A DNA stretch of 64,000 nt. It comes from an uncultured Gemmatimonadales bacterium. GTDB lineage: Bacteria; Gemmatimonadota; Gemmatimonadetes; Longimicrobiales; RSA9. Positions within the stretch are counted from its first letter, which is position 1. The number at the start of each line of letters is the position of its first letter. A program made the position numbers and the translations under genes. The notes under the pieces were generated by a model. The model searched no databases. It had not been told where the DNA came from and was given only the letters and a program-made list of their open reading frames with translations. The stretch lies in assembly GCA_963783305.1 (NCBI GenBank), contig CAWAMW010000006.1, forward strand, positions 1 to 64,000, written 5' to 3'. Of this stretch, positions 1-64,000 are shown one piece after another.

Positions 1-1
1 C

Positions 2-472
2 GTCACCCCCGACCTCCTGGCCGCCATCCGCGCGCAGTACCGCCTCGACTGGCAGGGCGTCCACGGGATTCGGCACTGGGAACGCGTGCGGGAGAACGGT
101 CGCCGGCTGGCGGGGGCGACGGGGGCTGATCCTGTCGTCGTAGAGTTCTTCGCCGCGCTCCACGACAGCCGCCGCTTCAACGATTACCGCGACCCGCAGC
201 ACGGCGCCCGGGCGGCGGAGCTGATCCGTGAGCTGGACCCGTCGCTGATCCCGCTCAGCGCCGCGCAGCTGGACGTGCTGGCGGAGGCGTGCCGGACTCA
301 CACGTCGGGCACGAAGACCAACAACGCCACTATCGGCACCTGCTGGGACGCCGACCGGCTGGACCTGCTCCGGGTCGGGACGCGCCCGGACCCGCGCTAC
401 CTGGTGACGGAGGCGGCGCGGGACCCGGAGGTGATTGCGTGGGCGATGGAGGAGTCTCTGTCGCACTGGTAA
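2..472 (+). CDS. HD-domain phosphohydrolase (5' end outside window)
   Basis: Frame open from base 2; motifs HGIRHWERV, ALHDSRR, HGARAA, CWDADRLDL. Confidence 0.8.
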   Translation, partial: VTPDLLAAIRAQYRLDWQGVHGIRHWERVRENGRRLAGATGADPVVVEFFAALHDSRRFNDYRDPQHGARAAELIRELDPSLIPLSAAQLDVLAEACRTHTSGTKTNNATIGTCWDADRLDLLRVGTRPDPRYLVTEAARDPEVIAWAMEESLSHW

Positions 473-578
473 CTCGCGATCCCGAGACTCTCCACCAGCT
501 TCTGAGAGGTGTGGCTGATCGAACCATTCCTTCGCCCCGACCTGATTCCGATGGTGACTGGACTCGAACGGAGCCAGC

Positions 579-905
579 ATGCCATCGCTCGACCCTGCTA
601 CACTCACGATCGACCCTCGAAAGATTCGAGACTACCTGCTCGCGTCGGATCATCCTCGCGGAGCAGCGAAGGCTCGCTTCTTCCGCGGACTGGGATTTGC
701 CCGCCGCCGCCCGTGGGAGCTTGCGGAAGAGCTGCGAACGCTGGTGATAGAGGGCGAGATAGTGGGGCAGGTGGAGACTCCGCATGGGGCCAAGTACGTG
801 GTGGACGGAGCGCTGCGCGGGGCGCAGGTCAGGACTGTGTGGATTGTTGATCCCCCGGGCCCCGGCATTAGATTCGTCACAGCGTATCCGGTCGGGAGGC
901 GATGA
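579..905 (+). CDS. DUF6883-like putative toxin/nuclease
   Basis: KIRDYLL..HPRGAAKARFF..LGF and TVWIVD..RFVTAYP; stop overlaps the start of the next gene. Confidence 0.7.
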   Translation: MPSLDPATLTIDPRKIRDYLLASDHPRGAAKARFFRGLGFARRRPWELAEELRTLVIEGEIVGQVETPHGAKYVVDGALRGAQVRTVWIVDPPGPGIRFVTAYPVGRR

Positions 906-1126
906 TGAACGAGCACGATTGGGTGGTTCTGAAGCGGAATGTCCCTGAGCACGGGCTGACGGAAGGGGACGTCGGCACCATCGTGCACGTGTACTCGGAC
1001 GGGCAGGCGTACGAGGTCGAGTTCATCCTCGCCTCCGGTGAGACGGTGGCGGTGCTGACACTGGAGGCCGAAGATGTTCGGCCGCGCGGAGGCCGGGAGA
1101 TCCTCCACACGCGCAGTTTGACTTGA
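902..1126 (+). CDS. DUF4926-like putative antitoxin/immunity protein
   Basis: EHDWVVL..GL..GDVGTIVHVY..AYEVEF; 74 aa; coupled to the upstream gene. Confidence 0.8.
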   Translation: MMNEHDWVVLKRNVPEHGLTEGDVGTIVHVYSDGQAYEVEFILASGETVAVLTLEAEDVRPRGGREILHTRSLT

Positions 1127-1527
1127 CGCCGACCGCTCCCCCTTCCGACTGCCCCTTCTGCGCACTCCCCGCCGCCCGCGTCCTCCACACCTCCTCCCAC
1201 GGCCGCGCCCTCCGCGACGCCTAGCCCGTCGCCGACGGCCACACCCTCGTCGTCCCGCACCGCCACGTCGCCAGCCTCTTCGACCTTCTCCCGGCGGAGC
1301 GTTCGGACCTGTGGCTGCTGGTGGACGAGGTGAGGCAGGCCCTCGCCGCGTCGCATGGCCCCGATGGCTTCAACATCGGCGTGAACGACGGCGAGGCGGC
1401 GGGGCAGACGGTGGGGCACGCGCACATCCACGTGATCCCGCGCTACGCCGGCGACGTCCCTGACCCTCGCGGCGGGATCCGCTGGGTGGGTCGACCGGCG
1501 CGACTGGGACGCCGTACGGGTGAGTCG
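1123..1527 (+). pseudogene. HIT-family hydrolase with internal stop
   Basis: TTG start overlaps the upstream TGA; reads DCPFC..RDA*PVADGHTLVVP..GFNIGVNDG.AAGQTV.HAHIHVIPR; in-frame TAG at 1222-1224; no stop of its own, runs into the HNH frame. Confidence 0.75.
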
Positions 1528-2463
1528 ATGATCCACGCGGTCCCGTCGGCCGAAGCGCAGCTGGAGTTCATCCGGAAGCTGCGGCGGCTGCTGGACGAGG
1601 GGTCGTTCGTCGCCACGTACAAGTACGCGCTCCTCCACGCCATCGCCGACCTGTGCGTCACGCAGGGCGACGACACCGGCGCGCCCCTGACCATCACTAC
1701 CCGCGACCTCGCCGACCGCTGAATAGAGTACGACGCGCGCCTGGGTCGCCTGGAATCGAGCGACGAGTGGGGCGGCGTCCTGGGTCGCGTGGAGCGGACC
1801 GTCCGGACGATGCCGCTCTGGAAGCTCCAGACGGTCGGCAGCGAGCGGCTCGAGTTCCTCTACGACGACCGGGAGTCGGAGAACCCCCGGGAGATCACGC
1901 TGAAACCGGGCGTCGCCTACTGCTTCCGGCAGTTCCACTCGCTGGTGACGGAGATGGTGCAGGGGGCGTGGACGCAGCACATCCGTCGCACGAACGGCGA
2001 GGTCCTTGGCCCCGTGGGCGAGCTCCGGCACTTCCTCTTCGGCACCGAGCGCCGGGACCTGTCGCGCTACCGGGTGATCCTCGAGGACGTGCAGGAGGGC
2101 CGCTGCTTCTACTGCCGGCGACGACTCCGCGACGCCGTCGCCGTGGACCACTTCGTCCCCTGGCGACGCTACCCCCTCGACCTCGCCCACAACTTCGTCC
2201 TGGCCCACGACGCCTGCAACGGCCGCAAGGGCGACCGCCTGGCCGCCGTGCCGCACCTCGAGCGCTGGGCCGAGCGGAACTCCAACGCGCTGTACGAGCT
2301 GCCCCGCCGGTTCGAGGAGGCCGGTCTGGTCCACGACCGGGTCGCGTCGCTGAAGATCACGCGCTGGGCGTACGCACAGGTGGCGCGGGAGGGCGGGCAG
2401 GTGTGGGTGAAGGGGAACGAGCTGGTGAGATTGGGAAGGGAGTGGGAGGGAGCGCTTTCTTGA
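1528..2463 (+). pseudogene. HNH endonuclease (restriction-like), interrupted
   Basis: N-terminal GSFVATYKYALL; in-frame TGA at 1720-1722; continues MPLWKLQ..CFYC..VDHFVPW..HNFVLAH..CN..K. Confidence 0.75.
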
Positions 2464-2553
2464 TCTCGTCCTGTCCCGTCCGGCCATTCCATGGGCTCCG
2501 CCATGTGCGCATTGTAAGCCTGACCGGAGGCTTGCTATCTTGGAGGGAATACG

Positions 2554-2805
2554 GTGTCGGAGCTACCAGCGTGGTGGGACTGGCCACTCGCCTTGACGTT
2601 GCATGCCGAATTCAGGATGCAGGAACGCGGAATCGGCGAGATCCAGCTTCGAACGCTGCTGGAAGGGGCGGATAGGGTTCACCCCACCGGCCTGAGTGAC
2701 CGCTGGAAGGTGGTCGCTCGTTTGCGGGGCGTGCGCTGGACAGTGGTGCTGGAGCCCGATGAGGCGACGAGGACGGTACTGGTGATCACCGTGTTCAGGA
2801 CCTGA
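2554..2805 (+). CDS. DUF4258-like putative toxin
   Basis: HAEFRMQERGI..VITVF pattern; GGAGGG RBS upstream. Confidence 0.65.
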   Translation: MSELPAWWDWPLALTLHAEFRMQERGIGEIQLRTLLEGADRVHPTGLSDRWKVVARLRGVRWTVVLEPDEATRTVLVITVFRT

Positions 2806-2807
2806 CC

Positions 2808-3080
2808 ATGACCAGGAGCATTTCACTGCAGGTCACATACAGGGGCGGGCGTCCATTGGCCGCTTACCTTTCCCTGACATCCAATGGAACACGGATGGTC
2901 GACCGGAGCGAGGAGTTCGGAGACGACCTGGTCGTCGACTACGCCGCCGATGGGTCTCCGCTGGGCCTCGAGATCCTGTCACCCGCCACGGTGAACGTGG
3001 AGCAGGTCTGGTCCGTGTTCGACCGATTGGGTCTGGACCGACCGACAGCATCCGAGTTGAGCCCGCTCTCCGCTGCGTGA
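2808..3080 (+). CDS. DUF2283-like putative antitoxin
   Basis: AAYL..DLVVDY..DG.PLGLEIL. Confidence 0.75.
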   Translation: MTRSISLQVTYRGGRPLAAYLSLTSNGTRMVDRSEEFGDDLVVDYAADGSPLGLEILSPATVNVEQVWSVFDRLGLDRPTASELSPLSAA

Positions 3081-3143
3081 CCGCGGCGCCGTCGCGTTGG
3101 AACATGACCGATGCTGCGCCCCACCCACCTCCTCACCGTGTGG

Positions 3144-3165
3144 CAACCGAAGGTCTCCGCAGGAG
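3144..3165 (+). repeat. 22-bp inserted element CAACCGAAGGTCTCCGCAGGAG, copy A
   Basis: Identical to 4486-4507; flanked by GG and AACC. Confidence 0.85.
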
Positions 3166-3514
3166 AACCCTCCTACGCCGAGGACGCCCTCGACGCACAC
3201 CTCCGCGTCCTCCTCCGCTGGGCGGAGCGCAATCGCGACCCCGCGGACGCCGCGTCGCCCGAGGAGGACGTCTACGTCTGGTGGGCCAAGATCCGGTCGC
3301 CGCGGCGGGACGGGGAGCTGCCGCACGCGGCGGAGATCGCGGCCATCCAGTCGCAGATCGATGACGGGGTCGAGACGCACCTCTACCTGACCGACTACCG
3401 CTCGCTCTACGTCGGGCAACTGGGCGAGGTGACGGCGGACGCGGTGCTGGAGGAGGAGGGGGAGGCGGAGCACGCGCCGTCGTATTACCGGGGTATGCAG
3501 GCCGACTTCTGGTT

Positions 3515-3537
3515 CTCCTTGCGGAGACCTTCGGTTG
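3515..3537 (-). repeat. 23-bp inserted element CAACCGAAGGTCTCCGCAAGGAG, copy B (inverted)
   Basis: Reverse complement of copy A plus one A; removing it restores the frame FWFRLWDLRRLVADD. Confidence 0.85.
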
Positions 3538-3896
3538 CCGGCTCTGGGACCTGCGACGCCTGGTGGCCGACGACACGCCGGGGGTGATCCACGAGCTGAA
3601 GCGCCTCCAGAACACCCGCTACCACAACCGGCCTGTGTCGCTCTACCCCCCGCGCGCGACCTCCCGACCAGCGGCCGCCTCTGGGCCGAGCGCGCGACGC
3701 CGACCTCCGGGTCGACACCCAGCGCCTCGCCCGCGAGCTGCCCGTGCAGAAAGCAACTCGACCCGTTGAGCCATGGAAGCCTGCGGCCGCTGTCAGCATC
3801 TTCTGAGGAAACTGAGCGGATACCTCCAATCAGGAGCTCGACATGGCACGAGGTACTAAAGCTTGTCCCGGGGCATCGGACGGCTTAGCGTCACAT

Positions 3897-4127
3897 ATGG
3901 ACTACCGCGATATCATCACGATCGAGCCCGGCAAGAGGGGCGGTAAACCCTGTATCCGCGGGATGCGGATCACCGTTTACGACGTCCTCGACTATCTGGC
4001 AGGCGGTATGAGCGAGGAGGAAATCCTCTCCGACTTCCCGGACCTTACCAGTGACGACATCCGGGCATGCCTGGCATTCGCCGCCGACCGCGAGCGTAAA
4101 CTGGCGTCCGATCCTCCCGCGGCGTGA
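3897..4127 (+). CDS. DUF433-family antitoxin
   Basis: ITIEPGKRGGKPCIRGMRITVYDVL..LA.GMS.EEIL.DFP.L...DI.ACL.FA. Confidence 0.9.
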   Translation: MDYRDIITIEPGKRGGKPCIRGMRITVYDVLDYLAGGMSEEEILSDFPDLTSDDIRACLAFAADRERKLASDPPAA

Positions 4128-4459
4128 AACTCCTTCTCGATCAGAACCTCTCACCGAGGCTGATCGCTTCGCTTGTTGAGCTGTACCCTGAATCCGCGCA
4201 CGTGAAAGACCTGGGGATGGAGCGCGCCTCCGATGCGGATCTGTGGGAGTTCGCCCTCGAACACGGCTTCACGATCGTGTCGAAAGACTCGGATTTCCAC
4301 CAGCGGAGCTTTCTCCACGGTCCACCGCCCAAGGTCGTCTGGATCCGGCTCGGCAACTGCACCACGAGTGAGATCCTGGAGATCCTCATCGCCAAGCATC
4401 GGGAGGTTATCGACTTCGGTGACCGACCCGTTGAGGCGTTCCTGGTACTGGGCCGGTGA
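4124..4459 (+). CDS. DUF5615 PIN-like toxin (VapC45-type)
   Basis: MKLLLDQNLS..HV..LG...ASD..LW..A....IVSKDSDF..PPKVVWIR.GN; GTGA overlap with DUF433. Confidence 0.9.
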   Translation: MKLLLDQNLSPRLIASLVELYPESAHVKDLGMERASDADLWEFALEHGFTIVSKDSDFHQRSFLHGPPPKVVWIRLGNCTTSEILEILIAKHREVIDFGDRPVEAFLVLGR

Positions 4460-5415
4460 CCCCCCGCCACCTCCTCACCGTCTGGCAACCGAAGGTCTCC
4501 GCAGGAGAACCCCTCTTACGCCGAGGACGCCCTCGACGCGCACCTCCGCGTCCTCCTCCGCTGGGCGGAGCGCAGCCGCGCCCCCGCCGACGGCGCCTCG
4601 CCCGAGGAGGACGTCTACGTCTGGTGGGCCAAGATCCGGTCGCCGCGGCGCGACGGGGAGCTGCCACACGCCGCGGAGATCGCGGCCATCCAGTCGCGGA
4701 TCGATGGCGACGTCGAGACGCACCTCTACCTGACCGACTACCGGTCGCTCTACGTGGGGCAGCTGGGCGAGGTTACGGCGGATGCGGTGCTGGAGGAGGA
4801 GGGGGAGGCGGAGCACGCGCCGTCGTACTCACCCCATGAGTCTGTGACCTGCGTCGTCTGGTGGCCGACGACACGCCCGGCGTGATCGAGGAGCTCGGTC
4901 GCCTGCGGAACACCCGCTACCACGACCGCCCCGTGTCGCTCTACGGCGGGATGGTGGAGCTGCCGCTCATCGTCACCCGCGACGACGGCGCCCGCTGGTT
5001 CGCCGACCGCGACCTCCTGACCAGCGGCCGCCTCTGGGCCGAGCGCGACGCCGACCTCCGGGTCGACACCCAGCGCTCCATGAGTTCGAGACCGCCACCC
5101 GCACCTTCCTCGCCTCCGCCGAGGCCGTCTTCCGCGCCCGCCGCGACGACCCCGCCTTCGACTTCTCCGGCCCCGCCGTCGAGTACGCCAAGGCCGTGGA
5201 GACGGAGCTGAACGCGCTGGTCTTCCCGCGGCTCCGGAAGCGGCTCGAGGGCGGGATGCTGAAGGACCGGGAGGTGATCGCCGACGGGCGTCGCCTGGAC
5301 CTGGGCGGGCGCGTCGCCCACCAGTCGCTCGGGACGATCCTAGGCGCAGGTGATGGGGGTTGGGTGCGAGGGGGCACTGGTGCGGATCGCGAAGGCGAAA
5401 AGGGCGGGGGAGTGA
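4456..5415 (+). pseudogene. Unknown conserved protein, copy 2 (HP0729-like?), with one insertion and several deletions/frameshifts
   Basis: Removing 4486-4507 gives MTPRHLLTVWNPSYAEDALDAH; later blocks SLYGGMVELPL, FLASAEAVF..FDFSGPAVEYAKAVETELN and a final QVMGVGCEGALVRIAKAK..* ending 5415. Confidence 0.65.
4486..4507 (+). repeat. 22-bp inserted element, copy C
   Basis: Identical to 3144-3165; shifts the frame between TGG and AAC CCC TCT TAC. Confidence 0.85.
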
Positions 5416-5496
5416 CCATGAGCTCGTCTGATTCTGCCATGGATCTGCCCCGATCCCAAGGACAGCGTGGCCCTGGAACCGAGCCAGGGGCGTGTC

Positions 5497-5757
5497 GTGC
5501 CGAGAATCAGCGAGTTCTTCGGAATCACCATTGCGATGTATTACAATGATCATGCGCCGCCGCACTTCCACGCGAAGTACGGGGAGCACGAGGCCACGGT
5601 GGCCATCGACACTCTGGAGCTCCTGAGCGGGGCGCTGCCCAACCGCGTGCTGGGCCTGGCCCTGGAATGGGCCGCACTGCACCGCCTGGAGCTGCGGGAC
5701 AACTGGGAGGCGGCACGACACGGTGAGCCCCTCGAGCGGATCGCGGGGCTCGAATGA
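5497..5757 (+). CDS. DUF4160-family protein (putative toxin)
   Basis: MPRISEFFGI.I.MYYNDHAPPHFHAKYG..EWA.LH..EL..NW. Confidence 0.9.
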   Translation: MPRISEFFGITIAMYYNDHAPPHFHAKYGEHEATVAIDTLELLSGALPNRVLGLALEWAALHRLELRDNWEAARHGEPLERIAGLE

Positions 5758-6038
5758 CACGGAGTGTGCTGATGGTACGCGTCGATAGAGTGACACCGGG
5801 CGAGGGATACCGGCTCCGCGTGGGGTTCAGCGACGGGACGGAGAAGGTGATCGACGTCGAGCCGTTCCTGCGGGGACCGATCTTTGAGCGCGTACGGAAG
5901 GATCGCGGCTTCTTCGAAGCGGTGGAGGTGGACCGGGAGCTGGGAACCATCGTGTGGCCTAATGGTGCCGACATCGATCCCGACGTTCTGTATGGGATCG
6001 CGCGGCCGGCGTGGATGGAACAGGAGACCCGGTCATGA
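5754..6038 (+). CDS. DUF2442-family protein (putative antitoxin)
   Basis: Y.L.V.FSDG..K.ID....GPIF...TIVWPNGADIDPD.LY; ATGA overlap. Confidence 0.9.
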   Translation: MTRSVLMVRVDRVTPGEGYRLRVGFSDGTEKVIDVEPFLRGPIFERVRKDRGFFEAVEVDRELGTIVWPNGADIDPDVLYGIARPAWMEQETRS

Positions 6039-6058
6039 ACGGACGCACTGGAGTTCGG

Positions 6059-6356
6059 ATGAAAGATGAGCCGTTCGAGGAGCTGCTCGAGAGCGTCCGT
6101 GAGGGCGGGGCCATCCTGCGAAAGGAGGCCGAGCCCAGCCGTCGTGTCGTGATCGAGGAGCCCGACGTTACGACGGTGCGGGAACACTATGGCCTGTCTC
6201 AGGAGCGTTTCGCGACGATGCTCGGCATCCGCGTGAGGACGCTCCAGAACTGGGAGCAGGGTCGACGGCGTCCCCCACGGTCCGGCGCGCGTGCTGCTTC
6301 GCGTGGCCGAGGCCCATCCCGAGGCGGTATTGGACGCAGTCAGGAAGGCGAGTTAG
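6059..6356 (+). pseudogene. XRE-HTH antitoxin-like regulator (HigA/NadS-like), +1 frameshift
   Basis: FEELLESVREG..GLSQ.RFA.MLGI..RTLQNWEQGRR.P; one extra C in C5 at 6272-6276; the other frame continues GPARVLLRVAEAHPEAVL..TAG. Confidence 0.75.
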
Positions 6357-6357
6357 C

Positions 6358-6475
6358 GTGCTGATGGTACGGGTCGAGCGAGTGACACCAATGGAGGGAT
6401 ACCGGCTCCGGATCGGATTCACGGACGGGACGGAGCGGTTGGTCGACGCCGAACCGTTTCTGCGAGGGCCGATCC
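6358..6475 (+). pseudogene. DUF2442 5' remnant (second copy)
   Basis: VLMVRVERVTPMEGYRLRIGFTDGTERLVDAEPFLRGPI, paralogous to ~5766-5883. Confidence 0.75.
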
Positions 6476-6506
6476 TCCCGCAGGCACAGGCGATCGCGGG
6501 AAACCG

Positions 6507-6750
6507 ATGACGAGCAGCGTTTCACTCCAGGTGACCTACAAGGGCGGTCGTCCCCTCGCCGCCTATCTCTATCTGGCGGCGAACGGCAAGCGCAAGGCTG
6601 CGTGGACGGAGGAGCTCGCTCCCGACCTCGTGGTCGACTACGGCGTGGACGGCGCGCCGGTGGGAGTGGAGATTCTCTCCCCCGGCACCGTGACGGTCCA
6701 GGACATCTGGTCCGTATTCGATCGCCTGGGCCTCGAGCGCCCAGGCGATC
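6507..6750 (+). pseudogene. DUF2283-like antitoxin, second copy, 3' end lost
   Basis: SLQVTYKGGRPLAAYL..DLVVDY..VEILSP..WSVFDRLGL.RP, paralogous to 2808-3080. Confidence 0.75.
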
Positions 6751-6762
6751 GAACAAGGTCAG

Positions 6763-6937
6763 GCGGACGCCGACGCCGGTCGAACGATCTCCCACGCCGA
6801 GGTCAGGGAGCGCCTCCATCGGAAATGGGCTCTGGGCAACGGCGGGTAGTCTGGACCGAGGCCGCGGCAGCGCAACTTGACGAAGCGATCGAATTCGTCG
6901 CCTTCGATTCACCCGCCAATGCCCAAGCCTTGCTCGA
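6763..6937 (+). pseudogene. Antitoxin C-terminus plus ParE/RelE-like toxin N-terminus remnant
   Basis: ADADAGRTISHAEVRERLHRKW..* overlaps ATG 6825 MGSGQRRVVWTEAAAAQLDEAIEFVAFDSPANA. Confidence 0.6.
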
Positions 6938-6997
6938 GTACGGGTCGAGCGAAGTCACACCCATGAAGGGATACCGGCTCCGGATCGAATTCACGGT
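6938..6997 (+). pseudogene. DUF2442 5' remnant (third copy)
   Basis: gtacgggtcgagcga..gggataccggctccggatcgaattcacgg matches ~6367-6424. Confidence 0.65.
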
Positions 6998-7046
6998 CTC
7001 ACTGGCACCGGCACATTATTATATGTTACCTTGAGCGGTATCGGAA

Positions 7047-7241
7047 GTGGGAAAGATCAGGCGTGGGAACTACATCTTCCTGACCTGGATCGGTGATCAT
7101 GCGCCGTACCACGTGCACGTCTATCGCCGGGGGAGGCTGGTGCTCAAATGGGATCTGGAGAACGAGTGCGCGATGGCGGGGAAGCCCACGCAGCGGATCC
7201 TGCGACTGATCGCCGAGCTTCGGGCGGAGGGGAGCCTTTGA
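7047..7241 (+). CDS. Small DUF4160/HicA-like putative toxin
   Basis: GDHAPYHVHVY motif; 64 aa; basic; overlaps the next gene. Confidence 0.6.
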   Translation: MGKIRRGNYIFLTWIGDHAPYHVHVYRRGRLVLKWDLENECAMAGKPTQRILRLIAELRAEGSL

Positions 7242-7723
7242 AAGCGCGGGCAGTGGTCGCAAACAACCGGCGCCGGGCGTTCGAGGTGACCTTCTCCAAT
7301 GGGCGGACCCTGCCGCTCCCCTACGCGAGGCTGGAGCAGCCGCCGACGCGGGAGAACCGGGTGGCCGAGGTCTACAGCGATCCCGAGCTGGGGCACCAGG
7401 GGGTCACGTACGTCCTGGAGGATGGGACCGAGGAGAGCGTGCCGGTGGATGCGGTGCTCGACTACAACAGGGACCCCGGCTACGTGAGGGACATGCTCCT
7501 GTACCGTCTCACACTCGAAGCGCGGCGCCGGATGGAGAGCACACCGCTCAGTCACCGCGAGGTCATCCGTCGGCTCGGCACCTCACCGGCTCAGCTCTAT
7601 CGGCTGCTGGACCCCTCCCATAGAGGCAAGACCCTCGATCGGATGGTCGAGCTGCTGGCGGTGCTGGGATACGACGTCCGGCTGGAGATCGAGCCGGCGG
7701 CGTCGGTCACACCGGGTCGTTAG
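7238..7723 (+). CDS. Putative antitoxin with C-terminal HTH
   Basis: TTG start overlaps the upstream TGA; C-terminal LSHREVIRRLGTSPAQLYRLLD..KTLDRM. Confidence 0.7.
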   Translation: MKARAVVANNRRRAFEVTFSNGRTLPLPYARLEQPPTRENRVAEVYSDPELGHQGVTYVLEDGTEESVPVDAVLDYNRDPGYVRDMLLYRLTLEARRRMESTPLSHREVIRRLGTSPAQLYRLLDPSHRGKTLDRMVELLAVLGYDVRLEIEPAASVTPGR

Positions 7724-7774
7724 CTTCAGCGGTTCCAGGCAGCGTCACCCCAGGAGCACCGATTGAAAGTCAAC

Positions 7775-7882
7775 GCGCCGAGCCGCCGCTTCCGGCTTCG
7801 CGAACCTGATGTCCGGGCGGTGCGCGAACGGTACGGGCTTTCGCAGGCCCAGTTTGCCGCGATGCTGGGCATCAGCCCCAGC
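7775..7882 (+). pseudogene. XRE-HTH remnant
   Basis: APSRRF..EPDVRAVRERYGLSQAQFAAMLGIS, paralogous to 6059-6356; lacks start and end. Confidence 0.65.
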
Positions 7883-7933
7883 GCGTTCGTCTCCGAGGTA
7901 GCCTGCCGGTCCTGCAGCCGTACGGACTGACGC

Positions 7934-8149
7934 TCAGCTGCGACGGCGGCCGATGACCACGAGGACCACACCAGCGACCAGGACGAGGCCGCCCACAACC
8001 GGCGAGATGAAGCCCCGCTCCTCCGTCGCGAACTCGATCGGGCCCACGCTGACCTCCTGCCGGTCACGCACGTAGGACACGCCCTGGAGGGCCATCACGA
8101 CGCCGCCCAGCACAATGAGTACGGCTCCGACGATCACGATCGGTTTCAT
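7934..8149 (-). CDS. Small two-TM membrane protein (DUF3185-like)
   Basis: MKPIVIVGAVLIVLGG..VGPIE..ISPVVGGLVLVAGVVLV; purine-rich RBS. Confidence 0.7.
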   Translation of the reverse strand: MKPIVIVGAVLIVLGGVVMALQGVSYVRDRQEVSVGPIEFATEERGFISPVVGGLVLVAGVVLVVIGRRRS

Positions 8150-8395
8150 CTCTTCCCCGTTCGTTGTGTGGATCTCCAGGCCGTCCGGGCCCGGTGACCG
8201 GCTCTCTGGCAGGTACGCCATCCCGCCCCTGGCGTCAACCCCTCCACGTGCGCGCGGCTGGACCCGCCGAGGAGTTCGGCGTGCCGCCCTCGAACCCGCT
8301 ACCAGGTGATGGTTCTGGCCGTTCTCCATCAGCGGGAGGACGTTGGTCCGTGGTCCCAGCAGGAGGGGCGATCGTAGCCGGATCGCCCGCTGGCG

Positions 8396-11287
8396 TCAGC
8401 GCCGGGTGAGGACGAAGCGCGGCACCGAGCCCACCGCATCCCGGCGCTGCGTGACGTCCCCGTCCCTTACGACGACGGCGACCCAGGGGGCATCCGTCGT
8501 CCCCATGGTACCGGTCCACTCGACCGTACCCGGCCGGTCGGGGTGCAGGGTGATTCGCCGCTCGCGTCCGTCCACCGCCAGGTTGTCCGTACGGAGGGCG
8601 AAGCGGTGCTCGCCGTCGCCGAAGGCCGTCAGCCGGATCGTGACTTCACCGTTCGCCGTGGTTTCGGATTCGAGGGTGAAGTCGAGTGAACGGCCGGGTC
8701 GGAGGTCCACGCCGTAGCTGCCACCCGGCAGCGCCGTGAGTCCCACCCGCCGATCACCAGACCGAATCGTATAGTCGCCGTTCGGCACGAAGGTCCGGAA
8801 CGCCCCGCCGGCATCGGGCTCGACGGACCGGGTGCGCCCGGTCGTCGCCTCGGTGATCTCTACCGGGTGCGCCGCTGCCGCGACGACACGACCCGCGATC
8901 AGCGCCGGCCCGGTGAGATCCTCCATGAGCCAGAGCCACCGGCTCGTGGAGTGGGTCCAGACCTCCTTGTATACGTACATGTTCTGGGAGGGCCAGTAGG
9001 GCAGGTCCGTGGCGCCGCGGCTGGTCATCCCCACCGGGAGCGCGCCCACCAGGTCGCCCGAGGACACACTGTACTGCTGTGCCCAGTCGTAGCCCTCGCC
9101 GTACATCGTGCTCTGCACGAACGGATTGCGCCCGACGATCCACTGTGCCTGGTTCTGCGCCAGCTCGGCGGCGGCACGGTCGCCACGCAGGTGGGCGGCC
9201 GTGGACAGCGCCTTCGCCTGCGCCAGCAGCACGCCGTAGTTGCCCCGGCGCGAGAACCAGACGGGAAACGCCCTCAGGTAGTAGCCGTCGCCCATGGGCA
9301 TGCCCTCGAGGACCTGCTCCAGGAACCCGTCGGGGTTCGCCTCGTGGCGTGCGTCCTCCGCGACCTGGAAGTGGTCGGAGTCACGGTAGACGTAGGCGGG
9401 TAGCACGCCGTACGGCGCCGTCGTCCGCGCGGCGGTCTTCTGGTACTCGGCATAGCGGGCGACGGTCGCGTACCAGTCCATCCATTCGGGATGGTCCGGG
9501 AAGGCCTCGCTCAGCTTCGAGAGGGCCACGATGGGTGCCTGGTCGTTGCCGCGGTGGAACTGGTGGAAGAGCGTGTCCCGGGCCGGCCCCCGGTAGAAGA
9601 AGCCTGCCAGCGGGAATTCGCTGCCGACGTAGCTCTTCTGCTGTGATGCGACGATCGTTCGTGCCAGCTCGATGGCCTTGTCCGCGTACCGCTGCCGGCC
9701 GGTCGCCCGGTACAGCTCGAGCGATGCCAGGCTGCCGATCCCGGCGAGCTCCATGGCCGAGGCCTTGAACGCCGGCGTGCTCCAGGTCGTCGGCCCCGGC
9801 ACGCCGTCGATCGCGTGGCTCCAGTCGTCCTCCGCGATGCGGAGGCTCCGCGCCGCGAGCCCGGGCTCGCGGTCCTTCAGCACGCGATACGCGATCGCCC
9901 CCGCGGAGGCGGCGATGTAGTTCACGTTCGGGTTGTTCAACGCCTCACGCGAACGGTCGTCCTCGTCGCCGATGATGCCGTTCGTCCAGAGGTTGTTGCC
10001 GGCGAAACCGATCCGGTAGCCACCCGGGAAGCGGACGCGGAGTACCCAGTCGAGGCCCCATTTCGCCTCGTCGATCACGCGCTCGAGCAGCTCGGGGTCG
10101 TTCCCGTGCGTCTGCAACCGCTCCGCCAGTGCGAAGAGCGTGTACGTCGCCTCGCCGGTGTTGACCATCCCCTGCGAGAGGTCGCCGGCATCGTGCCAGC
10201 CGCCGTTCATGACGATGCGGTCATCGCCGTGCGTCGCCATCCAGTCGAGGTGGTTGACGCCGTGCGAGCCGGGGACCGCATAGCCGCAACGGTTCCCGAA
10301 CAAGAAGTTGAGGGCCTTCAGGACCGTACCGCGCCAGACGTCCTCGTCGATCCGGAAGGGGCGGGTCCGGACGTCGCCGGCGTGGACCACGTACCGGCCC
10401 GGCCGGCGCACCTCGGAAAAGTCCAGGCGCTGGAACGTTCCCAGCCGCGTGGTCAGCGTCTCCACCGGGCCGGTGAACGCCACCTCGCCGAGTGCGGTGT
10501 CGTCGATGCGAAGCAGGCTGAACTCGCGAGCGGCGAGGTCGCTCGCCAGCGCGGTCTTTGCCGATCCGACCTCATATCCGGTGTGGCTGAACGCGATCCG
10601 GCCGGGGGCCACGCTCCAGCCCTCGTAGTGGTCCGGCTCGACCCGCTGCAGCTCGATCGCGCCGATCTCGAAGGCGACGCGGTCGCTCGGGTCGGCCAGG
10701 CGCTTGTTCACCCAGTAGCCGATCTCGAGCATGGTCACGCTGTCACGCGCCAGCGGCTCGATCTCCCAGACGACGTGCTGCCAGTCGCCGTCCAGCAGCG
10801 TGACATAGTGGATCCCGTCTCGATAATACGCGTCCGGGACCTTCACCTCGCCCTGGTTGTGGAGCACGATCTGAAGCGGGAGCATCGGGAAGCCGGAGAT
10901 CTCCGGGCGAATCCACATCGAGATGCGATTGTACGCGCTCCAGTCCTCACCGGGCACGAGCCGCCGCAGGTTCACGGACGAGAGGCCGTTGGAGGTCGGC
11001 GCCGGTGCCTCGTGGAACATCTGCATGTCCACGCGCAGGAAGCGCATCCCCCACGGCCCGGTGTCCTCCGGAAAGCTCAGGTCGCCCGTCCCCTGGAGCC
11101 GCCACGGATCCGGATCGCTCATGTCGTCCAGCACCCGCCTGTCCAGTACGGGCTTCTGCAGCCACGCGAACTCGGCCGAGTTCTCGAACTCGATCGGCAT
11201 GAGGCGCTCGGGCGTCTGGCCGGCGGCCACCGCGGGCAGGATCGCGAGGAGGCAGACCCCGGGGATGCTTGCGGTTGCGCATTTCAT
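8396..11287 (-). CDS. Secreted glycoside hydrolase family 9-like protein
   Basis: Signal peptide; Ig-like region (SHTGY..K.A); GGWHDAGD; EAKWGLDWVLR; WIVGRNPF..YGEG. Confidence 0.8.
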   Translation of the reverse strand: MKCATASIPGVCLLAILPAVAAGQTPERLMPIEFENSAEFAWLQKPVLDRRVLDDMSDPDPWRLQGTGDLSFPEDTGPWGMRFLRVDMQMFHEAPAPTSNGLSSVNLRRLVPGEDWSAYNRISMWIRPEISGFPMLPLQIVLHNQGEVKVPDAYYRDGIHYVTLLDGDWQHVVWEIEPLARDSVTMLEIGYWVNKRLADPSDRVAFEIGAIELQRVEPDHYEGWSVAPGRIAFSHTGYEVGSAKTALASDLAAREFSLLRIDDTALGEVAFTGPVETLTTRLGTFQRLDFSEVRRPGRYVVHAGDVRTRPFRIDEDVWRGTVLKALNFLFGNRCGYAVPGSHGVNHLDWMATHGDDRIVMNGGWHDAGDLSQGMVNTGEATYTLFALAERLQTHGNDPELLERVIDEAKWGLDWVLRVRFPGGYRIGFAGNNLWTNGIIGDEDDRSREALNNPNVNYIAASAGAIAYRVLKDREPGLAARSLRIAEDDWSHAIDGVPGPTTWSTPAFKASAMELAGIGSLASLELYRATGRQRYADKAIELARTIVASQQKSYVGSEFPLAGFFYRGPARDTLFHQFHRGNDQAPIVALSKLSEAFPDHPEWMDWYATVARYAEYQKTAARTTAPYGVLPAYVYRDSDHFQVAEDARHEANPDGFLEQVLEGMPMGDGYYLRAFPVWFSRRGNYGVLLAQAKALSTAAHLRGDRAAAELAQNQAQWIVGRNPFVQSTMYGEGYDWAQQYSVSSGDLVGALPVGMTSRGATDLPYWPSQNMYVYKEVWTHSTSRWLWLMEDLTGPALIAGRVVAAAAHPVEITEATTGRTRSVEPDAGGAFRTFVPNGDYTIRSGDRRVGLTALPGGSYGVDLRPGRSLDFTLESETTANGEVTIRLTAFGDGEHRFALRTDNLAVDGRERRITLHPDRPGTVEWTGTMGTTDAPWVAVVVRDGDVTQRRDAVGSVPRFVLTRR

Positions 11288-11497
11288 AGCAGACCAGCGG
11301 TTGCGAGTCGGGTCCCGACGGACGTGGCGGCGGCTTGGTGACCGGCGACGTGCTTCCCCGCGCGTCGAGAATGGACGCAGATTAAGCGGGTTCGGGCGCA
11401 TCGGAAAGGCCCGCGGGTTCGCCCTCACGGACGGGGTGCAACTACGACGTGCGAGCGAGGGCACCGGCCCGGCCTGACCGGCGTCCGCGGTTCGGAC

Positions 11498-13618
11498 TCA
11501 GGCAGGGACCTGTTCCAGGATCGAGCCGATCAGGCGGTCCGGAGCGGTGCGCGCGCCCCGGGCTGGCTTCTCCCGGCCCTCCCCGTGTGTCTGGTCATGG
11601 GCAAGGGTGAACTGGCTTACGAGCTCGGCCATCCGCTGCGCCTGGCTGCTCAATTCCTCTGCCGCGCTCGCGCTCTCCTCGGCGCTCGCCGCGGTCGTTT
11701 GTGTCACGGTGTTCATCTCTTCGACGGCTCCGTTGATCTGCCCCACGCCCTCGGTCTGCTGCTCGGACGCGGCGGTGATCTCGCCCATGACCTCCCGGAC
11801 ACGGGCGACGCCGACGCGGATCTCCTCCAGCTTCCCCGCGACCACCCCCTGTACCGCCACGCCGTCCTCGGAGCTCTGTACGCTCTCCTCGATCAAACGC
11901 GCCGTCTCCTTGGCCGCCTCGGCGCTCCGCATGGCCAGGTTCCGTACTTCCTCGGCCACCACCGCGAAGCCCTTGCCCGCCTCGCCCGCACGCGCGGCCT
12001 CTACCGCCGCGTTCAGCGCCAGGAGGTTCGTCTGGAACGCGATCTCGTCGATGGTCTTGACGATCTTCGCGGTCGCATCGCTGGAGTCCTTGATCCGGCG
12101 GATGGTGGAGCTGAGGCGCTCCATGGCCTCCGCGCCACCGGTGGTGCTGGTGCCGGCTGCCTCGGACAGGCTCCGGGCCTCCCGGGCGTTTCCGGCGTTC
12201 TGAGTGGCCATGGACGCCAGCTCCGTCAGGCTGCTCGAAACCTCCTCGAGGCTCGACGCCTGCTCGCTCGCCCCCTCCGCCAGACCCTGGCTACCGCCCG
12301 CGATCTCGTCCGCCGCGCTGGCCACTTCGGCGGCCACGGCGGCCGCCTCTGCGAGCGTGGCACTGATGCTGTCGAGGGCGCTGTTCAGCGACGCCTTCAC
12401 CTGGGCGTAATCGCCCTCGTACGTCCCCTCCATCCGGGCCGAGAGATCCCGGTCGGCCACGCGCTCGAGGACACCCAGTGTCTCGGTGAAGGGCCGCACC
12501 ATCACCACCACGAGCTCGTTGACGCCGTGGACCATTTCGGCGTACCGCCCCTCGTGCCGGTCCGCGTTGGCGGCGGCGCCCCAGTTCCCGCGTGCCGCCT
12601 CCCGGGTCACGCTCGCCAGATCCTCGTTCACTGCCTCGAGGCTCCGGACCATCTTGGTCATGGATCGGCCGAGGCGGTCATGCTCGCTGGCAAGGACGAT
12701 GTCGGCAGAGAGGTTGCCGGAAGCGATCGCCTCGGCGGCCTCCGCCTTCGACGCCTGCGCGGTGGAGAGCGCGTCGAACGCCCGGGCGATCTCCCCGAGC
12801 TCATCGCCGCGGGCCTGGATCGCGCCGCTGGTCGCCGTGTCCGCCTCGTCCTGTCGGAGGTCTCCCTCTGCCAGCCGCTGCGCACCGCGGGTGATGAACC
12901 GCACCGGCTTGACGATGAGCCGGTCCATGAACAGGTAGACGACGCCGATGAGGATTCCGAACGCCACGAACAGGAGGGCGCCTAGCCAGAGTCCCTCCGC
13001 CCGCGCTTTTGCCATTACCGCGGCGAGAGGGATATAGGCGTTGAGCGAGCCCAGGATCATGTCCCGGCTCATGTCCACATGATCGCCCTCCACCACGGCG
13101 TAATGGCATTCGGCGCAGCCGCGGTGCGCCTGGGCCGGGAGCGGAACCGCCACTCGAAGGAAGCCATCCGAAATCTCTTCCACCGCCGTCTCTCCGGCCA
13201 TGAGCCGTTGCGCCGCGGTGCGCTCGAACTCGCTCTCGATCCGCGTGTTCTCGCCACCCAGCGGGCGGAACTTGAAGGTCGACGCGTCGCCGATGAGTCG
13301 GACGCGGGGCGCCTCTGGACCGTGGTCGGCGATCACGGCCTGGTCCACGGCGAAAATGGTCCGGTTCCAGTCGTCGACGATCTGCTGTCGCCGCACCGGG
13401 TCCGTTGCGGTCGCCTGGAACTCGTCGTGGAACTTCCGCGTCGACACCATGAACATCTCGACGGATCGGCTGATGTGGGTGTTCGCGTCCTCCCGAGCCC
13501 GATCGAGGGCGTCGTCCATTCCCCGTCGATACAGCGCAGTTGAGAGGAATACCCCCGTCAGCAGGGCGAGGCCAACGAGGACCAGCGAGATCTTGCCACG
13601 AACCTTGAGCGCGCGCAT
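11498..13618 (-). CDS. Methyl-accepting chemotaxis protein with c-type heme (CxxCH) sensor
   Basis: Two TM segments, periplasmic CAECH, HAMP domains, [34 protein letters not shown]. Confidence 0.95.
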
Positions 13619-13658
13619 GGACTGCTCCCTTCAGCGATTTCAGCCATCAGTGCTGGAG

Positions 13659-13685
13659 GTATCGGCAGGCTGAATCCGGACTTGA
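13659..13685 (-). promoter_or_regulatory. sigma28 (FliA)-type promoter
   Basis: TCAAG-N14-GCCGATAC on the minus strand, 40 bp upstream of the MCP start. Confidence 0.7.
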
Positions 13686-13861
13686 TCAGGGCCAACCTCC
13701 GCGCGGGGGGAGGGATGTCCACGTGATCCTGCGCTGCGGGGGTGTGGAGGACGCCCGGGGCGGGATCCGGCGGGTGGTGCCGGAGTGGGCTCTCGTTGCG
13801 CCGGCCGCTCCGGTCTTTAGCTTGAGGCGGTCGGACGAAAGAGGAGGCTGGAGCTGCGGCG

Positions 13862-14143
13862 ATGAGTGGAGCAGGCGACGAGGGCCCGGGCGGCGCGGCC
13901 GGCGCGGGTGCACCGGAGTGCGCGGCCGGTCCGGCGGAGGGGCGAGCCCCGAGCAGGGGCGTGTACGGGATCTTCGTCTGGCACGGGTTCTTCCTGTCAC
14001 TGACGAAAGCCACGCTGGACCGGAATACCATCTTCCCGGCGCTGGTGGGCACGCTGGTGGCGTCGAAGACGGTGTTCGGCGTGCTCCACGCCATCATGCT
14101 CGGGGTACCAGTGCTCGTCGTGGGCCCGGCGGGGGCGCCGTGA
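13862..14143 (+). pseudogene. Truncated MFS-like transporter N-terminus
   Basis: WHGFFLSLT...LD.NTIFPALV..L......FGVL.AIMLGVP; ends after about two TMs. Confidence 0.5.
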
Positions 14144-15327
14144 TCCAGCCGCTGGTTCTGGTCGACCGGCCCTACCTGTCCGCACACGTCCGTGAGCTCA
14201 TCGAGCGCCACGAGCTGCCGGTGGTCCTCACGCCAGCGGCCCGGGCCCTCGGCGTGCGACCCGCGGGGCACACCCTTTCGGAGACGGAGGCCGCCGCCGC
14301 GGCGCGGGCGGCCGACCGCGTACTCGTCTACACCAGCTCCGAGAACGCGCTGCCGTGGGTGGCCGAGCACCTCCATGAGACCCACCTGCCACGCCTCGCC
14401 GCGCTGTTCAAGGACAAGGGCCGGTTCCGCCGCGCGCTCCGGCCCCGCTACCCCGACTTCTACTTCCGGGAAGTGCCCCTCGCCGAGCTCGACTCCGTGG
14501 ACGGCGACCGGCTGCCCTACCCCCTGGTGATCAAGCCGTCCGTCGGCTTCTTCAGCCACGGCGTGGTGACGGTGCCCCGACCCCGCGACTGGCCGGGTGC
14601 CCGCCGCGCCATCCGACGACGACTCGAGGCCGCACGGGCGCTCTACCCGCCCGAGGTGCTGGGCACCCGCACGCTCCTGATCGAACAGTACCTGGAGGGC
14701 CGCGAGTACGCCGTGGACGCCTACTACGACGCCCGCGGCGAGCCGGTGGTGCTGGGGATATGGTCCCACGCCTTCGCGTCGGATACCGACACCAGCGACC
14801 GCGTCTACTCGACCTCCGCCGACATTGTCGCCGAGAACCTCGCGCCGTGCCGGGAGGTGCTCCGGACCATCGGCCAGCTGACCGGCGCCCGGGACATGCC
14901 CGTACACCTGGAGGTGCGCCGTACGCCCGACGGGGATACGGTGCCCATCGAGCTCAACCCCCTCCGATTCGGGGGCTGGTGCAGCACCGCGGACCTGACC
15001 CCCCACGCCTGGGGCTTCAGTCCGTACCTCCACTTCCTGCAACAGCGGAGCCCGGACTGGCCCGCGCTGATCGAAGCCGCCGCTGGCGGGCCCCGATACA
15101 GCATCGTCGTCCTGGACAACTCCACCGGTATGGATGGGAACGACATCGCCGCGTTCGACTACGACGCGCTCCTGCGCCGCTTCCACCGCCCCCTCGAGCT
15201 CCGACGCGTGGACTGGCGCGAGCAGCCCCTCTTCGGCTTCCTGTTCCTGGAGACCCCCGCGGAGGCGGCGGCCGAGCTGGAGTGGGCGCTGCGCTCCGAC
15301 CTGCGGGAGTTCGCAACGCCGCGCTAG
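14140..15327 (+). CDS. ATP-grasp domain protein
   Basis: FKDKGRFR, YPLVIKPSVGFFSHGV, LIEQYLEGREYAVD, HLEVR..PIELNPLRFGG. Confidence 0.85.
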   Translation: MIQPLVLVDRPYLSAHVRELIERHELPVVLTPAARALGVRPAGHTLSETEAAAAARAADRVLVYTSSENALPWVAEHLHETHLPRLAALFKDKGRFRRALRPRYPDFYFREVPLAELDSVDGDRLPYPLVIKPSVGFFSHGVVTVPRPRDWPGARRAIRRRLEAARALYPPEVLGTRTLLIEQYLEGREYAVDAYYDARGEPVVLGIWSHAFASDTDTSDRVYSTSADIVAENLAPCREVLRTIGQLTGARDMPVHLEVRRTPDGDTVPIELNPLRFGGWCSTADLTPHAWGFSPYLHFLQQRSPDWPALIEAAAGGPRYSIVVLDNSTGMDGNDIAAFDYDALLRRFHRPLELRRVDWREQPLFGFLFLETPAEAAAELEWALRSDLREFATPR

Positions 15328-15536
15328 CGCCCGGGCGTCCGCGGTGAATACCCTGTTGGTCAGGGTGCCATCGAGATCACGGTGTCGCCCTGCGGTCTGA
15401 ACCGGTGCGCGGTCGCGCGGCCGTAGAGGTTCATGGGAATCCCGCCGCTATCGCTGGCTGTTGCGCGACCTGAGGGGCCCGTGCGATTGTGCGGTCACCC
15501 CCGCCTCCGGCGCCACCGCAAGGACCGGGAGCCGTC

Positions 15537-16850
15537 ATGGGACACACAGTGGGCAAGGATGTCTACCGGGCGCTGGGCCGGAAGATCGACGGCCTGACGG
15601 TCCGTGCGCCGTGGAGCGATACGCTGCGGGCGATCCTCGAGGAGCTCTACAGCGAGGAGGACGCGCGGCTCATCGCCGGCATGCCGTGGGGCTTCTCATC
15701 GCTGGACCGCCTGGAGAAGGTGACGGGCCACGCCCGGCCCCACCTGGAGCGCCTGCTGGACAGCCTCTGCCGCCGGGGTCTCGTCATCGACGTGTGGGCG
15801 GGAGGGAAGTACCGCTACGCGCCGTCGCCCATGGTCATCGGGATCTTCGAGTTCACCATGATGCGGACCGGTGGCCGGCTGCCGTACGAGAAGTGGGCGG
15901 GCCTGTTCCGTGACTACCTGGAGGAGGGTCCGTTCGCGGAGGCCATGTTCGGCGACGGGAAGCGGGTCTCCATCATGCGCGCGGTCCCGCATGACGGCTC
16001 GGTCCGGCCCGAGGAGTACGTGGAAGTGCTGGACTACGAGAAGGCCGCGGCCATCGTCGACGCCACCGACCGGTTCGCCATCGGGCTCTGCTCGTGCCGC
16101 CACGAGCACCGGCACCTGGACGACAACGGCTGCGACGTGCCGCTGGACACCTGCTCCACCCTCGGGAGCCGCTCCGTGGACTACATGGTCCGGAACGGCC
16201 TGGCCCGGGAGGTCTCGAAGGAGGAGATGCTGGAGAACGTGGCACGGTCCCGGGAGCTGGGACTGGTCATCAACGCCGACAACGTCCAGCGGAACGTCAG
16301 CTTCTTCTGCCACTGTTGCGGCTGCTGCTGCAACGTGCTGGGCGGGATCAACCGTCACGGCTACACCAACGCCGTCGTGACGTCCAACTGGATCGCCGAG
16401 TCTGATCCGGAGGCGTGCATCGGGTGCGGGATCTGCTCCCGGCAGTGTCCCATCGACGCCATCGATCGGGTGGCGGACCCGGACCCGAAGTACCGGAAGT
16501 TCGGACGACCGGTGGTGAACCAGGCGCTGTGCCTCGGCTGCGGCGTGTGCACCGTCCGGTGCAGGCCGGGCGCCATGCGGCTCACCAAGCGGGAGCAGCG
16601 CGTGCTCCACCCCGAGACCACCTTCGAGCGGATCATCCTCCAGTGCCTCGAGCGCGGCACGCTTCAGAATCAGCTCTTCGACGACCCGTCGAGCCTGACC
16701 CAGGGCTTCGCCCGGGCCGTGGTCGGCGGGTTCCTAGGGCTCCCAGCCGTGAAGCGGGCGCTCATGAGCGACGTGCTGCGGTCGCGATTCCTGGCCACGC
16801 TGAAGGGCGCCGCCGTGCGGCAGGGCAAGGGCGAACTGGTGGAGCATTGA
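15537..16850 (+). CDS. 4Fe-4S dicluster protein with extra Cys-rich motifs
   Basis: CIGCGICSRQCP and CLGCGVCTVRCR; also CSCRH and CHCCGCCC. Confidence 0.85.
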   Translation: MGHTVGKDVYRALGRKIDGLTVRAPWSDTLRAILEELYSEEDARLIAGMPWGFSSLDRLEKVTGHARPHLERLLDSLCRRGLVIDVWAGGKYRYAPSPMVIGIFEFTMMRTGGRLPYEKWAGLFRDYLEEGPFAEAMFGDGKRVSIMRAVPHDGSVRPEEYVEVLDYEKAAAIVDATDRFAIGLCSCRHEHRHLDDNGCDVPLDTCSTLGSRSVDYMVRNGLAREVSKEEMLENVARSRELGLVINADNVQRNVSFFCHCCGCCCNVLGGINRHGYTNAVVTSNWIAESDPEACIGCGICSRQCPIDAIDRVADPDPKYRKFGRPVVNQALCLGCGVCTVRCRPGAMRLTKREQRVLHPETTFERIILQCLERGTLQNQLFDDPSSLTQGFARAVVGGFLGLPAVKRALMSDVLRSRFLATLKGAAVRQGKGELVEH

Positions 16851-17345
16851 ACGCCTCGAGCTCGCGCCCGAGGATCGTATGATAGAGGCCGGATGGCTAC
16901 CGTGGGCGCGGCTCTCGCCATCATGACGACCACGAGCGCGCCGCGCTCGAGGGCGAGCTGGCACGGCTCGAGGAAGCCTGGCGGGAAGCCGAGGGCCTCG
17001 CCGCCATCGCCGACCACCTCTCCCTCTCCGACGCCCTCCGGCACCGGCTGGGGCAGCTTCGCAGCCGCGCTTAGCCGCCAGCCGGTTCGGTCCCGGCGGA
17101 ATCGTGCCGAGTCCCGCGGCCGAGGGCGGATACGCGCGACAGGTACGCCTCGATGGTCCGGCGGCCAGGACTCGGCGCGCAAAGTGGGGGGGGGTGGGCC
17201 CGGAATTGCGTATTGATTCCGTGTTCCAACCAGGAACGCTCTCCTCACAACCGCGGGTCGAACTCTTCTGACCGCGTGAACGTTTCGGGGACCTACGGCG
17301 TGCCAACCGGCGCGTCGGATCGATTCGGCTAACGCGGGAGTTCCG

Positions 17346-17864
17346 ATGAAGGACGATACGGTCGAGAAGGATGAGGCCAGGCGGGTCGCACAGCACGAGG
17401 CCACGACGTCCGCCGTGGAGCAGGACGTGAACGAGGACATTGCGGAGCAGGCCGAGCACAGCGGCGCCGCCGAGGCCGGTAAGATCGAGACCGTCGCCGG
17501 TGACATGCGTAGCGCCGCGATCGATGATGTGGCCGGTCAGAATCGCGGAATTTCGCGTGCCCGGGGCGTCGCCCGCCTGTCGCAGGTGGCGGACTACGTG
17601 TTCGCGGTCATTTACGGCCTGCTCGCGATCCGGCTCGTGCTGGCGCTGATCGCGGCCAGCTCGAGCAACGGGTTCGTCCAGTTCATCAATGCCGTGACAG
17701 AGCCCTTCTACGCGCTCTTCCGTGGTATCGTGCCAAGTCCCGCGGTCGCGGGCGGATACACGCTCGTGGTTCCCATCGTAATTGCCATGGTCGCGTACGG
17801 GCTGCTCCACCTGGCCTTCAACGGGCTGCTGCGCATGATGGTGCACCGAAAGCTGGCGGTTTAA
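17346..17864 (+). CDS. YggT-family membrane protein
   Basis: LLAIRLVL.LI.A..NGFVQFI..VTEPFYALFRGI. Confidence 0.7.
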   Translation: MKDDTVEKDEARRVAQHEATTSAVEQDVNEDIAEQAEHSGAAEAGKIETVAGDMRSAAIDDVAGQNRGISRARGVARLSQVADYVFAVIYGLLAIRLVLALIAASSSNGFVQFINAVTEPFYALFRGIVPSPAVAGGYTLVVPIVIAMVAYGLLHLAFNGLLRMMVHRKLAV

Positions 17865-18139
17865 TGGACGGCCTGCTGGTCTGGCTCATCGTGGGCCTCG
17901 TGGCCGGTGTGCTCGGCTCCTTCGTGATGGGCGGAATCGGCTACGGGATCATCGGCGACATCATCGTCGGCGTCCTGGGAGCGGTACTCGGCGGGTGGGT
18001 CTTTGCGCAGATGGGGTGGACGACGCCCTTCGGTGGCCTGGTGGGCATGATCTTCGTCGCCTTCATCGGGGCCGTTCTGCTGCTCTTCGTCCTCGGCCTT
18101 CTGGGCCGGGGCCGGAGTCAGCGGCGAGGGCGCCGCTAG
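17864..18139 (+). CDS. GlsB/YeaQ/YmgE-family stress membrane protein
   Basis: WLIVGLVAG.L....GIIGDIIVGVLGAVLGG..AFIGAVLLL. Confidence 0.9.
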   Translation: MDGLLVWLIVGLVAGVLGSFVMGGIGYGIIGDIIVGVLGAVLGGWVFAQMGWTTPFGGLVGMIFVAFIGAVLLLFVLGLLGRGRSQRRGRR

Positions 18140-18478
18140 CGCCGGTCCGTGCCCGGGACGCCGTAGAGATCCTCGGGGTCCACCGCCGCCAGCTCGCTGA
18201 GGTACCCGCCGCCGCTCGGTCACCGCCGTGAAGAACCGTGCGCCCGCTTCGGCCGTGGAGCCCGCCGGGTCGCCGACCCGGGTATCCGCCGAGACCTGCG
18301 TCCAGCGACGGGGCGCCCACGCCCACCCCTCCCGTACGCCCGTGAGCCTGGACGGCGTTTCGGCTTCACCCGGCTGCTGGAAGAACACGCCGGAGTCCAG
18401 GCAGGCGTACCAGTTGATGAGCGACAGGAAGAGATCCAGGTCGGGCTGGAGCTCGCGGATGATGGCTACTGACTTTTC
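18136..18478 (-). pseudogene. Creatininase-family remnant
   Basis: IRELQP..LINWY..FF..PG..REGWAWAPRRWTQVSADT.VGDP..STAE.G.RFF.AV, then frameshifted ELAAVDPEDLY; no N-terminus. Confidence 0.5.
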
Positions 18479-18525
18479 CTAGAGACCGCCCTTGTCCAGC
18501 CGGGCGAGCAGGCCTAGCGTGGCGC

Positions 18526-18777
18526 ATGAGAACTCATCACGCAGCTTTCGTCATCCTCACGGCCTTCCTCGCGCTGTCAGCCTGCTCCGGCGACGCCGCG
18601 GAGACCGAGCCCGCTGCGGCCGTATCGGCCGACACCGTCACCCAGCGCGAGCGCCAGGAAGCCATCGGCGAGTCCCGCCTCCCGGGCGCCCGCGGGGTCA
18701 AGGGCGCGCTGGACGCGTCCGACGCCGCGGCGTCGAGGGCGGCCGCACACGATTCGCTCGCGGGTCAGCTTCCCTGA
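18526..18777 (+). CDS. Small lipoprotein, unknown function
   Basis: Lipobox LSAC; TQRERQEAIGES.LPGA.GV.GAL. Confidence 0.7.
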   Translation: MRTHHAAFVILTAFLALSACSGDAAETEPAAAVSADTVTQRERQEAIGESRLPGARGVKGALDASDAAASRAAAHDSLAGQLP

Positions 18778-18821
18778 CAGAACGAGGGTCGCCCGCTCGG
18801 GGGAGCTGGCGGGCGCATGCG

Positions 18822-18858
18822 AAGGCGGGCCCCACGCGCTGCGTGGGGCCCGCCTTTG
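18822..18858. terminator. Intrinsic terminator hairpin between convergent genes
   Basis: AAGGCGGGCCCCACGC-GCT-GCGTGGGGCCCGCCTT, perfect 16-bp stem. Confidence 0.8.
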
Positions 18859-18884
18859 TGCGACCTCGGGTGGTTCCGTGGTCG

Positions 18885-19562
18885 CTACGATCCGGAAAGG
18901 CCGCTCCGGCGTCGTGTCACGAACGCGATCCCGAAGAGCCCGGTGCCCAGGAGAAAAAGGGTGGCGGGCTCGGGAACGGTCCTGGCGGCTCCGATCCTCA
19001 CGTTGTCGATGCCCGCATTGCGCACCTCACCACCGTAGGCGATGAAATCCACGCGTGCGATGGGAGCGATGGACGTGGCGCCGAAGAACCCGAAACTGCT
19101 GGCGCTCTGGGTGAGGGCGTCGTCGTACAGCAGGCTTCCGCCGCTGTCGTAGAGCCGGATGGTGGGAGCTGCGTAGCGGTTGGTGTAGACGTCGAAGCCA
19201 ATGGCGGTGGCACCGGAGCCACTGATGATGAAGGCAAAAAACAGCTGATCCGCGCCGTTACCGGTGAGGACGTTGCTGGTGATCGTGGCGTCGAAGTTCC
19301 CGGAGCTCGGGCTTCCTGCCGCGGATACCCAGAGCGGGCCGCTCGCGGGATTGATGGCGGTGAACTCCAGCGCGCCTTCGCTGTAGCCCGTGAGGTTCTG
19401 CTCGGTTAGCGCCGACTCGAACGTCGCCTCGATCGAGGACAGCGTCGCGCCGTCGAAGGTGCTGGCATCGGTGAAGATCGATACCTGTGCCGTCGCAGGG
19501 GCCGCGACCAGGAGTGCGAAGCCGACCGCGGCAGGGATGAGGAAAGACGGAAAGCGGATCAT
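18885..19562 (-). CDS. PEP-CTERM sorting domain protein
   Basis: Signal peptide (ATA-QV); C-terminal VPEPATLFLLGTGLFGIAFVTRRR. Confidence 0.9.
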   Translation of the reverse strand: MIRFPSFLIPAAVGFALLVAAPATAQVSIFTDASTFDGATLSSIEATFESALTEQNLTGYSEGALEFTAINPASGPLWVSAAGSPSSGNFDATITSNVLTGNGADQLFFAFIISGSGATAIGFDVYTNRYAAPTIRLYDSGGSLLYDDALTQSASSFGFFGATSIAPIARVDFIAYGGEVRNAGIDNVRIGAARTVPEPATLFLLGTGLFGIAFVTRRRSGLSGS

Positions 19563-20500
19563 TGGCCTTGTAGGTTCCGAGTGAGGTTCGAGTCGCGCTC
19601 TTTCGGGCAACGGTCGTGCCGGCGGCCCGCCCCCTGCGGGCCGTGCGCTGAGCGCTGCGCCGGTGCCACACCCTGTAGACGATCCACCGCGCCTGGAGGG
19701 CGCGACGACCGGTTCTGGCTGCCGGCTTCCTCCCGAGCGAGCGTCGACCCAGCGCGCGGCTGGATCGCGGCCTCGGACTCGACGCCGTGCCGCAGCACCC
19801 CCTCCAGCACCGCCCACACGTTGTCCGCCACGATGCGGTGCCCGCGCGCGTTGGGGTGGATGCCGTCGGACAGGTTGAGCGTCGGCTCGCGAGCCACTCT
19901 CTCCAGGAGGAAGGGGATGAGCGCGGCGTCGTTCTCCTGCGCCAGCTCCCGGTAGAGGTCCCCGAAGCGTTCCACGTATGCGCGGCCCAGGTTCGGCGGC
20001 GCCCGCATGCCGGCGATCACCACCCGTACGTCCGGGTGTGCCGCGCGGACCGTGTCGATGATGCCCTGGAGGTTGGCCTTGGTGGCGGCCAGGTCCTGCC
20101 CGCGGAGCATATCATTGGCGCCCAGCTCGAGCACGAGCACGTCGATGGGCTGCTCCAGGTACCATTCCACCCGCCTCAGCCCGCCCGCGCTGGTCTCGCC
20201 CGACAGCCCCCCGTCGACCACCCGCCAGGGCAGCCCCGCCGAGTCGATCTTCGCCCGGATGAGCGCGGGGAAGGCCGAATCCTGCGCCACGCCGTACCCG
20301 GCCGTGAGGCTGTTGCCCAGGAAGAGGACGGTACCGAGGGTCTGCCGCACATCGTTTCCGGGCGACGTCTGAGCCGGCCGGCTCCCCGGGCCCTCCGCGG
20401 CCCCGGGGCCGGAGCGGGGCTCATCGCCGGCGCAGCCGAGGGCGGCCAGGAGGAGCGTGAGCGGGAGCCGTCGCCCCCGGGGTGATAACTGGATCGGCAT
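19559..20500 (-). CDS. tesA: SGNH arylesterase/thioesterase lipoprotein
   Basis: FLGNSLTAGYG, GLSGETSAGG, ELGAND, DGIHPN; lipobox LGC; divergent from ybbA/ybbP. Confidence 0.85.
   Translation of the reverse strand: MPIQLSPRGRRLPLTLLLAALGCAGDEPRSGPGAAEGPGSRPAQTSPGNDVRQTLGTVLFLGNSLTAGYGVAQDSAFPALIRAKIDSAGLPWRVVDGGLSGETSAGGLRRVEWYLEQPIDVLVLELGANDMLRGQDLAATKANLQGIIDTVRAAHPDVRVVIAGMRAPPNLGRAYVERFGDLYRELAQENDAALIPFLLERVAREPTLNLSDGIHPNARGHRIVADNVWAVLEGVLRHGVESEAAIQPRAGSTLAREEAGSQNRSSRPPGAVDRLQGVAPAQRSAHGPQGAGRRHDRCPKERDSNLTRNLQGQ
19606..19621 (-). promoter_or_regulatory. sigma54-type promoter of the PEP-CTERM gene
   Basis: CGGCACGACCGTTGCC = GG-N10-GC, close to TGGCACG-N4-TTGC, about 44 bp upstream of ATG. 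Confidence 0.65.
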
Positions 20501-20564
20501 GGCCTCGCATCTCGGAGTGGGTCGGGCTCCCGTACCGGAGCACCCGCCGCTAGGTTCCCCCGCC

Positions 20565-21269
20565 ATGATGATCGAAGCGCGGGGCCTGACCAAGACCTAC
20601 CCCAGCGGGGGACGCACGCTGACCGTCCTGCACGAGGCGGACCTGGCCGTGCCGGCGCACCAGCTGGTGGCGGTGGTGGGGCCGTCGGGCAGCGGCAAGA
20701 CCACGCTCCTCGGTCTGCTGGCCGGGCTGGACCGCCCCACGGCGGGCAGCGTGCGGCTGGACGGCACCGATCTGGCCGACCTGGGCGAGGACGCGCGGGC
20801 GGAGCTGCGGGCGGAGAAGGTGGGGTTCGTGTTCCAGACCTTCCACCTGCTGCCCACGCTCACGGCGCTGGAGAACGTGCTGGTGCCGCTGGAGCTGCGC
20901 GGGCTGCGCGAGACCGCGGCCGGCGAGCCCATCCGCGCCCGGGCGGAGACCTTGCTGCAGCGCGTTGGACTCGGGGAGCGGATCCACCACTACCCGACCC
21001 AGCTCTCGGGTGGGGAGCAGCAGCGGGTGGCCGTGGCGCGCGCCTTCGCCAACGCCCCGCGCATCCTCTTCGCCGACGAGCCCACGGGCAACCTGGACAC
21101 GGCCACGGGCGCCCGGGTGATCGACCTGCTGCTGGACATGAACCGGGAGGCCGGCTCCACGGTGGTGCTCGTGACGCACGACCCGGCGCTGGCGGAGCGC
21201 TGCGACCGCGTGGTGCGCCTGGCGGGCGGGCGAGTGGTGGACGATGCGCTCACCGGGGCAGGGTCGTGA
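20565..21269 (+). CDS. ybbA: ABC transporter ATP-binding protein
   Basis: GPSGSGKTT, LSGGEQQRVA, FADEPTGNLD; tesA-ybbA-ybbP synteny. Confidence 0.9.
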   Translation: MMIEARGLTKTYPSGGRTLTVLHEADLAVPAHQLVAVVGPSGSGKTTLLGLLAGLDRPTAGSVRLDGTDLADLGEDARAELRAEKVGFVFQTFHLLPTLTALENVLVPLELRGLRETAAGEPIRARAETLLQRVGLGERIHHYPTQLSGGEQQRVAVARAFANAPRILFADEPTGNLDTATGARVIDLLLDMNREAGSTVVLVTHDPALAERCDRVVRLAGGRVVDDALTGAGS

Positions 21270-21327
21270 CGGCCCCGACCGTGAGGTGCACCGCCACCGG
21301 GCAGGCGCTCGCCCCGACGCGCCGCTG

Positions 21328-23886
21328 ATGGCGCGGCCTCTCCCCTTCGCACTGCGCCACGCGCTCCGGGAGCTCCGCTCCTCGTGGCGGCGGCTGGGGC
21401 TGCACATGGCGGCCATCGCGCTGGGCGTGGCGGCGCTCGTGGCCATCAACTCCTTCCGCGCCGCCGTCGAGGGATCCGTGGCCGAGGAGGGCAGGGCCCT
21501 GCTCGGCGCCGACGTGCGCCTGGAGGCCAGCGTGCCGCTGGACTCGGGCGACGTGGGCGCCGTGCTGGACACGCTGGCCGCGCGCGGCGTTCCCATCGCG
21601 CGCGTCACGCGCCTGGCCTCCATGGTCATGGCCCGCCCCTCAGGCGACGTGCGCCTCCTCCAGGTGCGCGCGGTGGAGGGGGGGTGGCCGTTCTACGGCC
21701 CTGTCGAGACCTCCCCGGCCGGACGCTGGCCCCTGGCGCCGGACGCCCCGCGCGCACTGGTGGATCCGGCGGTGCTCGTCCAGCTCGACGCGGCCGTGGG
21801 GGACACGCTGCTCATCGGGGAAGCCCGTTTCGTCATCGACGGGACCGTCGAGGATCTCACGGGCGACGTCGCCATCCAGACCGCCATCGGGCCCCGCGTC
21901 TGGATCCCCCGCGCGCGACTGGGGGACACCGGCCTGGACCGCTACGGGAGCATCATCCAGCACCAGGCCTACCTGCGCATGCAGGACCCCGCGCCCCTCG
22001 AGGCCGCCACGGGGGGCGATCCTGACGCCTTCTTCCGACCCCGCCTGGTGGATTACGACACGGCGCGCGAGCAGCTGGATCGCCTCACGGACTCGCTGGG
22101 GGCGGTGGGACGGTTCCTGGGCCTCGTCGCCCTCATGGCGCTGCTCCTGGGAGGCGTGGGCGTGGGAAGCGCGGTGAACGTGTTCGTGCGCGAGCGGCTG
22201 GCGTCGGCCGCGGTGCTGCGCTGCGTGGGTGCGAGCCAGCGCACCGTCTTCGCGGCCTATCTGCTGGAGACCACGGCGCTGGCGCTGGCCGGCGCGGCCG
22301 CGGGCGCGCTCCTGGGGCTGGCGGTGCAGGCGGCGCTGCCGCTGGTCCTGGGCGGGTTCCTGCCGGTGGCGGTGGGGTTCCGCGTCTACTTCGGACCGGT
22401 GCTGGCGGGGCTGGCCATCGGCGCGTGGGTGGGCGCGCTCTTCGCGCTCCTCCCGCTGTTGGGCGTGCGCGGTGTGGCGCCGCTGGAGGCGCTGCGGTCG
22501 GGGTTCGACTCGCGGACCTCCTTCCTTCGCGATCCGTGGCGCTGGCTGACGCTGGGCGCGCTGGCGGCCACGGTTACCGCGCTGGCGGTGTGGCAGGCGC
22601 CCACCCCGGCCGTCGGGCTGGGCTTCGCCGGAGGGCTTGCCGGCGTGCTCCTGCTGCTGTGGGCGGCCGCGTTCGCGCTGCTCCGCCTGCTCCGGCGCGG
22701 CTTTCCCGCGCGTGCGCCCTTCGTGGTGCGCCAGGGGGTGGCCAACCTGCACCGGCCGCGCAACCAGACGGTGGCGGTGACGCTGGCGCTGGGCCTGGGC
22801 GTGTTCCTGGTCACCTCCACCTGGCTGGTGCAGTCCAACCTGCTGGATCGCCTGCGCGTGGACCCATCGCGGGATCGGCCGAACCTGCTCCTCTTCGACA
22901 TCCAGACCGACCAGGTGGCGGGGGTGCGCGCCCTGGCCGACTCGCTGGCCGTGCCGCTCGGGGACCTGACGCCGCTGGTTTCCGCCCGCCTGGCGGCGCT
23001 GAACGGCACTCCCGTGGGCGAGCTCCTGGCGGACTCGCTGGTGGAGCCATGGGCCGTCCGCCGCGACTACCGCAATACCTATCGGGACTCGCTCGTGGCC
23101 ACCGAGGAGCTGGTGGCCGGCGCCTGGTTCGACCGGGACGCGCGGCCCCCGGGGTCGCCCGGGCTGCCGCGCATCTCGCTGGAAGAGGGGGTGGCCGAGG
23201 AGCTGGGGGTGGGCGTGGGAGACCGCATCACCTGGGACGTGCAGGGTCGCGCCATCGAAACGGAGATCACGAACCTGCGGCGGGTGGACTGGGCGCGCTT
23301 CGCGCCCAACTTCTTCGTGGTGTTCGAGCCGGGCGTGCTGGAGCGCGCGCCGCAGACGGTGATCGCCCTGGCGCGGGCGCCCGGCGGGTCGAGCGCCGAG
23401 CTCCAGCGGGCGCTGGTGCGCCGCTACCCCAACGTCTCCGCGCTGGACCTGGCGCGCGTCCAGGAGGCCGTGGAAGGGGTGCTCTCACGCGTCACCGCCG
23501 CCGTGCGGTTCCTGGGCCTCTTCACCGTGGCGGCGGGCCTCGTGGTGCTGGCGGGCGCGCTCTCGGCCACGCGCCACCAGCGCCTGCGCGAGAGCGCGCT
23601 GCTCCGCACGCTGGGCGCCCGGCGCGGCCAGGTGGCCAGCGTGCTGGTGGTGGAGTACGTGGCCGTGGGGCTCCTGGCCGCGTTCATCGGGGCGACGCTC
23701 GCGACGCTGGGCGGTTGGGCGCTCGTAACGCGCTGGTTCGACCTTCCCTTCCGGCTCCCCGTGGTGGGCCTCCTCGTGATCGCCGCCGGCGCCGCCGCGG
23801 TGACGGCGGGAGTGGCGTGGCTGGGGGGACGAGACGTGGTGACGCGCTCGCCGGTGGTGATGCTGCGGGAGACGGAGGAGGCGTAG
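21328..23886 (+). CDS. ybbP: FtsX-like ABC permease
   Basis: Duplicated FtsX architecture; LLGAD, LFDIQ.DQ, VDW..F.PNFF. Confidence 0.9.
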   Translation: MARPLPFALRHALRELRSSWRRLGLHMAAIALGVAALVAINSFRAAVEGSVAEEGRALLGADVRLEASVPLDSGDVGAVLDTLAARGVPIARVTRLASMVMARPSGDVRLLQVRAVEGGWPFYGPVETSPAGRWPLAPDAPRALVDPAVLVQLDAAVGDTLLIGEARFVIDGTVEDLTGDVAIQTAIGPRVWIPRARLGDTGLDRYGSIIQHQAYLRMQDPAPLEAATGGDPDAFFRPRLVDYDTAREQLDRLTDSLGAVGRFLGLVALMALLLGGVGVGSAVNVFVRERLASAAVLRCVGASQRTVFAAYLLETTALALAGAAAGALLGLAVQAALPLVLGGFLPVAVGFRVYFGPVLAGLAIGAWVGALFALLPLLGVRGVAPLEALRSGFDSRTSFLRDPWRWLTLGALAATVTALAVWQAPTPAVGLGFAGGLAGVLLLLWAAAFALLRLLRRGFPARAPFVVRQGVANLHRPRNQTVAVTLALGLGVFLVTSTWLVQSNLLDRLRVDPSRDRPNLLLFDIQTDQVAGVRALADSLAVPLGDLTPLVSARLAALNGTPVGELLADSLVEPWAVRRDYRNTYRDSLVATEELVAGAWFDRDARPPGSPGLPRISLEEGVAEELGVGVGDRITWDVQGRAIETEITNLRRVDWARFAPNFFVVFEPGVLERAPQTVIALARAPGGSSAELQRALVRRYPNVSALDLARVQEAVEGVLSRVTAAVRFLGLFTVAAGLVVLAGALSATRHQRLRESALLRTLGARRGQVASVLVVEYVAVGLLAAFIGATLATLGGWALVTRWFDLPFRLPVVGLLVIAAGAAAVTAGVAWLGGRDVVTRSPVVMLRETEEA

Positions 23887-23936
23887 CGCCGCGGTGGCCG
23901 CGGCACACGCCCCGGGGTGCGGGGTACGCGTCGCCC

Positions 23937-25889
23937 ATGCGAACCTACAGTCAGTCCTCCGCCCGAACGGCCCGCTCGGGCACTCGCTCCCGGACCGACT
24001 CGCCCGACGCGACCCCCTCGACCGCCGACCTCGGGCCGGGCGCTGAGAAGGGCCGCTCCGCGCGATTCCGCGACGCCTGGCCGGAGGTCCGGCGGCTGCT
24101 CCACCGGCACCGGCGCTCCCTGGCCCTCGGGCTCGTTCTCATGCTCTTCAACCGGGTGGCGGGGCTCGTGCTGCCGGGGACCACCAAGTTCCTCATTGAC
24201 GACGTGGTGGGGCAGGGGAACACGGCGCTGCTGCTCCCGCTGGCGGGCGCGGCGGCGCTGGCGACGCTGGTGCAGGCCAGCACGGGCTTCGGCCTGGCCC
24301 AGGTGGTCAGCGTGGCCGGCCAGCGGGCCATCGCGGAGATGCGCGAGTCGATCCAGGCGCACGTGGTCCACCTGCCCGTCTCGTATTTCGACTCCACGAA
24401 GTCCGGCGTCCTCATCTCCCGCGTCATGACGGACGCAGAGGGCGTCCGGAACCTGGTGGGCACCGGCATCATAAACCTGGTGGGCGGCTTCTTCACGGCC
24501 ATCGTGGCGGCGGGACTGCTCTTCTACCTCAACTGGCAGATGACGCTGGCGGTGCTGGTGGTGCTGCTGACGTTCGGCGCCGTCATGGCCACGGCCTTCA
24601 AGCGACTCCGTCCCATCTTCCGCGAGCGGGGCAGGATCCAGGCGGACGTTACGGGCCGCCTGGCGGAGGGGTTGGGCGGGATCCGCGTGGTGAAGACCTA
24701 CGTGGCGGAGCCCAGGGAGGAGGAGGTCTTCAGCGGCGGTGTGATGCGCCTCTTCAGGAACATCTCCAGCACGATCCTGGGCACCTCCGCCGTGTCCGCC
24801 TTCGCCACGCTGATCGTGGGCGCTCTGGGCGTCATGATCATGATCATGGGCGGGCGCTCCATCGCCGCCGGAGCCATGACCCTGGGCGACTTCGTCCTCT
24901 ACATCTTCTACGTGGGGCTCATGGCCGCGCCGCTGGTGCAGATCGCCGGTGTGGGCACGCAGATGACCGAGGCGTTCGCGGGGCTGGACCGGATCCGTGA
25001 GCTGCGCCAGGTGGCGCGTGAGGACGAGGACGAGGACGGTCGCGAGGAGCTGGACGACGTCCGCGGCGACGTCTCTTTCGAGGATGTCAGCTTCGAGTAC
25101 GCGCCTGGCGTGCCCGTGATCAGCGACGTCAGCTTCCACGCCCCCGCGGGCAGCACCACGGCGCTGGTGGGCCCCAGCGGCGCCGGCAAGTCTACGCTCA
25201 TCGGGCTGGTCATGGCCTTCCATCGGCCCACCCGGGGCACCGTCCGGGTCGACGACCACGACCTCTCCCGGGTGCGGCTGCACGGCTACAGGCGTCACCT
25301 GGGCGTGGTCCCGCAGGACAACTTCCTCTTCGACGGCACCATCCGTGAGAACATCGCCTACGGCCGTCCCCATGCGGCCGAGGAGGACATCCGGCGCGCC
25401 GCGGCCGTGGCCCACTGCGACGAGTTCATCGACCGCTTCGAGGAGGGGCTGGACACGGTCATCGGAGAGCGCGGGGTGAAGCTGAGCGGCGGGCAGCGGC
25501 AGCGCGTGGCCATCGCCCGCGCGGTGCTTGCGGACCCCCGCATCCTCATCCTGGACGAGGCCACCAGCTCCCTGGACTCCGAGTCCGAGGCCATGATCCG
25601 CGACGGCATGGACCGCCTGCGCCACGGCCGCACCACCTTCGTCATCGCCCACCGCCTGTCCACCATCCGCAGCGCCGACCAGATCCTGGTCATGGACGAC
25701 GGCGCCGTGGTGGAGCGCGGGACCCACCAGGAGCTGCTGGCGCTTGGCGGGCTGTACCGCCGGCTCTACGAGAAGCAGCACGGTGCGGAGAGCGACCGCT
25801 TCATCAATCCCGGTGAGGAGTTCGGGGACGAGGCGGCGGACCCGAGAGCGGAGCTGGGCGGCGCGGGGCGACCGTCGCGCTCGCTCTAG
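23937..25889 (+). CDS. Fused ABC exporter (TMD plus NBD, MsbA/MdlB-like)
   Basis: Multi-TM domain, GPSGAGKST, LSGGQRQR, ILDEATS, IAHRLST. Confidence 0.95.
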   Translation: MRTYSQSSARTARSGTRSRTDSPDATPSTADLGPGAEKGRSARFRDAWPEVRRLLHRHRRSLALGLVLMLFNRVAGLVLPGTTKFLIDDVVGQGNTALLLPLAGAAALATLVQASTGFGLAQVVSVAGQRAIAEMRESIQAHVVHLPVSYFDSTKSGVLISRVMTDAEGVRNLVGTGIINLVGGFFTAIVAAGLLFYLNWQMTLAVLVVLLTFGAVMATAFKRLRPIFRERGRIQADVTGRLAEGLGGIRVVKTYVAEPREEEVFSGGVMRLFRNISSTILGTSAVSAFATLIVGALGVMIMIMGGRSIAAGAMTLGDFVLYIFYVGLMAAPLVQIAGVGTQMTEAFAGLDRIRELRQVAREDEDEDGREELDDVRGDVSFEDVSFEYAPGVPVISDVSFHAPAGSTTALVGPSGAGKSTLIGLVMAFHRPTRGTVRVDDHDLSRVRLHGYRRHLGVVPQDNFLFDGTIRENIAYGRPHAAEEDIRRAAAVAHCDEFIDRFEEGLDTVIGERGVKLSGGQRQRVAIARAVLADPRILILDEATSSLDSESEAMIRDGMDRLRHGRTTFVIAHRLSTIRSADQILVMDDGAVVERGTHQELLALGGLYRRLYEKQHGAESDRFINPGEEFGDEAADPRAELGGAGRPSRSL

Positions 25890-25915
25890 GGGCCGACCTC
25901 CGCCCACGGCTGCCG

Positions 25916-26932
25916 CTACGCCAGGCGCCCCCGACCCGAGTCCGCTGCCAGGATCAGCGCCCGCGGGTATGGCCGGAAGTAGAGCTGCTCCCGGAGGTAG
26001 CCTTCGTCGAACCGTTCCACCCAGCTCGACAGCACGGCCAGGAGCGCCTGGATCGGCAGCCGTCCCAGCCGGTAGTCCTCCTGCAGGTCGAGGAACTGGC
26101 GCTTCTCGGCCGGGGCCAGTTCCTCCTTGAAGTAGCCCTGCGCGTGCTGGATCGCATTTATGTGCGCACCCCGGCTCGCCGGCTTGGCCATGGCTGCGGC
26201 GAGCCCTGCTCTGTACTCGGAGATGAGCGCGCCGAAATCCGTGGCGGCGCCCGCTGTCGCCACCCGCTGGCCCAGCCGCCGCTGCCCCTCCGGCGAGTGC
26301 GCCATGAGCACCAGCTTGTGGCGCGTGTGGAAGTCCACGAGTCCCGCCGGACCCGCCGCCTCCGCGGCACGCAGCCGCGCGCTCGACCACACCCGCGTCA
26401 GCCAGTGGTGCCGGATCTCCGCATTGGTCAGCCGGCCCTCATCCTCCATCGCGCTGTCCGGGTACCGCTTTACCATCACCGCTGCGAACATGCCCGTCCC
26501 GCGCGCGGTCACCGGCGCCTCCCCGGCGTATACCTTCACATCGCCGACCCCGCACGACGGCGACCGGCCCTTGAGCAGCAGACCGTCCACCCGGTTTGTG
26601 CCGTTCGCGAAGGACTCGCCGAACGCCAGCATCCGCTGCGTCAGATCCTTCCCGGTGGACGGCTGCACCAGCCGTAACGCGCCGTCCTCCGACTCCAGCG
26701 ACACGCCCTCCGGGCTCTCGCCTCGCTCGATCCGGATGGGGTCACGGGGCACCCCCAGACCGATCTCGACCTCCGGACACACCGGCACGTACTCCACGTG
26801 CGGCTCCAGCAGCCGCACCACCGTCGACCGGATGCCCTGGCCGTTGTACCGGCACGCGTCCAGCTCCAGACAGCGGCTCAGCACCACCCGCGGCCGCACC
26901 TCCGCATGACCGCTACCCGATCCTCCTTCCAT
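25916..26932 (-). CDS. ybgA: DUF523/DUF1722 (YbgA) family protein
   Basis: S.CL...CRYNG, VCPEV.IGLGVPR, K.RSPSCG, EDEGRL, FH..HK..LMAHS, YL.EQ.YF.PYP. Confidence 0.9.
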   Translation of the reverse strand: MEGGSGSGHAEVRPRVVLSRCLELDACRYNGQGIRSTVVRLLEPHVEYVPVCPEVEIGLGVPRDPIRIERGESPEGVSLESEDGALRLVQPSTGKDLTQRMLAFGESFANGTNRVDGLLLKGRSPSCGVGDVKVYAGEAPVTARGTGMFAAVMVKRYPDSAMEDEGRLTNAEIRHHWLTRVWSSARLRAAEAAGPAGLVDFHTRHKLVLMAHSPEGQRRLGQRVATAGAATDFGALISEYRAGLAAAMAKPASRGAHINAIQHAQGYFKEELAPAEKRQFLDLQEDYRLGRLPIQALLAVLSSWVERFDEGYLREQLYFRPYPRALILAADSGRGRLA

Positions 26933-27279
26933 GTCGCCTCCTCAGCCCATGACTTCCAGACCGACCTTATGGATCCCCCCCCGACCACTGCTCGCGAAGG
27001 TAGTGCACCGGCGGGGCAGGGACCACGAGACGCTATCGCCGGCTGTGGTAGTACTCCCTACTCCACCGGGGGCGGGCGGGCGGGAGGGCAGGGCGCGAAG
27101 TGGCGGCTTTCGAGGGAGTAGAAGATCCTTCCATTCGTCGGGGCCGATGGTTTACTATGGGACCGCATCCCGCCTCGGGCGGGAGCGCACTTCTGGCGTC
27201 GCCGGGCCCCCCCTCGCGCACGCGCCGAGCTCGGGCCGTCCGGGCGCCGGAGCCCCCCTCTTCGACCGGAGGCTTCCTC

Positions 27280-28230
27280 ATCACTGCCGGACGATCCCGT
27301 TCCGTCGTTCTGCCGGCGCTGCTCCTCGTTTTGCTGCTGGCCGCGGCGGACCTCTGGGCTGCCCACCACTTCGGGGTGGGGATCCGCGACCCCGGGCAGC
27401 TCGCGGTCCTGCTCTCCGCCGCGGGTGCCGCCTATGGCGTGGTCGGATGGTTCCTGACGAAAGAGGAGCGGGAGGGCGCGTCCACGCGGCTCCGGGACCG
27501 GCTCCGGCCCATTGCCCTCAGCCCGTGGCTCATCGCCGTGCTCTGGGCCGCGTTCCTCGTTGCGACCCTGCTCTTCTCCTCCCTCACGATCGTCGGCGAG
27601 CCCGGCGGGCGGCTGGCCGCGGTGACCGTCGTGCCGCAGGACACCGACGCCCCCGAGCCGACCGCCCGGACTGCCGGTCCCGGCGACCGCCAGCTCCGGA
27701 TCCCGCTCCTGACCAGCCCGCTGGCGGGGCCGTACGTGGTCCGGGCCGATGGCTACCTCCCGACGTCCGTCGACGTCCTCCCGCTGGTGGGGGCGCGGCT
27801 CCGGCTGGGGCGGGACGTGGCCCGGGTGCCGTCGCTCCTGATCCGCCCCGCGGGTGATCTCCTGGACGCGCTCCGGCTGGCCGGCCAGCTCCAGGTGCTC
27901 AGGCGTACCGACGAGCTGAGGGAGATCGCTCGCAGCCAGCCGGGCGACTACGGCAGCTTCCTCATCGGGCCTGCCCAGCCCACGCTCCGCGACTACCTGT
28001 CGAACTGGGAGCGGGAGCTCGTGGTGCAGGGCGTGAGCGGCGCGGTGGGGGTGAACCGGCATCTGCTCGACTGGCAGCGGGTCCACTCGCTGCCGACCCG
28101 CGAAGCGCTGGGCCCGGGCGACACCGTCGTCGTGCGGGTCCTGTCCCGCGCCGGCCGGACCATGGCGGAAAAGGAGATCGTGCTCCGGACCGTGGACCTC
28201 GAGGACGTGTTCCTCGGGCCGGGCCGCTGA
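27280..28230 (+). CDS. Membrane protein, unknown function (start uncertain; frame open from 27100)
   Basis: Three hydrophobic segments then a soluble domain; GGAGG at 27268-27272 precedes in-frame ATC. Confidence 0.65.
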   Translation: MTAGRSRSVVLPALLLVLLLAAADLWAAHHFGVGIRDPGQLAVLLSAAGAAYGVVGWFLTKEEREGASTRLRDRLRPIALSPWLIAVLWAAFLVATLLFSSLTIVGEPGGRLAAVTVVPQDTDAPEPTARTAGPGDRQLRIPLLTSPLAGPYVVRADGYLPTSVDVLPLVGARLRLGRDVARVPSLLIRPAGDLLDALRLAGQLQVLRRTDELREIARSQPGDYGSFLIGPAQPTLRDYLSNWERELVVQGVSGAVGVNRHLLDWQRVHSLPTREALGPGDTVVVRVLSRAGRTMAEKEIVLRTVDLEDVFLGPGR

Positions 28231-28244
28231 CAGAAAAGGATCCC

Positions 28245-29159
28245 ATGCGAAGCCTCATCGGTGCCCTGCTGATCGCCACCCTGATCCCCGCCCCCGCGAC
28301 GGCCCAGAAGACGCGGGTCCGAGCGGAGTTCCGCATCCTCGACCCGTCGTACGTGGCGTTCTTCAGCGATGACGAGCGGGTTCGCCTCGAGCGCGACGCC
28401 GCCCAACTCGTGGCCGACCACCTGGCCGACCGGCTCCCCATCCTCGAAATGGTCACCGGCGACACCGCCGCGTACGTCCTCCGGGTCGAGCTGAACCGGC
28501 GCGGCGGTGCAGACGCCAACCCCCTGGAGGCGGATCGCGGCCTGATCGCCTCGCTCGAGGGGCCGGACGGCGCCCGGCCCGCGACGTGGTGGGGGCTCTT
28601 CCGGAAAGCCGACGCCGCCGGCAGTGGCTTCGATTCCGGCGACGACACCCTGCCCGCCGACCGGCTCTTCCTCCACCACATCCAGCTCGCCATCGAAAGC
28701 GCCAATGTCAACGCCCTGGTCCGCGACCAGATCTCCGCCGTGCCCATCGCCGAGGACGGCCGGATCTGGGCCCCGCCGCCCGGCGAGTTCGGCTGGGTCG
28801 CGCCCCTGCTCCGACAGCAGCTCTGCCTGGCCGAAGGGACCAGCCTCCTGATCCAGGTCTTCGTGCCCAGCCCCTTCGACCCCGATCCGTCGCCCAGGAT
28901 CTTCAAGGCCCTCGTCGAGAGCGATTTCGACGCCGCACGCGCCTTCGGCGGTCAGGTCCCACCCAGTTTCCGCGGGTTCGAGCACGGCGTCTTCGCCCGT
29001 CCCGACTCGCTCGACCAGGCCGGAATGGACCAGCTCCTGCAAAGCGACTCCGTCCGCGTCCAGCGGATCTTCCTCCAGCGCTTCGAGCGCGACCCCGGCA
29101 TCTGTGAACGGGCCGCCGATCCGCTGGCCGCGGAAGAGCTGGCGGGAGGTGGGTCATGA
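28245..29159 (+). CDS. Secreted protein, unknown function
   Basis: Signal peptide ending ATA-QK; coding-like codon bias; ATGA overlap with the next gene. Confidence 0.75.
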   Translation: MRSLIGALLIATLIPAPATAQKTRVRAEFRILDPSYVAFFSDDERVRLERDAAQLVADHLADRLPILEMVTGDTAAYVLRVELNRRGGADANPLEADRGLIASLEGPDGARPATWWGLFRKADAAGSGFDSGDDTLPADRLFLHHIQLAIESANVNALVRDQISAVPIAEDGRIWAPPPGEFGWVAPLLRQQLCLAEGTSLLIQVFVPSPFDPDPSPRIFKALVESDFDAARAFGGQVPPSFRGFEHGVFARPDSLDQAGMDQLLQSDSVRVQRIFLQRFERDPGICERAADPLAAEELAGGGS

Positions 29160-31324
29160 GAGCCCGTCCCGTTGGCACCCCACTCCTCGTCGTCGGGCTG
29201 ACGCTCGTGGCTCCCGCGCCCGGATCGGGTCAGAACGTCGAGGCGGAACAGGCAAGCGCCTACGGCGCAGCCCGGGCCGCCACCGCCCGGGCCATGGAGA
29301 TCCTCGAGAGCCGCGGCCTCGAGGCGGCGATTCCGGAGCTCTGGTTCGCCCGCGCCGAATGCCCGGAGGGCGATTACGGCGTGGCTTGTCGTCGCATCAC
29401 GACCTACGCCCTCGGCTACGCCCACCAGACGGCAGCCGCGAGCCGGCCCGCCGAGCGGGAGAAGTTGCTCCGCGACGCCATCGCGTACTTCGAGGACGTT
29501 CGGGCCGAGAACCCGGGCTTCGAGCCCGCCGGGCACGCCCTGGCCCTCGCCTACCGCCAGCTGGGATCCGCCACCAAGGAGGCGGGGATGTTCGCCGCAC
29601 CGGGCGTGGTCGACACGTTGGCGATCGCGCTCGCCGGTGTCCGCGAGGACTCCCTGACACGCGAGCTGACCCGCCTCGCCGATGCCGACTCCACTGGACG
29701 CTACGCGCTCCTCCTCGGCGACCACCTCCGCGACCGGCAGGCGTGGACCCGGGCCCGCAATGCGTACCTCCGGGCCAGCGCCCTCGACCCGGCAGCCATG
29801 GAGCCCCGCCAGAAGCTGCTGACGCTGTACCGGAGGGGACGGCTGCCCATCGAGGAGCTGGCGCCCCGGCTCGCTCAGTGGGAGCTGCGCTCCCCCGAGC
29901 TGGCCGCGGAGGGCTACATCCTGTCCATGCGGGAGATCTATCCGACCGACCCCGGGCGCGCCGCCGAGGCGCTCCCGCGCTGGCTCGAGACCCAACGCAG
30001 CCTCGACCTGCTCGGGCCCGGGCTGGTGGAGCAGGTGCCCGAGGACTGGGGCGCCCGCCCCTTCGCCGGACTGCGCGCGTTCCTCCTGGACCCCGTGGGA
30101 TCGGAAATCCCGGCATGGTGGCTCGAGACGGAGCCGCGCCGGGAGTCCCTGGCGCGGCTCGCCCGCGGCCTCGGCGAGTGGCGCGTCGCGGACGGGGCGT
30201 CCCTTGAAGCGATCCAGGTCTGGCAGAGAGGTCGAGACATCGCGCCCCCGGGCTCACCCGCGTGGATCGATCTGACCGCCGACCTGGCCCGGATCCTGGA
30301 CCAGTCCCCCGAGCTCGACCCCGACGGGCGGCAGTTCGCTCTCCTCGAGCGAGAGCTCTTCGATAACAAGGGCGGCGCCATCATCAGCCGGGATTACGCC
30401 GCGATGAGGCGGTTCCACGCCACCCTCGGGACCATCTACGCCCGTCGCGGCCAGTGGGGCAGCAGTGGCGGGGCCCGAGGCGCCATCTTCCAGCTCAGCC
30501 ACGCCATAGAGGCGGCCGGGGCCAGGGAGCGGGAGACCGGCATCCACGAGCCGCTGCCGGAGCTCCGCCGGCTGCTCGCCGAGGCCTTCCGGGCCACGGA
30601 CCAGGACCGGCGCGCCGCCACCGCCTATCTCCAGGCCGCCCAGGACCACCTGGAGGTCGGGGGGCTGGACGCCGCTCGCGAGCTGCTCTCCAACGGCACG
30701 CGCCTCGGAAGCGATTCGGAGATCGCTGCTCGCGCGGGTCGCCTCACCCGCTGGCTGGAGTGGCGGGAGCAGGTGAACCGCGCTGTCACCAGCCGGGAGG
30801 GGTGCTCCGCGGCTCTCCTCGACGCGGTCGTCGCGGACCGCCGCGAGTTCATGGGCACCGACGACGACGTGGCCACGCGCGAGCGCTTCCGCGTCCTCAC
30901 CGCCTGCGGCTCGCTCGGAGGGCGCGCGGCGAGCGCCCTCCACGCCGCCGCGCTGGACGAGCTGCTCGGCGACCCGGTGCCGCTGGTCGGCATCGCGGAC
31001 CTCACCCGACTGGAGGACGCCGTCGCGGCCGTCTACCGCGCCTTCGGGCAGCGCCCCCCGCCGCTGGACGTCTCCGCCAGCCCGGGTGCCGGCGGCGCCG
31101 TAGTTCCGCTGTTCCTGGACGGGCGCGGGCTCTTCATCGCCACGGGTCCCGCACCGCTCACCGCCGCCCGGGTCGTCCGGGCGCTTCGGCCCGCGGACAA
31201 CCGGCTCCGCCTCCACATCGACGGCCGGGACGTCCGGATCCTCGATCCCGGGGCGCTGGGCCGGGAGGAGGTCACCCGGCGACTGCGGGCGGTGGTCGGC
31301 GTCGGGACGGTCTCGGGCTCATGA
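29156..31324 (+). CDS. Secreted TPR-like helical protein
   Basis: Signal peptide; repeated helical pairs (AIAYFEDV..LALAYRQLG; LGDHL..ARNAY.RA..LDP). Confidence 0.75.
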   Translation: MRARPVGTPLLVVGLTLVAPAPGSGQNVEAEQASAYGAARAATARAMEILESRGLEAAIPELWFARAECPEGDYGVACRRITTYALGYAHQTAAASRPAEREKLLRDAIAYFEDVRAENPGFEPAGHALALAYRQLGSATKEAGMFAAPGVVDTLAIALAGVREDSLTRELTRLADADSTGRYALLLGDHLRDRQAWTRARNAYLRASALDPAAMEPRQKLLTLYRRGRLPIEELAPRLAQWELRSPELAAEGYILSMREIYPTDPGRAAEALPRWLETQRSLDLLGPGLVEQVPEDWGARPFAGLRAFLLDPVGSEIPAWWLETEPRRESLARLARGLGEWRVADGASLEAIQVWQRGRDIAPPGSPAWIDLTADLARILDQSPELDPDGRQFALLERELFDNKGGAIISRDYAAMRRFHATLGTIYARRGQWGSSGGARGAIFQLSHAIEAAGARERETGIHEPLPELRRLLAEAFRATDQDRRAATAYLQAAQDHLEVGGLDAARELLSNGTRLGSDSEIAARAGRLTRWLEWREQVNRAVTSREGCSAALLDAVVADRREFMGTDDDVATRERFRVLTACGSLGGRAASALHAAALDELLGDPVPLVGIADLTRLEDAVAAVYRAFGQRPPPLDVSASPGAGGAVVPLFLDGRGLFIATGPAPLTAARVVRALRPADNRLRLHIDGRDVRILDPGALGREEVTRRLRAVVGVGTVSGS

Positions 31325-31554
31325 GGCCGGCGACGCCAACGAGCCCCGTGCCAGCGCCCGGATCACGACAGGCACGTCCGGCGACTCCCTGACCCGGGCC
31401 ACCAGGAGTGCGGCCGGGAGCGGGTAGCTGGGGCGGAGGATCCGCTGTCCGAGGGCTGCGACGACGGTGTCGAGACGGCGGATGGCTTCCTCCTGCCAGG
31501 TACCGTCCAGGGTCGTGAGCTCCGTCATCCGGAACCCCCACTCCTCGTCCGCCA

Positions 31555-32727
31555 CTACTCTTCGGAATCGAAGACCACCTCGCGGTAGCGCGACGGCCTT
31601 CGCCGCTGGACGAGGACGGCGAAGACGAGGTATCCAACGGCCAGGACCCAGAGTGCCCCCCACTCGGCGCGGACCTGGTGGAACCCGGCGCCCATCTGGT
31701 TGAGGCGGAGGAACCCGGTGATCCCGGGGGTGCTGGGGAGCAGCGCCGCCATGGCATTGATCCAGGCGGGCATGGCCTCGGGCGGCCAGGAGAACCCGGA
31801 GATGAAGACGGCGGGCAGGGAGGTGAAGAGGAGCACCTGGAGGGCGGTCTCCCGGGCCTGGAACAGGGCGGCTACGCCCAGGCCGAGGAAGACCACGGCG
31901 AGGAGGAACGGGAGGAGGAAGATCACGGACGTGATGGGGTCGCCCTGACGGGGAAATCCGAAGACCCGGTAGACGACCGTGAGGTAGAAGAGGGCGTGCG
32001 CCAGGTAGAGAGGCACGTAGACGGCGGCCTTGCCGAGGACCAGCCCCAGGGGCGTGGTTTCCAGGAGGTCCAGTTCGTCGACCCCCCATTCCCGGACGGT
32101 TCCGGCCCGGAGCCCGATCCCGATGAGGAGCGTCTGCTGGAGCACCAGCACCAGCACGGCGGGGACGACGTAGGTGCCGTACCCCCCCGCCGGGTTGTAG
32201 AGCGGAGCCAGCTCCAGGGGCATGGGTATGGCACGGTGCAGCGCAGTGCCCCGGGGGACGCCCCCGGCCTCCATCCGGCGCACCTCGATCCCGGCCGACA
32301 GGGTGCCCGTGGTTCGGGCCAGCGCCGCGGCGACCCGGCTGTAGAGGAGGAAGTAGCCGGCATCGCCGAACGCGCCCACCCCCACGGCCTCGCCGCGCAG
32401 GACGTCGGACTCGAAGTTCACCGGGATCACCAGCGCGCCGTGGGCCCGTCCGCTTCGCACCCGGCGCGCCGCGGCGTCCCGGTCCGGGACCACGGCCTCG
32501 ATCCGTACGGCCTCGGTGGCATCGACCATCCGTATCAGGCGACGGCTCAACGCCGAGCCATCGGGGTCCACCACCACCACGGGGACGTCCCGGACCACCT
32601 GGTGGAAGTAGGGGAGGGGGTAGAAGAAGGCGTACCCGAGGGCGCCGAGGACCAGGATCATGAGGGCGCCCCGGTCGGCCAGGAGCGTGCGGGCCTCGTG
32701 ACGCGCCACGCGGAGGACGGCCGCCAT
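31555..32727 (-). CDS. ABC-2 type permease
   Basis: VVVD.D.S.LSRRLIR..DAT, LYNP..GY..YVVP, FISGFSWP.EAMP. Confidence 0.85.
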   Translation of the reverse strand: MAAVLRVARHEARTLLADRGALMILVLGALGYAFFYPLPYFHQVVRDVPVVVVDPDGSALSRRLIRMVDATEAVRIEAVVPDRDAAARRVRSGRAHGALVIPVNFESDVLRGEAVGVGAFGDAGYFLLYSRVAAALARTTGTLSAGIEVRRMEAGGVPRGTALHRAIPMPLELAPLYNPAGGYGTYVVPAVLVLVLQQTLLIGIGLRAGTVREWGVDELDLLETTPLGLVLGKAAVYVPLYLAHALFYLTVVYRVFGFPRQGDPITSVIFLLPFLLAVVFLGLGVAALFQARETALQVLLFTSLPAVFISGFSWPPEAMPAWINAMAALLPSTPGITGFLRLNQMGAGFHQVRAEWGALWVLAVGYLVFAVLVQRRRPSRYREVVFDSEE

Positions 32728-32753
32728 GCGCCAGCGGGCTATCCCGCCGCCCC

Positions 32754-33983
32754 TCACCCCCGCCCCCAGTAGTCGGGCTCCCGCAACAGCCGTCCGAAGC
32801 GCGCCATGGAGAGGGCGGGCAGTACCGCTGCGAGAGCGAGCAGTGCCGCCATCGGTGCGAGCGCGGTCCGCGGCGGCGCGCCCACAACGAGCTGCCCCGT
32901 CTGGACGCGGAGGTAATGGGTGAGGGGGAGCGCCGCAGACCACACCCGGGCGACAGCCGGCATGCCGGACAGCGGGAACGTGATGCCGGAGAACGCGAAC
33001 GCCGGGACCGCCAGCAGGCTTGCGAGACTGGTGGAGAGGCGGAGGTTGGCCGTCCACCCCACCAGCACCAGCGCCACGCCGAGGACGGCCAGGACCATGA
33101 GCACCAGCGCGCCCGCCAGCAGCGACGCGCTCCCCCGGATCGGCATCCCCAGGGCGTGGTACGTGGCGGCGCTGAGCCCGATGCCGAGCGCGGCGTACCA
33201 CGCGGCGTACGGCGCCAGCTTGCCCACGAGGGCCGGCCCCACGCGCCCATCGGCGGCCTCGAGCCAGGAATGGGCGCTGCTCTGCCGGAGCTCGCTGCCC
33301 AGGGCGTGGATGACCAGGAGCAGGGCGAAGATCTGGAGGAGTGCGGGGACCAGGGCGGTCACCAGGAACGCGGCGTAGTCCAGCTCTGGATTGAAGAGGG
33401 GGTGGGCCTCGATGCGAATCGGGTCGGTGGCCGGCTGGGCCCGCGCTCCCCCCAGGGCCAGCCGGGACCGGACTTCCAGCTCAGCGGACGCTGCACCGAC
33501 CGTTGCAGACAGTGCCCGGGCGATGAGCTTCCCCGGCAGCAGCCACTGTGCGTTGTAGTACCCGACGACCGGCGGGCCCTGTCCCCGGTTGGCGTCCCTT
33601 TCGAGGCCCGCGGGCAGCACCACGACCGCGTACACGTCCCCCTCCAGCATGTGCGCTTCTCCGTCGGCCGGGGTGGACGGGGTCGCCGCCACGCGCATGA
33701 CGCTGGTGGCGTCCATGGACCGGGTCAGCCGCCGCGACAGGTGCGTTCGGTCCAGATCCACCACGGCCACAGGCAGGTCCTGGGGCGTCCGGGACCCGAA
33801 CGCGCTCATGAGGACTCCCCACGCGGCCAGCGGCAACACCAGGAGGAGCAGGGGATAGAGCGGGCGCGAGCCCATGCGCGCCAGCTCCCGCCGGACCACG
33901 CGTCCGGTGCCGGGCCGCCATGCCTCGAACCCTCCGCGCGAGCCGGCATCGAGCCGGGCCTCCCGCCAGTCCCGGGTTGACAC
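32754..33983 (-). CDS. ABC-2 type permease
   Basis: LPVAVVDLD...SRRL.R..DAT, LFNP.LDY..FL, FAFSGITFP..MP. Confidence 0.85.
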   Translation of the reverse strand: MSTRDWREARLDAGSRGGFEAWRPGTGRVVRRELARMGSRPLYPLLLLVLPLAAWGVLMSAFGSRTPQDLPVAVVDLDRTHLSRRLTRSMDATSVMRVAATPSTPADGEAHMLEGDVYAVVVLPAGLERDANRGQGPPVVGYYNAQWLLPGKLIARALSATVGAASAELEVRSRLALGGARAQPATDPIRIEAHPLFNPELDYAAFLVTALVPALLQIFALLLVIHALGSELRQSSAHSWLEAADGRVGPALVGKLAPYAAWYAALGIGLSAATYHALGMPIRGSASLLAGALVLMVLAVLGVALVLVGWTANLRLSTSLASLLAVPAFAFSGITFPLSGMPAVARVWSAALPLTHYLRVQTGQLVVGAPPRTALAPMAALLALAAVLPALSMARFGRLLREPDYWGRG

Positions 33984-33986
33984 CGG

Positions 33987-35003
33987 CTACCGGTCCTCGA
34001 CCCCATGGGCGGCGATCAGGACGCTCATCCCCGGCCGGAGTCCCGCCATCGGGTGGATCGGACGCGCCCGCACCTCGAAGGTGCGGAGGTCGAAGCCGCC
34101 CGATCCACGCGTCGAGCGCCAGGTGGCGAAATCGCCCATGGCGGCGATGTAGGACACTTCGAGATCCACCGCCCCGCCGCCGAGCGCCGGCACGGTGCCA
34201 CGCATCGTCTCGCCCATCCGTACGCCGGCGAGCCGGTCCTCGCGCAGGTGGAACGTGACCCACGCGTCCGACAGGTCGATCACCGCCACCACGGGCATTC
34301 CGGGGCCCACCAGCTCGCCGGGCTCCACCACACGCTCCGTCACCTCGCCCGCCAATGGAGAGACCAGCCTCATCTCATCCAGGTAGGCCTGCACTTCCGC
34401 TCGGCCGCCCTCCGCCTGACGGACCAGCGCGCCGGCCGCCGCACGATCCTCGCGCCGCGCCCCGGCCCGCGCCATCTCGTACGCCGCGCCCGCCGCCTCC
34501 GCCGCCGACCGGCTCGTGGCCAGCCGGGTCTCCGCCTCATCCCGCTTCTGCGCCGGCAGCACACCCTCGTCATAGAGCGCCTGGACCCGGTCCAGTGTGG
34601 TGGCCGCCAGCCGGGCCGCCTCCCGCGCCCGCTCCCACTGGGCGCGCGCCGCCCGGACCTCCTCCGTTCGGGCGCCGCTCCGCGCCTTGGCTTCCTGCGC
34701 TCTCGCCGCATCCAGCGACGCGTCGGCCTGCGTGGCCTTCGCCTCGATCTCCGGGCTCCGGAGCACCGCCACTTCCTGGCCGGCCTCCACCCGGTCGCCC
34801 TCATGGACCAGCAGGGCGTCGATCCGGCCCGGCACCTTCGCCGATACCGTCACCTGCCGCGCCTCCACCTGACCCTGGATCGGCGCGGGCTCCCGCCGCG
34901 TCGCCCACCACGCCAGCCCCAGCACCGCCGCCAGCACGATCCCCAGCCCCAGCGCCACCGCACCGCGCACCATCTTCTCCCGCTTCTCCGTCCCGTCGCT
35001 CAT
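33987..35003 (-). CDS. HlyD-family periplasmic adaptor
   Basis: N-terminal TM, lipoyl half-motif (KVPGRI..L.V.EGD.V..GQ), coiled coil, GDFATWRST..FDLRTFEV. Confidence 0.9.
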   Translation of the reverse strand: MSDGTEKREKMVRGAVALGLGIVLAAVLGLAWWATRREPAPIQGQVEARQVTVSAKVPGRIDALLVHEGDRVEAGQEVAVLRSPEIEAKATQADASLDAARAQEAKARSGARTEEVRAARAQWERAREAARLAATTLDRVQALYDEGVLPAQKRDEAETRLATSRSAAEAAGAAYEMARAGARREDRAAAGALVRQAEGGRAEVQAYLDEMRLVSPLAGEVTERVVEPGELVGPGMPVVAVIDLSDAWVTFHLREDRLAGVRMGETMRGTVPALGGGAVDLEVSYIAAMGDFATWRSTRGSGGFDLRTFEVRARPIHPMAGLRPGMSVLIAAHGVEDR

Positions 35004-36583
35004 CGTCCCGCTTCCTCTCCGTACCGCTGCTCGGTCCCATCCCCCGGCGCAACAGACGCTGCGCCTGCCGGTTCGGCGGCCGTTCCGCCTGCCGTTTTGC
35101 CTGCCGTTTCGTCCGCGGTCGCGCCCATCAGTGCCGGGAGCCGATCCGTCTCGCCCGCCGCCGCCAGGAGCCGTACCAGCGCCACATCGGCGTCATAGAG
35201 CGCTTTCTGCCGCCCCAGCCGAACCCGCGAGAGCGCCGCCTCGGCGTCCACCACGTCCAGCGACGTGGCGAGTCCGGCGCCGAACGCCACCTCCTGCGCT
35301 CTGAGACTTTCCTCCGCCAGCTCACGCGTCGCGTCGAGCTCGATCAGCCGGTCCCGGGCCTCCTGCAGCTCCCGGTACCGACGCTCCACCAGCAGCGCCA
35401 CGTCCTGCCGACCCCGGGACACGCGCAGCCCGACCTCCTCGGCCCGCGCCCGGGCCGCACGTAGCCCCTGCCACCGCCGACCCCCCGCCAGCACTGGAAC
35501 CCGGACCGCCACGCCCACGGCCCAGGCGGGCTCCAGGATCGTCAGCTCGTCCGGCAGGAGCTCCCGCATCCCGAACAGGGCCACGCTCGGGAGGAGCTCT
35601 CCCCGGGCCGCCCGAACCCCGGCCTCGGCCTGCTGACGACCGGCCTCGGCCCGGGCGAGCGCCGGATTCGCCTCCTGCGCTCGGGCACGCCACTCCGCCA
35701 ACGAGCCCACCCCTTCTGGGAGGAAGAGAGGCGTGGACGCCGTGACCGGGCCGTCCACCGACAGCGTGCTGGCCAGCGCGGCACGCGCCAGCGACCGGTC
35801 GCGCTCCGCGGCCAGCAGCGCCCGCGATGCCTCGGCTGCCGCCACCTCGGCGCGCAACCGCTCCGCCCGCGCGACCTGGCCGTGGGTCTCCAGCAGGCGC
35901 GCCCGCTCCGCGTGCCCCGACAGGCTCCGCGCCGCCTCCGCCCGCGCCGCAACCGCCGCCTCCGCCAGCCGGAGCCCGAAATACCGCTCCGTCAGCTCCA
36001 CCGTCACCCCGTCCAGCGCCGACCGCCGCTCGGCTTCCGCGGCCCGGGTGGCCGCACCCGCCGCCCGGACACCCGCCACCCTGCGACCTCCGGTGAACAG
36101 CGGGACCGTGGCCTCCAGCGTCATCCGGTCGAATCGCTCACCCTGGATCTGCGCGACGAATGGCGGCACCGCTTCCGCCGGCACCCCCGGATGCAGCCCC
36201 ACCATCGCCCCTCGGATGGGCGCCAGATCCATTACCATCGGACCGTCCACCCGCGTGTGCCGCCCCGTTACCTCCACTTCGGGCAGGAACCGACCCCACG
36301 CCGCCAGCCGCTCCGCCTCCGCTCGACGCACCGCCGCACTCGCCGCACCCACCCGCTCGTGCTCACCCCGGACCCGCTCGAACGCCGACCGGAACGTCAC
36401 CGATGTCACCGACGGGACCGACGCGGGAACACCACGGACCGGCCCCGTGGACTGCGCGCCCACCGGCCGACCGAGTGCCAGGGCAGCAGCCAGCACCGTC
36501 AGCCACGCGACCCGGATCGCGCCACGCTCCCCCGGCAGCCCAGCGCCCTCGCCCCCACGTTCCCTCTCCCTCCTCCGCCCCAT
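35000..36583 (-). CDS. TolC-family outer membrane efflux protein
   Basis: PLFTGG, Y..L..A..., F.AGL.TSLDVVDAE; two OEP-like repeats. Confidence 0.85.
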   Translation of the reverse strand: MGRRRERERGGEGAGLPGERGAIRVAWLTVLAAALALGRPVGAQSTGPVRGVPASVPSVTSVTFRSAFERVRGEHERVGAASAAVRRAEAERLAAWGRFLPEVEVTGRHTRVDGPMVMDLAPIRGAMVGLHPGVPAEAVPPFVAQIQGERFDRMTLEATVPLFTGGRRVAGVRAAGAATRAAEAERRSALDGVTVELTERYFGLRLAEAAVAARAEAARSLSGHAERARLLETHGQVARAERLRAEVAAAEASRALLAAERDRSLARAALASTLSVDGPVTASTPLFLPEGVGSLAEWRARAQEANPALARAEAGRQQAEAGVRAARGELLPSVALFGMRELLPDELTILEPAWAVGVAVRVPVLAGGRRWQGLRAARARAEEVGLRVSRGRQDVALLVERRYRELQEARDRLIELDATRELAEESLRAQEVAFGAGLATSLDVVDAEAALSRVRLGRQKALYDADVALVRLLAAAGETDRLPALMGATADETAGKTAGGTAAEPAGAASVAPGDGTEQRYGEEAGR

Positions 36584-36604
36584 TCCGCTTCCTCCCCACC
36601 CGTT

Positions 36605-36626
36605 TTATTGAAGTACCACTCAACAA
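36605..36626. promoter_or_regulatory. Candidate TetR operator 1
   Basis: TTATTGAA-GTACC-ACTCAACAA, imperfect palindrome in the tolC/tetR divergent region; repeated at 37522. Confidence 0.6.
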
Positions 36627-36723
36627 TTAGTGGCGGGCGCTCCGACTGTCAATGGAGGGACCCGGTTGGCGGGGGGGGCGGGGAGACATAGCTTCAACGG
36701 GCACACCTTGACGGGAGAGGGAC

Positions 36724-37377
36724 ATGGCGGATGCTGACCAAGGATCAGGGGGGGCGGAGCCGCGCTGGCGGCGCCGGAAGGATGCGCGGCCGCAGGAGCT
36801 GACGGCGGCGGCGCTGGATCTGTTCGTCCGGCAGGGGTTCGCGGCCACGCGAGTGGAGGACATCGCGCGGCAGGCGGGGGTCACACAGGGCACGATCTAC
36901 GTGTACTTCGAGAGCAAGGAATCGTTGCTCAAGGAGGTGGTCTACGAGTCCATGGTGCCGGTCCTGGCCTACGCCAACCGCCGGCTGGAGGCGTACGAGG
37001 GGACGGCGCGCGGCCTCTTTCGGGAGCTGGTACACGGCTGGTGGGAGCGGGTCGGCGAGTCACGCTTCGCGGGCGTACCCAGGCTGATCGTGGCGGAAGC
37101 CTCCCAGTTTCCCGACCTGGCGGCCTTCTACATGGAAGAGGTGGTGGAGCGCAGCCGCGGCATCTTCGGCCGCGTCCTCACCATGGGCATCGACCGTGGC
37201 GAGTTCCGTCCCCTGGATGTCGCACACGCAGCCCGCCTCGCCATGGCGCCCCTCCAGCACGCCGCCATCCACCAGTACTCGCTCCAGCCCTTCGACCCCA
37301 CGCCCTACGACATCCAGGCGTACCTGGACCTCCACATCGAGATCTTCCTCGACGGCATAGCCGCCCCCAAGCCCTGA
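36724..37377 (+). CDS. TetR/AcrR-family regulator
   Basis: AALDLF...GFAATRVEDIA..AGVT.GTIY.YF.SKE.L. Confidence 0.95.
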   Translation: MADADQGSGGAEPRWRRRKDARPQELTAAALDLFVRQGFAATRVEDIARQAGVTQGTIYVYFESKESLLKEVVYESMVPVLAYANRRLEAYEGTARGLFRELVHGWWERVGESRFAGVPRLIVAEASQFPDLAAFYMEEVVERSRGIFGRVLTMGIDRGEFRPLDVAHAARLAMAPLQHAAIHQYSLQPFDPTPYDIQAYLDLHIEIFLDGIAAPKP

Positions 37378-37521
37378 CCGCCAAGCCCTGACCCCCAGCA
37401 GGCCTCCAGCCACGGCCCGCGCCCCCGCATACCGCCCCGTCCCGTACCACCCCGTACCGCTCCGCCCTGTCAGGCTCCCGCACTACCCATGGCTTGCCAC
37501 GATCCGACATCTGCGGTAGTG

Positions 37522-37543
37522 TTATTGAACAGTGACTCAACAA
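37522..37543. promoter_or_regulatory. Candidate TetR operator 2
   Basis: TTATTGAA-CAGTG-ACTCAACAA; both arms identical to 36605-36626. Confidence 0.6.
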
Positions 37544-37555
37544 AGTGAGGCATAG

Positions 37556-37987
37556 ATGCGTTCGCGAGTGGTGATGATGGTACTGATCATGGGAGCGGCA
37601 ACGACGACGGTGGCCACGGCTCAGGAGGTCGATGTACGGCCGACCGGCCCGGAGGCAGGGACCGCGGCGGCGGGGGTCGAGTCGCCGGTGAGTGGAACAG
37701 CGGTGCACGCGCCGGAGATCCCGACGTCCTGGCAGCGGATGGAGTCGCGCGGTGTGACCGTGGAAACCGACCTGGGGACGCGGCTGGGCGTGGAAGCGGA
37801 TTCGCGCGACCGGCTGGGCCACTGGCTGATGGTGGCGGGGGCGAGCCTGGTAGCGGCCGGTCTTGGGGACTACGTGGTGGGGAGTCCTGACATAGGTCTG
37901 AGCGCCCGGGGGATTGCGGCCTACGGCAGCGGACTGGTGCTGTTCAGCTACGGCGCGCTGCGGGCGCCGGTTCGTGGCTCGCCGTAA
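37556..37987 (+). CDS. Exported/membrane protein, unknown function
   Basis: GAGG RBS, signal peptide (ATA-QE), C-terminal hydrophobic hairpin. Confidence 0.6.
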   Translation: MRSRVVMMVLIMGAATTTVATAQEVDVRPTGPEAGTAAAGVESPVSGTAVHAPEIPTSWQRMESRGVTVETDLGTRLGVEADSRDRLGHWLMVAGASLVAAGLGDYVVGSPDIGLSARGIAAYGSGLVLFSYGALRAPVRGSP

Positions 37988-38073
37988 TCACGGATCGATA
38001 AGGCCGGGAGCCTCCGGGCTCCCGGCCCCCGGCATCCGCCACGGTGGGGGAGTGTCTCTCCCTCGCGGCGGCA

Positions 38074-39975
38074 CTACTCCGGCAGGACCCCGATCCGGAG
38101 CCGGGATGGGTGCTCCTTGGAGAAGTACACCCGCTGGGTGGCCGATACGAACGGGGCGCGGCTGTCGAGGTCGTACGGGTTGTCCACGTAGATGTGCGGG
38201 TTGATGTCGACCAGGGGGAACCAGGTGCTCTGGACCTGGACCATGATCCGGTGGCCCTTCCGGAAGGTGTGGAGCACGTCCTGAAGCGGCACGTCCACCC
38301 GCGTCACCTCCCCCGACCGGAACGGTTCCGGCTTGCTGGGTCCGTTCCGGTACCGGCCCCGGATCACGTCGCTCCGGACCATCATCTGATAGCCGCCGGT
38401 TCGGAACCCGGCCCGGTCCTCGGCGGCTGGCGAGTCCGGTGCATCGCCCGGGAACTCGTCGATGACCTTCACCACCCAGTCGCTGGCGGTCCCGGAGGTG
38501 GAGACGAAGAGCTCGGCGACGATGGGCCCGGCCAGCGTCACGTCATCCTCCAGCACGTCGGTCCGGTAGACCGCCACGTCCGGCCGCCGGGCGGCGAACC
38601 GCTGGTCCTCCGTCATGTACTCCCGGTTCATGCCGAGGGCGATCTCCCGGGTGTGGGGAACCGGTGTGGCGGGGTCGCTCGTCCACTCGTCGAAGGGGGA
38701 GCCGACGGGCGACCCGACGGCGGGGCCGGACCACGAGAGCGAGCCGCCCTCCCCAAGGTACAGCGAGCGCGGCTCCACGGCGGCTGGGGCCCACTCGGCG
38801 AATCGACGCCACTCGTTCCGGCCGGTGTCGAACATGGTGGCCTCCGCCAGCCCCGGGGCGGGCGCGTTCGCCAGGTGATGGCGGAACCAGGGGAGCTCGA
38901 TGCTGTCCTGGTAGAACTCCGACGTCCGCTGCCGGAACCAGGCGTCGCCCAGGCGGTCGCCGTCCGTCCGGGACCAGCCGCCGTGGACCCACGGCCCTTC
39001 CACGATCCGGGTGTCGGACGACGGGTCCAGCCCCTCGATCGCGCGGTAGATGGCCAGCGGGCCGTACAGGTCCTCGGCGTCGTACCAGCCGCCCACCACC
39101 AGGACGGCGGGGGCCACGTTGCGCAGGTGCGGCAGCAGGTTGCGCCGCTGCCAGAATTCGTCGTAATGGGGGTGGGCGATGATGGAATCCCAGAACGGGA
39201 CGCGGTGGCGGTACCACTCGTCGTTGATGTTCCCGAGGGGGCCGAGGTCGCGGGCTAACGCGTAGCCGTCGTCGGTGCCGTAGTCGAGCCGCTCGGGCCA
39301 CTCCGTGGTGGGCTCCGGGCGCGGCTGGCCGAAGGACCAGAAGAAGCCGAAGAAGTGCGAGAGGAAGAAGGCGCCGTTGTGGTGGAAGTCGTCGTACCAC
39401 CAGTCGGCGATGGGGGCCTGCGGTGACACCGCCCGGAGCGCAGGGTGGGCGTCGATCATTCCGGCGGCGCTGTAGAAGCCAGGGTAGGAGATCCCCCACT
39501 GGCCGACCCGTCCGTTGTGGCCGTCGACGTGGTCGAGCAGCCACTCGATGGTGTCGTAGGTGTCGGTGCTCTCATCGATGTCCGCCGGGCCGTCCTTCAC
39601 CGCGACGTGGGGCGTCATGTTGACGAAGTCGCCCTGGCTCATCATCCGGCCGCGCACGTCCTGATAGACGAAGATCCAGCCGAGGCGGGTGAAGGCGCCG
39701 TTCGGCCCCAGTGGCGCCCGGAACGCGTCCTCGCCGTATGGGGCGACGCTGTACGGAGTGCGGAAGAGCAGGATGGGGACCGGGCCGGCCGCGTCCTTCG
39801 GGGTGTAGATCGCGGTGAAGAGCTCCACGCCGTCCCGCATGGGGATGTGGACCTCCCGCTTCTCGTAATGGTCGCGGACGTACTCCGCGTCCACCTCCTG
39901 CGCGGCCAGGGGCGCGCCGGGGAGGACGAGCAGCAGGACGACCCGGGCGGCCCGGGCGAGCAGGCGGCGGTGCAT
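38074..39975 (-). CDS. CocE/NonD-family hydrolase
   Basis: IPMRDGV.L, RTPY, QDVRG...S.G, GISYPGF, VGGWYDAED, GPW.HG; signal peptide. Confidence 0.95.
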   Translation of the reverse strand: MHRRLLARAARVVLLLVLPGAPLAAQEVDAEYVRDHYEKREVHIPMRDGVELFTAIYTPKDAAGPVPILLFRTPYSVAPYGEDAFRAPLGPNGAFTRLGWIFVYQDVRGRMMSQGDFVNMTPHVAVKDGPADIDESTDTYDTIEWLLDHVDGHNGRVGQWGISYPGFYSAAGMIDAHPALRAVSPQAPIADWWYDDFHHNGAFFLSHFFGFFWSFGQPRPEPTTEWPERLDYGTDDGYALARDLGPLGNINDEWYRHRVPFWDSIIAHPHYDEFWQRRNLLPHLRNVAPAVLVVGGWYDAEDLYGPLAIYRAIEGLDPSSDTRIVEGPWVHGGWSRTDGDRLGDAWFRQRTSEFYQDSIELPWFRHHLANAPAPGLAEATMFDTGRNEWRRFAEWAPAAVEPRSLYLGEGGSLSWSGPAVGSPVGSPFDEWTSDPATPVPHTREIALGMNREYMTEDQRFAARRPDVAVYRTDVLEDDVTLAGPIVAELFVSTSGTASDWVVKVIDEFPGDAPDSPAAEDRAGFRTGGYQMMVRSDVIRGRYRNGPSKPEPFRSGEVTRVDVPLQDVLHTFRKGHRIMVQVQSTWFPLVDINPHIYVDNPYDLDSRAPFVSATQRVYFSKEHPSRLRIGVLPE

Positions 39976-40246
39976 GGCGATCTCCAGGAATGTCGGCCGG
40001 GGCTCCAGGCGCGGAAGGTGGGGGCGGGGCTGGAGCGCGGCAAGGGGATCCGCCGGGTTCCGCGCGTCTGACACCACGATGGCAGTCCGGGCGTGGCGGC
40101 GCCCCTGCGCCGGATATCCATTGATGTCCGCCTGCCCGGCACGTAAATAGGAGCAGCGCCCGTCCGTCACCCCCGGCCCCTCGCCCCGGACGGTCGCCTC
40201 ATGCAACCCCCCCGAGGGAGGGGCGGCCGCCCTGAAGGGAGCCCCC

Positions 40247-42391
40247 ATGCTCCAGGCACCCGTCATCCTCGACGCAGACATGTCCGTCATCGCGGCGCTG
40301 GGCCGCCTGCGGAGCTATCCCGGCCACGCGCTCGTGGTGGTCCGGCGACAGCGGGATCTCGAGATCTTCTTCCACGTCTTTACGGTCGAGGCCCTCCAGG
40401 AGGAGCTGAGGGCGGGAGCGCCCGCTCGGGGATCGACAGACACCGTTGGGCGCGTCCTGGGCCTGGACCTGCGACCGGCCTCTCCCACACGACAGCTCGA
40501 GGACGGCGACGCATCCGACGCGACGTTCGGCGGTGTGCTCCTGGACGGGTTGGCGATTCTCGGGGTCGTCCGGCCCGATGTGATCGCCCGGACCCGCGCG
40601 GCGGCCCCGCGGGTCCCCGAGGAGGCCGTCGGGCGGGGCGGGGGCTTCCTGGCCCGAATGGGGGGAGGGCTGGGGCACCGCCGGACCCGCGGCCGCGCCC
40701 CGGAGGCCGTGCCCCCTGGCATGACCGGGGACGGCGAGGCGCTGGGGGAGCTCGAGTCTACGCGCGCATGGACCGGCGAGGTCGCGCTCCCGTCTTCCAC
40801 GCTGGAGGAGGAAAGCGTCGCCGAACCCGCGGCCGCGCCGATGCGGCGGTTCGAGGCCCACCCCCGCCTGGAGCTGGAGCACGACGTGGTGGAGCCCGGC
40901 CAGCGGTTCGAGCTGACCGTCGGCCTCGCGCGGGAAGCGGTGCAGGGGGTGAGCGGAAGCCTGATCACGGCGTCGATCCCGTCGAACGCCCGTCACCTCG
41001 ACCTGGACGTGCAGGTCGTCGCCGACGAGTTCCAGGCGCCCGCCGGCTGGTACTTTCGCCTACGGGTACCCGTGGATGCGCCGGAATCGGCGCAGATCGC
41101 CGTTCCACTGGTGGCTCCGGAAGGCGAAGTCACCCGTCAGACGCTCCTGGAAGTGCACTTCTCGCACGCCGGGGCTCCCGCGGGGGTGGCGTTCCGGCGG
41201 ATCGGCGTCCGAGCGGCGGCTGTCCCGTCGGTCCCTGGGGCCGGGGAGCCGTGGCTCCGCCCTACGGCGGCGCCGGCGATTCTCATCGATCCGGCCGATC
41301 CGCCGCCTGACCTATGGATCACCATCTCGAAGCCCGACGGCAACGAGGCGACGGGGCGGTTCCTGTGGAGCTTCCAGTCGCCGCACGACATCGAGCTGCC
41401 CCGGAGCCCTCTGCCCATGGACCTGGGGCACGACGCGCCGACCTTCGCCGCCCGGATCGTGCGGCTCGTGACGGAGAACGAGGGGTCGGAGCTCATTGAC
41501 GAGGCGCTGGTGGGGCTGGGCCGCCAGATCGCGGAGAAGGCCCCGGCGGAGCTCGGCCTCGTGCTGAGCCGCCTCCGGGCGGCCATCCCGGCTTCCGACC
41601 GCGCGCCGACGATCCTGCTCCAGAGCGCGGAAGCCCACGTGCCGTGGGAGCTTGCACTTCTCGACGATCCGCCGGATCCGACCCTGCCGCCACTCCTGGG
41701 AGCCCAGTTCGCCGTCGGCCGCTGGCTCCTCGGGCCCCGGACCGTGCGGATCCCGCCCGCCCGGGAGGTGGTGGTGCGGTCCATGGTGGTCGTGGCCGGC
41801 GACTACAAGAGCAGTCGGCGGCTCCGGCTCCTGCCCCAGGCCGAAGCCGAGGGCGACGCACTGGTGGCGCGGTACGGCGCGGCCCGGATGGCCGCCACCG
41901 CGCCGGAGCTGAACCGGCTCCTGGCCGGCGACTCGCAGGCCATCCACTTCGCCTGCCACGGCGAGGTCGACCCGGGGGACCCCGCCACCGGCCGGATCTT
42001 CCTCGACGACGACCAGCCACTGGACCCCATCCACTTCCTCCAGGCGGAGGTGGGGCGGCGTCATCAGCCGTTCCTCTTCCTGAACGCCTGCCAGGTGGGC
42101 CAGGCCGGTGAGCTCCTGGGCGACTATGCCGGGTTCGCCGGCAGCTGCCTGCGCAATGCGTTCCGCGGCTTCATCGCGCCACTCTGGTCCGTGGACGATG
42201 AGATCGCCCACACCATCGCGCTGGAGTTCTACGAGTCCGCTTTCGGAGACGAGCACCGGGACCCGATCCCCGTGGGCGAGGTGCTGCGGCGGATCCGGGC
42301 GCGGTTCCCCCGCAACGACTCCGTCGCCCCCTCCACGTGGCTGGCGTACGTCTTCTACGGGAATCCCAACCTCATCCTGCGGAGGGCTTGA
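40247..42391 (+). CDS. CHAT-domain (caspase-like) protease with long N-terminal region
   Basis: VPWEL, HFACHG, FLNACQVG, APLWSVDD, YVFYGNP. Confidence 0.9.
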   Translation: MLQAPVILDADMSVIAALGRLRSYPGHALVVVRRQRDLEIFFHVFTVEALQEELRAGAPARGSTDTVGRVLGLDLRPASPTRQLEDGDASDATFGGVLLDGLAILGVVRPDVIARTRAAAPRVPEEAVGRGGGFLARMGGGLGHRRTRGRAPEAVPPGMTGDGEALGELESTRAWTGEVALPSSTLEEESVAEPAAAPMRRFEAHPRLELEHDVVEPGQRFELTVGLAREAVQGVSGSLITASIPSNARHLDLDVQVVADEFQAPAGWYFRLRVPVDAPESAQIAVPLVAPEGEVTRQTLLEVHFSHAGAPAGVAFRRIGVRAAAVPSVPGAGEPWLRPTAAPAILIDPADPPPDLWITISKPDGNEATGRFLWSFQSPHDIELPRSPLPMDLGHDAPTFAARIVRLVTENEGSELIDEALVGLGRQIAEKAPAELGLVLSRLRAAIPASDRAPTILLQSAEAHVPWELALLDDPPDPTLPPLLGAQFAVGRWLLGPRTVRIPPAREVVVRSMVVVAGDYKSSRRLRLLPQAEAEGDALVARYGAARMAATAPELNRLLAGDSQAIHFACHGEVDPGDPATGRIFLDDDQPLDPIHFLQAEVGRRHQPFLFLNACQVGQAGELLGDYAGFAGSCLRNAFRGFIAPLWSVDDEIAHTIALEFYESAFGDEHRDPIPVGEVLRRIRARFPRNDSVAPSTWLAYVFYGNPNLILRRA

Positions 42392-43896
42392 TGGACCGCT
42401 TCGACCTCCATGGCGGCGGCCGACCGGTCGATATCGGCGCGGGCTACGTCCTCCGGGCACCGGGGCTGGCAGGCGTGGGCGAGGTGTTCACGCCCCGACC
42501 GGGCCGAGCCGTAAGTCGCGCTGCCGCCCCCGCGACGCCGGAGTTGGAGGCGGCGTTCGCGAGTACGGACGTGGAGGAGGCCGCCACCATCGCGCTGGAG
42601 GTCCAATCCACCGCCCCGCCGGCCGGCGAGACGACGCTGCGATCGGCGGCGGGTCAGGAAGCGCTGGAGCTGGAGGTTCCCGACCTGGGTCCCGCGCGCG
42701 GGCAGATGATCCTCTCCATAGGCGAGAACGGGGTGGCCACCTGGCACTTCCCGGAGCCCGTTGCCGGACGCGGGACCGGCACCAGCAGGGGGGGAGGCCC
42801 GACGCGTCGGTTCCTGATCCCCAGCGAGCCGGTCCCGCCGCCGACCGCACCGGCCACGCACCGGGGCTTCGTCGGCGCCATTGGCCGGAAGCTCCTCAAG
42901 GTGCTGGTCTACCCGGTGACCGACGACCTGATCGGTGCGGCCGGGAACGCGTTCGCGGCCAGGTGGGAGGCCGGGCACCGTCCCTATCGGGTCCGCCGGT
43001 TCGCTCCCGAGAGCTACACGAGCCCGGACGTGCCCGACCTGGAGCCGGATGACTGGCGTGGCCTGGCGGATGGACCGGCCCTCCTCTTCGTTCACGGCAC
43101 CTTCAGCACCTCCCACGGCGCGTTCGGGGGCCTCCCGCTGGCTCTCGTCCAGGAGCTCGATCGTCGCTACGACGGGCGAGTCATCGCTTTCGACGCTCAC
43201 ACCCTATCGGAGGATCCCGTCCGGAACGCCGCTACCTTCCTGGCCGCGATCCCCGCCGGCGCCTCGCTCGAGCTGGACGTGGTCTGCCACAGCCGTGGCG
43301 GGCTGGTGTCCCGGCAGCTGGCGGCGCAGCGGGAGGCCGGCGGCGGCACCGCCGAGGTGCGACGGGGCGTGTTCGTGGGCGTTCCCAATGCCGGCACCGC
43401 CCTGGCCGATCCGGACCACCTGATCCACATGATCGACCGCTTCACCACGGCGATGCTGCTGATCCCCGGTGGACCGGTGACGGAGATCATGGAGGGCGTG
43501 ATCACGGCCGTGAAGGTACTCGGTCACGGGGTGGTGGGCGGCCTGCCCGGGCTGGCGGCCATGCGGCCGGGCGGCGAGCTGCTCCGTGGCCTGGCCGGGG
43601 TCCCCACAACGGGCGAGTGGTATGCCATCACCGCCGATTACGAGCCGCCGGCGGACACCCTGGGGAGGCTGGTCCGGACCACCGCGGTCGACCTCGTCAT
43701 GGATCGGGTGTTCGGCAGCGATCCAAACGACCTGGTCGTCCCGACGACCGGCGTATTCGAGGCGGAGGGAGCGGCCGGGTTCCCCATCCCCGAGGGCCGG
43801 ATCCAACGATTCGGGGCCGCCGCCGGGGTCACGCACACAACCTATTTCTCGGCGCCCGAAACCGTTCGGGCTCTAGAGAACTGGCTGCGGGGCTGA
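42391..43896 (+). CDS. Alpha/beta-hydrolase (lipase/PGAP1-like) with N-terminal extension
   Basis: FVHGTFS, CHSRGGLV, PNAGT.LA, NDLVVPT, THTTYF; TGATG coupling; no signal peptide. Confidence 0.85.
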   Translation: MDRFDLHGGGRPVDIGAGYVLRAPGLAGVGEVFTPRPGRAVSRAAAPATPELEAAFASTDVEEAATIALEVQSTAPPAGETTLRSAAGQEALELEVPDLGPARGQMILSIGENGVATWHFPEPVAGRGTGTSRGGGPTRRFLIPSEPVPPPTAPATHRGFVGAIGRKLLKVLVYPVTDDLIGAAGNAFAARWEAGHRPYRVRRFAPESYTSPDVPDLEPDDWRGLADGPALLFVHGTFSTSHGAFGGLPLALVQELDRRYDGRVIAFDAHTLSEDPVRNAATFLAAIPAGASLELDVVCHSRGGLVSRQLAAQREAGGGTAEVRRGVFVGVPNAGTALADPDHLIHMIDRFTTAMLLIPGGPVTEIMEGVITAVKVLGHGVVGGLPGLAAMRPGGELLRGLAGVPTTGEWYAITADYEPPADTLGRLVRTTAVDLVMDRVFGSDPNDLVVPTTGVFEAEGAAGFPIPEGRIQRFGAAAGVTHTTYFSAPETVRALENWLRG

Positions 43897-43913
43897 CCCG
43901 CGGAGGAGGCTGG

Positions 43914-46034
43914 ATGGCCAGGAACTACGAAAACTTCGACCTCGAGATCCGGGGCGGCGATGACGGCTACACCGTTCACCTCGTCTCACCGGCGGGACGG
44001 GTGACCGCGCCGTTCCGGATCCCCCTCACGGACCAGGAGCTCAAGATCCTGGGGCTCACCGTGGCCCGGGGTCGGCGGACCCGCGCGCTGGCCAGCACCC
44101 GCGAGGTGGACGAGGTAAAGGCGTACGGTCAGCGTTTGTTCGACGGGCTGTTCACCGGAGATGTCCTGGGAAGCTACCAGGCCAGCCTCGGCGGCCTCCG
44201 GGCAGACCGACATACGGGTCTCCGGATCCGGCTCCGTCTCACCGACGCGCCCGAGCTCGCTCAGATCCCCTGGGAATACCTGTACGATGCACCCAATCGG
44301 CGATTCCTCGCCCTGGAGGACGAGACCCCCATCGTCCGCTATCTCGACCTGCCCCTGCCGACCGGGCCCCTCCGGGTCGAGCCCCCGCTCCGGATCCTGG
44401 TCATGATCGCCAGCCCCGGGGACATCCCGCCCCTCGATGTGGCCGAGGAGTGGGCCCGTCTCAACCAGGCGCTGGCCGACCTGGTCCGGGCCGGCCACGT
44501 CGAGCTGCACCGGCTCGATCACGCCACCGTGTCCGGCCTCCGCTGGAAGCTCAAGGAAGAGGAGTTCCACGTCTTCCACTTCATCGGGCACGGCGGCGTG
44601 GACGGCCCCACTGGCCGGGGCGTGCTCATCTTCGAGGACACCGAGGGCCGCTCCGACGCCGTGGACGCCGAGACCGTCGCCGGACTCCTGTCCGCCGAGC
44701 GCACGCTCCGGCTGGCGGTTCTCAACGCCTGCGAGGGAGGACGGGCCAGCGCTGGCGACATCTACGCCGGAACCGCCCAGACCCTCGTCCAGCGGGACGT
44801 CCCCGCCGTCATCGCCATGCAGTTCGAGATCAGCGACGAAGCCGCCATCGCCCTCACCCACGACTTCTACAAGGCCCTCTCCCTCGGTGACCCCGTGGAC
44901 GCCGCCCTCACGGAGGCCCGGCGCGGACTGCGGTGGGAGCAACGGAACGAGCTGGAATGGGGCACGCCCGTCCTCTACACCCGCGCCGCCGACGGCCGGC
45001 TGTTCGATGTCACCGGCGAGGCCCGGCCGCCGGACGCGTCGACCCTCCCACCCGCACAGCCCCCGTCGGAGGTGGTGGAGGCCAGCGCGCCGGGACAGCG
45101 GCCCGCCACTCCCGAAGATCGAGACCGGGCACGACGGATCGCCGGTCTGATCCACGAGAGCCAGCTCGCGGTCTACTCGGAGCGTTGGGGTGACGCGGCG
45201 GCGCTCCTCCAGGAAGTTCTCGACCTGGAGCCGGAGCACGGCGAAGCCATCAAGCGGCTGGCGGCGGTGCGCCGGGAGGAGCAGGTCGCTACCCTCTACC
45301 GCACCGCCGCCGACCACCAGCAGGCGGGAGACATTGCCGCCGCCGTGGCCGGATTCGAGCGGGTCCGGGATATCGATCCCGAGTACAGAGGGGTGACGCA
45401 GCACATAAAGCTGCTTCAGAAGGAGCAGAAGGCCGCCCTGTCGTCCCGCAGAGTCGACACCGGCGCCGCTGACCGGAACGAGCGATCGCCGGATCGCAGC
45501 CCCCGATCACGCGCCCCGCGGATCGCGGCGGGAGCGGCCCTGGTCGTTGCGGGCGGATTGGCGTTCAGCGCGTGGTACGGCGAGCCGAGCGTGGTGCCCG
45601 TGCCGGTGCACACCCCGGCCGTGGTCGAGCCAGAGGCGCCGGACGCCCCGGCCTACGAGCCCCCGTACGAGCCGGATCCGGCTCCGGCGACCGTGGCGAG
45701 TCCGATGAACCGGGACGCAGAGGCCCGCCAGCTGGGGCTGGTCCCGGCCGGGTCAGCCCTCACCGGCAGACTGGCCGAGGGTGGGGAGCAGGTCTACGAC
45801 CTCCCGCTCCAGGCGGGAAACACCTACGTGATAGCCGGCTCCTGCAATGGGGCGTGCGAGGACCTCGACCTGGCGATGAGCGAGGTCGGCAACGTCATCG
45901 CCGTGGACGACCAGCTCGATGCCGAGCCGGTGGTGACGCTGGTGGTACTGGTAACCGCCACGTATCAGCTTCACGTCACCATGCCGGGCTGCGCCGCCGG
46001 GAGCTGCGCCTACCGGGTCCAGCCGTACCGCTGA
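43914..46034 (+). CDS. CHAT protease - TPR - TM - extracytoplasmic beta-domain protein
   Basis: IPWEYL, HFIGHG, LNACEG, AMQFEISD; TPR-like helices; TM IAAGAALVVAGGLAFSAW; C-terminal PPC-like domain (C..AC.DLDL). Confidence 0.9.
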   Translation: MARNYENFDLEIRGGDDGYTVHLVSPAGRVTAPFRIPLTDQELKILGLTVARGRRTRALASTREVDEVKAYGQRLFDGLFTGDVLGSYQASLGGLRADRHTGLRIRLRLTDAPELAQIPWEYLYDAPNRRFLALEDETPIVRYLDLPLPTGPLRVEPPLRILVMIASPGDIPPLDVAEEWARLNQALADLVRAGHVELHRLDHATVSGLRWKLKEEEFHVFHFIGHGGVDGPTGRGVLIFEDTEGRSDAVDAETVAGLLSAERTLRLAVLNACEGGRASAGDIYAGTAQTLVQRDVPAVIAMQFEISDEAAIALTHDFYKALSLGDPVDAALTEARRGLRWEQRNELEWGTPVLYTRAADGRLFDVTGEARPPDASTLPPAQPPSEVVEASAPGQRPATPEDRDRARRIAGLIHESQLAVYSERWGDAAALLQEVLDLEPEHGEAIKRLAAVRREEQVATLYRTAADHQQAGDIAAAVAGFERVRDIDPEYRGVTQHIKLLQKEQKAALSSRRVDTGAADRNERSPDRSPRSRAPRIAAGAALVVAGGLAFSAWYGEPSVVPVPVHTPAVVEPEAPDAPAYEPPYEPDPAPATVASPMNRDAEARQLGLVPAGSALTGRLAEGGEQVYDLPLQAGNTYVIAGSCNGACEDLDLAMSEVGNVIAVDDQLDAEPVVTLVVLVTATYQLHVTMPGCAAGSCAYRVQPYR

Positions 46035-46200
46035 GCCAGGGCGTCGGTCGCGCCCTGGACCCCTCCCGGACGGAGCACGAGCCATGGACACCGGGATCCT
46101 CTGCGTGGGCATGGTCGGATAGACGGTGGACGCGTAGCTGGCTCAGCTCGGGCAACCTGTCGCACTCGGCACCCGGGGGATGCGGTGGTGGGCGCGCGGG

Positions 46201-46578
46201 TCAGCCCCCGAGCAGGATCCCCGGCCTGGTCGTCCACCAGACCGCCGCGATGAGGACCAGCTGAAGCGGCAGTCGCAGCCACAGCCACACCGGCGCCACG
46301 CCGAACCCGGCACGGGCGGGCGCCACAGCCATGTAGACGTTGGCGGGGAATACAGCAACGAGAAGCGCCACCAGCCACAGGCCCGCCCACGGCCGGAGCG
46401 CCGGGACCAGCAGCGCCAGCCCCCCTACCACCTCCGCGACACCGCTGATGTAGACGAGCGCCCTGCGGTACCGCAGGAACGGCGGGACGATGCGGGCATA
46501 GGCCGCGGGGCGCACGAAGTGGAGGACGCCGGCAAGAACGAAGACCACGGCGAAGAAGTAGACGAACAGGCTCCTCAT
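46201..46578 (-). CDS. DoxX-like membrane protein
   Basis: AGVLHF..P..Y..IVPP, SGVAE..GG, AVFPANVYMA, RLPLQ. Confidence 0.85.
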   Translation of the reverse strand: MRSLFVYFFAVVFVLAGVLHFVRPAAYARIVPPFLRYRRALVYISGVAEVVGGLALLVPALRPWAGLWLVALLVAVFPANVYMAVAPARAGFGVAPVWLWLRLPLQLVLIAAVWWTTRPGILLGG

Positions 46579-46887
46579 GGGCCGAACCGAGGTGCGACGG
46601 GCGCTCTCCGGGCCGGGCGGGTCCGCCCGCACGGGTGCGCGCCTCGGCCGTGGGGATCAGCCTTGGACATGGAGCGTGTGGGCACGTGGAGGAGGGTTCG
46701 GGGGGAGCCGCGGAAGCCAGAGTAAGGTAGGGGGCGCCGTCGGTTCTTCCAAGAGTGGAAATACGCCGGTCCCGAATGAGTGCGGTGTGATCAGCTCGAC
46801 CCGTTGCGCCATGGATGCGCGCCGGCGGCGGCGGTACTTTGTGGGCACTACCCGACCTGGAGCTGCGCCCACTCTCGCCGCCTGACT

Positions 46888-47610
46888 ATGCAACCCTCGC
46901 CCTTCTCTCCCGAGCTCTTCGCCTTCTTCCGTGAGCTGCATGCCAACAACCGCAAGGACTGGTTCGAGGCGAACCGGTCGCGATACGAGGAGCACGTCCT
47001 CGATCCGTCCAGGGTCTTCGTCCTGGCGTTCCGCTCGAAGCTGCGGGCGATCAGTCCGGAGTTCCAGGCTGAGCCGCGGGTGCAGGGAGGCTCGCTCTTC
47101 CGGATCCACACGAACCGGCGATTCAATCCGGACCGGCCCCCGTACAAGACCCACGCGGGGATCCAGTTCCGCCACCTGGGCGGTGGCAGCGCCGGCGACG
47201 TCCATGGGCCCGGCTTCTACCTCCACCTCGAGCCAACGGGCGGGACGGAGGGCGGGGAAGGGGGCTGCTTCATGGGGCTGGGGAGCTGGCGGCCGGATCG
47301 GGACGCGCTGGCCGCGATCCGGGACCGCATCGTGGAGGACCCGGACTCGTGGATCGGGGCGACCCGCCAGGACGCCGGCTTCTCGTCCACCTTCCGGCTG
47401 GGCGGCGACCGCCTGGTGCGCGGCCCGGTGGGCTACGACCGCGGCCACCCGCTGATCGACGACATCAAGCGGAAGGACTTCATCGCCATCGCGGAACTGA
47501 CCGAGGACGACGTGGTGAGCGACGGCTTCGTAGAATCCTTCGCCGGGAGGTGCCGGTCGGGCGCGCCGTTCGTACGCTGGCTGTGCGAGGCGGTCGGCGT
47601 CGCATTCTAG
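46888..47610 (+). CDS. DUF2461 (TIGR02453) family protein
   Basis: FF.EL..NN.KDWF..NR..Y, FRI....RF..D..PYKT, PGFYLHLEP, P.GY...HP. Confidence 0.9.
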   Translation: MQPSPFSPELFAFFRELHANNRKDWFEANRSRYEEHVLDPSRVFVLAFRSKLRAISPEFQAEPRVQGGSLFRIHTNRRFNPDRPPYKTHAGIQFRHLGGGSAGDVHGPGFYLHLEPTGGTEGGEGGCFMGLGSWRPDRDALAAIRDRIVEDPDSWIGATRQDAGFSSTFRLGGDRLVRGPVGYDRGHPLIDDIKRKDFIAIAELTEDDVVSDGFVESFAGRCRSGAPFVRWLCEAVGVAF

Positions 47611-47697
47611 CGCTTCCGCCCTCGCGGCGGCTGCAGATGCACATGCCGCCGGCCCCAGGAGGCCGGCGGCATCCGTTCCCGCTGGGCGAGCGGGGCG

Positions 47698-47913
47698 CTA
47701 GTCCGTCCGCTCCTTCTCGAGCTCCGCCCGGCGCTTCTCCTCGCGCGCTTCCCGGGCCTTCTCCTGGGCGCGGGCCTCGTCCTGCTCCGCCCGGCCCTTC
47801 TTCTGCTCCAGCTTACCTTCCCGCTCCATCTCACGGTCGCCCAGAAGCTCTCCCGCCTTCTCCTTCATCTTGCCGCCGACGTGTTCCGCCTTGCCCGCTG
47901 CCTCGTCCGCCAT
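47698..47913 (-). CDS. CsbD-family stress protein
   Basis: GK.E..GGK.KE..G.L.GD..ME.EGK.EQ..G..; GAGGAGGAG RBS. Confidence 0.85.
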   Translation of the reverse strand: MADEAAGKAEHVGGKMKEKAGELLGDREMEREGKLEQKKGRAEQDEARAQEKAREAREEKRRAELEKERTD

Positions 47914-48152
47914 GGTGCTCCTCCTCGATGGGGGTCTCGGATCCGTCTCCTCAGCGTAAAAAAGGGCAAGGCGCATGCCGACGCCGCGGGGCTGAGGGGT
48001 GACGGTTCGCTTTCCCAAACCACGCCCCGGAACGAGGGAGCTCGTGATCAATGCTCTCACCAATGCGGTGGGGAACGACCGTAGAGGAGTCCTTGCCTCG
48101 CCACCGCTCTAGCATGTATTCTACATTATGTTAAAAACATGACAGAGCGCGT

Positions 48153-49310
48153 ATGAGCGACAGGAATCCATTCGAGTACGGGCGGGAGCTGGACCGTGCG
48201 GAGTTGGTGGACCGCGAGGCCGAGCTGACGGAGATCGCGCGCGTGATCCGGAACCGCGGGAAGCTGTTCCTCATAGGGCCGCGCCGGTTCGGCAAGACCT
48301 CGCTGCTGGCCGCGGCGGCGGCGGATGCGACCCGGGCGGGGACGGTGGTCCTCCGGTTCGATGCGGAGAAGTACGAGACGCTGCCGCTCCTGGCGGCGGC
48401 CATCCTGACGGCGGCGGTGCGGTCGCTCCAGGGGCCGGTAGAGAAGCTGGCCGGGATGCTGGCGCGGGCGGCGTCGCGGCTGCGGCCGACGGTGGAGGTG
48501 GACCCGCTGACGGGGGCGGTCTCGGTGGGGATTGGGGCGTCGTCATCGGAGTTGGGTGCGCTGCCGCTGCTGGCGGAGTCGCTGGACGCGGTGGAGGTGT
48601 TGGCGGCGGAGTCGGGTCGGGACGTGGTGGTGGTGCTGGACGAAGTGCAGCAGGTGGTGGTGGAGCACGGCGAGGCGGCGGAGCGGCAGCTGCGGGCGAC
48701 GGTGCAGGGGCATCGTCACGTGGGATACATCTTCGCCGGGTCGGCGACTCGCCTCCTGACGGCCATGACGACGGACGCGAACCGGCCCTTCTACCGGCTG
48801 GGCGCCATAACCTTCCTGGGCCCGGTCCCCGCGGCCGACTTCCTGGCCTTCCTGGACGAGGGCTTCCGCGCGAGCGGGTTCGCCGTTGCGGAGGGCGGAT
48901 GCGCCCGTATTCTCGAGCGCGCGGACGGGGTGCCGTACAACGTGCAGCGGCTGGCCCACGAGGCGTGGGAGATGCTGCGGGCGGGCGAGGTCTCGTCGCT
49001 GGAGCCGTCGGTGGTGGATCGTGCGGTGGAGCGCATCGTCGCCCGGGAGGACCCGGCGTACACGCAGCTGTGGACGTCGCTTACGACGAACCAGAAGAAG
49101 TCCCTGAAGGCGGCCATCGCGCTGGGAGGCACGGGGCTGCAGTCGGCCGAGGCCGGGCGGCGGTTCGACATCTCGCCGGCCAGTGTCCAGGTGGCGCTGG
49201 CGGCGCTGGAGGACCGACACCTGCTCCGGCGGGAAACGGACGCGGCCGGCCGCTACCGGCTGGTGGACCCGTTCCTGGCCGCCTGGCTCGCGGCGGCGCA
49301 GTCGGTATGA
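48153..49310 (+). CDS. AAA+ ATPase (archaeal-type, STAND-like) with C-terminal wHTH
   Basis: NPF.YG..LVDRE.E, GPRRFGKTS, VVVLDEVQ, FAGS, G.PY..Q.L, Y...DPF...W. Confidence 0.85.
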   Translation: MSDRNPFEYGRELDRAELVDREAELTEIARVIRNRGKLFLIGPRRFGKTSLLAAAAADATRAGTVVLRFDAEKYETLPLLAAAILTAAVRSLQGPVEKLAGMLARAASRLRPTVEVDPLTGAVSVGIGASSSELGALPLLAESLDAVEVLAAESGRDVVVVLDEVQQVVVEHGEAAERQLRATVQGHRHVGYIFAGSATRLLTAMTTDANRPFYRLGAITFLGPVPAADFLAFLDEGFRASGFAVAEGGCARILERADGVPYNVQRLAHEAWEMLRAGEVSSLEPSVVDRAVERIVAREDPAYTQLWTSLTTNQKKSLKAAIALGGTGLQSAEAGRRFDISPASVQVALAALEDRHLLRRETDAAGRYRLVDPFLAAWLAAAQSV

Positions 49311-49450
49311 CGCGTCCGGGGATTGCACCCGCGTTGCCTTCGGCTCGCTGATCTCGTTCGACGGGGCGCACGGGCGGAGTACGCGGTCCGTCTGGATAGT
49401 CGAACCGCCCGAGTCGCGGTGTCCGCCCCTGTTGATGCTGGACGGCCGGT

Positions 49451-49870
49451 TCAGGCCGCGGGCGTCGCGGCCCGCCGGACGTCGGGTGCAGCCGTCACGC
49501 CGTGGGCCCTCAGGAGCGTGCTGGCCTGCATGAGCAGGTGACGCGGCGACACGGGCTTGGCGAGGGCCATGTCCGCGTGGACGCCGGCGGGCGGGGTCGG
49601 GCGGAACGGATCGATGCTGGTGGAGCAGAGGATGGTCGGCGTGCGCTGCCCCGGCACCAGGGCCGCCATGGTCCGGATGGCGTCGACCCAGACCGGGTCG
49701 TCGTACACCTCCGTCACGACCAGGGCCGGCTCGAAACGGGCGAACAGCCGGAGCCCATCCTCCGCGTTCTCCGCCTCGACAACGACATGACCGTGGTGAC
49801 GGAAGCAGTCGCCGTACATGGACCGCGTGGCCGCGCTGGGATCGATCAACAGAATGGGCGCGTTCCTCAT
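49451..49870 (-). CDS. Atypical stand-alone response-regulator receiver
   Basis: ILLID..., VEAEN..DGL..., P.LVVTE (Glu at the phosphoacceptor position), L.KP. Confidence 0.7.
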   Translation of the reverse strand: MRNAPILLIDPSAATRSMYGDCFRHHGHVVVEAENAEDGLRLFARFEPALVVTEVYDDPVWVDAIRTMAALVPGQRTPTILCSTSIDPFRPTPPAGVHADMALAKPVSPRHLLMQASTLLRAHGVTAAPDVRRAATPAA

Positions 49871-50260
49871 CAGACACTCCTCGTCGAGGTGCAGTACAGG
49901 GGGAGAGGAGGCCCGGAAACAGGGCGAGAGCCGTGCTACCGTGGCGGAGAATCCGGCAAGATGTTCAGGCCCAACGACATGGGGCGCCGGCACGGCCTTT
50001 GGCAGCCGCGTGGCGGCATGGCAACGTGCAGCGTTCGTGGCACTATGCACGGGCGGTGGGGGCTCCCCCGCGCCCGCCTGACGTCTCGACAGCCAGCACG
50101 AGAAGCCGACTGTCACGCCCAAGTGGAGCCAGCTCCCGACATCCTCGCCGGTCCAACCCTCGTTTGCTACTCTGGAGCTGCCCCCCCGACCCGATCCCGG
50201 CTAGAATCGCCGACGCCGGCCACCCGGTCCGACCAAAGGAGGCGGCGACGTTCCGTCCCC

Positions 50261-50671
50261 TGCGGGCTCATGGTGGCCAACCTCCTGGCCCACACGGACC
50301 TGTTCGCCGCCGGGATCGCCCGGAGCGGCTCGTACAACAAGACCAACCAGCCGTTCGGATTCCAGTCCGAGCGACGATCGCTGTTCGAGGCGCGGGAGGC
50401 GTACATCCAGCTCTCGCCGACGTTCTTCGCCGACCAGGTGAACGAGCCCGTGCTCGTCATCCACGGCAACGACGACTCGAACCCCGGCACCCGCACCTAC
50501 CAGAGCGAGGTCTTCTTCGAGGCCGTGCGTGGTTCCGGCGGCACCACGCGGCTGGTGCTCCTCCCCTTCGAGGACCACGGCTACCGGGCCATCGAGAGCA
50601 TCGAGCACGTGCTCTGGGAGCAGCTCGAGTGGTTCGACCGGTACGTGAAGGGGAAGCACGCAGCGAAGTAG
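50261..50671 (+). pseudogene. S9 prolyl-oligopeptidase C-terminal fragment
   Basis: M.ANLL.HTDLF.AGIARSGSYN...PFGFQSE, IHG.DD.N.GT, E.HGY; similarity begins just after where the GxSxG motif should be. Confidence 0.7.
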
Positions 50672-50719
50672 GACGCCGCGGGGGTCGTGGAGACCGAGCT
50701 CAACGCACGGGTCTGGAGC

Positions 50720-53626
50720 TCACGGCGAAACCTGAGCCTGCTCCCCACCCGGACCCGAGTTCGCCGGGGAGCCGGGGGCGGTCAGCCGATCGGCCTGCTC
50801 CCGGGCCTCCCGGAGGATCTCCTCGGCCCTGCCATCCGCCTCTTCGGTGAGCTGGGTGGCGCGACGGTCGGCTTCCTGGCGAAGCCGGCTCCCCGCCGCT
50901 TCGGCCGCACGGCGCGCGATGGGGTTTTCCGCCTCGGCCACCAGCCCGCGGGCCTGGCGGTCGGCTTCGTCCCGGAGCCGGGCGGCCGCCCGCTCGGCCT
51001 CTGTCCGGACCCGCTCGGCCTGAACGGCGGCGGCTGCCACGATGGAGTCCGCCCGCACGCGGGCTTCCTCCCGTGCGGCCTCGACTCGTGACCGGGCCTC
51101 CTCCTCCGCCTGGAGTCGCGCCCGCTCGACGCGCTCGCGGGCTTCGGTGGCCTGGCGGTCGGCCTCCTCCTCGAGGCGGGTGCGGGCCTGGCCGGCGAGA
51201 TCGGCGCCGGCCGAGGCGAGCGCTTCGGCGAGGTTCACGGTCACGCTGGGGTCCTGGAAGGTCCCGCCGATGGTCGCCTCCACGCGGACGGCCTCGGCGT
51301 CCGAGAGACGGAGGCCGGCCCGTCCCGCCCGGCCGATGAGATCGCCGATGACACGGTTCGCGTCGTTGCCCAGGGCGGCCCTGGGGAGCTGGAGCTCCAC
51401 GGTATAGCTCAGCGACCCGTCGATCCCGTTGGAGCCCGCGACCATGGCGGCGCCGGGGCCGAGCTGGAGGGTGAACGGACGAACGTGGAGGCGGCCGTCC
51501 CGCACCTGGAGCGATGCGGCGAAGTCGGATACCGTCGGGCTCCGGAGCGCCTCGATCCGGACGGCCTCCGCCAGGCGGTCCAGCGCCGGCACTCCCTGCA
51601 CTCCCAGGCTCTGCGTCCGTATCCCGCCCTCGCCGTTGAGCGTGGGGAGCGCGACGGTCATGTCCCCACCGACGATCCCGCGCACCGCCAGGTCGGAGGA
51701 GAAGGTCCCCGTGGCGTATCGGGCGGCTGGGGCGAGGGCGCGGACGGTGTTGAGCGTCTCGAAGGCGCTCGGAATGTCGACGCCGGCGATCGCCAGCGCG
51801 AGGTCGAACGCGGGGCGGTCGGGGTTCAGGGTCTCGTACCACCCGCGGGCCACGATCTCGCCACCGAGGGTGGCCACACCGAAGTCGTCGAGGGTGACCC
51901 GCTGGTTCCGGACTCCGAGGTCGCCCCGGGCATCGGTCATGACCAGGCGTCCGAACGTCATGGAGTCCACGTCCGCCGAAACCGTCAGGTCGAGATTGCC
52001 CGGCACGGGGATGATCTCGAGACCCCGCGGGTCGTTCCGCTTCCATTCGTCCAGCGCCAGGTAGCGGCTCCGGAGCTCCGCTCGCCCCTGAAGGGCCTCG
52101 CCGTTGAGGAGGAAGGCCAGGAGGTTGTCGACGCGCGCGCTCCCCTCCAGCGCGCTGGAGCCGATGGACCCCCGAAAGGCCGGGATCTCCGCGTGCCGCG
52201 GCGAGAGGTCCAGCGTAAGTGCCTCGACCACCACCCGCTCGGGCACCCCTTTACCGGCCACCACGACATCGGTCAGGGCCACTCGTCCGGTGGCCTCGAT
52301 CCGCTCGTAGGCTTCCGCCTCCACCCACGATCGGCGGGCGTGGACGGACGCATCCGCGACGATCTGTCCCGCCAACTCCTCGATCCCTTCCAGCTTTACT
52401 GCATTGCCCAGCGCCGCCAGGTCCAGCCGCCCATTTACCAACGCTCTGACCTCGGGGTCGGACACGGGCGTGGAGAGCCCGAGCGCGGCCGTGAACGGGG
52501 CGCCCTCGACCGCGAACGTGAGACGCTCCACCTCCACCACCGTGCTGTCCAGGTCCGCGGCCGGTTGTCGCACGGCCAGGTCGAGGAAGACGTCGGTGAC
52601 GGGGACCCGAAGGTCGTCGTAGCGGAACCGCCCGTCGTCCACCCGCGCGTTCACGGCAAAGGACGGCACGGCGCCGCCTCCGATCCGACCCCGGACATAC
52701 CCATCCACGGCCACGGTGCCGTCGGCCTCGAGACCGGCCGCCTCGTCCGTGAGGATGGCGGGGATCAGCGAGAGGATGTCCCGGAACCCGGCCCGGTCCG
52801 CCGCGAACGTCACGTCCACCTCGGACCCCTCCTCGAGGCGCCGGAGCGATCCGTCGAAGGAAACGGCGAGGTCGTTCACGGCGACGCGATTCTCCCGCAG
52901 CGTAAAGAGCCCGTCCGCCATGTTCGCGTCGATGTCGGCCTCCGCGGCGACCCGGGCAGCCGTCAGGTAGGGAACGCCGGCCTGGCGGAGGGTCACGGAC
53001 CCGGCCTCGGTGCGGCTCCGCAGGCCGAAGCGCTCGGCGCCCAGATCCCCGGACATGCTGTGGCTCAGGTCGGAGACGCGCAGGTGGAGTCCGCTGCGGT
53101 CGTCGTCGTACTCGATGCGCCCGTCGTCGACCTCCAGCAGCCGGAGATCGAGCCGGAGGTCCCGCGACCCGGCGACCTCCGGCTCCCCGGCGCTCGCCTC
53201 CTCGAGCGCCTTCATGATGTCCCAGCTGGCCCGACCACCTTCCAGGACGCGGGCCCGGAGCAGCGGGGCCGAGGCGTGGACGCTCCGCACCACCACGGCC
53301 TCACCCCGGCGGAGCGCTCCTATGGCGCTCCCCAGCCCGATGACCACCCGGAACCGGTCGGCGTGCGCCAGTGTGTCGCCGGCGAAGACGCCGACGCCGG
53401 TCACCGTCAGCCCCTCCACGGTCACGGCGAGGTTGGGGAAATGGCGGAAGAGGCCGAGGTCGATGTCCTCGTAGGTGACCTCGGCGTCGACCCGGCGCTC
53501 GAGGGCGGCCGCAACGCGTCGCTCGATGGGGCCACCAAAGAAGAGCGGGATCGCCGCGAGGGTGACGACCACGAGGAGGAGGATTCCGGCGACGATCTGG
53601 AAGAGACGCTTCATCACGGCGACCAT
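50720..53626 (-). CDS. AsmA-family protein
   Basis: N-terminal TM, LF.HFPNL, long beta-rich body, C-terminal charged helical tail. Confidence 0.85.
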   Translation of the reverse strand: MVAVMKRLFQIVAGILLLVVVTLAAIPLFFGGPIERRVAAALERRVDAEVTYEDIDLGLFRHFPNLAVTVEGLTVTGVGVFAGDTLAHADRFRVVIGLGSAIGALRRGEAVVVRSVHASAPLLRARVLEGGRASWDIMKALEEASAGEPEVAGSRDLRLDLRLLEVDDGRIEYDDDRSGLHLRVSDLSHSMSGDLGAERFGLRSRTEAGSVTLRQAGVPYLTAARVAAEADIDANMADGLFTLRENRVAVNDLAVSFDGSLRRLEEGSEVDVTFAADRAGFRDILSLIPAILTDEAAGLEADGTVAVDGYVRGRIGGGAVPSFAVNARVDDGRFRYDDLRVPVTDVFLDLAVRQPAADLDSTVVEVERLTFAVEGAPFTAALGLSTPVSDPEVRALVNGRLDLAALGNAVKLEGIEELAGQIVADASVHARRSWVEAEAYERIEATGRVALTDVVVAGKGVPERVVVEALTLDLSPRHAEIPAFRGSIGSSALEGSARVDNLLAFLLNGEALQGRAELRSRYLALDEWKRNDPRGLEIIPVPGNLDLTVSADVDSMTFGRLVMTDARGDLGVRNQRVTLDDFGVATLGGEIVARGWYETLNPDRPAFDLALAIAGVDIPSAFETLNTVRALAPAARYATGTFSSDLAVRGIVGGDMTVALPTLNGEGGIRTQSLGVQGVPALDRLAEAVRIEALRSPTVSDFAASLQVRDGRLHVRPFTLQLGPGAAMVAGSNGIDGSLSYTVELQLPRAALGNDANRVIGDLIGRAGRAGLRLSDAEAVRVEATIGGTFQDPSVTVNLAEALASAGADLAGQARTRLEEEADRQATEARERVERARLQAEEEARSRVEAAREEARVRADSIVAAAAVQAERVRTEAERAAARLRDEADRQARGLVAEAENPIARRAAEAAGSRLRQEADRRATQLTEEADGRAEEILREAREQADRLTAPGSPANSGPGGEQAQVSP

Positions 53627-53778
53627 TTCGGGTTCGGAGAGGCCAGCTGGAGAAAGATAGCGGAGTCCGCTTCCAGGGGCATTCGTTCACGTCAGGGGGC
53701 GCAGGGTACGCGCGCCGTGAAGGGCCGAGGTGAGCGGGGCAAGGAGTTTCTGCCGCTCGTCCATGGAGGTGGCGCGAT

Positions 53779-54714
53779 CTACGGACCACCCTTCTCCCGG
53801 ACCGCCGGCTCGATGAGCTCCAGCGACGCGGCCTCGCCATCCAGCCGCGCCCGCGCGCCCACCGGCAGCGTCCAGTTGTGCTCCACGTGGCCGAACGGCA
53901 GGTCCAGGACGGCCGGCACGCCTAGGCGGAGCGCGAACTCCTCCAGGACGTCGGCGACGGGGTGGGGGTCATCATCGGGGTCGGTGAAGCGCCCGAAGGC
54001 GAGGCCGGCGATGCCGTCGGTCGTGCCGGCGCGCTCGAGCTGGAGCAGGAGGCGGTCCACCCGGTACGCGGGCTCGCCCACCTCCTCGAGGAACAGGATC
54101 CGTCCCCGGGCGTCGGGCGTGTCGGGGCTCCCGAGCAGTGCCGCCACGAGCGCCAGGTTCCCGCCGATGAGCGGCGCCTCGGCGACGCCCGGCACCAGCG
54201 TCCGGGGCGGCGGGTCCTCCTCCCGCCGGGGCAGGGTGCCGGGCGGCTCGGCGCGGAAGAGGACGCGCCGGAACGCCTCCTCGGTCTCCGGCGGAAAGTC
54301 GGCGTTGGGGTGCGGTCCGTGGAAGGACCCGACGCCCATGGCGGCGTGACGCACGTGAAGGGTGGTGTTGTCGCTGAAGCCGATGAACGGGATCGGGTCC
54401 CGGCGCTGGCGATCGAGGTCGAGCCGGTCGAGGATGCGCAGCGTTCCGTAGCCGCCGCGGAGCGCCCAGACGGCGTCGGTGTCCGGGTCGTCGAAGGCGC
54501 TCTGGAGGTCCTGGAGCCGGGCCTCGTCGGTGCCCGCCAGGAACCGGTGCCGGGCGCGGGCGGACGGATACAGCACGGGGTCCAGGCCGAGGGACCGGCA
54601 GCGCTCGACGGATGCCTCGATCTGCGCCGGGTCCAGCGGCCCGGCGGGGGCGACCAGGGCAACGCGGGCTCCCGCGCTCAGAGCTCGGGGACGCGCGGCA
54701 GATGGGGCGGTCAT
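53779..54714 (-). CDS. ldcA: LD-carboxypeptidase (S66)
   Basis: LAGTD..RL.DL, RGGYG, GFSDNT, GGNL, LFLEEV.E..YR.DR, FGH. Confidence 0.9.
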   Translation of the reverse strand: MTAPSAARPRALSAGARVALVAPAGPLDPAQIEASVERCRSLGLDPVLYPSARARHRFLAGTDEARLQDLQSAFDDPDTDAVWALRGGYGTLRILDRLDLDRQRRDPIPFIGFSDNTTLHVRHAAMGVGSFHGPHPNADFPPETEEAFRRVLFRAEPPGTLPRREEDPPPRTLVPGVAEAPLIGGNLALVAALLGSPDTPDARGRILFLEEVGEPAYRVDRLLLQLERAGTTDGIAGLAFGRFTDPDDDPHPVADVLEEFALRLGVPAVLDLPFGHVEHNWTLPVGARARLDGEAASLELIEPAVREKGGP

Positions 54715-54721
54715 CGTCGGC

Positions 54722-55264
54722 TCAACCGAACAGCAGCCTGACGACCCACACAGCGATGATCATGGCCGCGAAGTCGGCGGTCAGCCCGGCCGCCACCGCG
54801 TGCCGCGTCTTGCGGATGTTGATGGCGCCGAAGTAGACGGCGATCACGTAGAACGTCGTCTCGGTGGAGCCGAACATGGTGGCCGCCATCTTCACGAACA
54901 GCGAGTCCTCGCCGTACTGGTTGATCATGTCCACCACCAGCCCGGCCGAGCCGGAGCCCGTGAGCGGGCGGACGATGGCCATGGGCAGCACCTCGGCCGG
55001 GAACCCGATCAGGGAGAGGACCGGGTTGAGCCCCGTGGCCAGGGCATCCATGGCCCCGCTGGCGCGGAACATCCCGATGGCGAAGAGGATGGCGACCAGG
55101 TACGGGATGATCCGCACGGCCACGGTGAACCCCTCCTTCGCACCCTCCACGAAGGTCTCATAGACGGGGACCTTCTTGAAGAGCCCGTAGAGCGGGAACC
55201 CCACCACGATGAGCGGGATGACGAAATAGGAGGCGACGTTGATGATGTCGCGGAGCGTGTCCAT
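54722..55264 (-). CDS. spmB: SpmB-like membrane protein
   Basis: YE.FVEGAKEGF, RPLTGSG, GSTETTFYVIAVYFG. Confidence 0.9.
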   Translation of the reverse strand: MDTLRDIINVASYFVIPLIVVGFPLYGLFKKVPVYETFVEGAKEGFTVAVRIIPYLVAILFAIGMFRASGAMDALATGLNPVLSLIGFPAEVLPMAIVRPLTGSGSAGLVVDMINQYGEDSLFVKMAATMFGSTETTFYVIAVYFGAINIRKTRHAVAAGLTADFAAMIIAVWVVRLLFG

Positions 55265-56316
55265 CAGACGCCTCCCTTCTCACGCGCGACCCGGTTCGGC
55301 TCGCTGGCCCGAACCCCGGGCAGCTTGCCGTACAGCTTGGTCGCGACAATGGCGATGATCAGCGACAGCGCGGTGGTGATGATGATGGCGAAGATCAGCT
55401 GGTTGATCTGGAGCCCGAGCAGCGCCAGCAGCAGGACGGGCGGCACGAGCTGGACGCTCGCGGTGTTGATCGCCAGGAGCATGACCATGGGGTCCGTGGC
55501 CGTGTCGTCGCTCGGGTTGAGCTCCTGGAGCTCCTCCATGGCCTTGATGCCGAACGGCGTGGCGGCGTTGCCCAGGCCGAAAATGTTGGCGGTCATGTTC
55601 AGCGCGATCATGCCCAGCGCCGGGTGGTCCTCCGGGACGTCGGGGAACAGCGGCTTGAGGATCGGCCGGACCAGCCGGACCAGCGCGTGGATGAGCCCGG
55701 CCTCCTCGCCGATCTTGAGCAGCCCGAGGAACAGCGCCAGCACACCAATAAGGCTCAGCGCGATCTCGGCGGCCGTCTCGGCGAAGTCGAGGGCGGCGGC
55801 GGCGATGGCGTTCATCTTGACGAAGCGGATCCGGTCGAACCGGACCGCGGCGCGCGTCGACGGCAGCGGCGCCGGCATCACCTCCTCGGTCACACCCTCC
55901 ACTCCTTGCGACACCGCCGCCGCCGGCTGGCCCGGAGGTCCCGTGAAGTTCACCAGAGCGCCCTGCAGCTCCTCGTCCCGCGACTGTGACACCCCCTGGA
56001 TCGTCGCCAGCGGCTCCGGCAGCTCGGCGTCCGCCTCGAAGCGCAGCACCGTCCCCTCCCGCGTCTGCCGGAGGTAGCCCTCGTAGCTCTCGGCCGGCGT
56101 CTCCTCGGTGTCGTAGAACTCCTGGTATTCCTGCGCGTTCACCTGGATCCGCACCGGGACCCGCCGCGCATCAGGGTCGTAGCCCTCCGGGAACGCCAGC
56201 TCGACCGGGAGCGGCACCTGGTTCCGATACCTGTCGTGCCGGATGTCCTGGATGTCGGTCGCCAGGGCGAAAAACAGGCTCGAGACGATGAGGGCCGCCC
56301 AGATATAGTTCAGCAT
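55264..56316 (-). CDS. spmA: SpmA-like protein with soluble insert
   Basis: MLNYIW, LFPDVP..HPA.G, ANIFGLGNAATPFGIKAM.EL, INTASVQL. Confidence 0.9.
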   Translation of the reverse strand: MLNYIWAALIVSSLFFALATDIQDIRHDRYRNQVPLPVELAFPEGYDPDARRVPVRIQVNAQEYQEFYDTEETPAESYEGYLRQTREGTVLRFEADAELPEPLATIQGVSQSRDEELQGALVNFTGPPGQPAAAVSQGVEGVTEEVMPAPLPSTRAAVRFDRIRFVKMNAIAAAALDFAETAAEIALSLIGVLALFLGLLKIGEEAGLIHALVRLVRPILKPLFPDVPEDHPALGMIALNMTANIFGLGNAATPFGIKAMEELQELNPSDDTATDPMVMLLAINTASVQLVPPVLLLALLGLQINQLIFAIIITTALSLIIAIVATKLYGKLPGVRASEPNRVAREKGGV

Positions 56317-56536
56317 GGGGCATCGGGGGGGCGCACGTGGAGGAGGGGAGTGGACACCATGGCTCGAAGAGTGGGCTCAGGGTTCTCGCGGTCGCTACGC
56401 TGTGGACGTCGGCCGCCCTTGCAGGCATCAGGCCAGTAGCTGTCGACGGGGGCGAAGCGGTGGTGCAGGGTGCGGCGGAGACCGGGGGTGTGGGTCGCAG
56501 GCGGCGGCGAGTGGGCTGGGCCCGGGGAGCGCGCTT

Positions 56537-56558
56537 CGCAAACAAACGTTTGATTGCG
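56537..56558. promoter_or_regulatory. Palindromic operator-like site
   Basis: CGCAAACAAACGTTTGATTGCG, 22-bp inverted repeat with one mismatched pair, between divergent genes. Confidence 0.55.
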
Positions 56559-56706
56559 ATGTAGGGTATTCCACCACATCCATGTGGGGCGATACCCTGC
56601 AGGTGAGCGTGTCGTGAACGGGCGTGTCCAGCTCGTGACCACCCCGGAAGCCTCACCCTTCGTGGTCGGACCCCCGTCCCGAACCCCCCATGAAAGGTGC
56701 TCGACC

Positions 56707-58911
56707 ATGCTCAAACGTATGCCCCTGTTCCTGCTCGGCTTCCTGATCATCGCCCTTGCTTCGTGCGGCGAGATCGCGGAACCTCCCACCGAAGACCAGC
56801 TCGCCCCTGCGAACGATCTCGCAGCGGCGCTCGCGGCAGCTCCAGGCGGAGAGAAGGTGCGCGTCATCCTGGAGGTCAGGGGCATGGCCTCGGTCCAGGG
56901 TATGGCCGCCACGCTCGGCAGCAGCGCCAACAGCCGCGTGCTCCGGACGTACAACAACTTCCCGCTGCTCGCGATCGAGGTGAACGAAAACGCTCTCGAG
57001 GCGCTTCAGAGGGCCCCCGGCATCGTCTCCGTGACGCCGGACATCGCCTCGCCGCCCGCGCTGGACGCGAGCCTGCCGGTGATCAACGCGGATGACGTCC
57101 ACGCTCTGGGCTGGGACGGCAGCGGCTGGACGGTCGCGATCCTCGACACGGGAATCGACCAGGACCACCCGTTCCTCACGGGCCGGATCGTCTCGCAGGC
57201 CTGCTACTCGACGGAGGACCCGGGCAACAACATATTCTCGCTGTGCCCCGGGAGCGCCACCAGCTCGACGGCCGCCAACGCGGCGGATATCGACACCGCA
57301 CTGTGCAACAACACCGGTAATCTCTGCGACCACGGCACGCACGTGGCCGGTATCGCGGCCGGTGACGGTACGGGTGTGGCCGGTGCCCCCGCAGCGGGCG
57401 TGGCCCCGGGAGCGAACATCATCGCCATCCAGGTCTTCACCCCCAACGATATCCTGACGCGGCTTCAGACCACCGGCGTGCCTATCAACTACGTCAGCGG
57501 CGGCGCCAACGTCACCACCCCCAGGATCGACCTTCTGGCCGCGCTGCAGACCACGGCCGCTCCGCCGGTGCTCACCGCCGACAACGCCACCGTCACCGTC
57601 GACGAGGGCCAGACGGCCACGAACACCGGCACCTTCGCATCCGATGACGGTTCGGTAACCCTGGCCGCCTCCATCGGCAGCGTCGTGGACGCCGGCGGCG
57701 GCGTGTGGTCGTGGAGCTACGCCACCAGCGATGGCCCCGCCCAGAGTCAGACGGTGACCATCACCGGTTCGGACGAGCTCGGACAGGACGGCGACGTCTC
57801 CTTCGACCTGGTCGTGGAGAACGTGGCTCCTACGGTCACCATCGTTGGCGCCCAGTCCATGAGCCTGGACGAGGGCGGTGACCTGCTGGTGACCGGTCAC
57901 TTCACCGATCCGGGCACGCTCGACACCCACACCGCCACCGTCACCTGCCACACCGTCGGCGGGGGACTGGACAAGGCCGGCAGCATCAACATCACGAGCA
58001 CGACGCCGGTCACGGCAGGCACCGTGACCGCCACCTGCCCGTACGGGGATGACAGCGATCCGACTTTCGCCGTGACAGTCACCGTGACGGACAGCGACGG
58101 GGGCGAGGGGTCGGCGTCGTTCGACCTCACGGTGAACAACGTGGATCCGACCGTCGCGATCGACGAGACCGGCACGATCCTGGTCAATGGCACGCCCACC
58201 TTCATCGCCCAGATCGGCGTACCGCTGAGCTTCGATGGCAACGCCACCGATCCCGGCAGTGACGACCTCGAGATGGAGTGGGACTGGGACGACGGCAGCA
58301 CCACGAACACCATGTACCTGGTGAACCCGCCCGCGGCGGATCCGCTGCCGAGCCCGGACGTGGACCCCAGGGACGTGGACGATACCCAGTCGCACACGTG
58401 GACGGACGCGTGCACGTTCGCGGTCTCGCTCACCGCCACGGATGACGACGGCGGAGCGGGGAGTGACGGCGTGAGCGTCGTCATTGCAGGCAACTCCGGC
58501 CAGGCCCGCAGTCAGGGGTATTGGCAGACGGAGTACAGGGGCAAGACGAAGAAGTTCGACAACGCCACCCTGGACTGCTACCTGAGCATTGTCGGCTTCA
58601 TGTCCGCGGTCTTCGACGAGGTAGTGGACGCCTCCACGAAGGAGAAGGCGGCCAAGATCCTGCATCCGGGGGGCAACACCGGGATGGCGGAGCTCCTCGA
58701 CATCCAGCTGCTGGCGGCCTGGCTCAACTTCGCCAACGGCGCCTTTGGCTGGGATGAGCTCGTGGACACCGATGGCGACAAGGTGCCCGACACGGCGTTC
58801 TCCACCGCCATAATGGCGGCCGAGGCCGTCCGGCTGGATCCGTTCGCGACCACAGCCGAGCTCGAGGCGCAGAAGAACATCCTCGAGTGGATCAACCTGA
58901 TGCACGAGTAA
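56707..58911 (+). CDS. S8 subtilase-like lipoprotein with Ig/PKD-like repeats; catalytic Ser region missing
   Basis: Lipobox LASC, propeptide, ILDTGID, HGTHVAGIA; no GTSMA; later NVAPTV, FTDPG..D and W.WDDG repeats. Confidence 0.8.
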   Translation: MLKRMPLFLLGFLIIALASCGEIAEPPTEDQLAPANDLAAALAAAPGGEKVRVILEVRGMASVQGMAATLGSSANSRVLRTYNNFPLLAIEVNENALEALQRAPGIVSVTPDIASPPALDASLPVINADDVHALGWDGSGWTVAILDTGIDQDHPFLTGRIVSQACYSTEDPGNNIFSLCPGSATSSTAANAADIDTALCNNTGNLCDHGTHVAGIAAGDGTGVAGAPAAGVAPGANIIAIQVFTPNDILTRLQTTGVPINYVSGGANVTTPRIDLLAALQTTAAPPVLTADNATVTVDEGQTATNTGTFASDDGSVTLAASIGSVVDAGGGVWSWSYATSDGPAQSQTVTITGSDELGQDGDVSFDLVVENVAPTVTIVGAQSMSLDEGGDLLVTGHFTDPGTLDTHTATVTCHTVGGGLDKAGSINITSTTPVTAGTVTATCPYGDDSDPTFAVTVTVTDSDGGEGSASFDLTVNNVDPTVAIDETGTILVNGTPTFIAQIGVPLSFDGNATDPGSDDLEMEWDWDDGSTTNTMYLVNPPAADPLPSPDVDPRDVDDTQSHTWTDACTFAVSLTATDDDGGAGSDGVSVVIAGNSGQARSQGYWQTEYRGKTKKFDNATLDCYLSIVGFMSAVFDEVVDASTKEKAAKILHPGGNTGMAELLDIQLLAAWLNFANGAFGWDELVDTDGDKVPDTAFSTAIMAAEAVRLDPFATTAELEAQKNILEWINLMHE

Positions 58912-59013
58912 CGCTCCGCTATGGGAGCGAGCGAACACGGTGCACTGGGACCCGGTCCGCTTCGGCGGGCCGGGTTTCCGGCATCGGTATCTCTTGACGC
59001 ACGGGAGCGACCC

Positions 59014-59376
59014 ATGATGCGATCGTCATTGCTGCTGCTTCTGCCCCTGCTGGTCACCGCCTTCACCTGCACCACCGAGCCCACGACCGACAGTCAGGAG
59101 CGCTGCGAGGACCACCCCCTCCACGCCGAGCTCATTGCCGCCGACGGTGCGACGCTCCGCGTCGTCGTCACCCTGGCCCAGGAGAGCGGCGACGATCCGG
59201 CCACCCTCCAGGACCGGCTCCTCGAGGAGCTGAGGGGGAGCCAGCACGAGATCGTGCGCCGGTCCGTCAATTTCCCGATTCTTACCCTCGTGGTGGGGGA
59301 GGACGCGCTGTGCCGCCTGGTGAGCTCGGCGCTGGTGACGTCCATCGAGCGCGACGAGGCCGTCCACACGTCCTGA
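59014..59376 (+). CDS. Small exported protein resembling a subtilase propeptide (I9-like)
   Basis: Signal/lipoprotein-like N-terminus; LRVVV.L..IVRR..NFPIL...V.EDAL..L....V.SI..D aligns with the upstream S8 prodomain. Confidence 0.6.
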   Translation: MMRSSLLLLLPLLVTAFTCTTEPTTDSQERCEDHPLHAELIAADGATLRVVVTLAQESGDDPATLQDRLLEELRGSQHEIVRRSVNFPILTLVVGEDALCRLVSSALVTSIERDEAVHTS

Positions 59377-59404
59377 GCGCCCGGATCCCCGGGGCGCCCC
59401 TGCT

Positions 59405-59821
59405 TCAGGGCGACTTCAGGGCGACGACGTGCACACTGTCCGTGCGGGCGAAGTCGTCGCCCGACGACGGCCGTGTGAGTACGAGAATCCAGGCCGTGCG
59501 ATTGCCGACGCTCAGCTCGGTCGACTCTTCGTAGTCGCCGTCGACGGCCACCGGAGTCGTTTCGCCCCACCGGGACGGCTCATCCCCCGGCCGGGCGGGA
59601 CGGTAGCCCCAGCTCTGGACCTTGAACTCCCCTGGCTGGTTGCCGTGATTGCGGAGGGTGACGTCATACCGGTCGCCATCCCCGAACTCACCCAGGTATG
59701 CGATGGCCTCCACCTGGACACTGGCGGGGACCGGATCGGGGACCGGGTACGTGCCCAGGTCGTCGGAACATGCGCAGAGAGGGGTGAGGGTCAGCCAGAG
59801 GAGAAGGTATGGTCTGGTCAT
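59405..59821 (-). CDS. Lipoprotein, unknown function
   Basis: MTRPYLLLWLTLTPLCAC lipobox-like; GGGAGA RBS. Confidence 0.6.
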   Translation of the reverse strand: MTRPYLLLWLTLTPLCACSDDLGTYPVPDPVPASVQVEAIAYLGEFGDGDRYDVTLRNHGNQPGEFKVQSWGYRPARPGDEPSRWGETTPVAVDGDYEESTELSVGNRTAWILVLTRPSSGDDFARTDSVHVVALKSP

Positions 59822-60016
59822 GGCTCGTCTCCCGTGGAAGGGGTGGGGAGTGGGACGCCTGTGGCGCGGCGCTCTCCAGTATAGCAACCGTGCGATGCCA
59901 AGGCCAAGGCGCGCTGCGAACACGTCCAGCTGCGGCACCTCGGTCAGCATAGGGGGTCGGCGGGTCGAGCGGGGCCACGCTTTCGGCGGCCTCGATCCTT
60001 ACCTATCATCGAATGA

Positions 60017-62275
<2,259 letters not shown>

Positions 62276-62300
62276 CGGCACCGGCCGGTTCCCGGATGAC

Positions 62301-62335
62301 GAAGAGGCGGGCTCCGCAATGGAGCCCGCCTCTTC
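62301..62335. terminator. Terminator hairpin between convergent genes
   Basis: GAAGAGGCGGGCTCC-GCAAT-GGAGCCCGCCTCTTC, perfect 15-bp stem. Confidence 0.8.
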
Positions 62336-62368
62336 TGCGTACGTCGCGGCGTGGCGCCGCTCAGGCGG

Positions 62369-64000
62369 TCAGACGGTTAGTACCGCCAGGACCCGCTCCG
62401 CCTCGGCGCGCAGCCCTGCGGCGGCCGCGGCGGTCAGCTTGCCATCGCGCTCGAACACGTCCAGCTGTGTCAGGAACGTCTCGAGGCGCTTGGCCGCCTG
62501 GTCGCGCCGGCCCTCTTCCAGGTGCTTCGCAGCCTGCCGGAGCTGTGCGCTCAGGGCGTTCTCCGCGGGGGGCGCGATGGCGCCGGCGTCCACGGCCGCG
62601 TCGAACGCGGCGGCGAGGGCGTCGAATCCGCTCTCCATCTGGCCCTCGAGCTCGTCCGGCAGGAGCGACAGCAGGTCGTAGCCGGTGAGGGCCTCGAGCT
62701 CGTCCACCTGGACCTCGTAGGCCTCCCAGTCGCCCTGGATCCCGACCACCGTCCCGGGCACGCCGGGCTCGACCCGGTTCGGCGTAAGGATCGCGATCAC
62801 CTCCAGATCGTCGAGCGTGGCGATGTCGGCCAGCATCTCATCCCGATCCAGGAAGACCGCCACCTTCCACGTCCAGTCCGGGATGGCGACCTTGCCGGCG
62901 TCCTTGAGTGTCGCGGGCGCCTCGCTCCACACTCCGCCCGCAAGCAGGTAGACTTCCTCGCCGCCGAAGGCGCGTCCGTTGGTGTAGTGCTCGAAGTCGC
63001 CCCAGGGGCCGGTGTTGTTGGCGGCGGCCTGCGGCAGGATGTTGGTGGTCATGTACGTCGACGCGTTGTCCGGCAGCGTCACCGTGCGGTTGAACGACTG
63101 CACCATGTGACCGCGGCTGTACCCGCTCCCCGTGAAGTCGTAGTTGACCACCGCGGGCGCGCTGGCCGGGAGCAGCGGGTCCGGCGTGTAGCACTCGCAC
63201 CGGTCCGCCGAGCCGATGTGGCTCTCGTCCAGGTTCCACGCCACCCAGTTCACGCCGGCGTGGGCCGCGCTGTACGACAGGCGGTACTCGTCGCGGGTGA
63301 TCAGGATGTCGTCGCTCGGGTCCGCGTCCACGGGCACGCCGAACTCCGTGTGGTCCTGGAACGCGACGCCACTCGCCGCGTCCGCGATCACGTCCACCGT
63401 CACGTCGGCGGTCGCGTCGAAGCCGGCCGCCGAGACCTCCAGCGTGGCCGTGCCCACACCCGTCGACTTCAGGTTGCCGTACACGTCCACCGTGAACACC
63501 GAGGGATCGGTGCTCTCGAACTCGATCGTCGCCCCGTCCACCGCGTCGTTGTAGTCGTCGCGGACGCTCACGAACAGCGCCCGGTTGTAGCCGACGGGCA
63601 GCCGCACGAACGATGCGCTGACCGACACGCTGGTCGGCTCGCCCGGCGCACCCACGCCCCACGGCGCCAGGACGCCGGCCGCGGCGGTGGCCGGATCGAA
63701 GTCGATGGAGCCCGGAGTGTCGCCGTCGCCGACCGTGAAGATGGCGCTGATCCAGCCGTCATCCGTGCGGACCACGTGCCCCGGCGTGTACGACTGCCCG
63801 CGCCCGAGCCGCGCGTCGCAGTAGATGGGCATGGCGCCCATGTACTCGATGAGCGAGATGCAATCGAGGACGTCGGTCCAGGGCATCACGTCCAGGACCC
63901 CGTCGTCGTCGGTGTCCAGGTCCTGGCCGTCCTCGCCGCGGAAACCGGTCACCAGCAGGAAGGTGGGGTTGTCGTCGTTCTCGAAGTTCAGGTCGGTGGT
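62369..64000 (-). CDS. Extracellular DNA/RNA non-specific endonuclease with Ig-like and C-terminal helical domains (5' end outside window)
   Basis: NWVAW, PDPLLP, SGYSRGHM, TNILPQ...NN.GPW, IP..TWKV; Ig-like repeat upstream. Confidence 0.9.
   Translation of the reverse strand, partial: TTDLNFENDDNPTFLLVTGFRGEDGQDLDTDDDGVLDVMPWTDVLDCISLIEYMGAMPIYCDARLGRGQSYTPGHVVRTDDGWISAIFTVGDGDTPGSIDFDPATAAAGVLAPWGVGAPGEPTSVSVSASFVRLPVGYNRALFVSVRDDYNDAVDGATIEFESTDPSVFTVDVYGNLKSTGVGTATLEVSAAGFDATADVTVDVIADAASGVAFQDHTEFGVPVDADPSDDILITRDEYRLSYSAAHAGVNWVAWNLDESHIGSADRCECYTPDPLLPASAPAVVNYDFTGSGYSRGHMVQSFNRTVTLPDNASTYMTTNILPQAAANNTGPWGDFEHYTNGRAFGGEEVYLLAGGVWSEAPATLKDAGKVAIPDWTWKVAVFLDRDEMLADIATLDDLEVIAILTPNRVEPGVPGTVVGIQGDWEAYEVQVDELEALTGYDLLSLLPDELEGQMESGFDALAAAFDAAVDAGAIAPPAENALSAQLRQAAKHLEEGRRDQAAKRLETFLTQLDVFERDGKLTAAAAAGLRAEAERVLAVLTV

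Follow-up and report, generated by a model that had tools for sequence, protein, structure and literature searches.

The LcCaspase/LcHydrolase pair of Lysobacter capsici AZ78 is one of the closest described systems to the locus presented here. In the preprint by Evans et al. (bioRxiv 2025.11.14.688446), the caspase-linked alpha/beta hydrolase is characterized as a zymogen, which LcCaspase cuts at two Arg/Gly sites kept in 161 homologues. The N-terminal and C-terminal fragments of LcHydrolase, when co-expressed without the protease, are toxic in E. coli. Moreover, HHpred finds the enzyme similar to oligopeptidases as well as lipases, and the same source describes another caspase-like protease that protects against phage without a dedicated effector. 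From computational analysis, Kaur, Burroughs, Iyer and Aravind (eLife 2020; PMC7159879) state that the VMAP caspase always has a neighbouring alpha/beta-hydrolase, and that caspase and hydrolase 'operate together'. A possible analogue is the Csx29 (TPR-CHAT)/Csx30 pair of the type III-E CRISPR Craspase, in which a CHAT protease cuts a dedicated neighbouring protein.

The window, that is, the whole 64,000-nucleotide stretch of Gemmatimonadales DNA analysed here, carries three genes, termed A, B and C (Table 1; ORF list and translation). The stop codon TGA of gene A (42389-42391) overlaps the start codon ATG of gene B (42391-42393) as TGATG, read from the DNA, with GGAGGG 4 nt 5' of this ATG. 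The stop codon of gene B (TGA, 43894-43896) is followed by a 17-nt gap, which holds GGAGGAGG 5' of the gene C start codon at 43914; both junctions thus bear Shine–Dalgarno motifs. An earlier sequence-only reading had described three co-oriented genes joined by this overlap and gap, and all of these elements are present in the DNA. The same trio occurs in one related locus, L003.

Table 1. Features of the A-B-C locus, with positions in the window
Feature	Position	Strand	Basis
Gene A, TCAD7-linker-beta-sandwich-helical-CHAT protease, 714 aa	40247..42391	+	ORF, Pfam, AF2, Foldseek
TCAD7 domain, A residues 1-118	40247..40600	+	Pfam TCAD7, E 1.2e-8 on piece
Disordered, poorly conserved linker, A residues 113-192	40583..40822	+	pLDDT, alignment
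Beta-sandwich domain, A residues 199-321	40841..41209	+	Strands only in model
CHAT protease domain, A residues 455-714	41609..42388	+	Pfam CHAT
A catalytic His571	41957-41959	+	Invariant in A-type sequences
A catalytic Cys615	42089-42091	+	Invariant in A-type sequences
Gene B, beta-domain + DUF7379 alpha/beta hydrolase, 501 aa	42391..43896	+	ORF, Pfam
N-terminal beta-rich domain, candidate pro-domain, B residues 1-145	42391..42825	+	Model strands
Two predicted cleavage sites, R133/G134 and R158/G159, B residues 133-158	42787..42864	+	Conservation
Alpha/beta-hydrolase core, B residues 229-501	43075..43893	+	Pfam DUF7379
B Ser301	43291-43293	+	
B Asp447	43729-43731	+	
B His482	43834-43836	+	
Gene C, CHAT-TPR-TM-PPC-like membrane protease, 706 aa	43914..46034	+	ORF, Pfam
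CHAT domain, C residues 95-345	44196..44948	+	Pfam CHAT, 105 bits
C catalytic His226	44589-44591	+	Invariant in C-type sequences
C catalytic Cys273	44730-44732	+	Invariant in C-type sequences
TPR repeats, C residues 417-491	45162..45386	+	Several TPR models, all below cut-offs
Single predicted transmembrane helix, C residues 537-555	45522..45578	+	Kyte-Doolittle
Cys-containing beta-domain, PPC-like, predicted periplasmic, C residues 600-706	45711..46031	+	Cys conservation, Atlas

In gene A, Pfam recognizes TCAD7 at residues 2-101 (31 bits) and CHAT at 458-706 (48 bits). The His/Cys dyads of both CHAT proteins are intact, as had been read from the letters, and they are conserved in alignments: all 34 A-type sequences keep H571 and C615, and all 10 C-type sequences keep H226 and C273. 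Csx29 TPR-CHAT and separase lead the Foldseek matches of the AF2 model of A (pLDDT 82.5), and the best structural match of its C-terminal half is 8eey_B (Csx29; E 6e-11), at 11-16% sequence identity in the structural alignment. The partner of A is an enzyme, whereas that of Csx29 is Csx30, and Pfam named neither Cas7-11/gRAMP nor any other Cas protein among the flanking ORFs scanned.

The N-terminal TCAD7 ('ternary complex associated domain 7') is shared with the vWA-MoxR-VMAP ternary systems, which, as described (PMC7159879), resemble A-B in placing a caspase-superfamily peptidase beside an alpha/beta-hydrolase, with a predicted conflict role. Unlike in those systems as described there, the caspase-fold protease A is not fused to VMAP, and A-B occurs either by itself or together with a membrane CHAT; scans of the window flanks and of ORFs adjacent to related loci revealed no vWA, MoxR or VMAP genes. 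A PDB sequence search with residues 1-118 of A gave no match. In the model, this domain follows the order beta-alpha-beta-beta-alpha two times, and CBS clusters are its nearest named neighbours in the Atlas (score 0.90, a lead only). From language-model look-alikes near 0.9 and this secondary-structure order, it is predicted to be CBS-pair-like and could sense a ligand. The linker that follows has pLDDT below 50 at 113-155 and 157-192, and its length varies across the A-type alignment. The beta-sandwich (199-321) has no Pfam match; it may be macroglobulin-like if it is the seat of local Foldseek matches (about 130 columns, covered range not printed) to the complement C3/cobra venom factor chains 3hrz_B, 3frp_G and 2qki_E, with E of about 2e-4 to 3e-4.

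Gene B belongs to DUF7379 (Pfam, residues 231-401, 174 bits against a cut-off of 33). The earlier description of a signal-less hydrolase with a Ser-Asp-His triad holds, since neither a hydrophobic N-terminus nor a TM segment was found in B, and the triad is conserved: S301 in 46/47 and D447 and H482 each in 47/47 sequences of a first set, and all three residues in 66/66 of a second. The bacterial lipases 1cvl, 2es4, 1ex9 and 5h6g lead the Foldseek matches of the core among generic alpha/beta hydrolases, but esterases, thioesterases and dehalogenases follow by a narrow margin (E about 1e-6), so that 'lipase' denotes here a resemblance of the modelled fold only.

The N-terminal domain of B has model strands at 2-119 and 138-144. 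In homologues of about 500 aa, the alignment to B begins at residue 1-6, with 45-77% identity, and DUF7362 is annotated at this domain in some relatives. The same hydrolase family occurs in uncharacterized DUF7379-CHAT/C14-DUF7379 fusions (L018-L021, L024, L026, L028, L090, L096, L102). The domain, from residue 1-18, is kept in L102 and in five of the six C14-DUF7379 fusions, these five aligning from B residue 6-18; the alignment begins no earlier than residue 92 in L020 and residue 125 in the L026 fusion. Unlike the fusion proteins, A-B-C has its parts split over three genes, with a TCAD7-CHAT protease upstream.

Two Arg-Gly/Ser positions follow the bulk of this domain. R133 is kept in 43/47 and 65/66 sequences of the two sets, G134 in 44/47 and 58/66, and R158 in 46/47 and 66/66, while Gly or Ser occupies position 159 in 47/47 and 65/66. 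R133 and R158 lie beside the low-pLDDT loops 126-129 and 148-158 of the model, and are predicted as candidate cut sites in flexible linkers between the beta-domain and the catalytic core.

Set beside the published description of LcHydrolase, B likewise has two conserved Arg/Gly sites, the HHpred or fold likeness to lipases, and WD40 and STAND sensors linked to relatives (L024, L025 and L038 in the case of B). However, LcHydrolase, a protein of about 300 aa, has its cut sites R73 and R117 within the fold, whereas the 501-aa B has an extra N-terminal beta-domain and its R133 and R158 lie before the core. Likewise, LcCaspase is a short caspase with Cys129, not a 714-aa TCAD7-CHAT protein, and the second, membrane-anchored CHAT distinguishes the A-B-C locus from that pair. 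It is plausible that B is a zymogen, an idea partly pre-empted in print by the zymogen result of Evans et al. (bioRxiv 2025.11.14.688446) and the pairing reported by Kaur et al. (PMC7159879).

The coupling of protease and hydrolase, assumed in the sequence-only reading, is well borne out. Among the 55 metagenome loci that extend 1500 nt or more upstream of B, 50 have an A-like gene ending no further than 300 nt before it; all of these loci come from the best 80 of 499 relatives and therefore over-represent B's own subfamily. Three of the five exceptions within this sample are fusions (CHAT-C14-DUF7379, C14-DUF7379 and DUF7379-C14), so that protease and hydrolase are found joined in both orders. 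Moreover, a caspase-fold peptidase (CHAT, C14 or C11) adjoins or is fused with DUF7379 in 12/13 genome loci, and 7/9 plasmid matches fall within genes that carry a CHAT annotation. The distances of A and B co-vary as well (Mantel r 0.889, 42 pairs), a value that 0 of 2000 permutations reach. This gene order is met far more often than chance would give.

Gene C has the predicted order of CHAT, TPR, TM and Cys-bearing tail. Its TM segment (Kyte-Doolittle mean 1.67 over 19 residues) has an equivalent in the L003 orthologue, which is 65% identical and keeps the four Cys of the tail. Pfam gave no match for residues 600-706 at E up to 10; the nearest Atlas clusters carry PPC (PF04151; score 0.92, 181 shared features, a lead only), and the tail is predicted to be PPC-like from language-model look-alikes near 0.9. 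The CHAT domain matches PADLOC PDLC02016 (SAVED-CHAT, CBASS/type III CRISPR; PDB 8tl0) with E 1e-21, only over profile positions 101-288, taken as the CHAT part of that model because of the overlap with the Pfam CHAT range of C. Pfam detected SAVED in none of the three proteins (E up to 0.1), nor was a cyclase recognized in the ORFs that flank them in the window.

Three-gene synteny recurs only in part: A-B recurs as above, and a C-like CHAT lies 3' of B in only 7/48 metagenome loci (tblastn; best 80 of 499 relatives). No second same-strand CHAT was found in 6/14 loci whose flanks are complete (L066, L072, L075, L098, L103, L107). In Gemmatimonadota, membrane CHATs of the C type stand beside the hydrolase or are fused with it in 8/12 related loci; in several of these CHATs, Big_2 or CHASE2 comes after a TM segment. 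What is conserved as a unit is the A-B pair rather than the trio, and gene C is accessory.

These counts weigh against the proposed order of sensor protease, second protease and lipase, in which C would sense an external signal and cut A, for instance in the 80-residue disordered linker, freeing CHAT from TCAD7 to cut B. Type III CRISPR SAVED-CHAT systems include protease cascades, the layout of C is receptor-like (cytoplasmic CHAT-TPR, one TM, Cys-rich outer domain), and A does possess a long disordered linker (113-192). Nevertheless, this cascade is unlikely: the linker is poorly conserved, and a C-like gene is missing from most A-B pairs (present in 7/48 metagenome loci by tblastn, best 80 of 499 relatives), so C is not an obligatory upstream step and A must be activatable without it. 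Additionally, the C-type CHAT is the type fused directly behind DUF7379 in L026 and L028, which suggests action on B rather than on A.

Another reading, to which we give a similarly low weight, makes B a helper of the protease, processing or destroying a small-molecule or acyl signal or trimming peptides, while the protease damages host or invader proteins. The alpha/beta-hydrolase fold does not fix a substrate, and Kaur et al. (PMC7159879) say only 'operate together', while the effector-less phage-protective protease and the oligopeptidase-like HHpred result (bioRxiv 2025.11.14.688446) fit a helper. On the other hand, the LcHydrolase fragments described there are toxic by themselves, and the conserved linker sites of B are those expected of a substrate.

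The surroundings of the locus bear on whether the module serves defence at all. Proximity to defence genes, a suggested check, does not hold in the window, where housekeeping genes and no defence match flank A-B-C; PADLOC matched no model to A or B. Among about 17 surveyed loci, clear defence neighbours occur in only three (L055, L098 and L028, adjoining AriA-like, PD-Lambda-5 and Septu genes). HetF is a CHAT protease acting in cyanobacterial cell division, and a comparable non-defence pathway could use regulated proteolysis to control a lipid- or envelope-remodelling hydrolase on envelope or developmental cues. The housekeeping neighbours agree with this, as do the predicted periplasm-facing domain of C, the Big_2 or CHASE2 sensor domains of relatives, the Ser/Thr kinases flanking C14-hydrolase fusions, and a weak NCBIfam HetF match of C. 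However, that match (92 bits) is far under the cut-off of 1200, the spread is patchy (DUF7379 in 12/401 genomes of the phylum, none of the same family), flanks differ between related loci, with integrase genes framing L103 and some defence genes, and TCAD7 and nSTAND1 tie the module to conflict systems; we consider such signalling about as improbable as the cascade and the helper. The patchy spread and changing flanks, which suggest mobility, count in favour of the reading preferred below. That A, B and C are unrelated neighbours packed together by chance is extremely improbable given the overlapping and 17-nt junctions with Shine–Dalgarno motifs and the same trio in L003, and for A and B it is ruled out by the 50/55 synteny (best 80 of 499) and the two-order fusions.

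Our preferred reading, held tentatively at a probability of roughly 0.45, is that A and B form a protease/latent-hydrolase module, in which A cuts B at R133/R158 for conflict-linked cell arrest or death, with C as an accessory. Whereas the genes with their domains and catalytic residues, the synteny, the fusions and the conserved sites were observed directly, we infer the following course for how B is cut and activated, for its substrate and trigger, and for the role of the module. A trigger would be sensed by the predicted CBS-like TCAD7 domain of A, whose CHAT protease would then cut B after R133 and R158 and switch on the latent hydrolase. Gene C, with its PPC-like tail predicted to face the periplasm, might contribute a signal from the envelope side or cut a second time. 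The substrate of cut B would be an ester or a peptide, possibly a membrane lipid, and its hydrolysis would arrest or kill the cell, most likely within a conflict or anti-phage response.

The three co-oriented genes that the sequence-only reading placed at 40247-46034 are present, in a window with a G+C content of about 70%, and both junctions are found as it described them. The stop codon of A (TGA, 42389-42391) shares one base with the ATG of B in a TGATG overlap, with GGAGGG 4 nt 5' of that ATG, while 17 bases separate the stop codon of B from the start of C at 43914, which GGAGGAGG precedes within this gap. The public gene call for B (P0004) encodes 396 aa, or 79% of the 501-aa query, and the deposited start is probably about 105 codons too late; the 501-aa form is favoured by homologues that align from residue 1-6 and by the TGATG junction. 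The promoter and terminator scan gave no sigma-70-like site and a single terminator-like site at chance level. The window's own genome contains no further CHAT, TCAD7 or DUF7379 gene beyond the trio. The S15 peptidase gene that diverges from A has a longest open reading frame overlapping the first 44 nt of A, so its true start probably lies further in. An S15 peptidase gene is also located upstream of the B homologue at one related metagenome locus (L101), possibly by coincidence.

Positions of the features at the locus, in its three proteins and at selected related loci
Feature	Position	Strand	Description
Long ORFs	27052-28230; 29108-31324	+	392 and 738 aa; GC3 coding-type; no Pfam or PADLOC match
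Efflux-type operon	32754-37377	-	Three genes (outer-membrane OEP, HlyD-type adaptor, ABC-2 permease) and divergent TetR regulator
S15 gene	38074-40290	-	X-Pro dipeptidyl-peptidase
Gene A	40247-42391	+	TCAD7-CHAT protease, 714 aa
Gene B	42391-43896	+	DUF7379 hydrolase, 501 aa
Gene C	43914-46034	+	Membrane CHAT-TPR protease, 706 aa
ATPase gene	48153-49310	+	ATPase_2/AAA_16 P-loop protein with C-terminal MarR-like winged helix; 2 kb downstream of the trio
A, TCAD7	residues 2-101		Pfam, 31 bits (cut-off 24)
A, compact N-terminal domain	residues 1-118		AlphaFold2 model; beta-alpha-beta-beta-alpha order, twice
A, disordered linker	residues 113-192		AlphaFold2 model
A, beta-sandwich	residues 199-321		AlphaFold2 model; then small beta unit and three helices
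A, CHAT domain	residues 458-706		PF12770, 48.2 bits (cut-off 24)
A, CHAT fold	residues 455-714		AlphaFold2 model
B, DUF7379	residues 231-401		PF24096, 174.1 bits (cut-off 33)
B, low-confidence loops	residues 126-129, 148-158, 178-182		Model of B
B, first motif	R133		43/47 first set, 65/66 second set
B, first motif	G134		44/47 first set, 58/66 second set
B, second motif	R158		46/47 first set, 66/66 second set
B, second motif	residue 159		Gly or Ser, 47/47 first set, 65/66 second set
C, CHAT domain	residues 95-345		Pfam, 105.5 bits (cut-off 24)
C, TPR	residues 417-491		Pfam, all matches below cut-offs
C, hydrophobic helix	residues 537-555		The only one in C
L017, C-like CHAT	9128-9562; 9664-10068		Matches in two frames (9128-10068)
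L028, fusion region	6590-13394		Hydrolase-CHAT fusion gene, IS5 transposase, Septu matches
L092, A-like protein	3701-5989		Poly-glutamine run
L103, integrase genes	950-2080; 8694-9431		rve_3
L110, giant form	4401-9974		1,857-aa hypothetical protein

B belongs to a widespread family. A protein search returned more than 1,483 proteins at E <= 1e-5 from 8,000 candidates, which is a lower bound, and relatives (more than 1,400 in one search) span Gemmatimonadota, Acidobacteriota, Desulfobacterota, Pseudomonadota, Chloroflexota and Actinomycetota. The closest relative of B, from a Gemmatimonadota metagenome-assembled genome, shows 74% identity. Among the matches listed, several phyla contribute homologues of about 500 aa whose alignments, at 45-77% identity, span the whole protein, with Longimicrobiales, Deferrisomatales, Desulfobacterales, Vicinamibacteraceae, Bradyrhizobium and Thiobacillus as named sources. 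A plasmid of Burkholderia sp. YI23 (locus L110) encodes a giant form, with a DUF7379-like region near the N-terminus.

The model of B (pLDDT 79.5) consists of an N-terminal beta-rich domain and an alpha/beta-hydrolase core that begins at about residue 229. The proposed catalytic triad is borne out, as S301 is kept in 46/47 sequences and D447 and H482 in 47/47, while in a second, independent set each residue is kept in 66/66. No transmembrane segment was found in B. Bacterial lipases rank first in Foldseek (1cvl, 2es4, 1ex9, 4gxn, 5h6g); since these matches reach only E ~1e-6 and are mixed with esterases, thioesterases and dehalogenases, 'lipase' denotes a resemblance rather than a finding. The PDB sequence search with B, the NCBIfam scan and the PADLOC models gave no match, nor did Pfam for the N-terminal domain up to E 10. 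Two Arg-Gly/Ser motifs sit between the beta-domain and the core, at or beside low-confidence loops of the model; R133 and R158 in them are candidate cut sites. The N-terminal region and both sites are kept in most fusions of a C14 peptidase with the hydrolase, five of six aligning from B residue 6-18; in the fusion at locus L020 the match begins only at residue 92.

The putative protease for these sites is encoded directly upstream. A carries the sole TCAD7 copy in the genome and a C-terminal CHAT domain, in which the claimed His/Cys dyad, H571/C615, is invariant in 34/34 sequences. In the AlphaFold2 model, built from 34 homologues (pLDDT 82.5), the domain adopts a caspase-haemoglobinase fold like that of solved CHAT proteases. 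The C-terminal half matches Csx29 TPR-CHAT of Craspase (E 6e-11), separase, the anti-sigma factor DdvA and SAVED-CHAT. Short local Foldseek matches (~130 columns) to chains of complement C3 and of cobra venom factor are tentatively placed on the beta-sandwich. The named language-model clusters nearest to the N-terminal domain are CBS proteins (score 0.90), in agreement with its secondary-structure order; the TCAD7 domain may thus be CBS-like, which is a lead only, because the PDB and Pfam sequence searches were empty. Specifically, no match was obtained for the TCAD7 piece in the PDB sequence search, for the middle region in Pfam up to E 10, or for A in the NCBIfam scan and PADLOC models. At a related locus (L092), a long stretch of poly-glutamine lies in that part of the A-like protein which corresponds to A's disordered linker.

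The conserved unit of the locus is the A-B pair. Among the best 80 of 499 relatives on metagenome contigs, an A-like gene ends within 300 nt upstream of B in 50/55 loci that have 1,500 nt or more of upstream sequence, and in 58/66 when 300 nt or more is required. Fusions account for three of the five exceptions (CHAT-C14-hydrolase in L090, C14-hydrolase in L096 and hydrolase-C14 in L102); L097 and L101 have neither an adjacent A-like gene nor a fusion. TCAD7 was detected in 10/14 A-like proteins scanned. Across 42 pairs, the pairwise distances among A proteins track those among B proteins (Mantel r 0.889, reached by 0/2,000 permutations), which shows co-inheritance as a unit and is by itself no proof of interaction. 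Distribution is patchy: DUF7379 is present in 12/401 sampled genomes of the phylum and in 0/7 further genomes from the family to which the window belongs.

In genome-derived loci the partner varies in form, a caspase-fold peptidase being the neighbour or fusion partner of the hydrolase in 12/13. C14-hydrolase fusions of ~1,170 aa occur in five (L018, L019, L020, L021, L024), a hydrolase-CHAT fusion in L026, and a CHAT gene followed by the hydrolase in L023 and L027, the L027 CHAT match being slightly below threshold. The order is C14, hydrolase and CHAT-Big_2 in L017, hydrolase, CHAT and nSTAND1-WD40 in L025, and C11, a small ORF and hydrolase in L004 (Chloroflexia); L022 has no such partner. 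On plasmids, 7/9 tblastn matches lie inside genes annotated CHAT. In five loci of Gemmatimonadota genomes (L017-L020, L024) the hydrolase genes are flanked by genes for Ser/Thr protein kinases, frequently with TPR, a hint at kinase control of the C14-DUF7379 variant.

The domain order proposed for C, namely CHAT, TPR, a membrane helix and a Cys-bearing beta-domain, is recovered as far as the CHAT domain, sub-threshold TPR matches, helix and Cys-bearing tail are concerned, and its His/Cys dyad (H226/C273) is invariant in 10/10 C-type sequences. With one transmembrane segment and no signal peptide, C would have its CHAT-TPR part in the cytoplasm and its tail in the periplasm. The tail comprises ~110 residues, with four Cys conserved in a 65%-identical orthologue. 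It has no Pfam match up to E 10; among named language-model clusters, the nearest ones (0.92, 181 shared features) contain PPC, a lead towards a PPC-like tail. NCBIfam gave HetF and TraC matches for C, both far below cut-offs.

Three-gene synteny is upheld only in part: the same trio recurs in L003, another genome, but a C-like CHAT gene lies within 1.2 kb downstream of B in only 7/48 metagenome loci (best 80 of 499 relatives). The trio was therefore rejected as the conserved unit in favour of the A-B pair. Other second CHAT genes (Pfam) are located downstream in L037, L055 and L059 and upstream in L081, L088 and L095, the last encoding CHAT-CHASE2; none was found in L066, L072, L075, L098, L103 and L107. 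The C-type is common in Gemmatimonadota, where 8/12 related loci have it next to the hydrolase gene or fused with the hydrolase. It follows three of the C14-hydrolase fusions and faces one (L024), and C-type is also the CHAT that comes after the hydrolase within the fusion proteins of L026 and of the Ruegeria pomeroyi megaplasmid. In L017 the C-like CHAT matches fall in two frames, maybe through a frameshift or assembly error. From this survey, A and B form the core, and C is an accessory common in Gemmatimonadota.

Among the closest published systems is the LcCaspase/LcHydrolase pair of Lysobacter capsici AZ78 (Evans et al., bioRxiv 2025.11.14.688446). According to this preprint, the alpha/beta-hydrolase encoded next to LcCaspase is a substrate of this protease, which cleaves it at two sites, R73 and R117, both R|G and conserved across 161 homologues; the N-terminal and C-terminal pieces, when co-expressed, are lethal to E. 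coli; HHpred similarity is to lipases and oligopeptidases; and the caspase-hydrolase pair is among the most abundant protease-gated effector modules. The present family likewise keeps a caspase-like protease gene beside the hydrolase (50/55 loci plus three fusions; 12/13 genome loci). LcHydrolase differs in being ~300 aa and cut inside its fold, whereas in B, of 501 aa, both R-G/S motifs lie ahead of the core. B may be either a homologue or an analogue of LcHydrolase. Lysobacter is absent among the 120 matches listed in each protein search, shorter DUF7379 proteins included.

The Pfam name TCAD7 points to Kaur et al. 2020 (PMC7159879), where an alpha/beta-hydrolase gene is stated always to adjoin the caspase domain on VMAP of vWA-MoxR ternary systems. 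The ternary-complex-associated domain on A is shared with these systems, but their core genes are not alongside: no vWA, MoxR or VMAP family was found by Pfam in the window's 18 flanking ORFs or in the ORFs scanned around related loci. The accessible supplements of that study make no mention of TCAD or hydrolase. Its EACC1-caspase system (System 4), as far as described there, has a 5' gene for single-TM EACC1 followed by an N-terminal-caspase protein. C shares this layout of N-terminal caspase plus TM, but the gene before it is B, which has no TM segment and DUF7379 as its sole Pfam match. Likeness to SAVED-CHAT is confined to the CHAT part of C: the PADLOC SAVED_CHAT match spans only profile positions 101-288, taken as that part because of overlap with the Pfam CHAT range, and the SAVED nucleotide-sensor domain is absent from A, B and C (Pfam, E up to 0.1). 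As for a type III-E Craspase, no Cas protein was found by Pfam among the 18 flanking ORFs. Literature on TCAD7, DUF7379 and CHAT-hydrolase combinations yielded no paper describing this architecture. In effect, the locus is a known kind of protease-effector module in a new form, with a TCAD7-CHAT protease, a long-form DUF7379 hydrolase and a membrane CHAT.

The sequence-only reading placed the trio in defence or regulated death. A defence-gene neighbourhood is not found at this locus, as the flanks are housekeeping and PADLOC gives only a weak PDC-S27 match (E 8e-7) to the downstream ATPase; the window was thus rejected as a defence island. The role of the module is nevertheless probably conflict or defence, given its patchy distribution, the integrases at L103, the Septu, AriA-like and PD-Lambda-5 genes that adjoin three relatives, and nSTAND1 partners. 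At L103, rve_3 integrase genes frame the A-B pair on both sides in the manner of an insertion-sequence cassette. On the megaplasmid of Ruegeria pomeroyi DSS-3 (L028), the hydrolase-CHAT fusion gene stands beside an IS5 transposase, and the genes immediately after the fusion match PtuA (E 6e-47) and PtuB (E 1e-66) of Septu.

The proposed mechanism takes A as the dedicated protease partner of B. The CHAT domain of A would come free or assemble on a trigger that may be a ligand of the putatively CBS-like TCAD7, and it would then cleave B after R133 and R158. With the N-terminal domain released or rearranged by these cuts, the Ser301 hydrolase would become active on an ester or peptide target. The idea of B as a protease-activated zymogen, partly anticipated in print, is plausible. 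C, predicted to be membrane-anchored with a periplasmic domain, may provide a second input or bring the reaction to the membrane. An obligatory form of the three-step cascade suggested earlier, from sensor protease through second protease to zymogen lipase, is unlikely, because most A-B pairs are without C. Very improbable is a two-key death switch, in which one zymogen with two Arg-Gly/Ser locks would answer to a cytosolic CBS-like-sensor protease (A) and a membrane PPC-like-sensor protease (C), both signals being needed. If true, it would be a proteolytic AND-gate joining internal and envelope signals; to our knowledge, none has been described for bacterial protease-effector modules.

Protease-gated death effectors represent an emerging main logic in bacterial immunity. 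The locus presents a member of a widespread family in which the parts are cleanly split over three genes, and it supplies explicit predicted cut sites (R133 and R158), with TCAD7 as candidate ligand sensor and a further membrane protease possibly linking the envelope to the module. Knowledge of the hydrolase target and of the signal for each protease would fill the main gap of the LcCaspase preprint and put the likeness to eukaryotic caspase-activated enzymes to the test.
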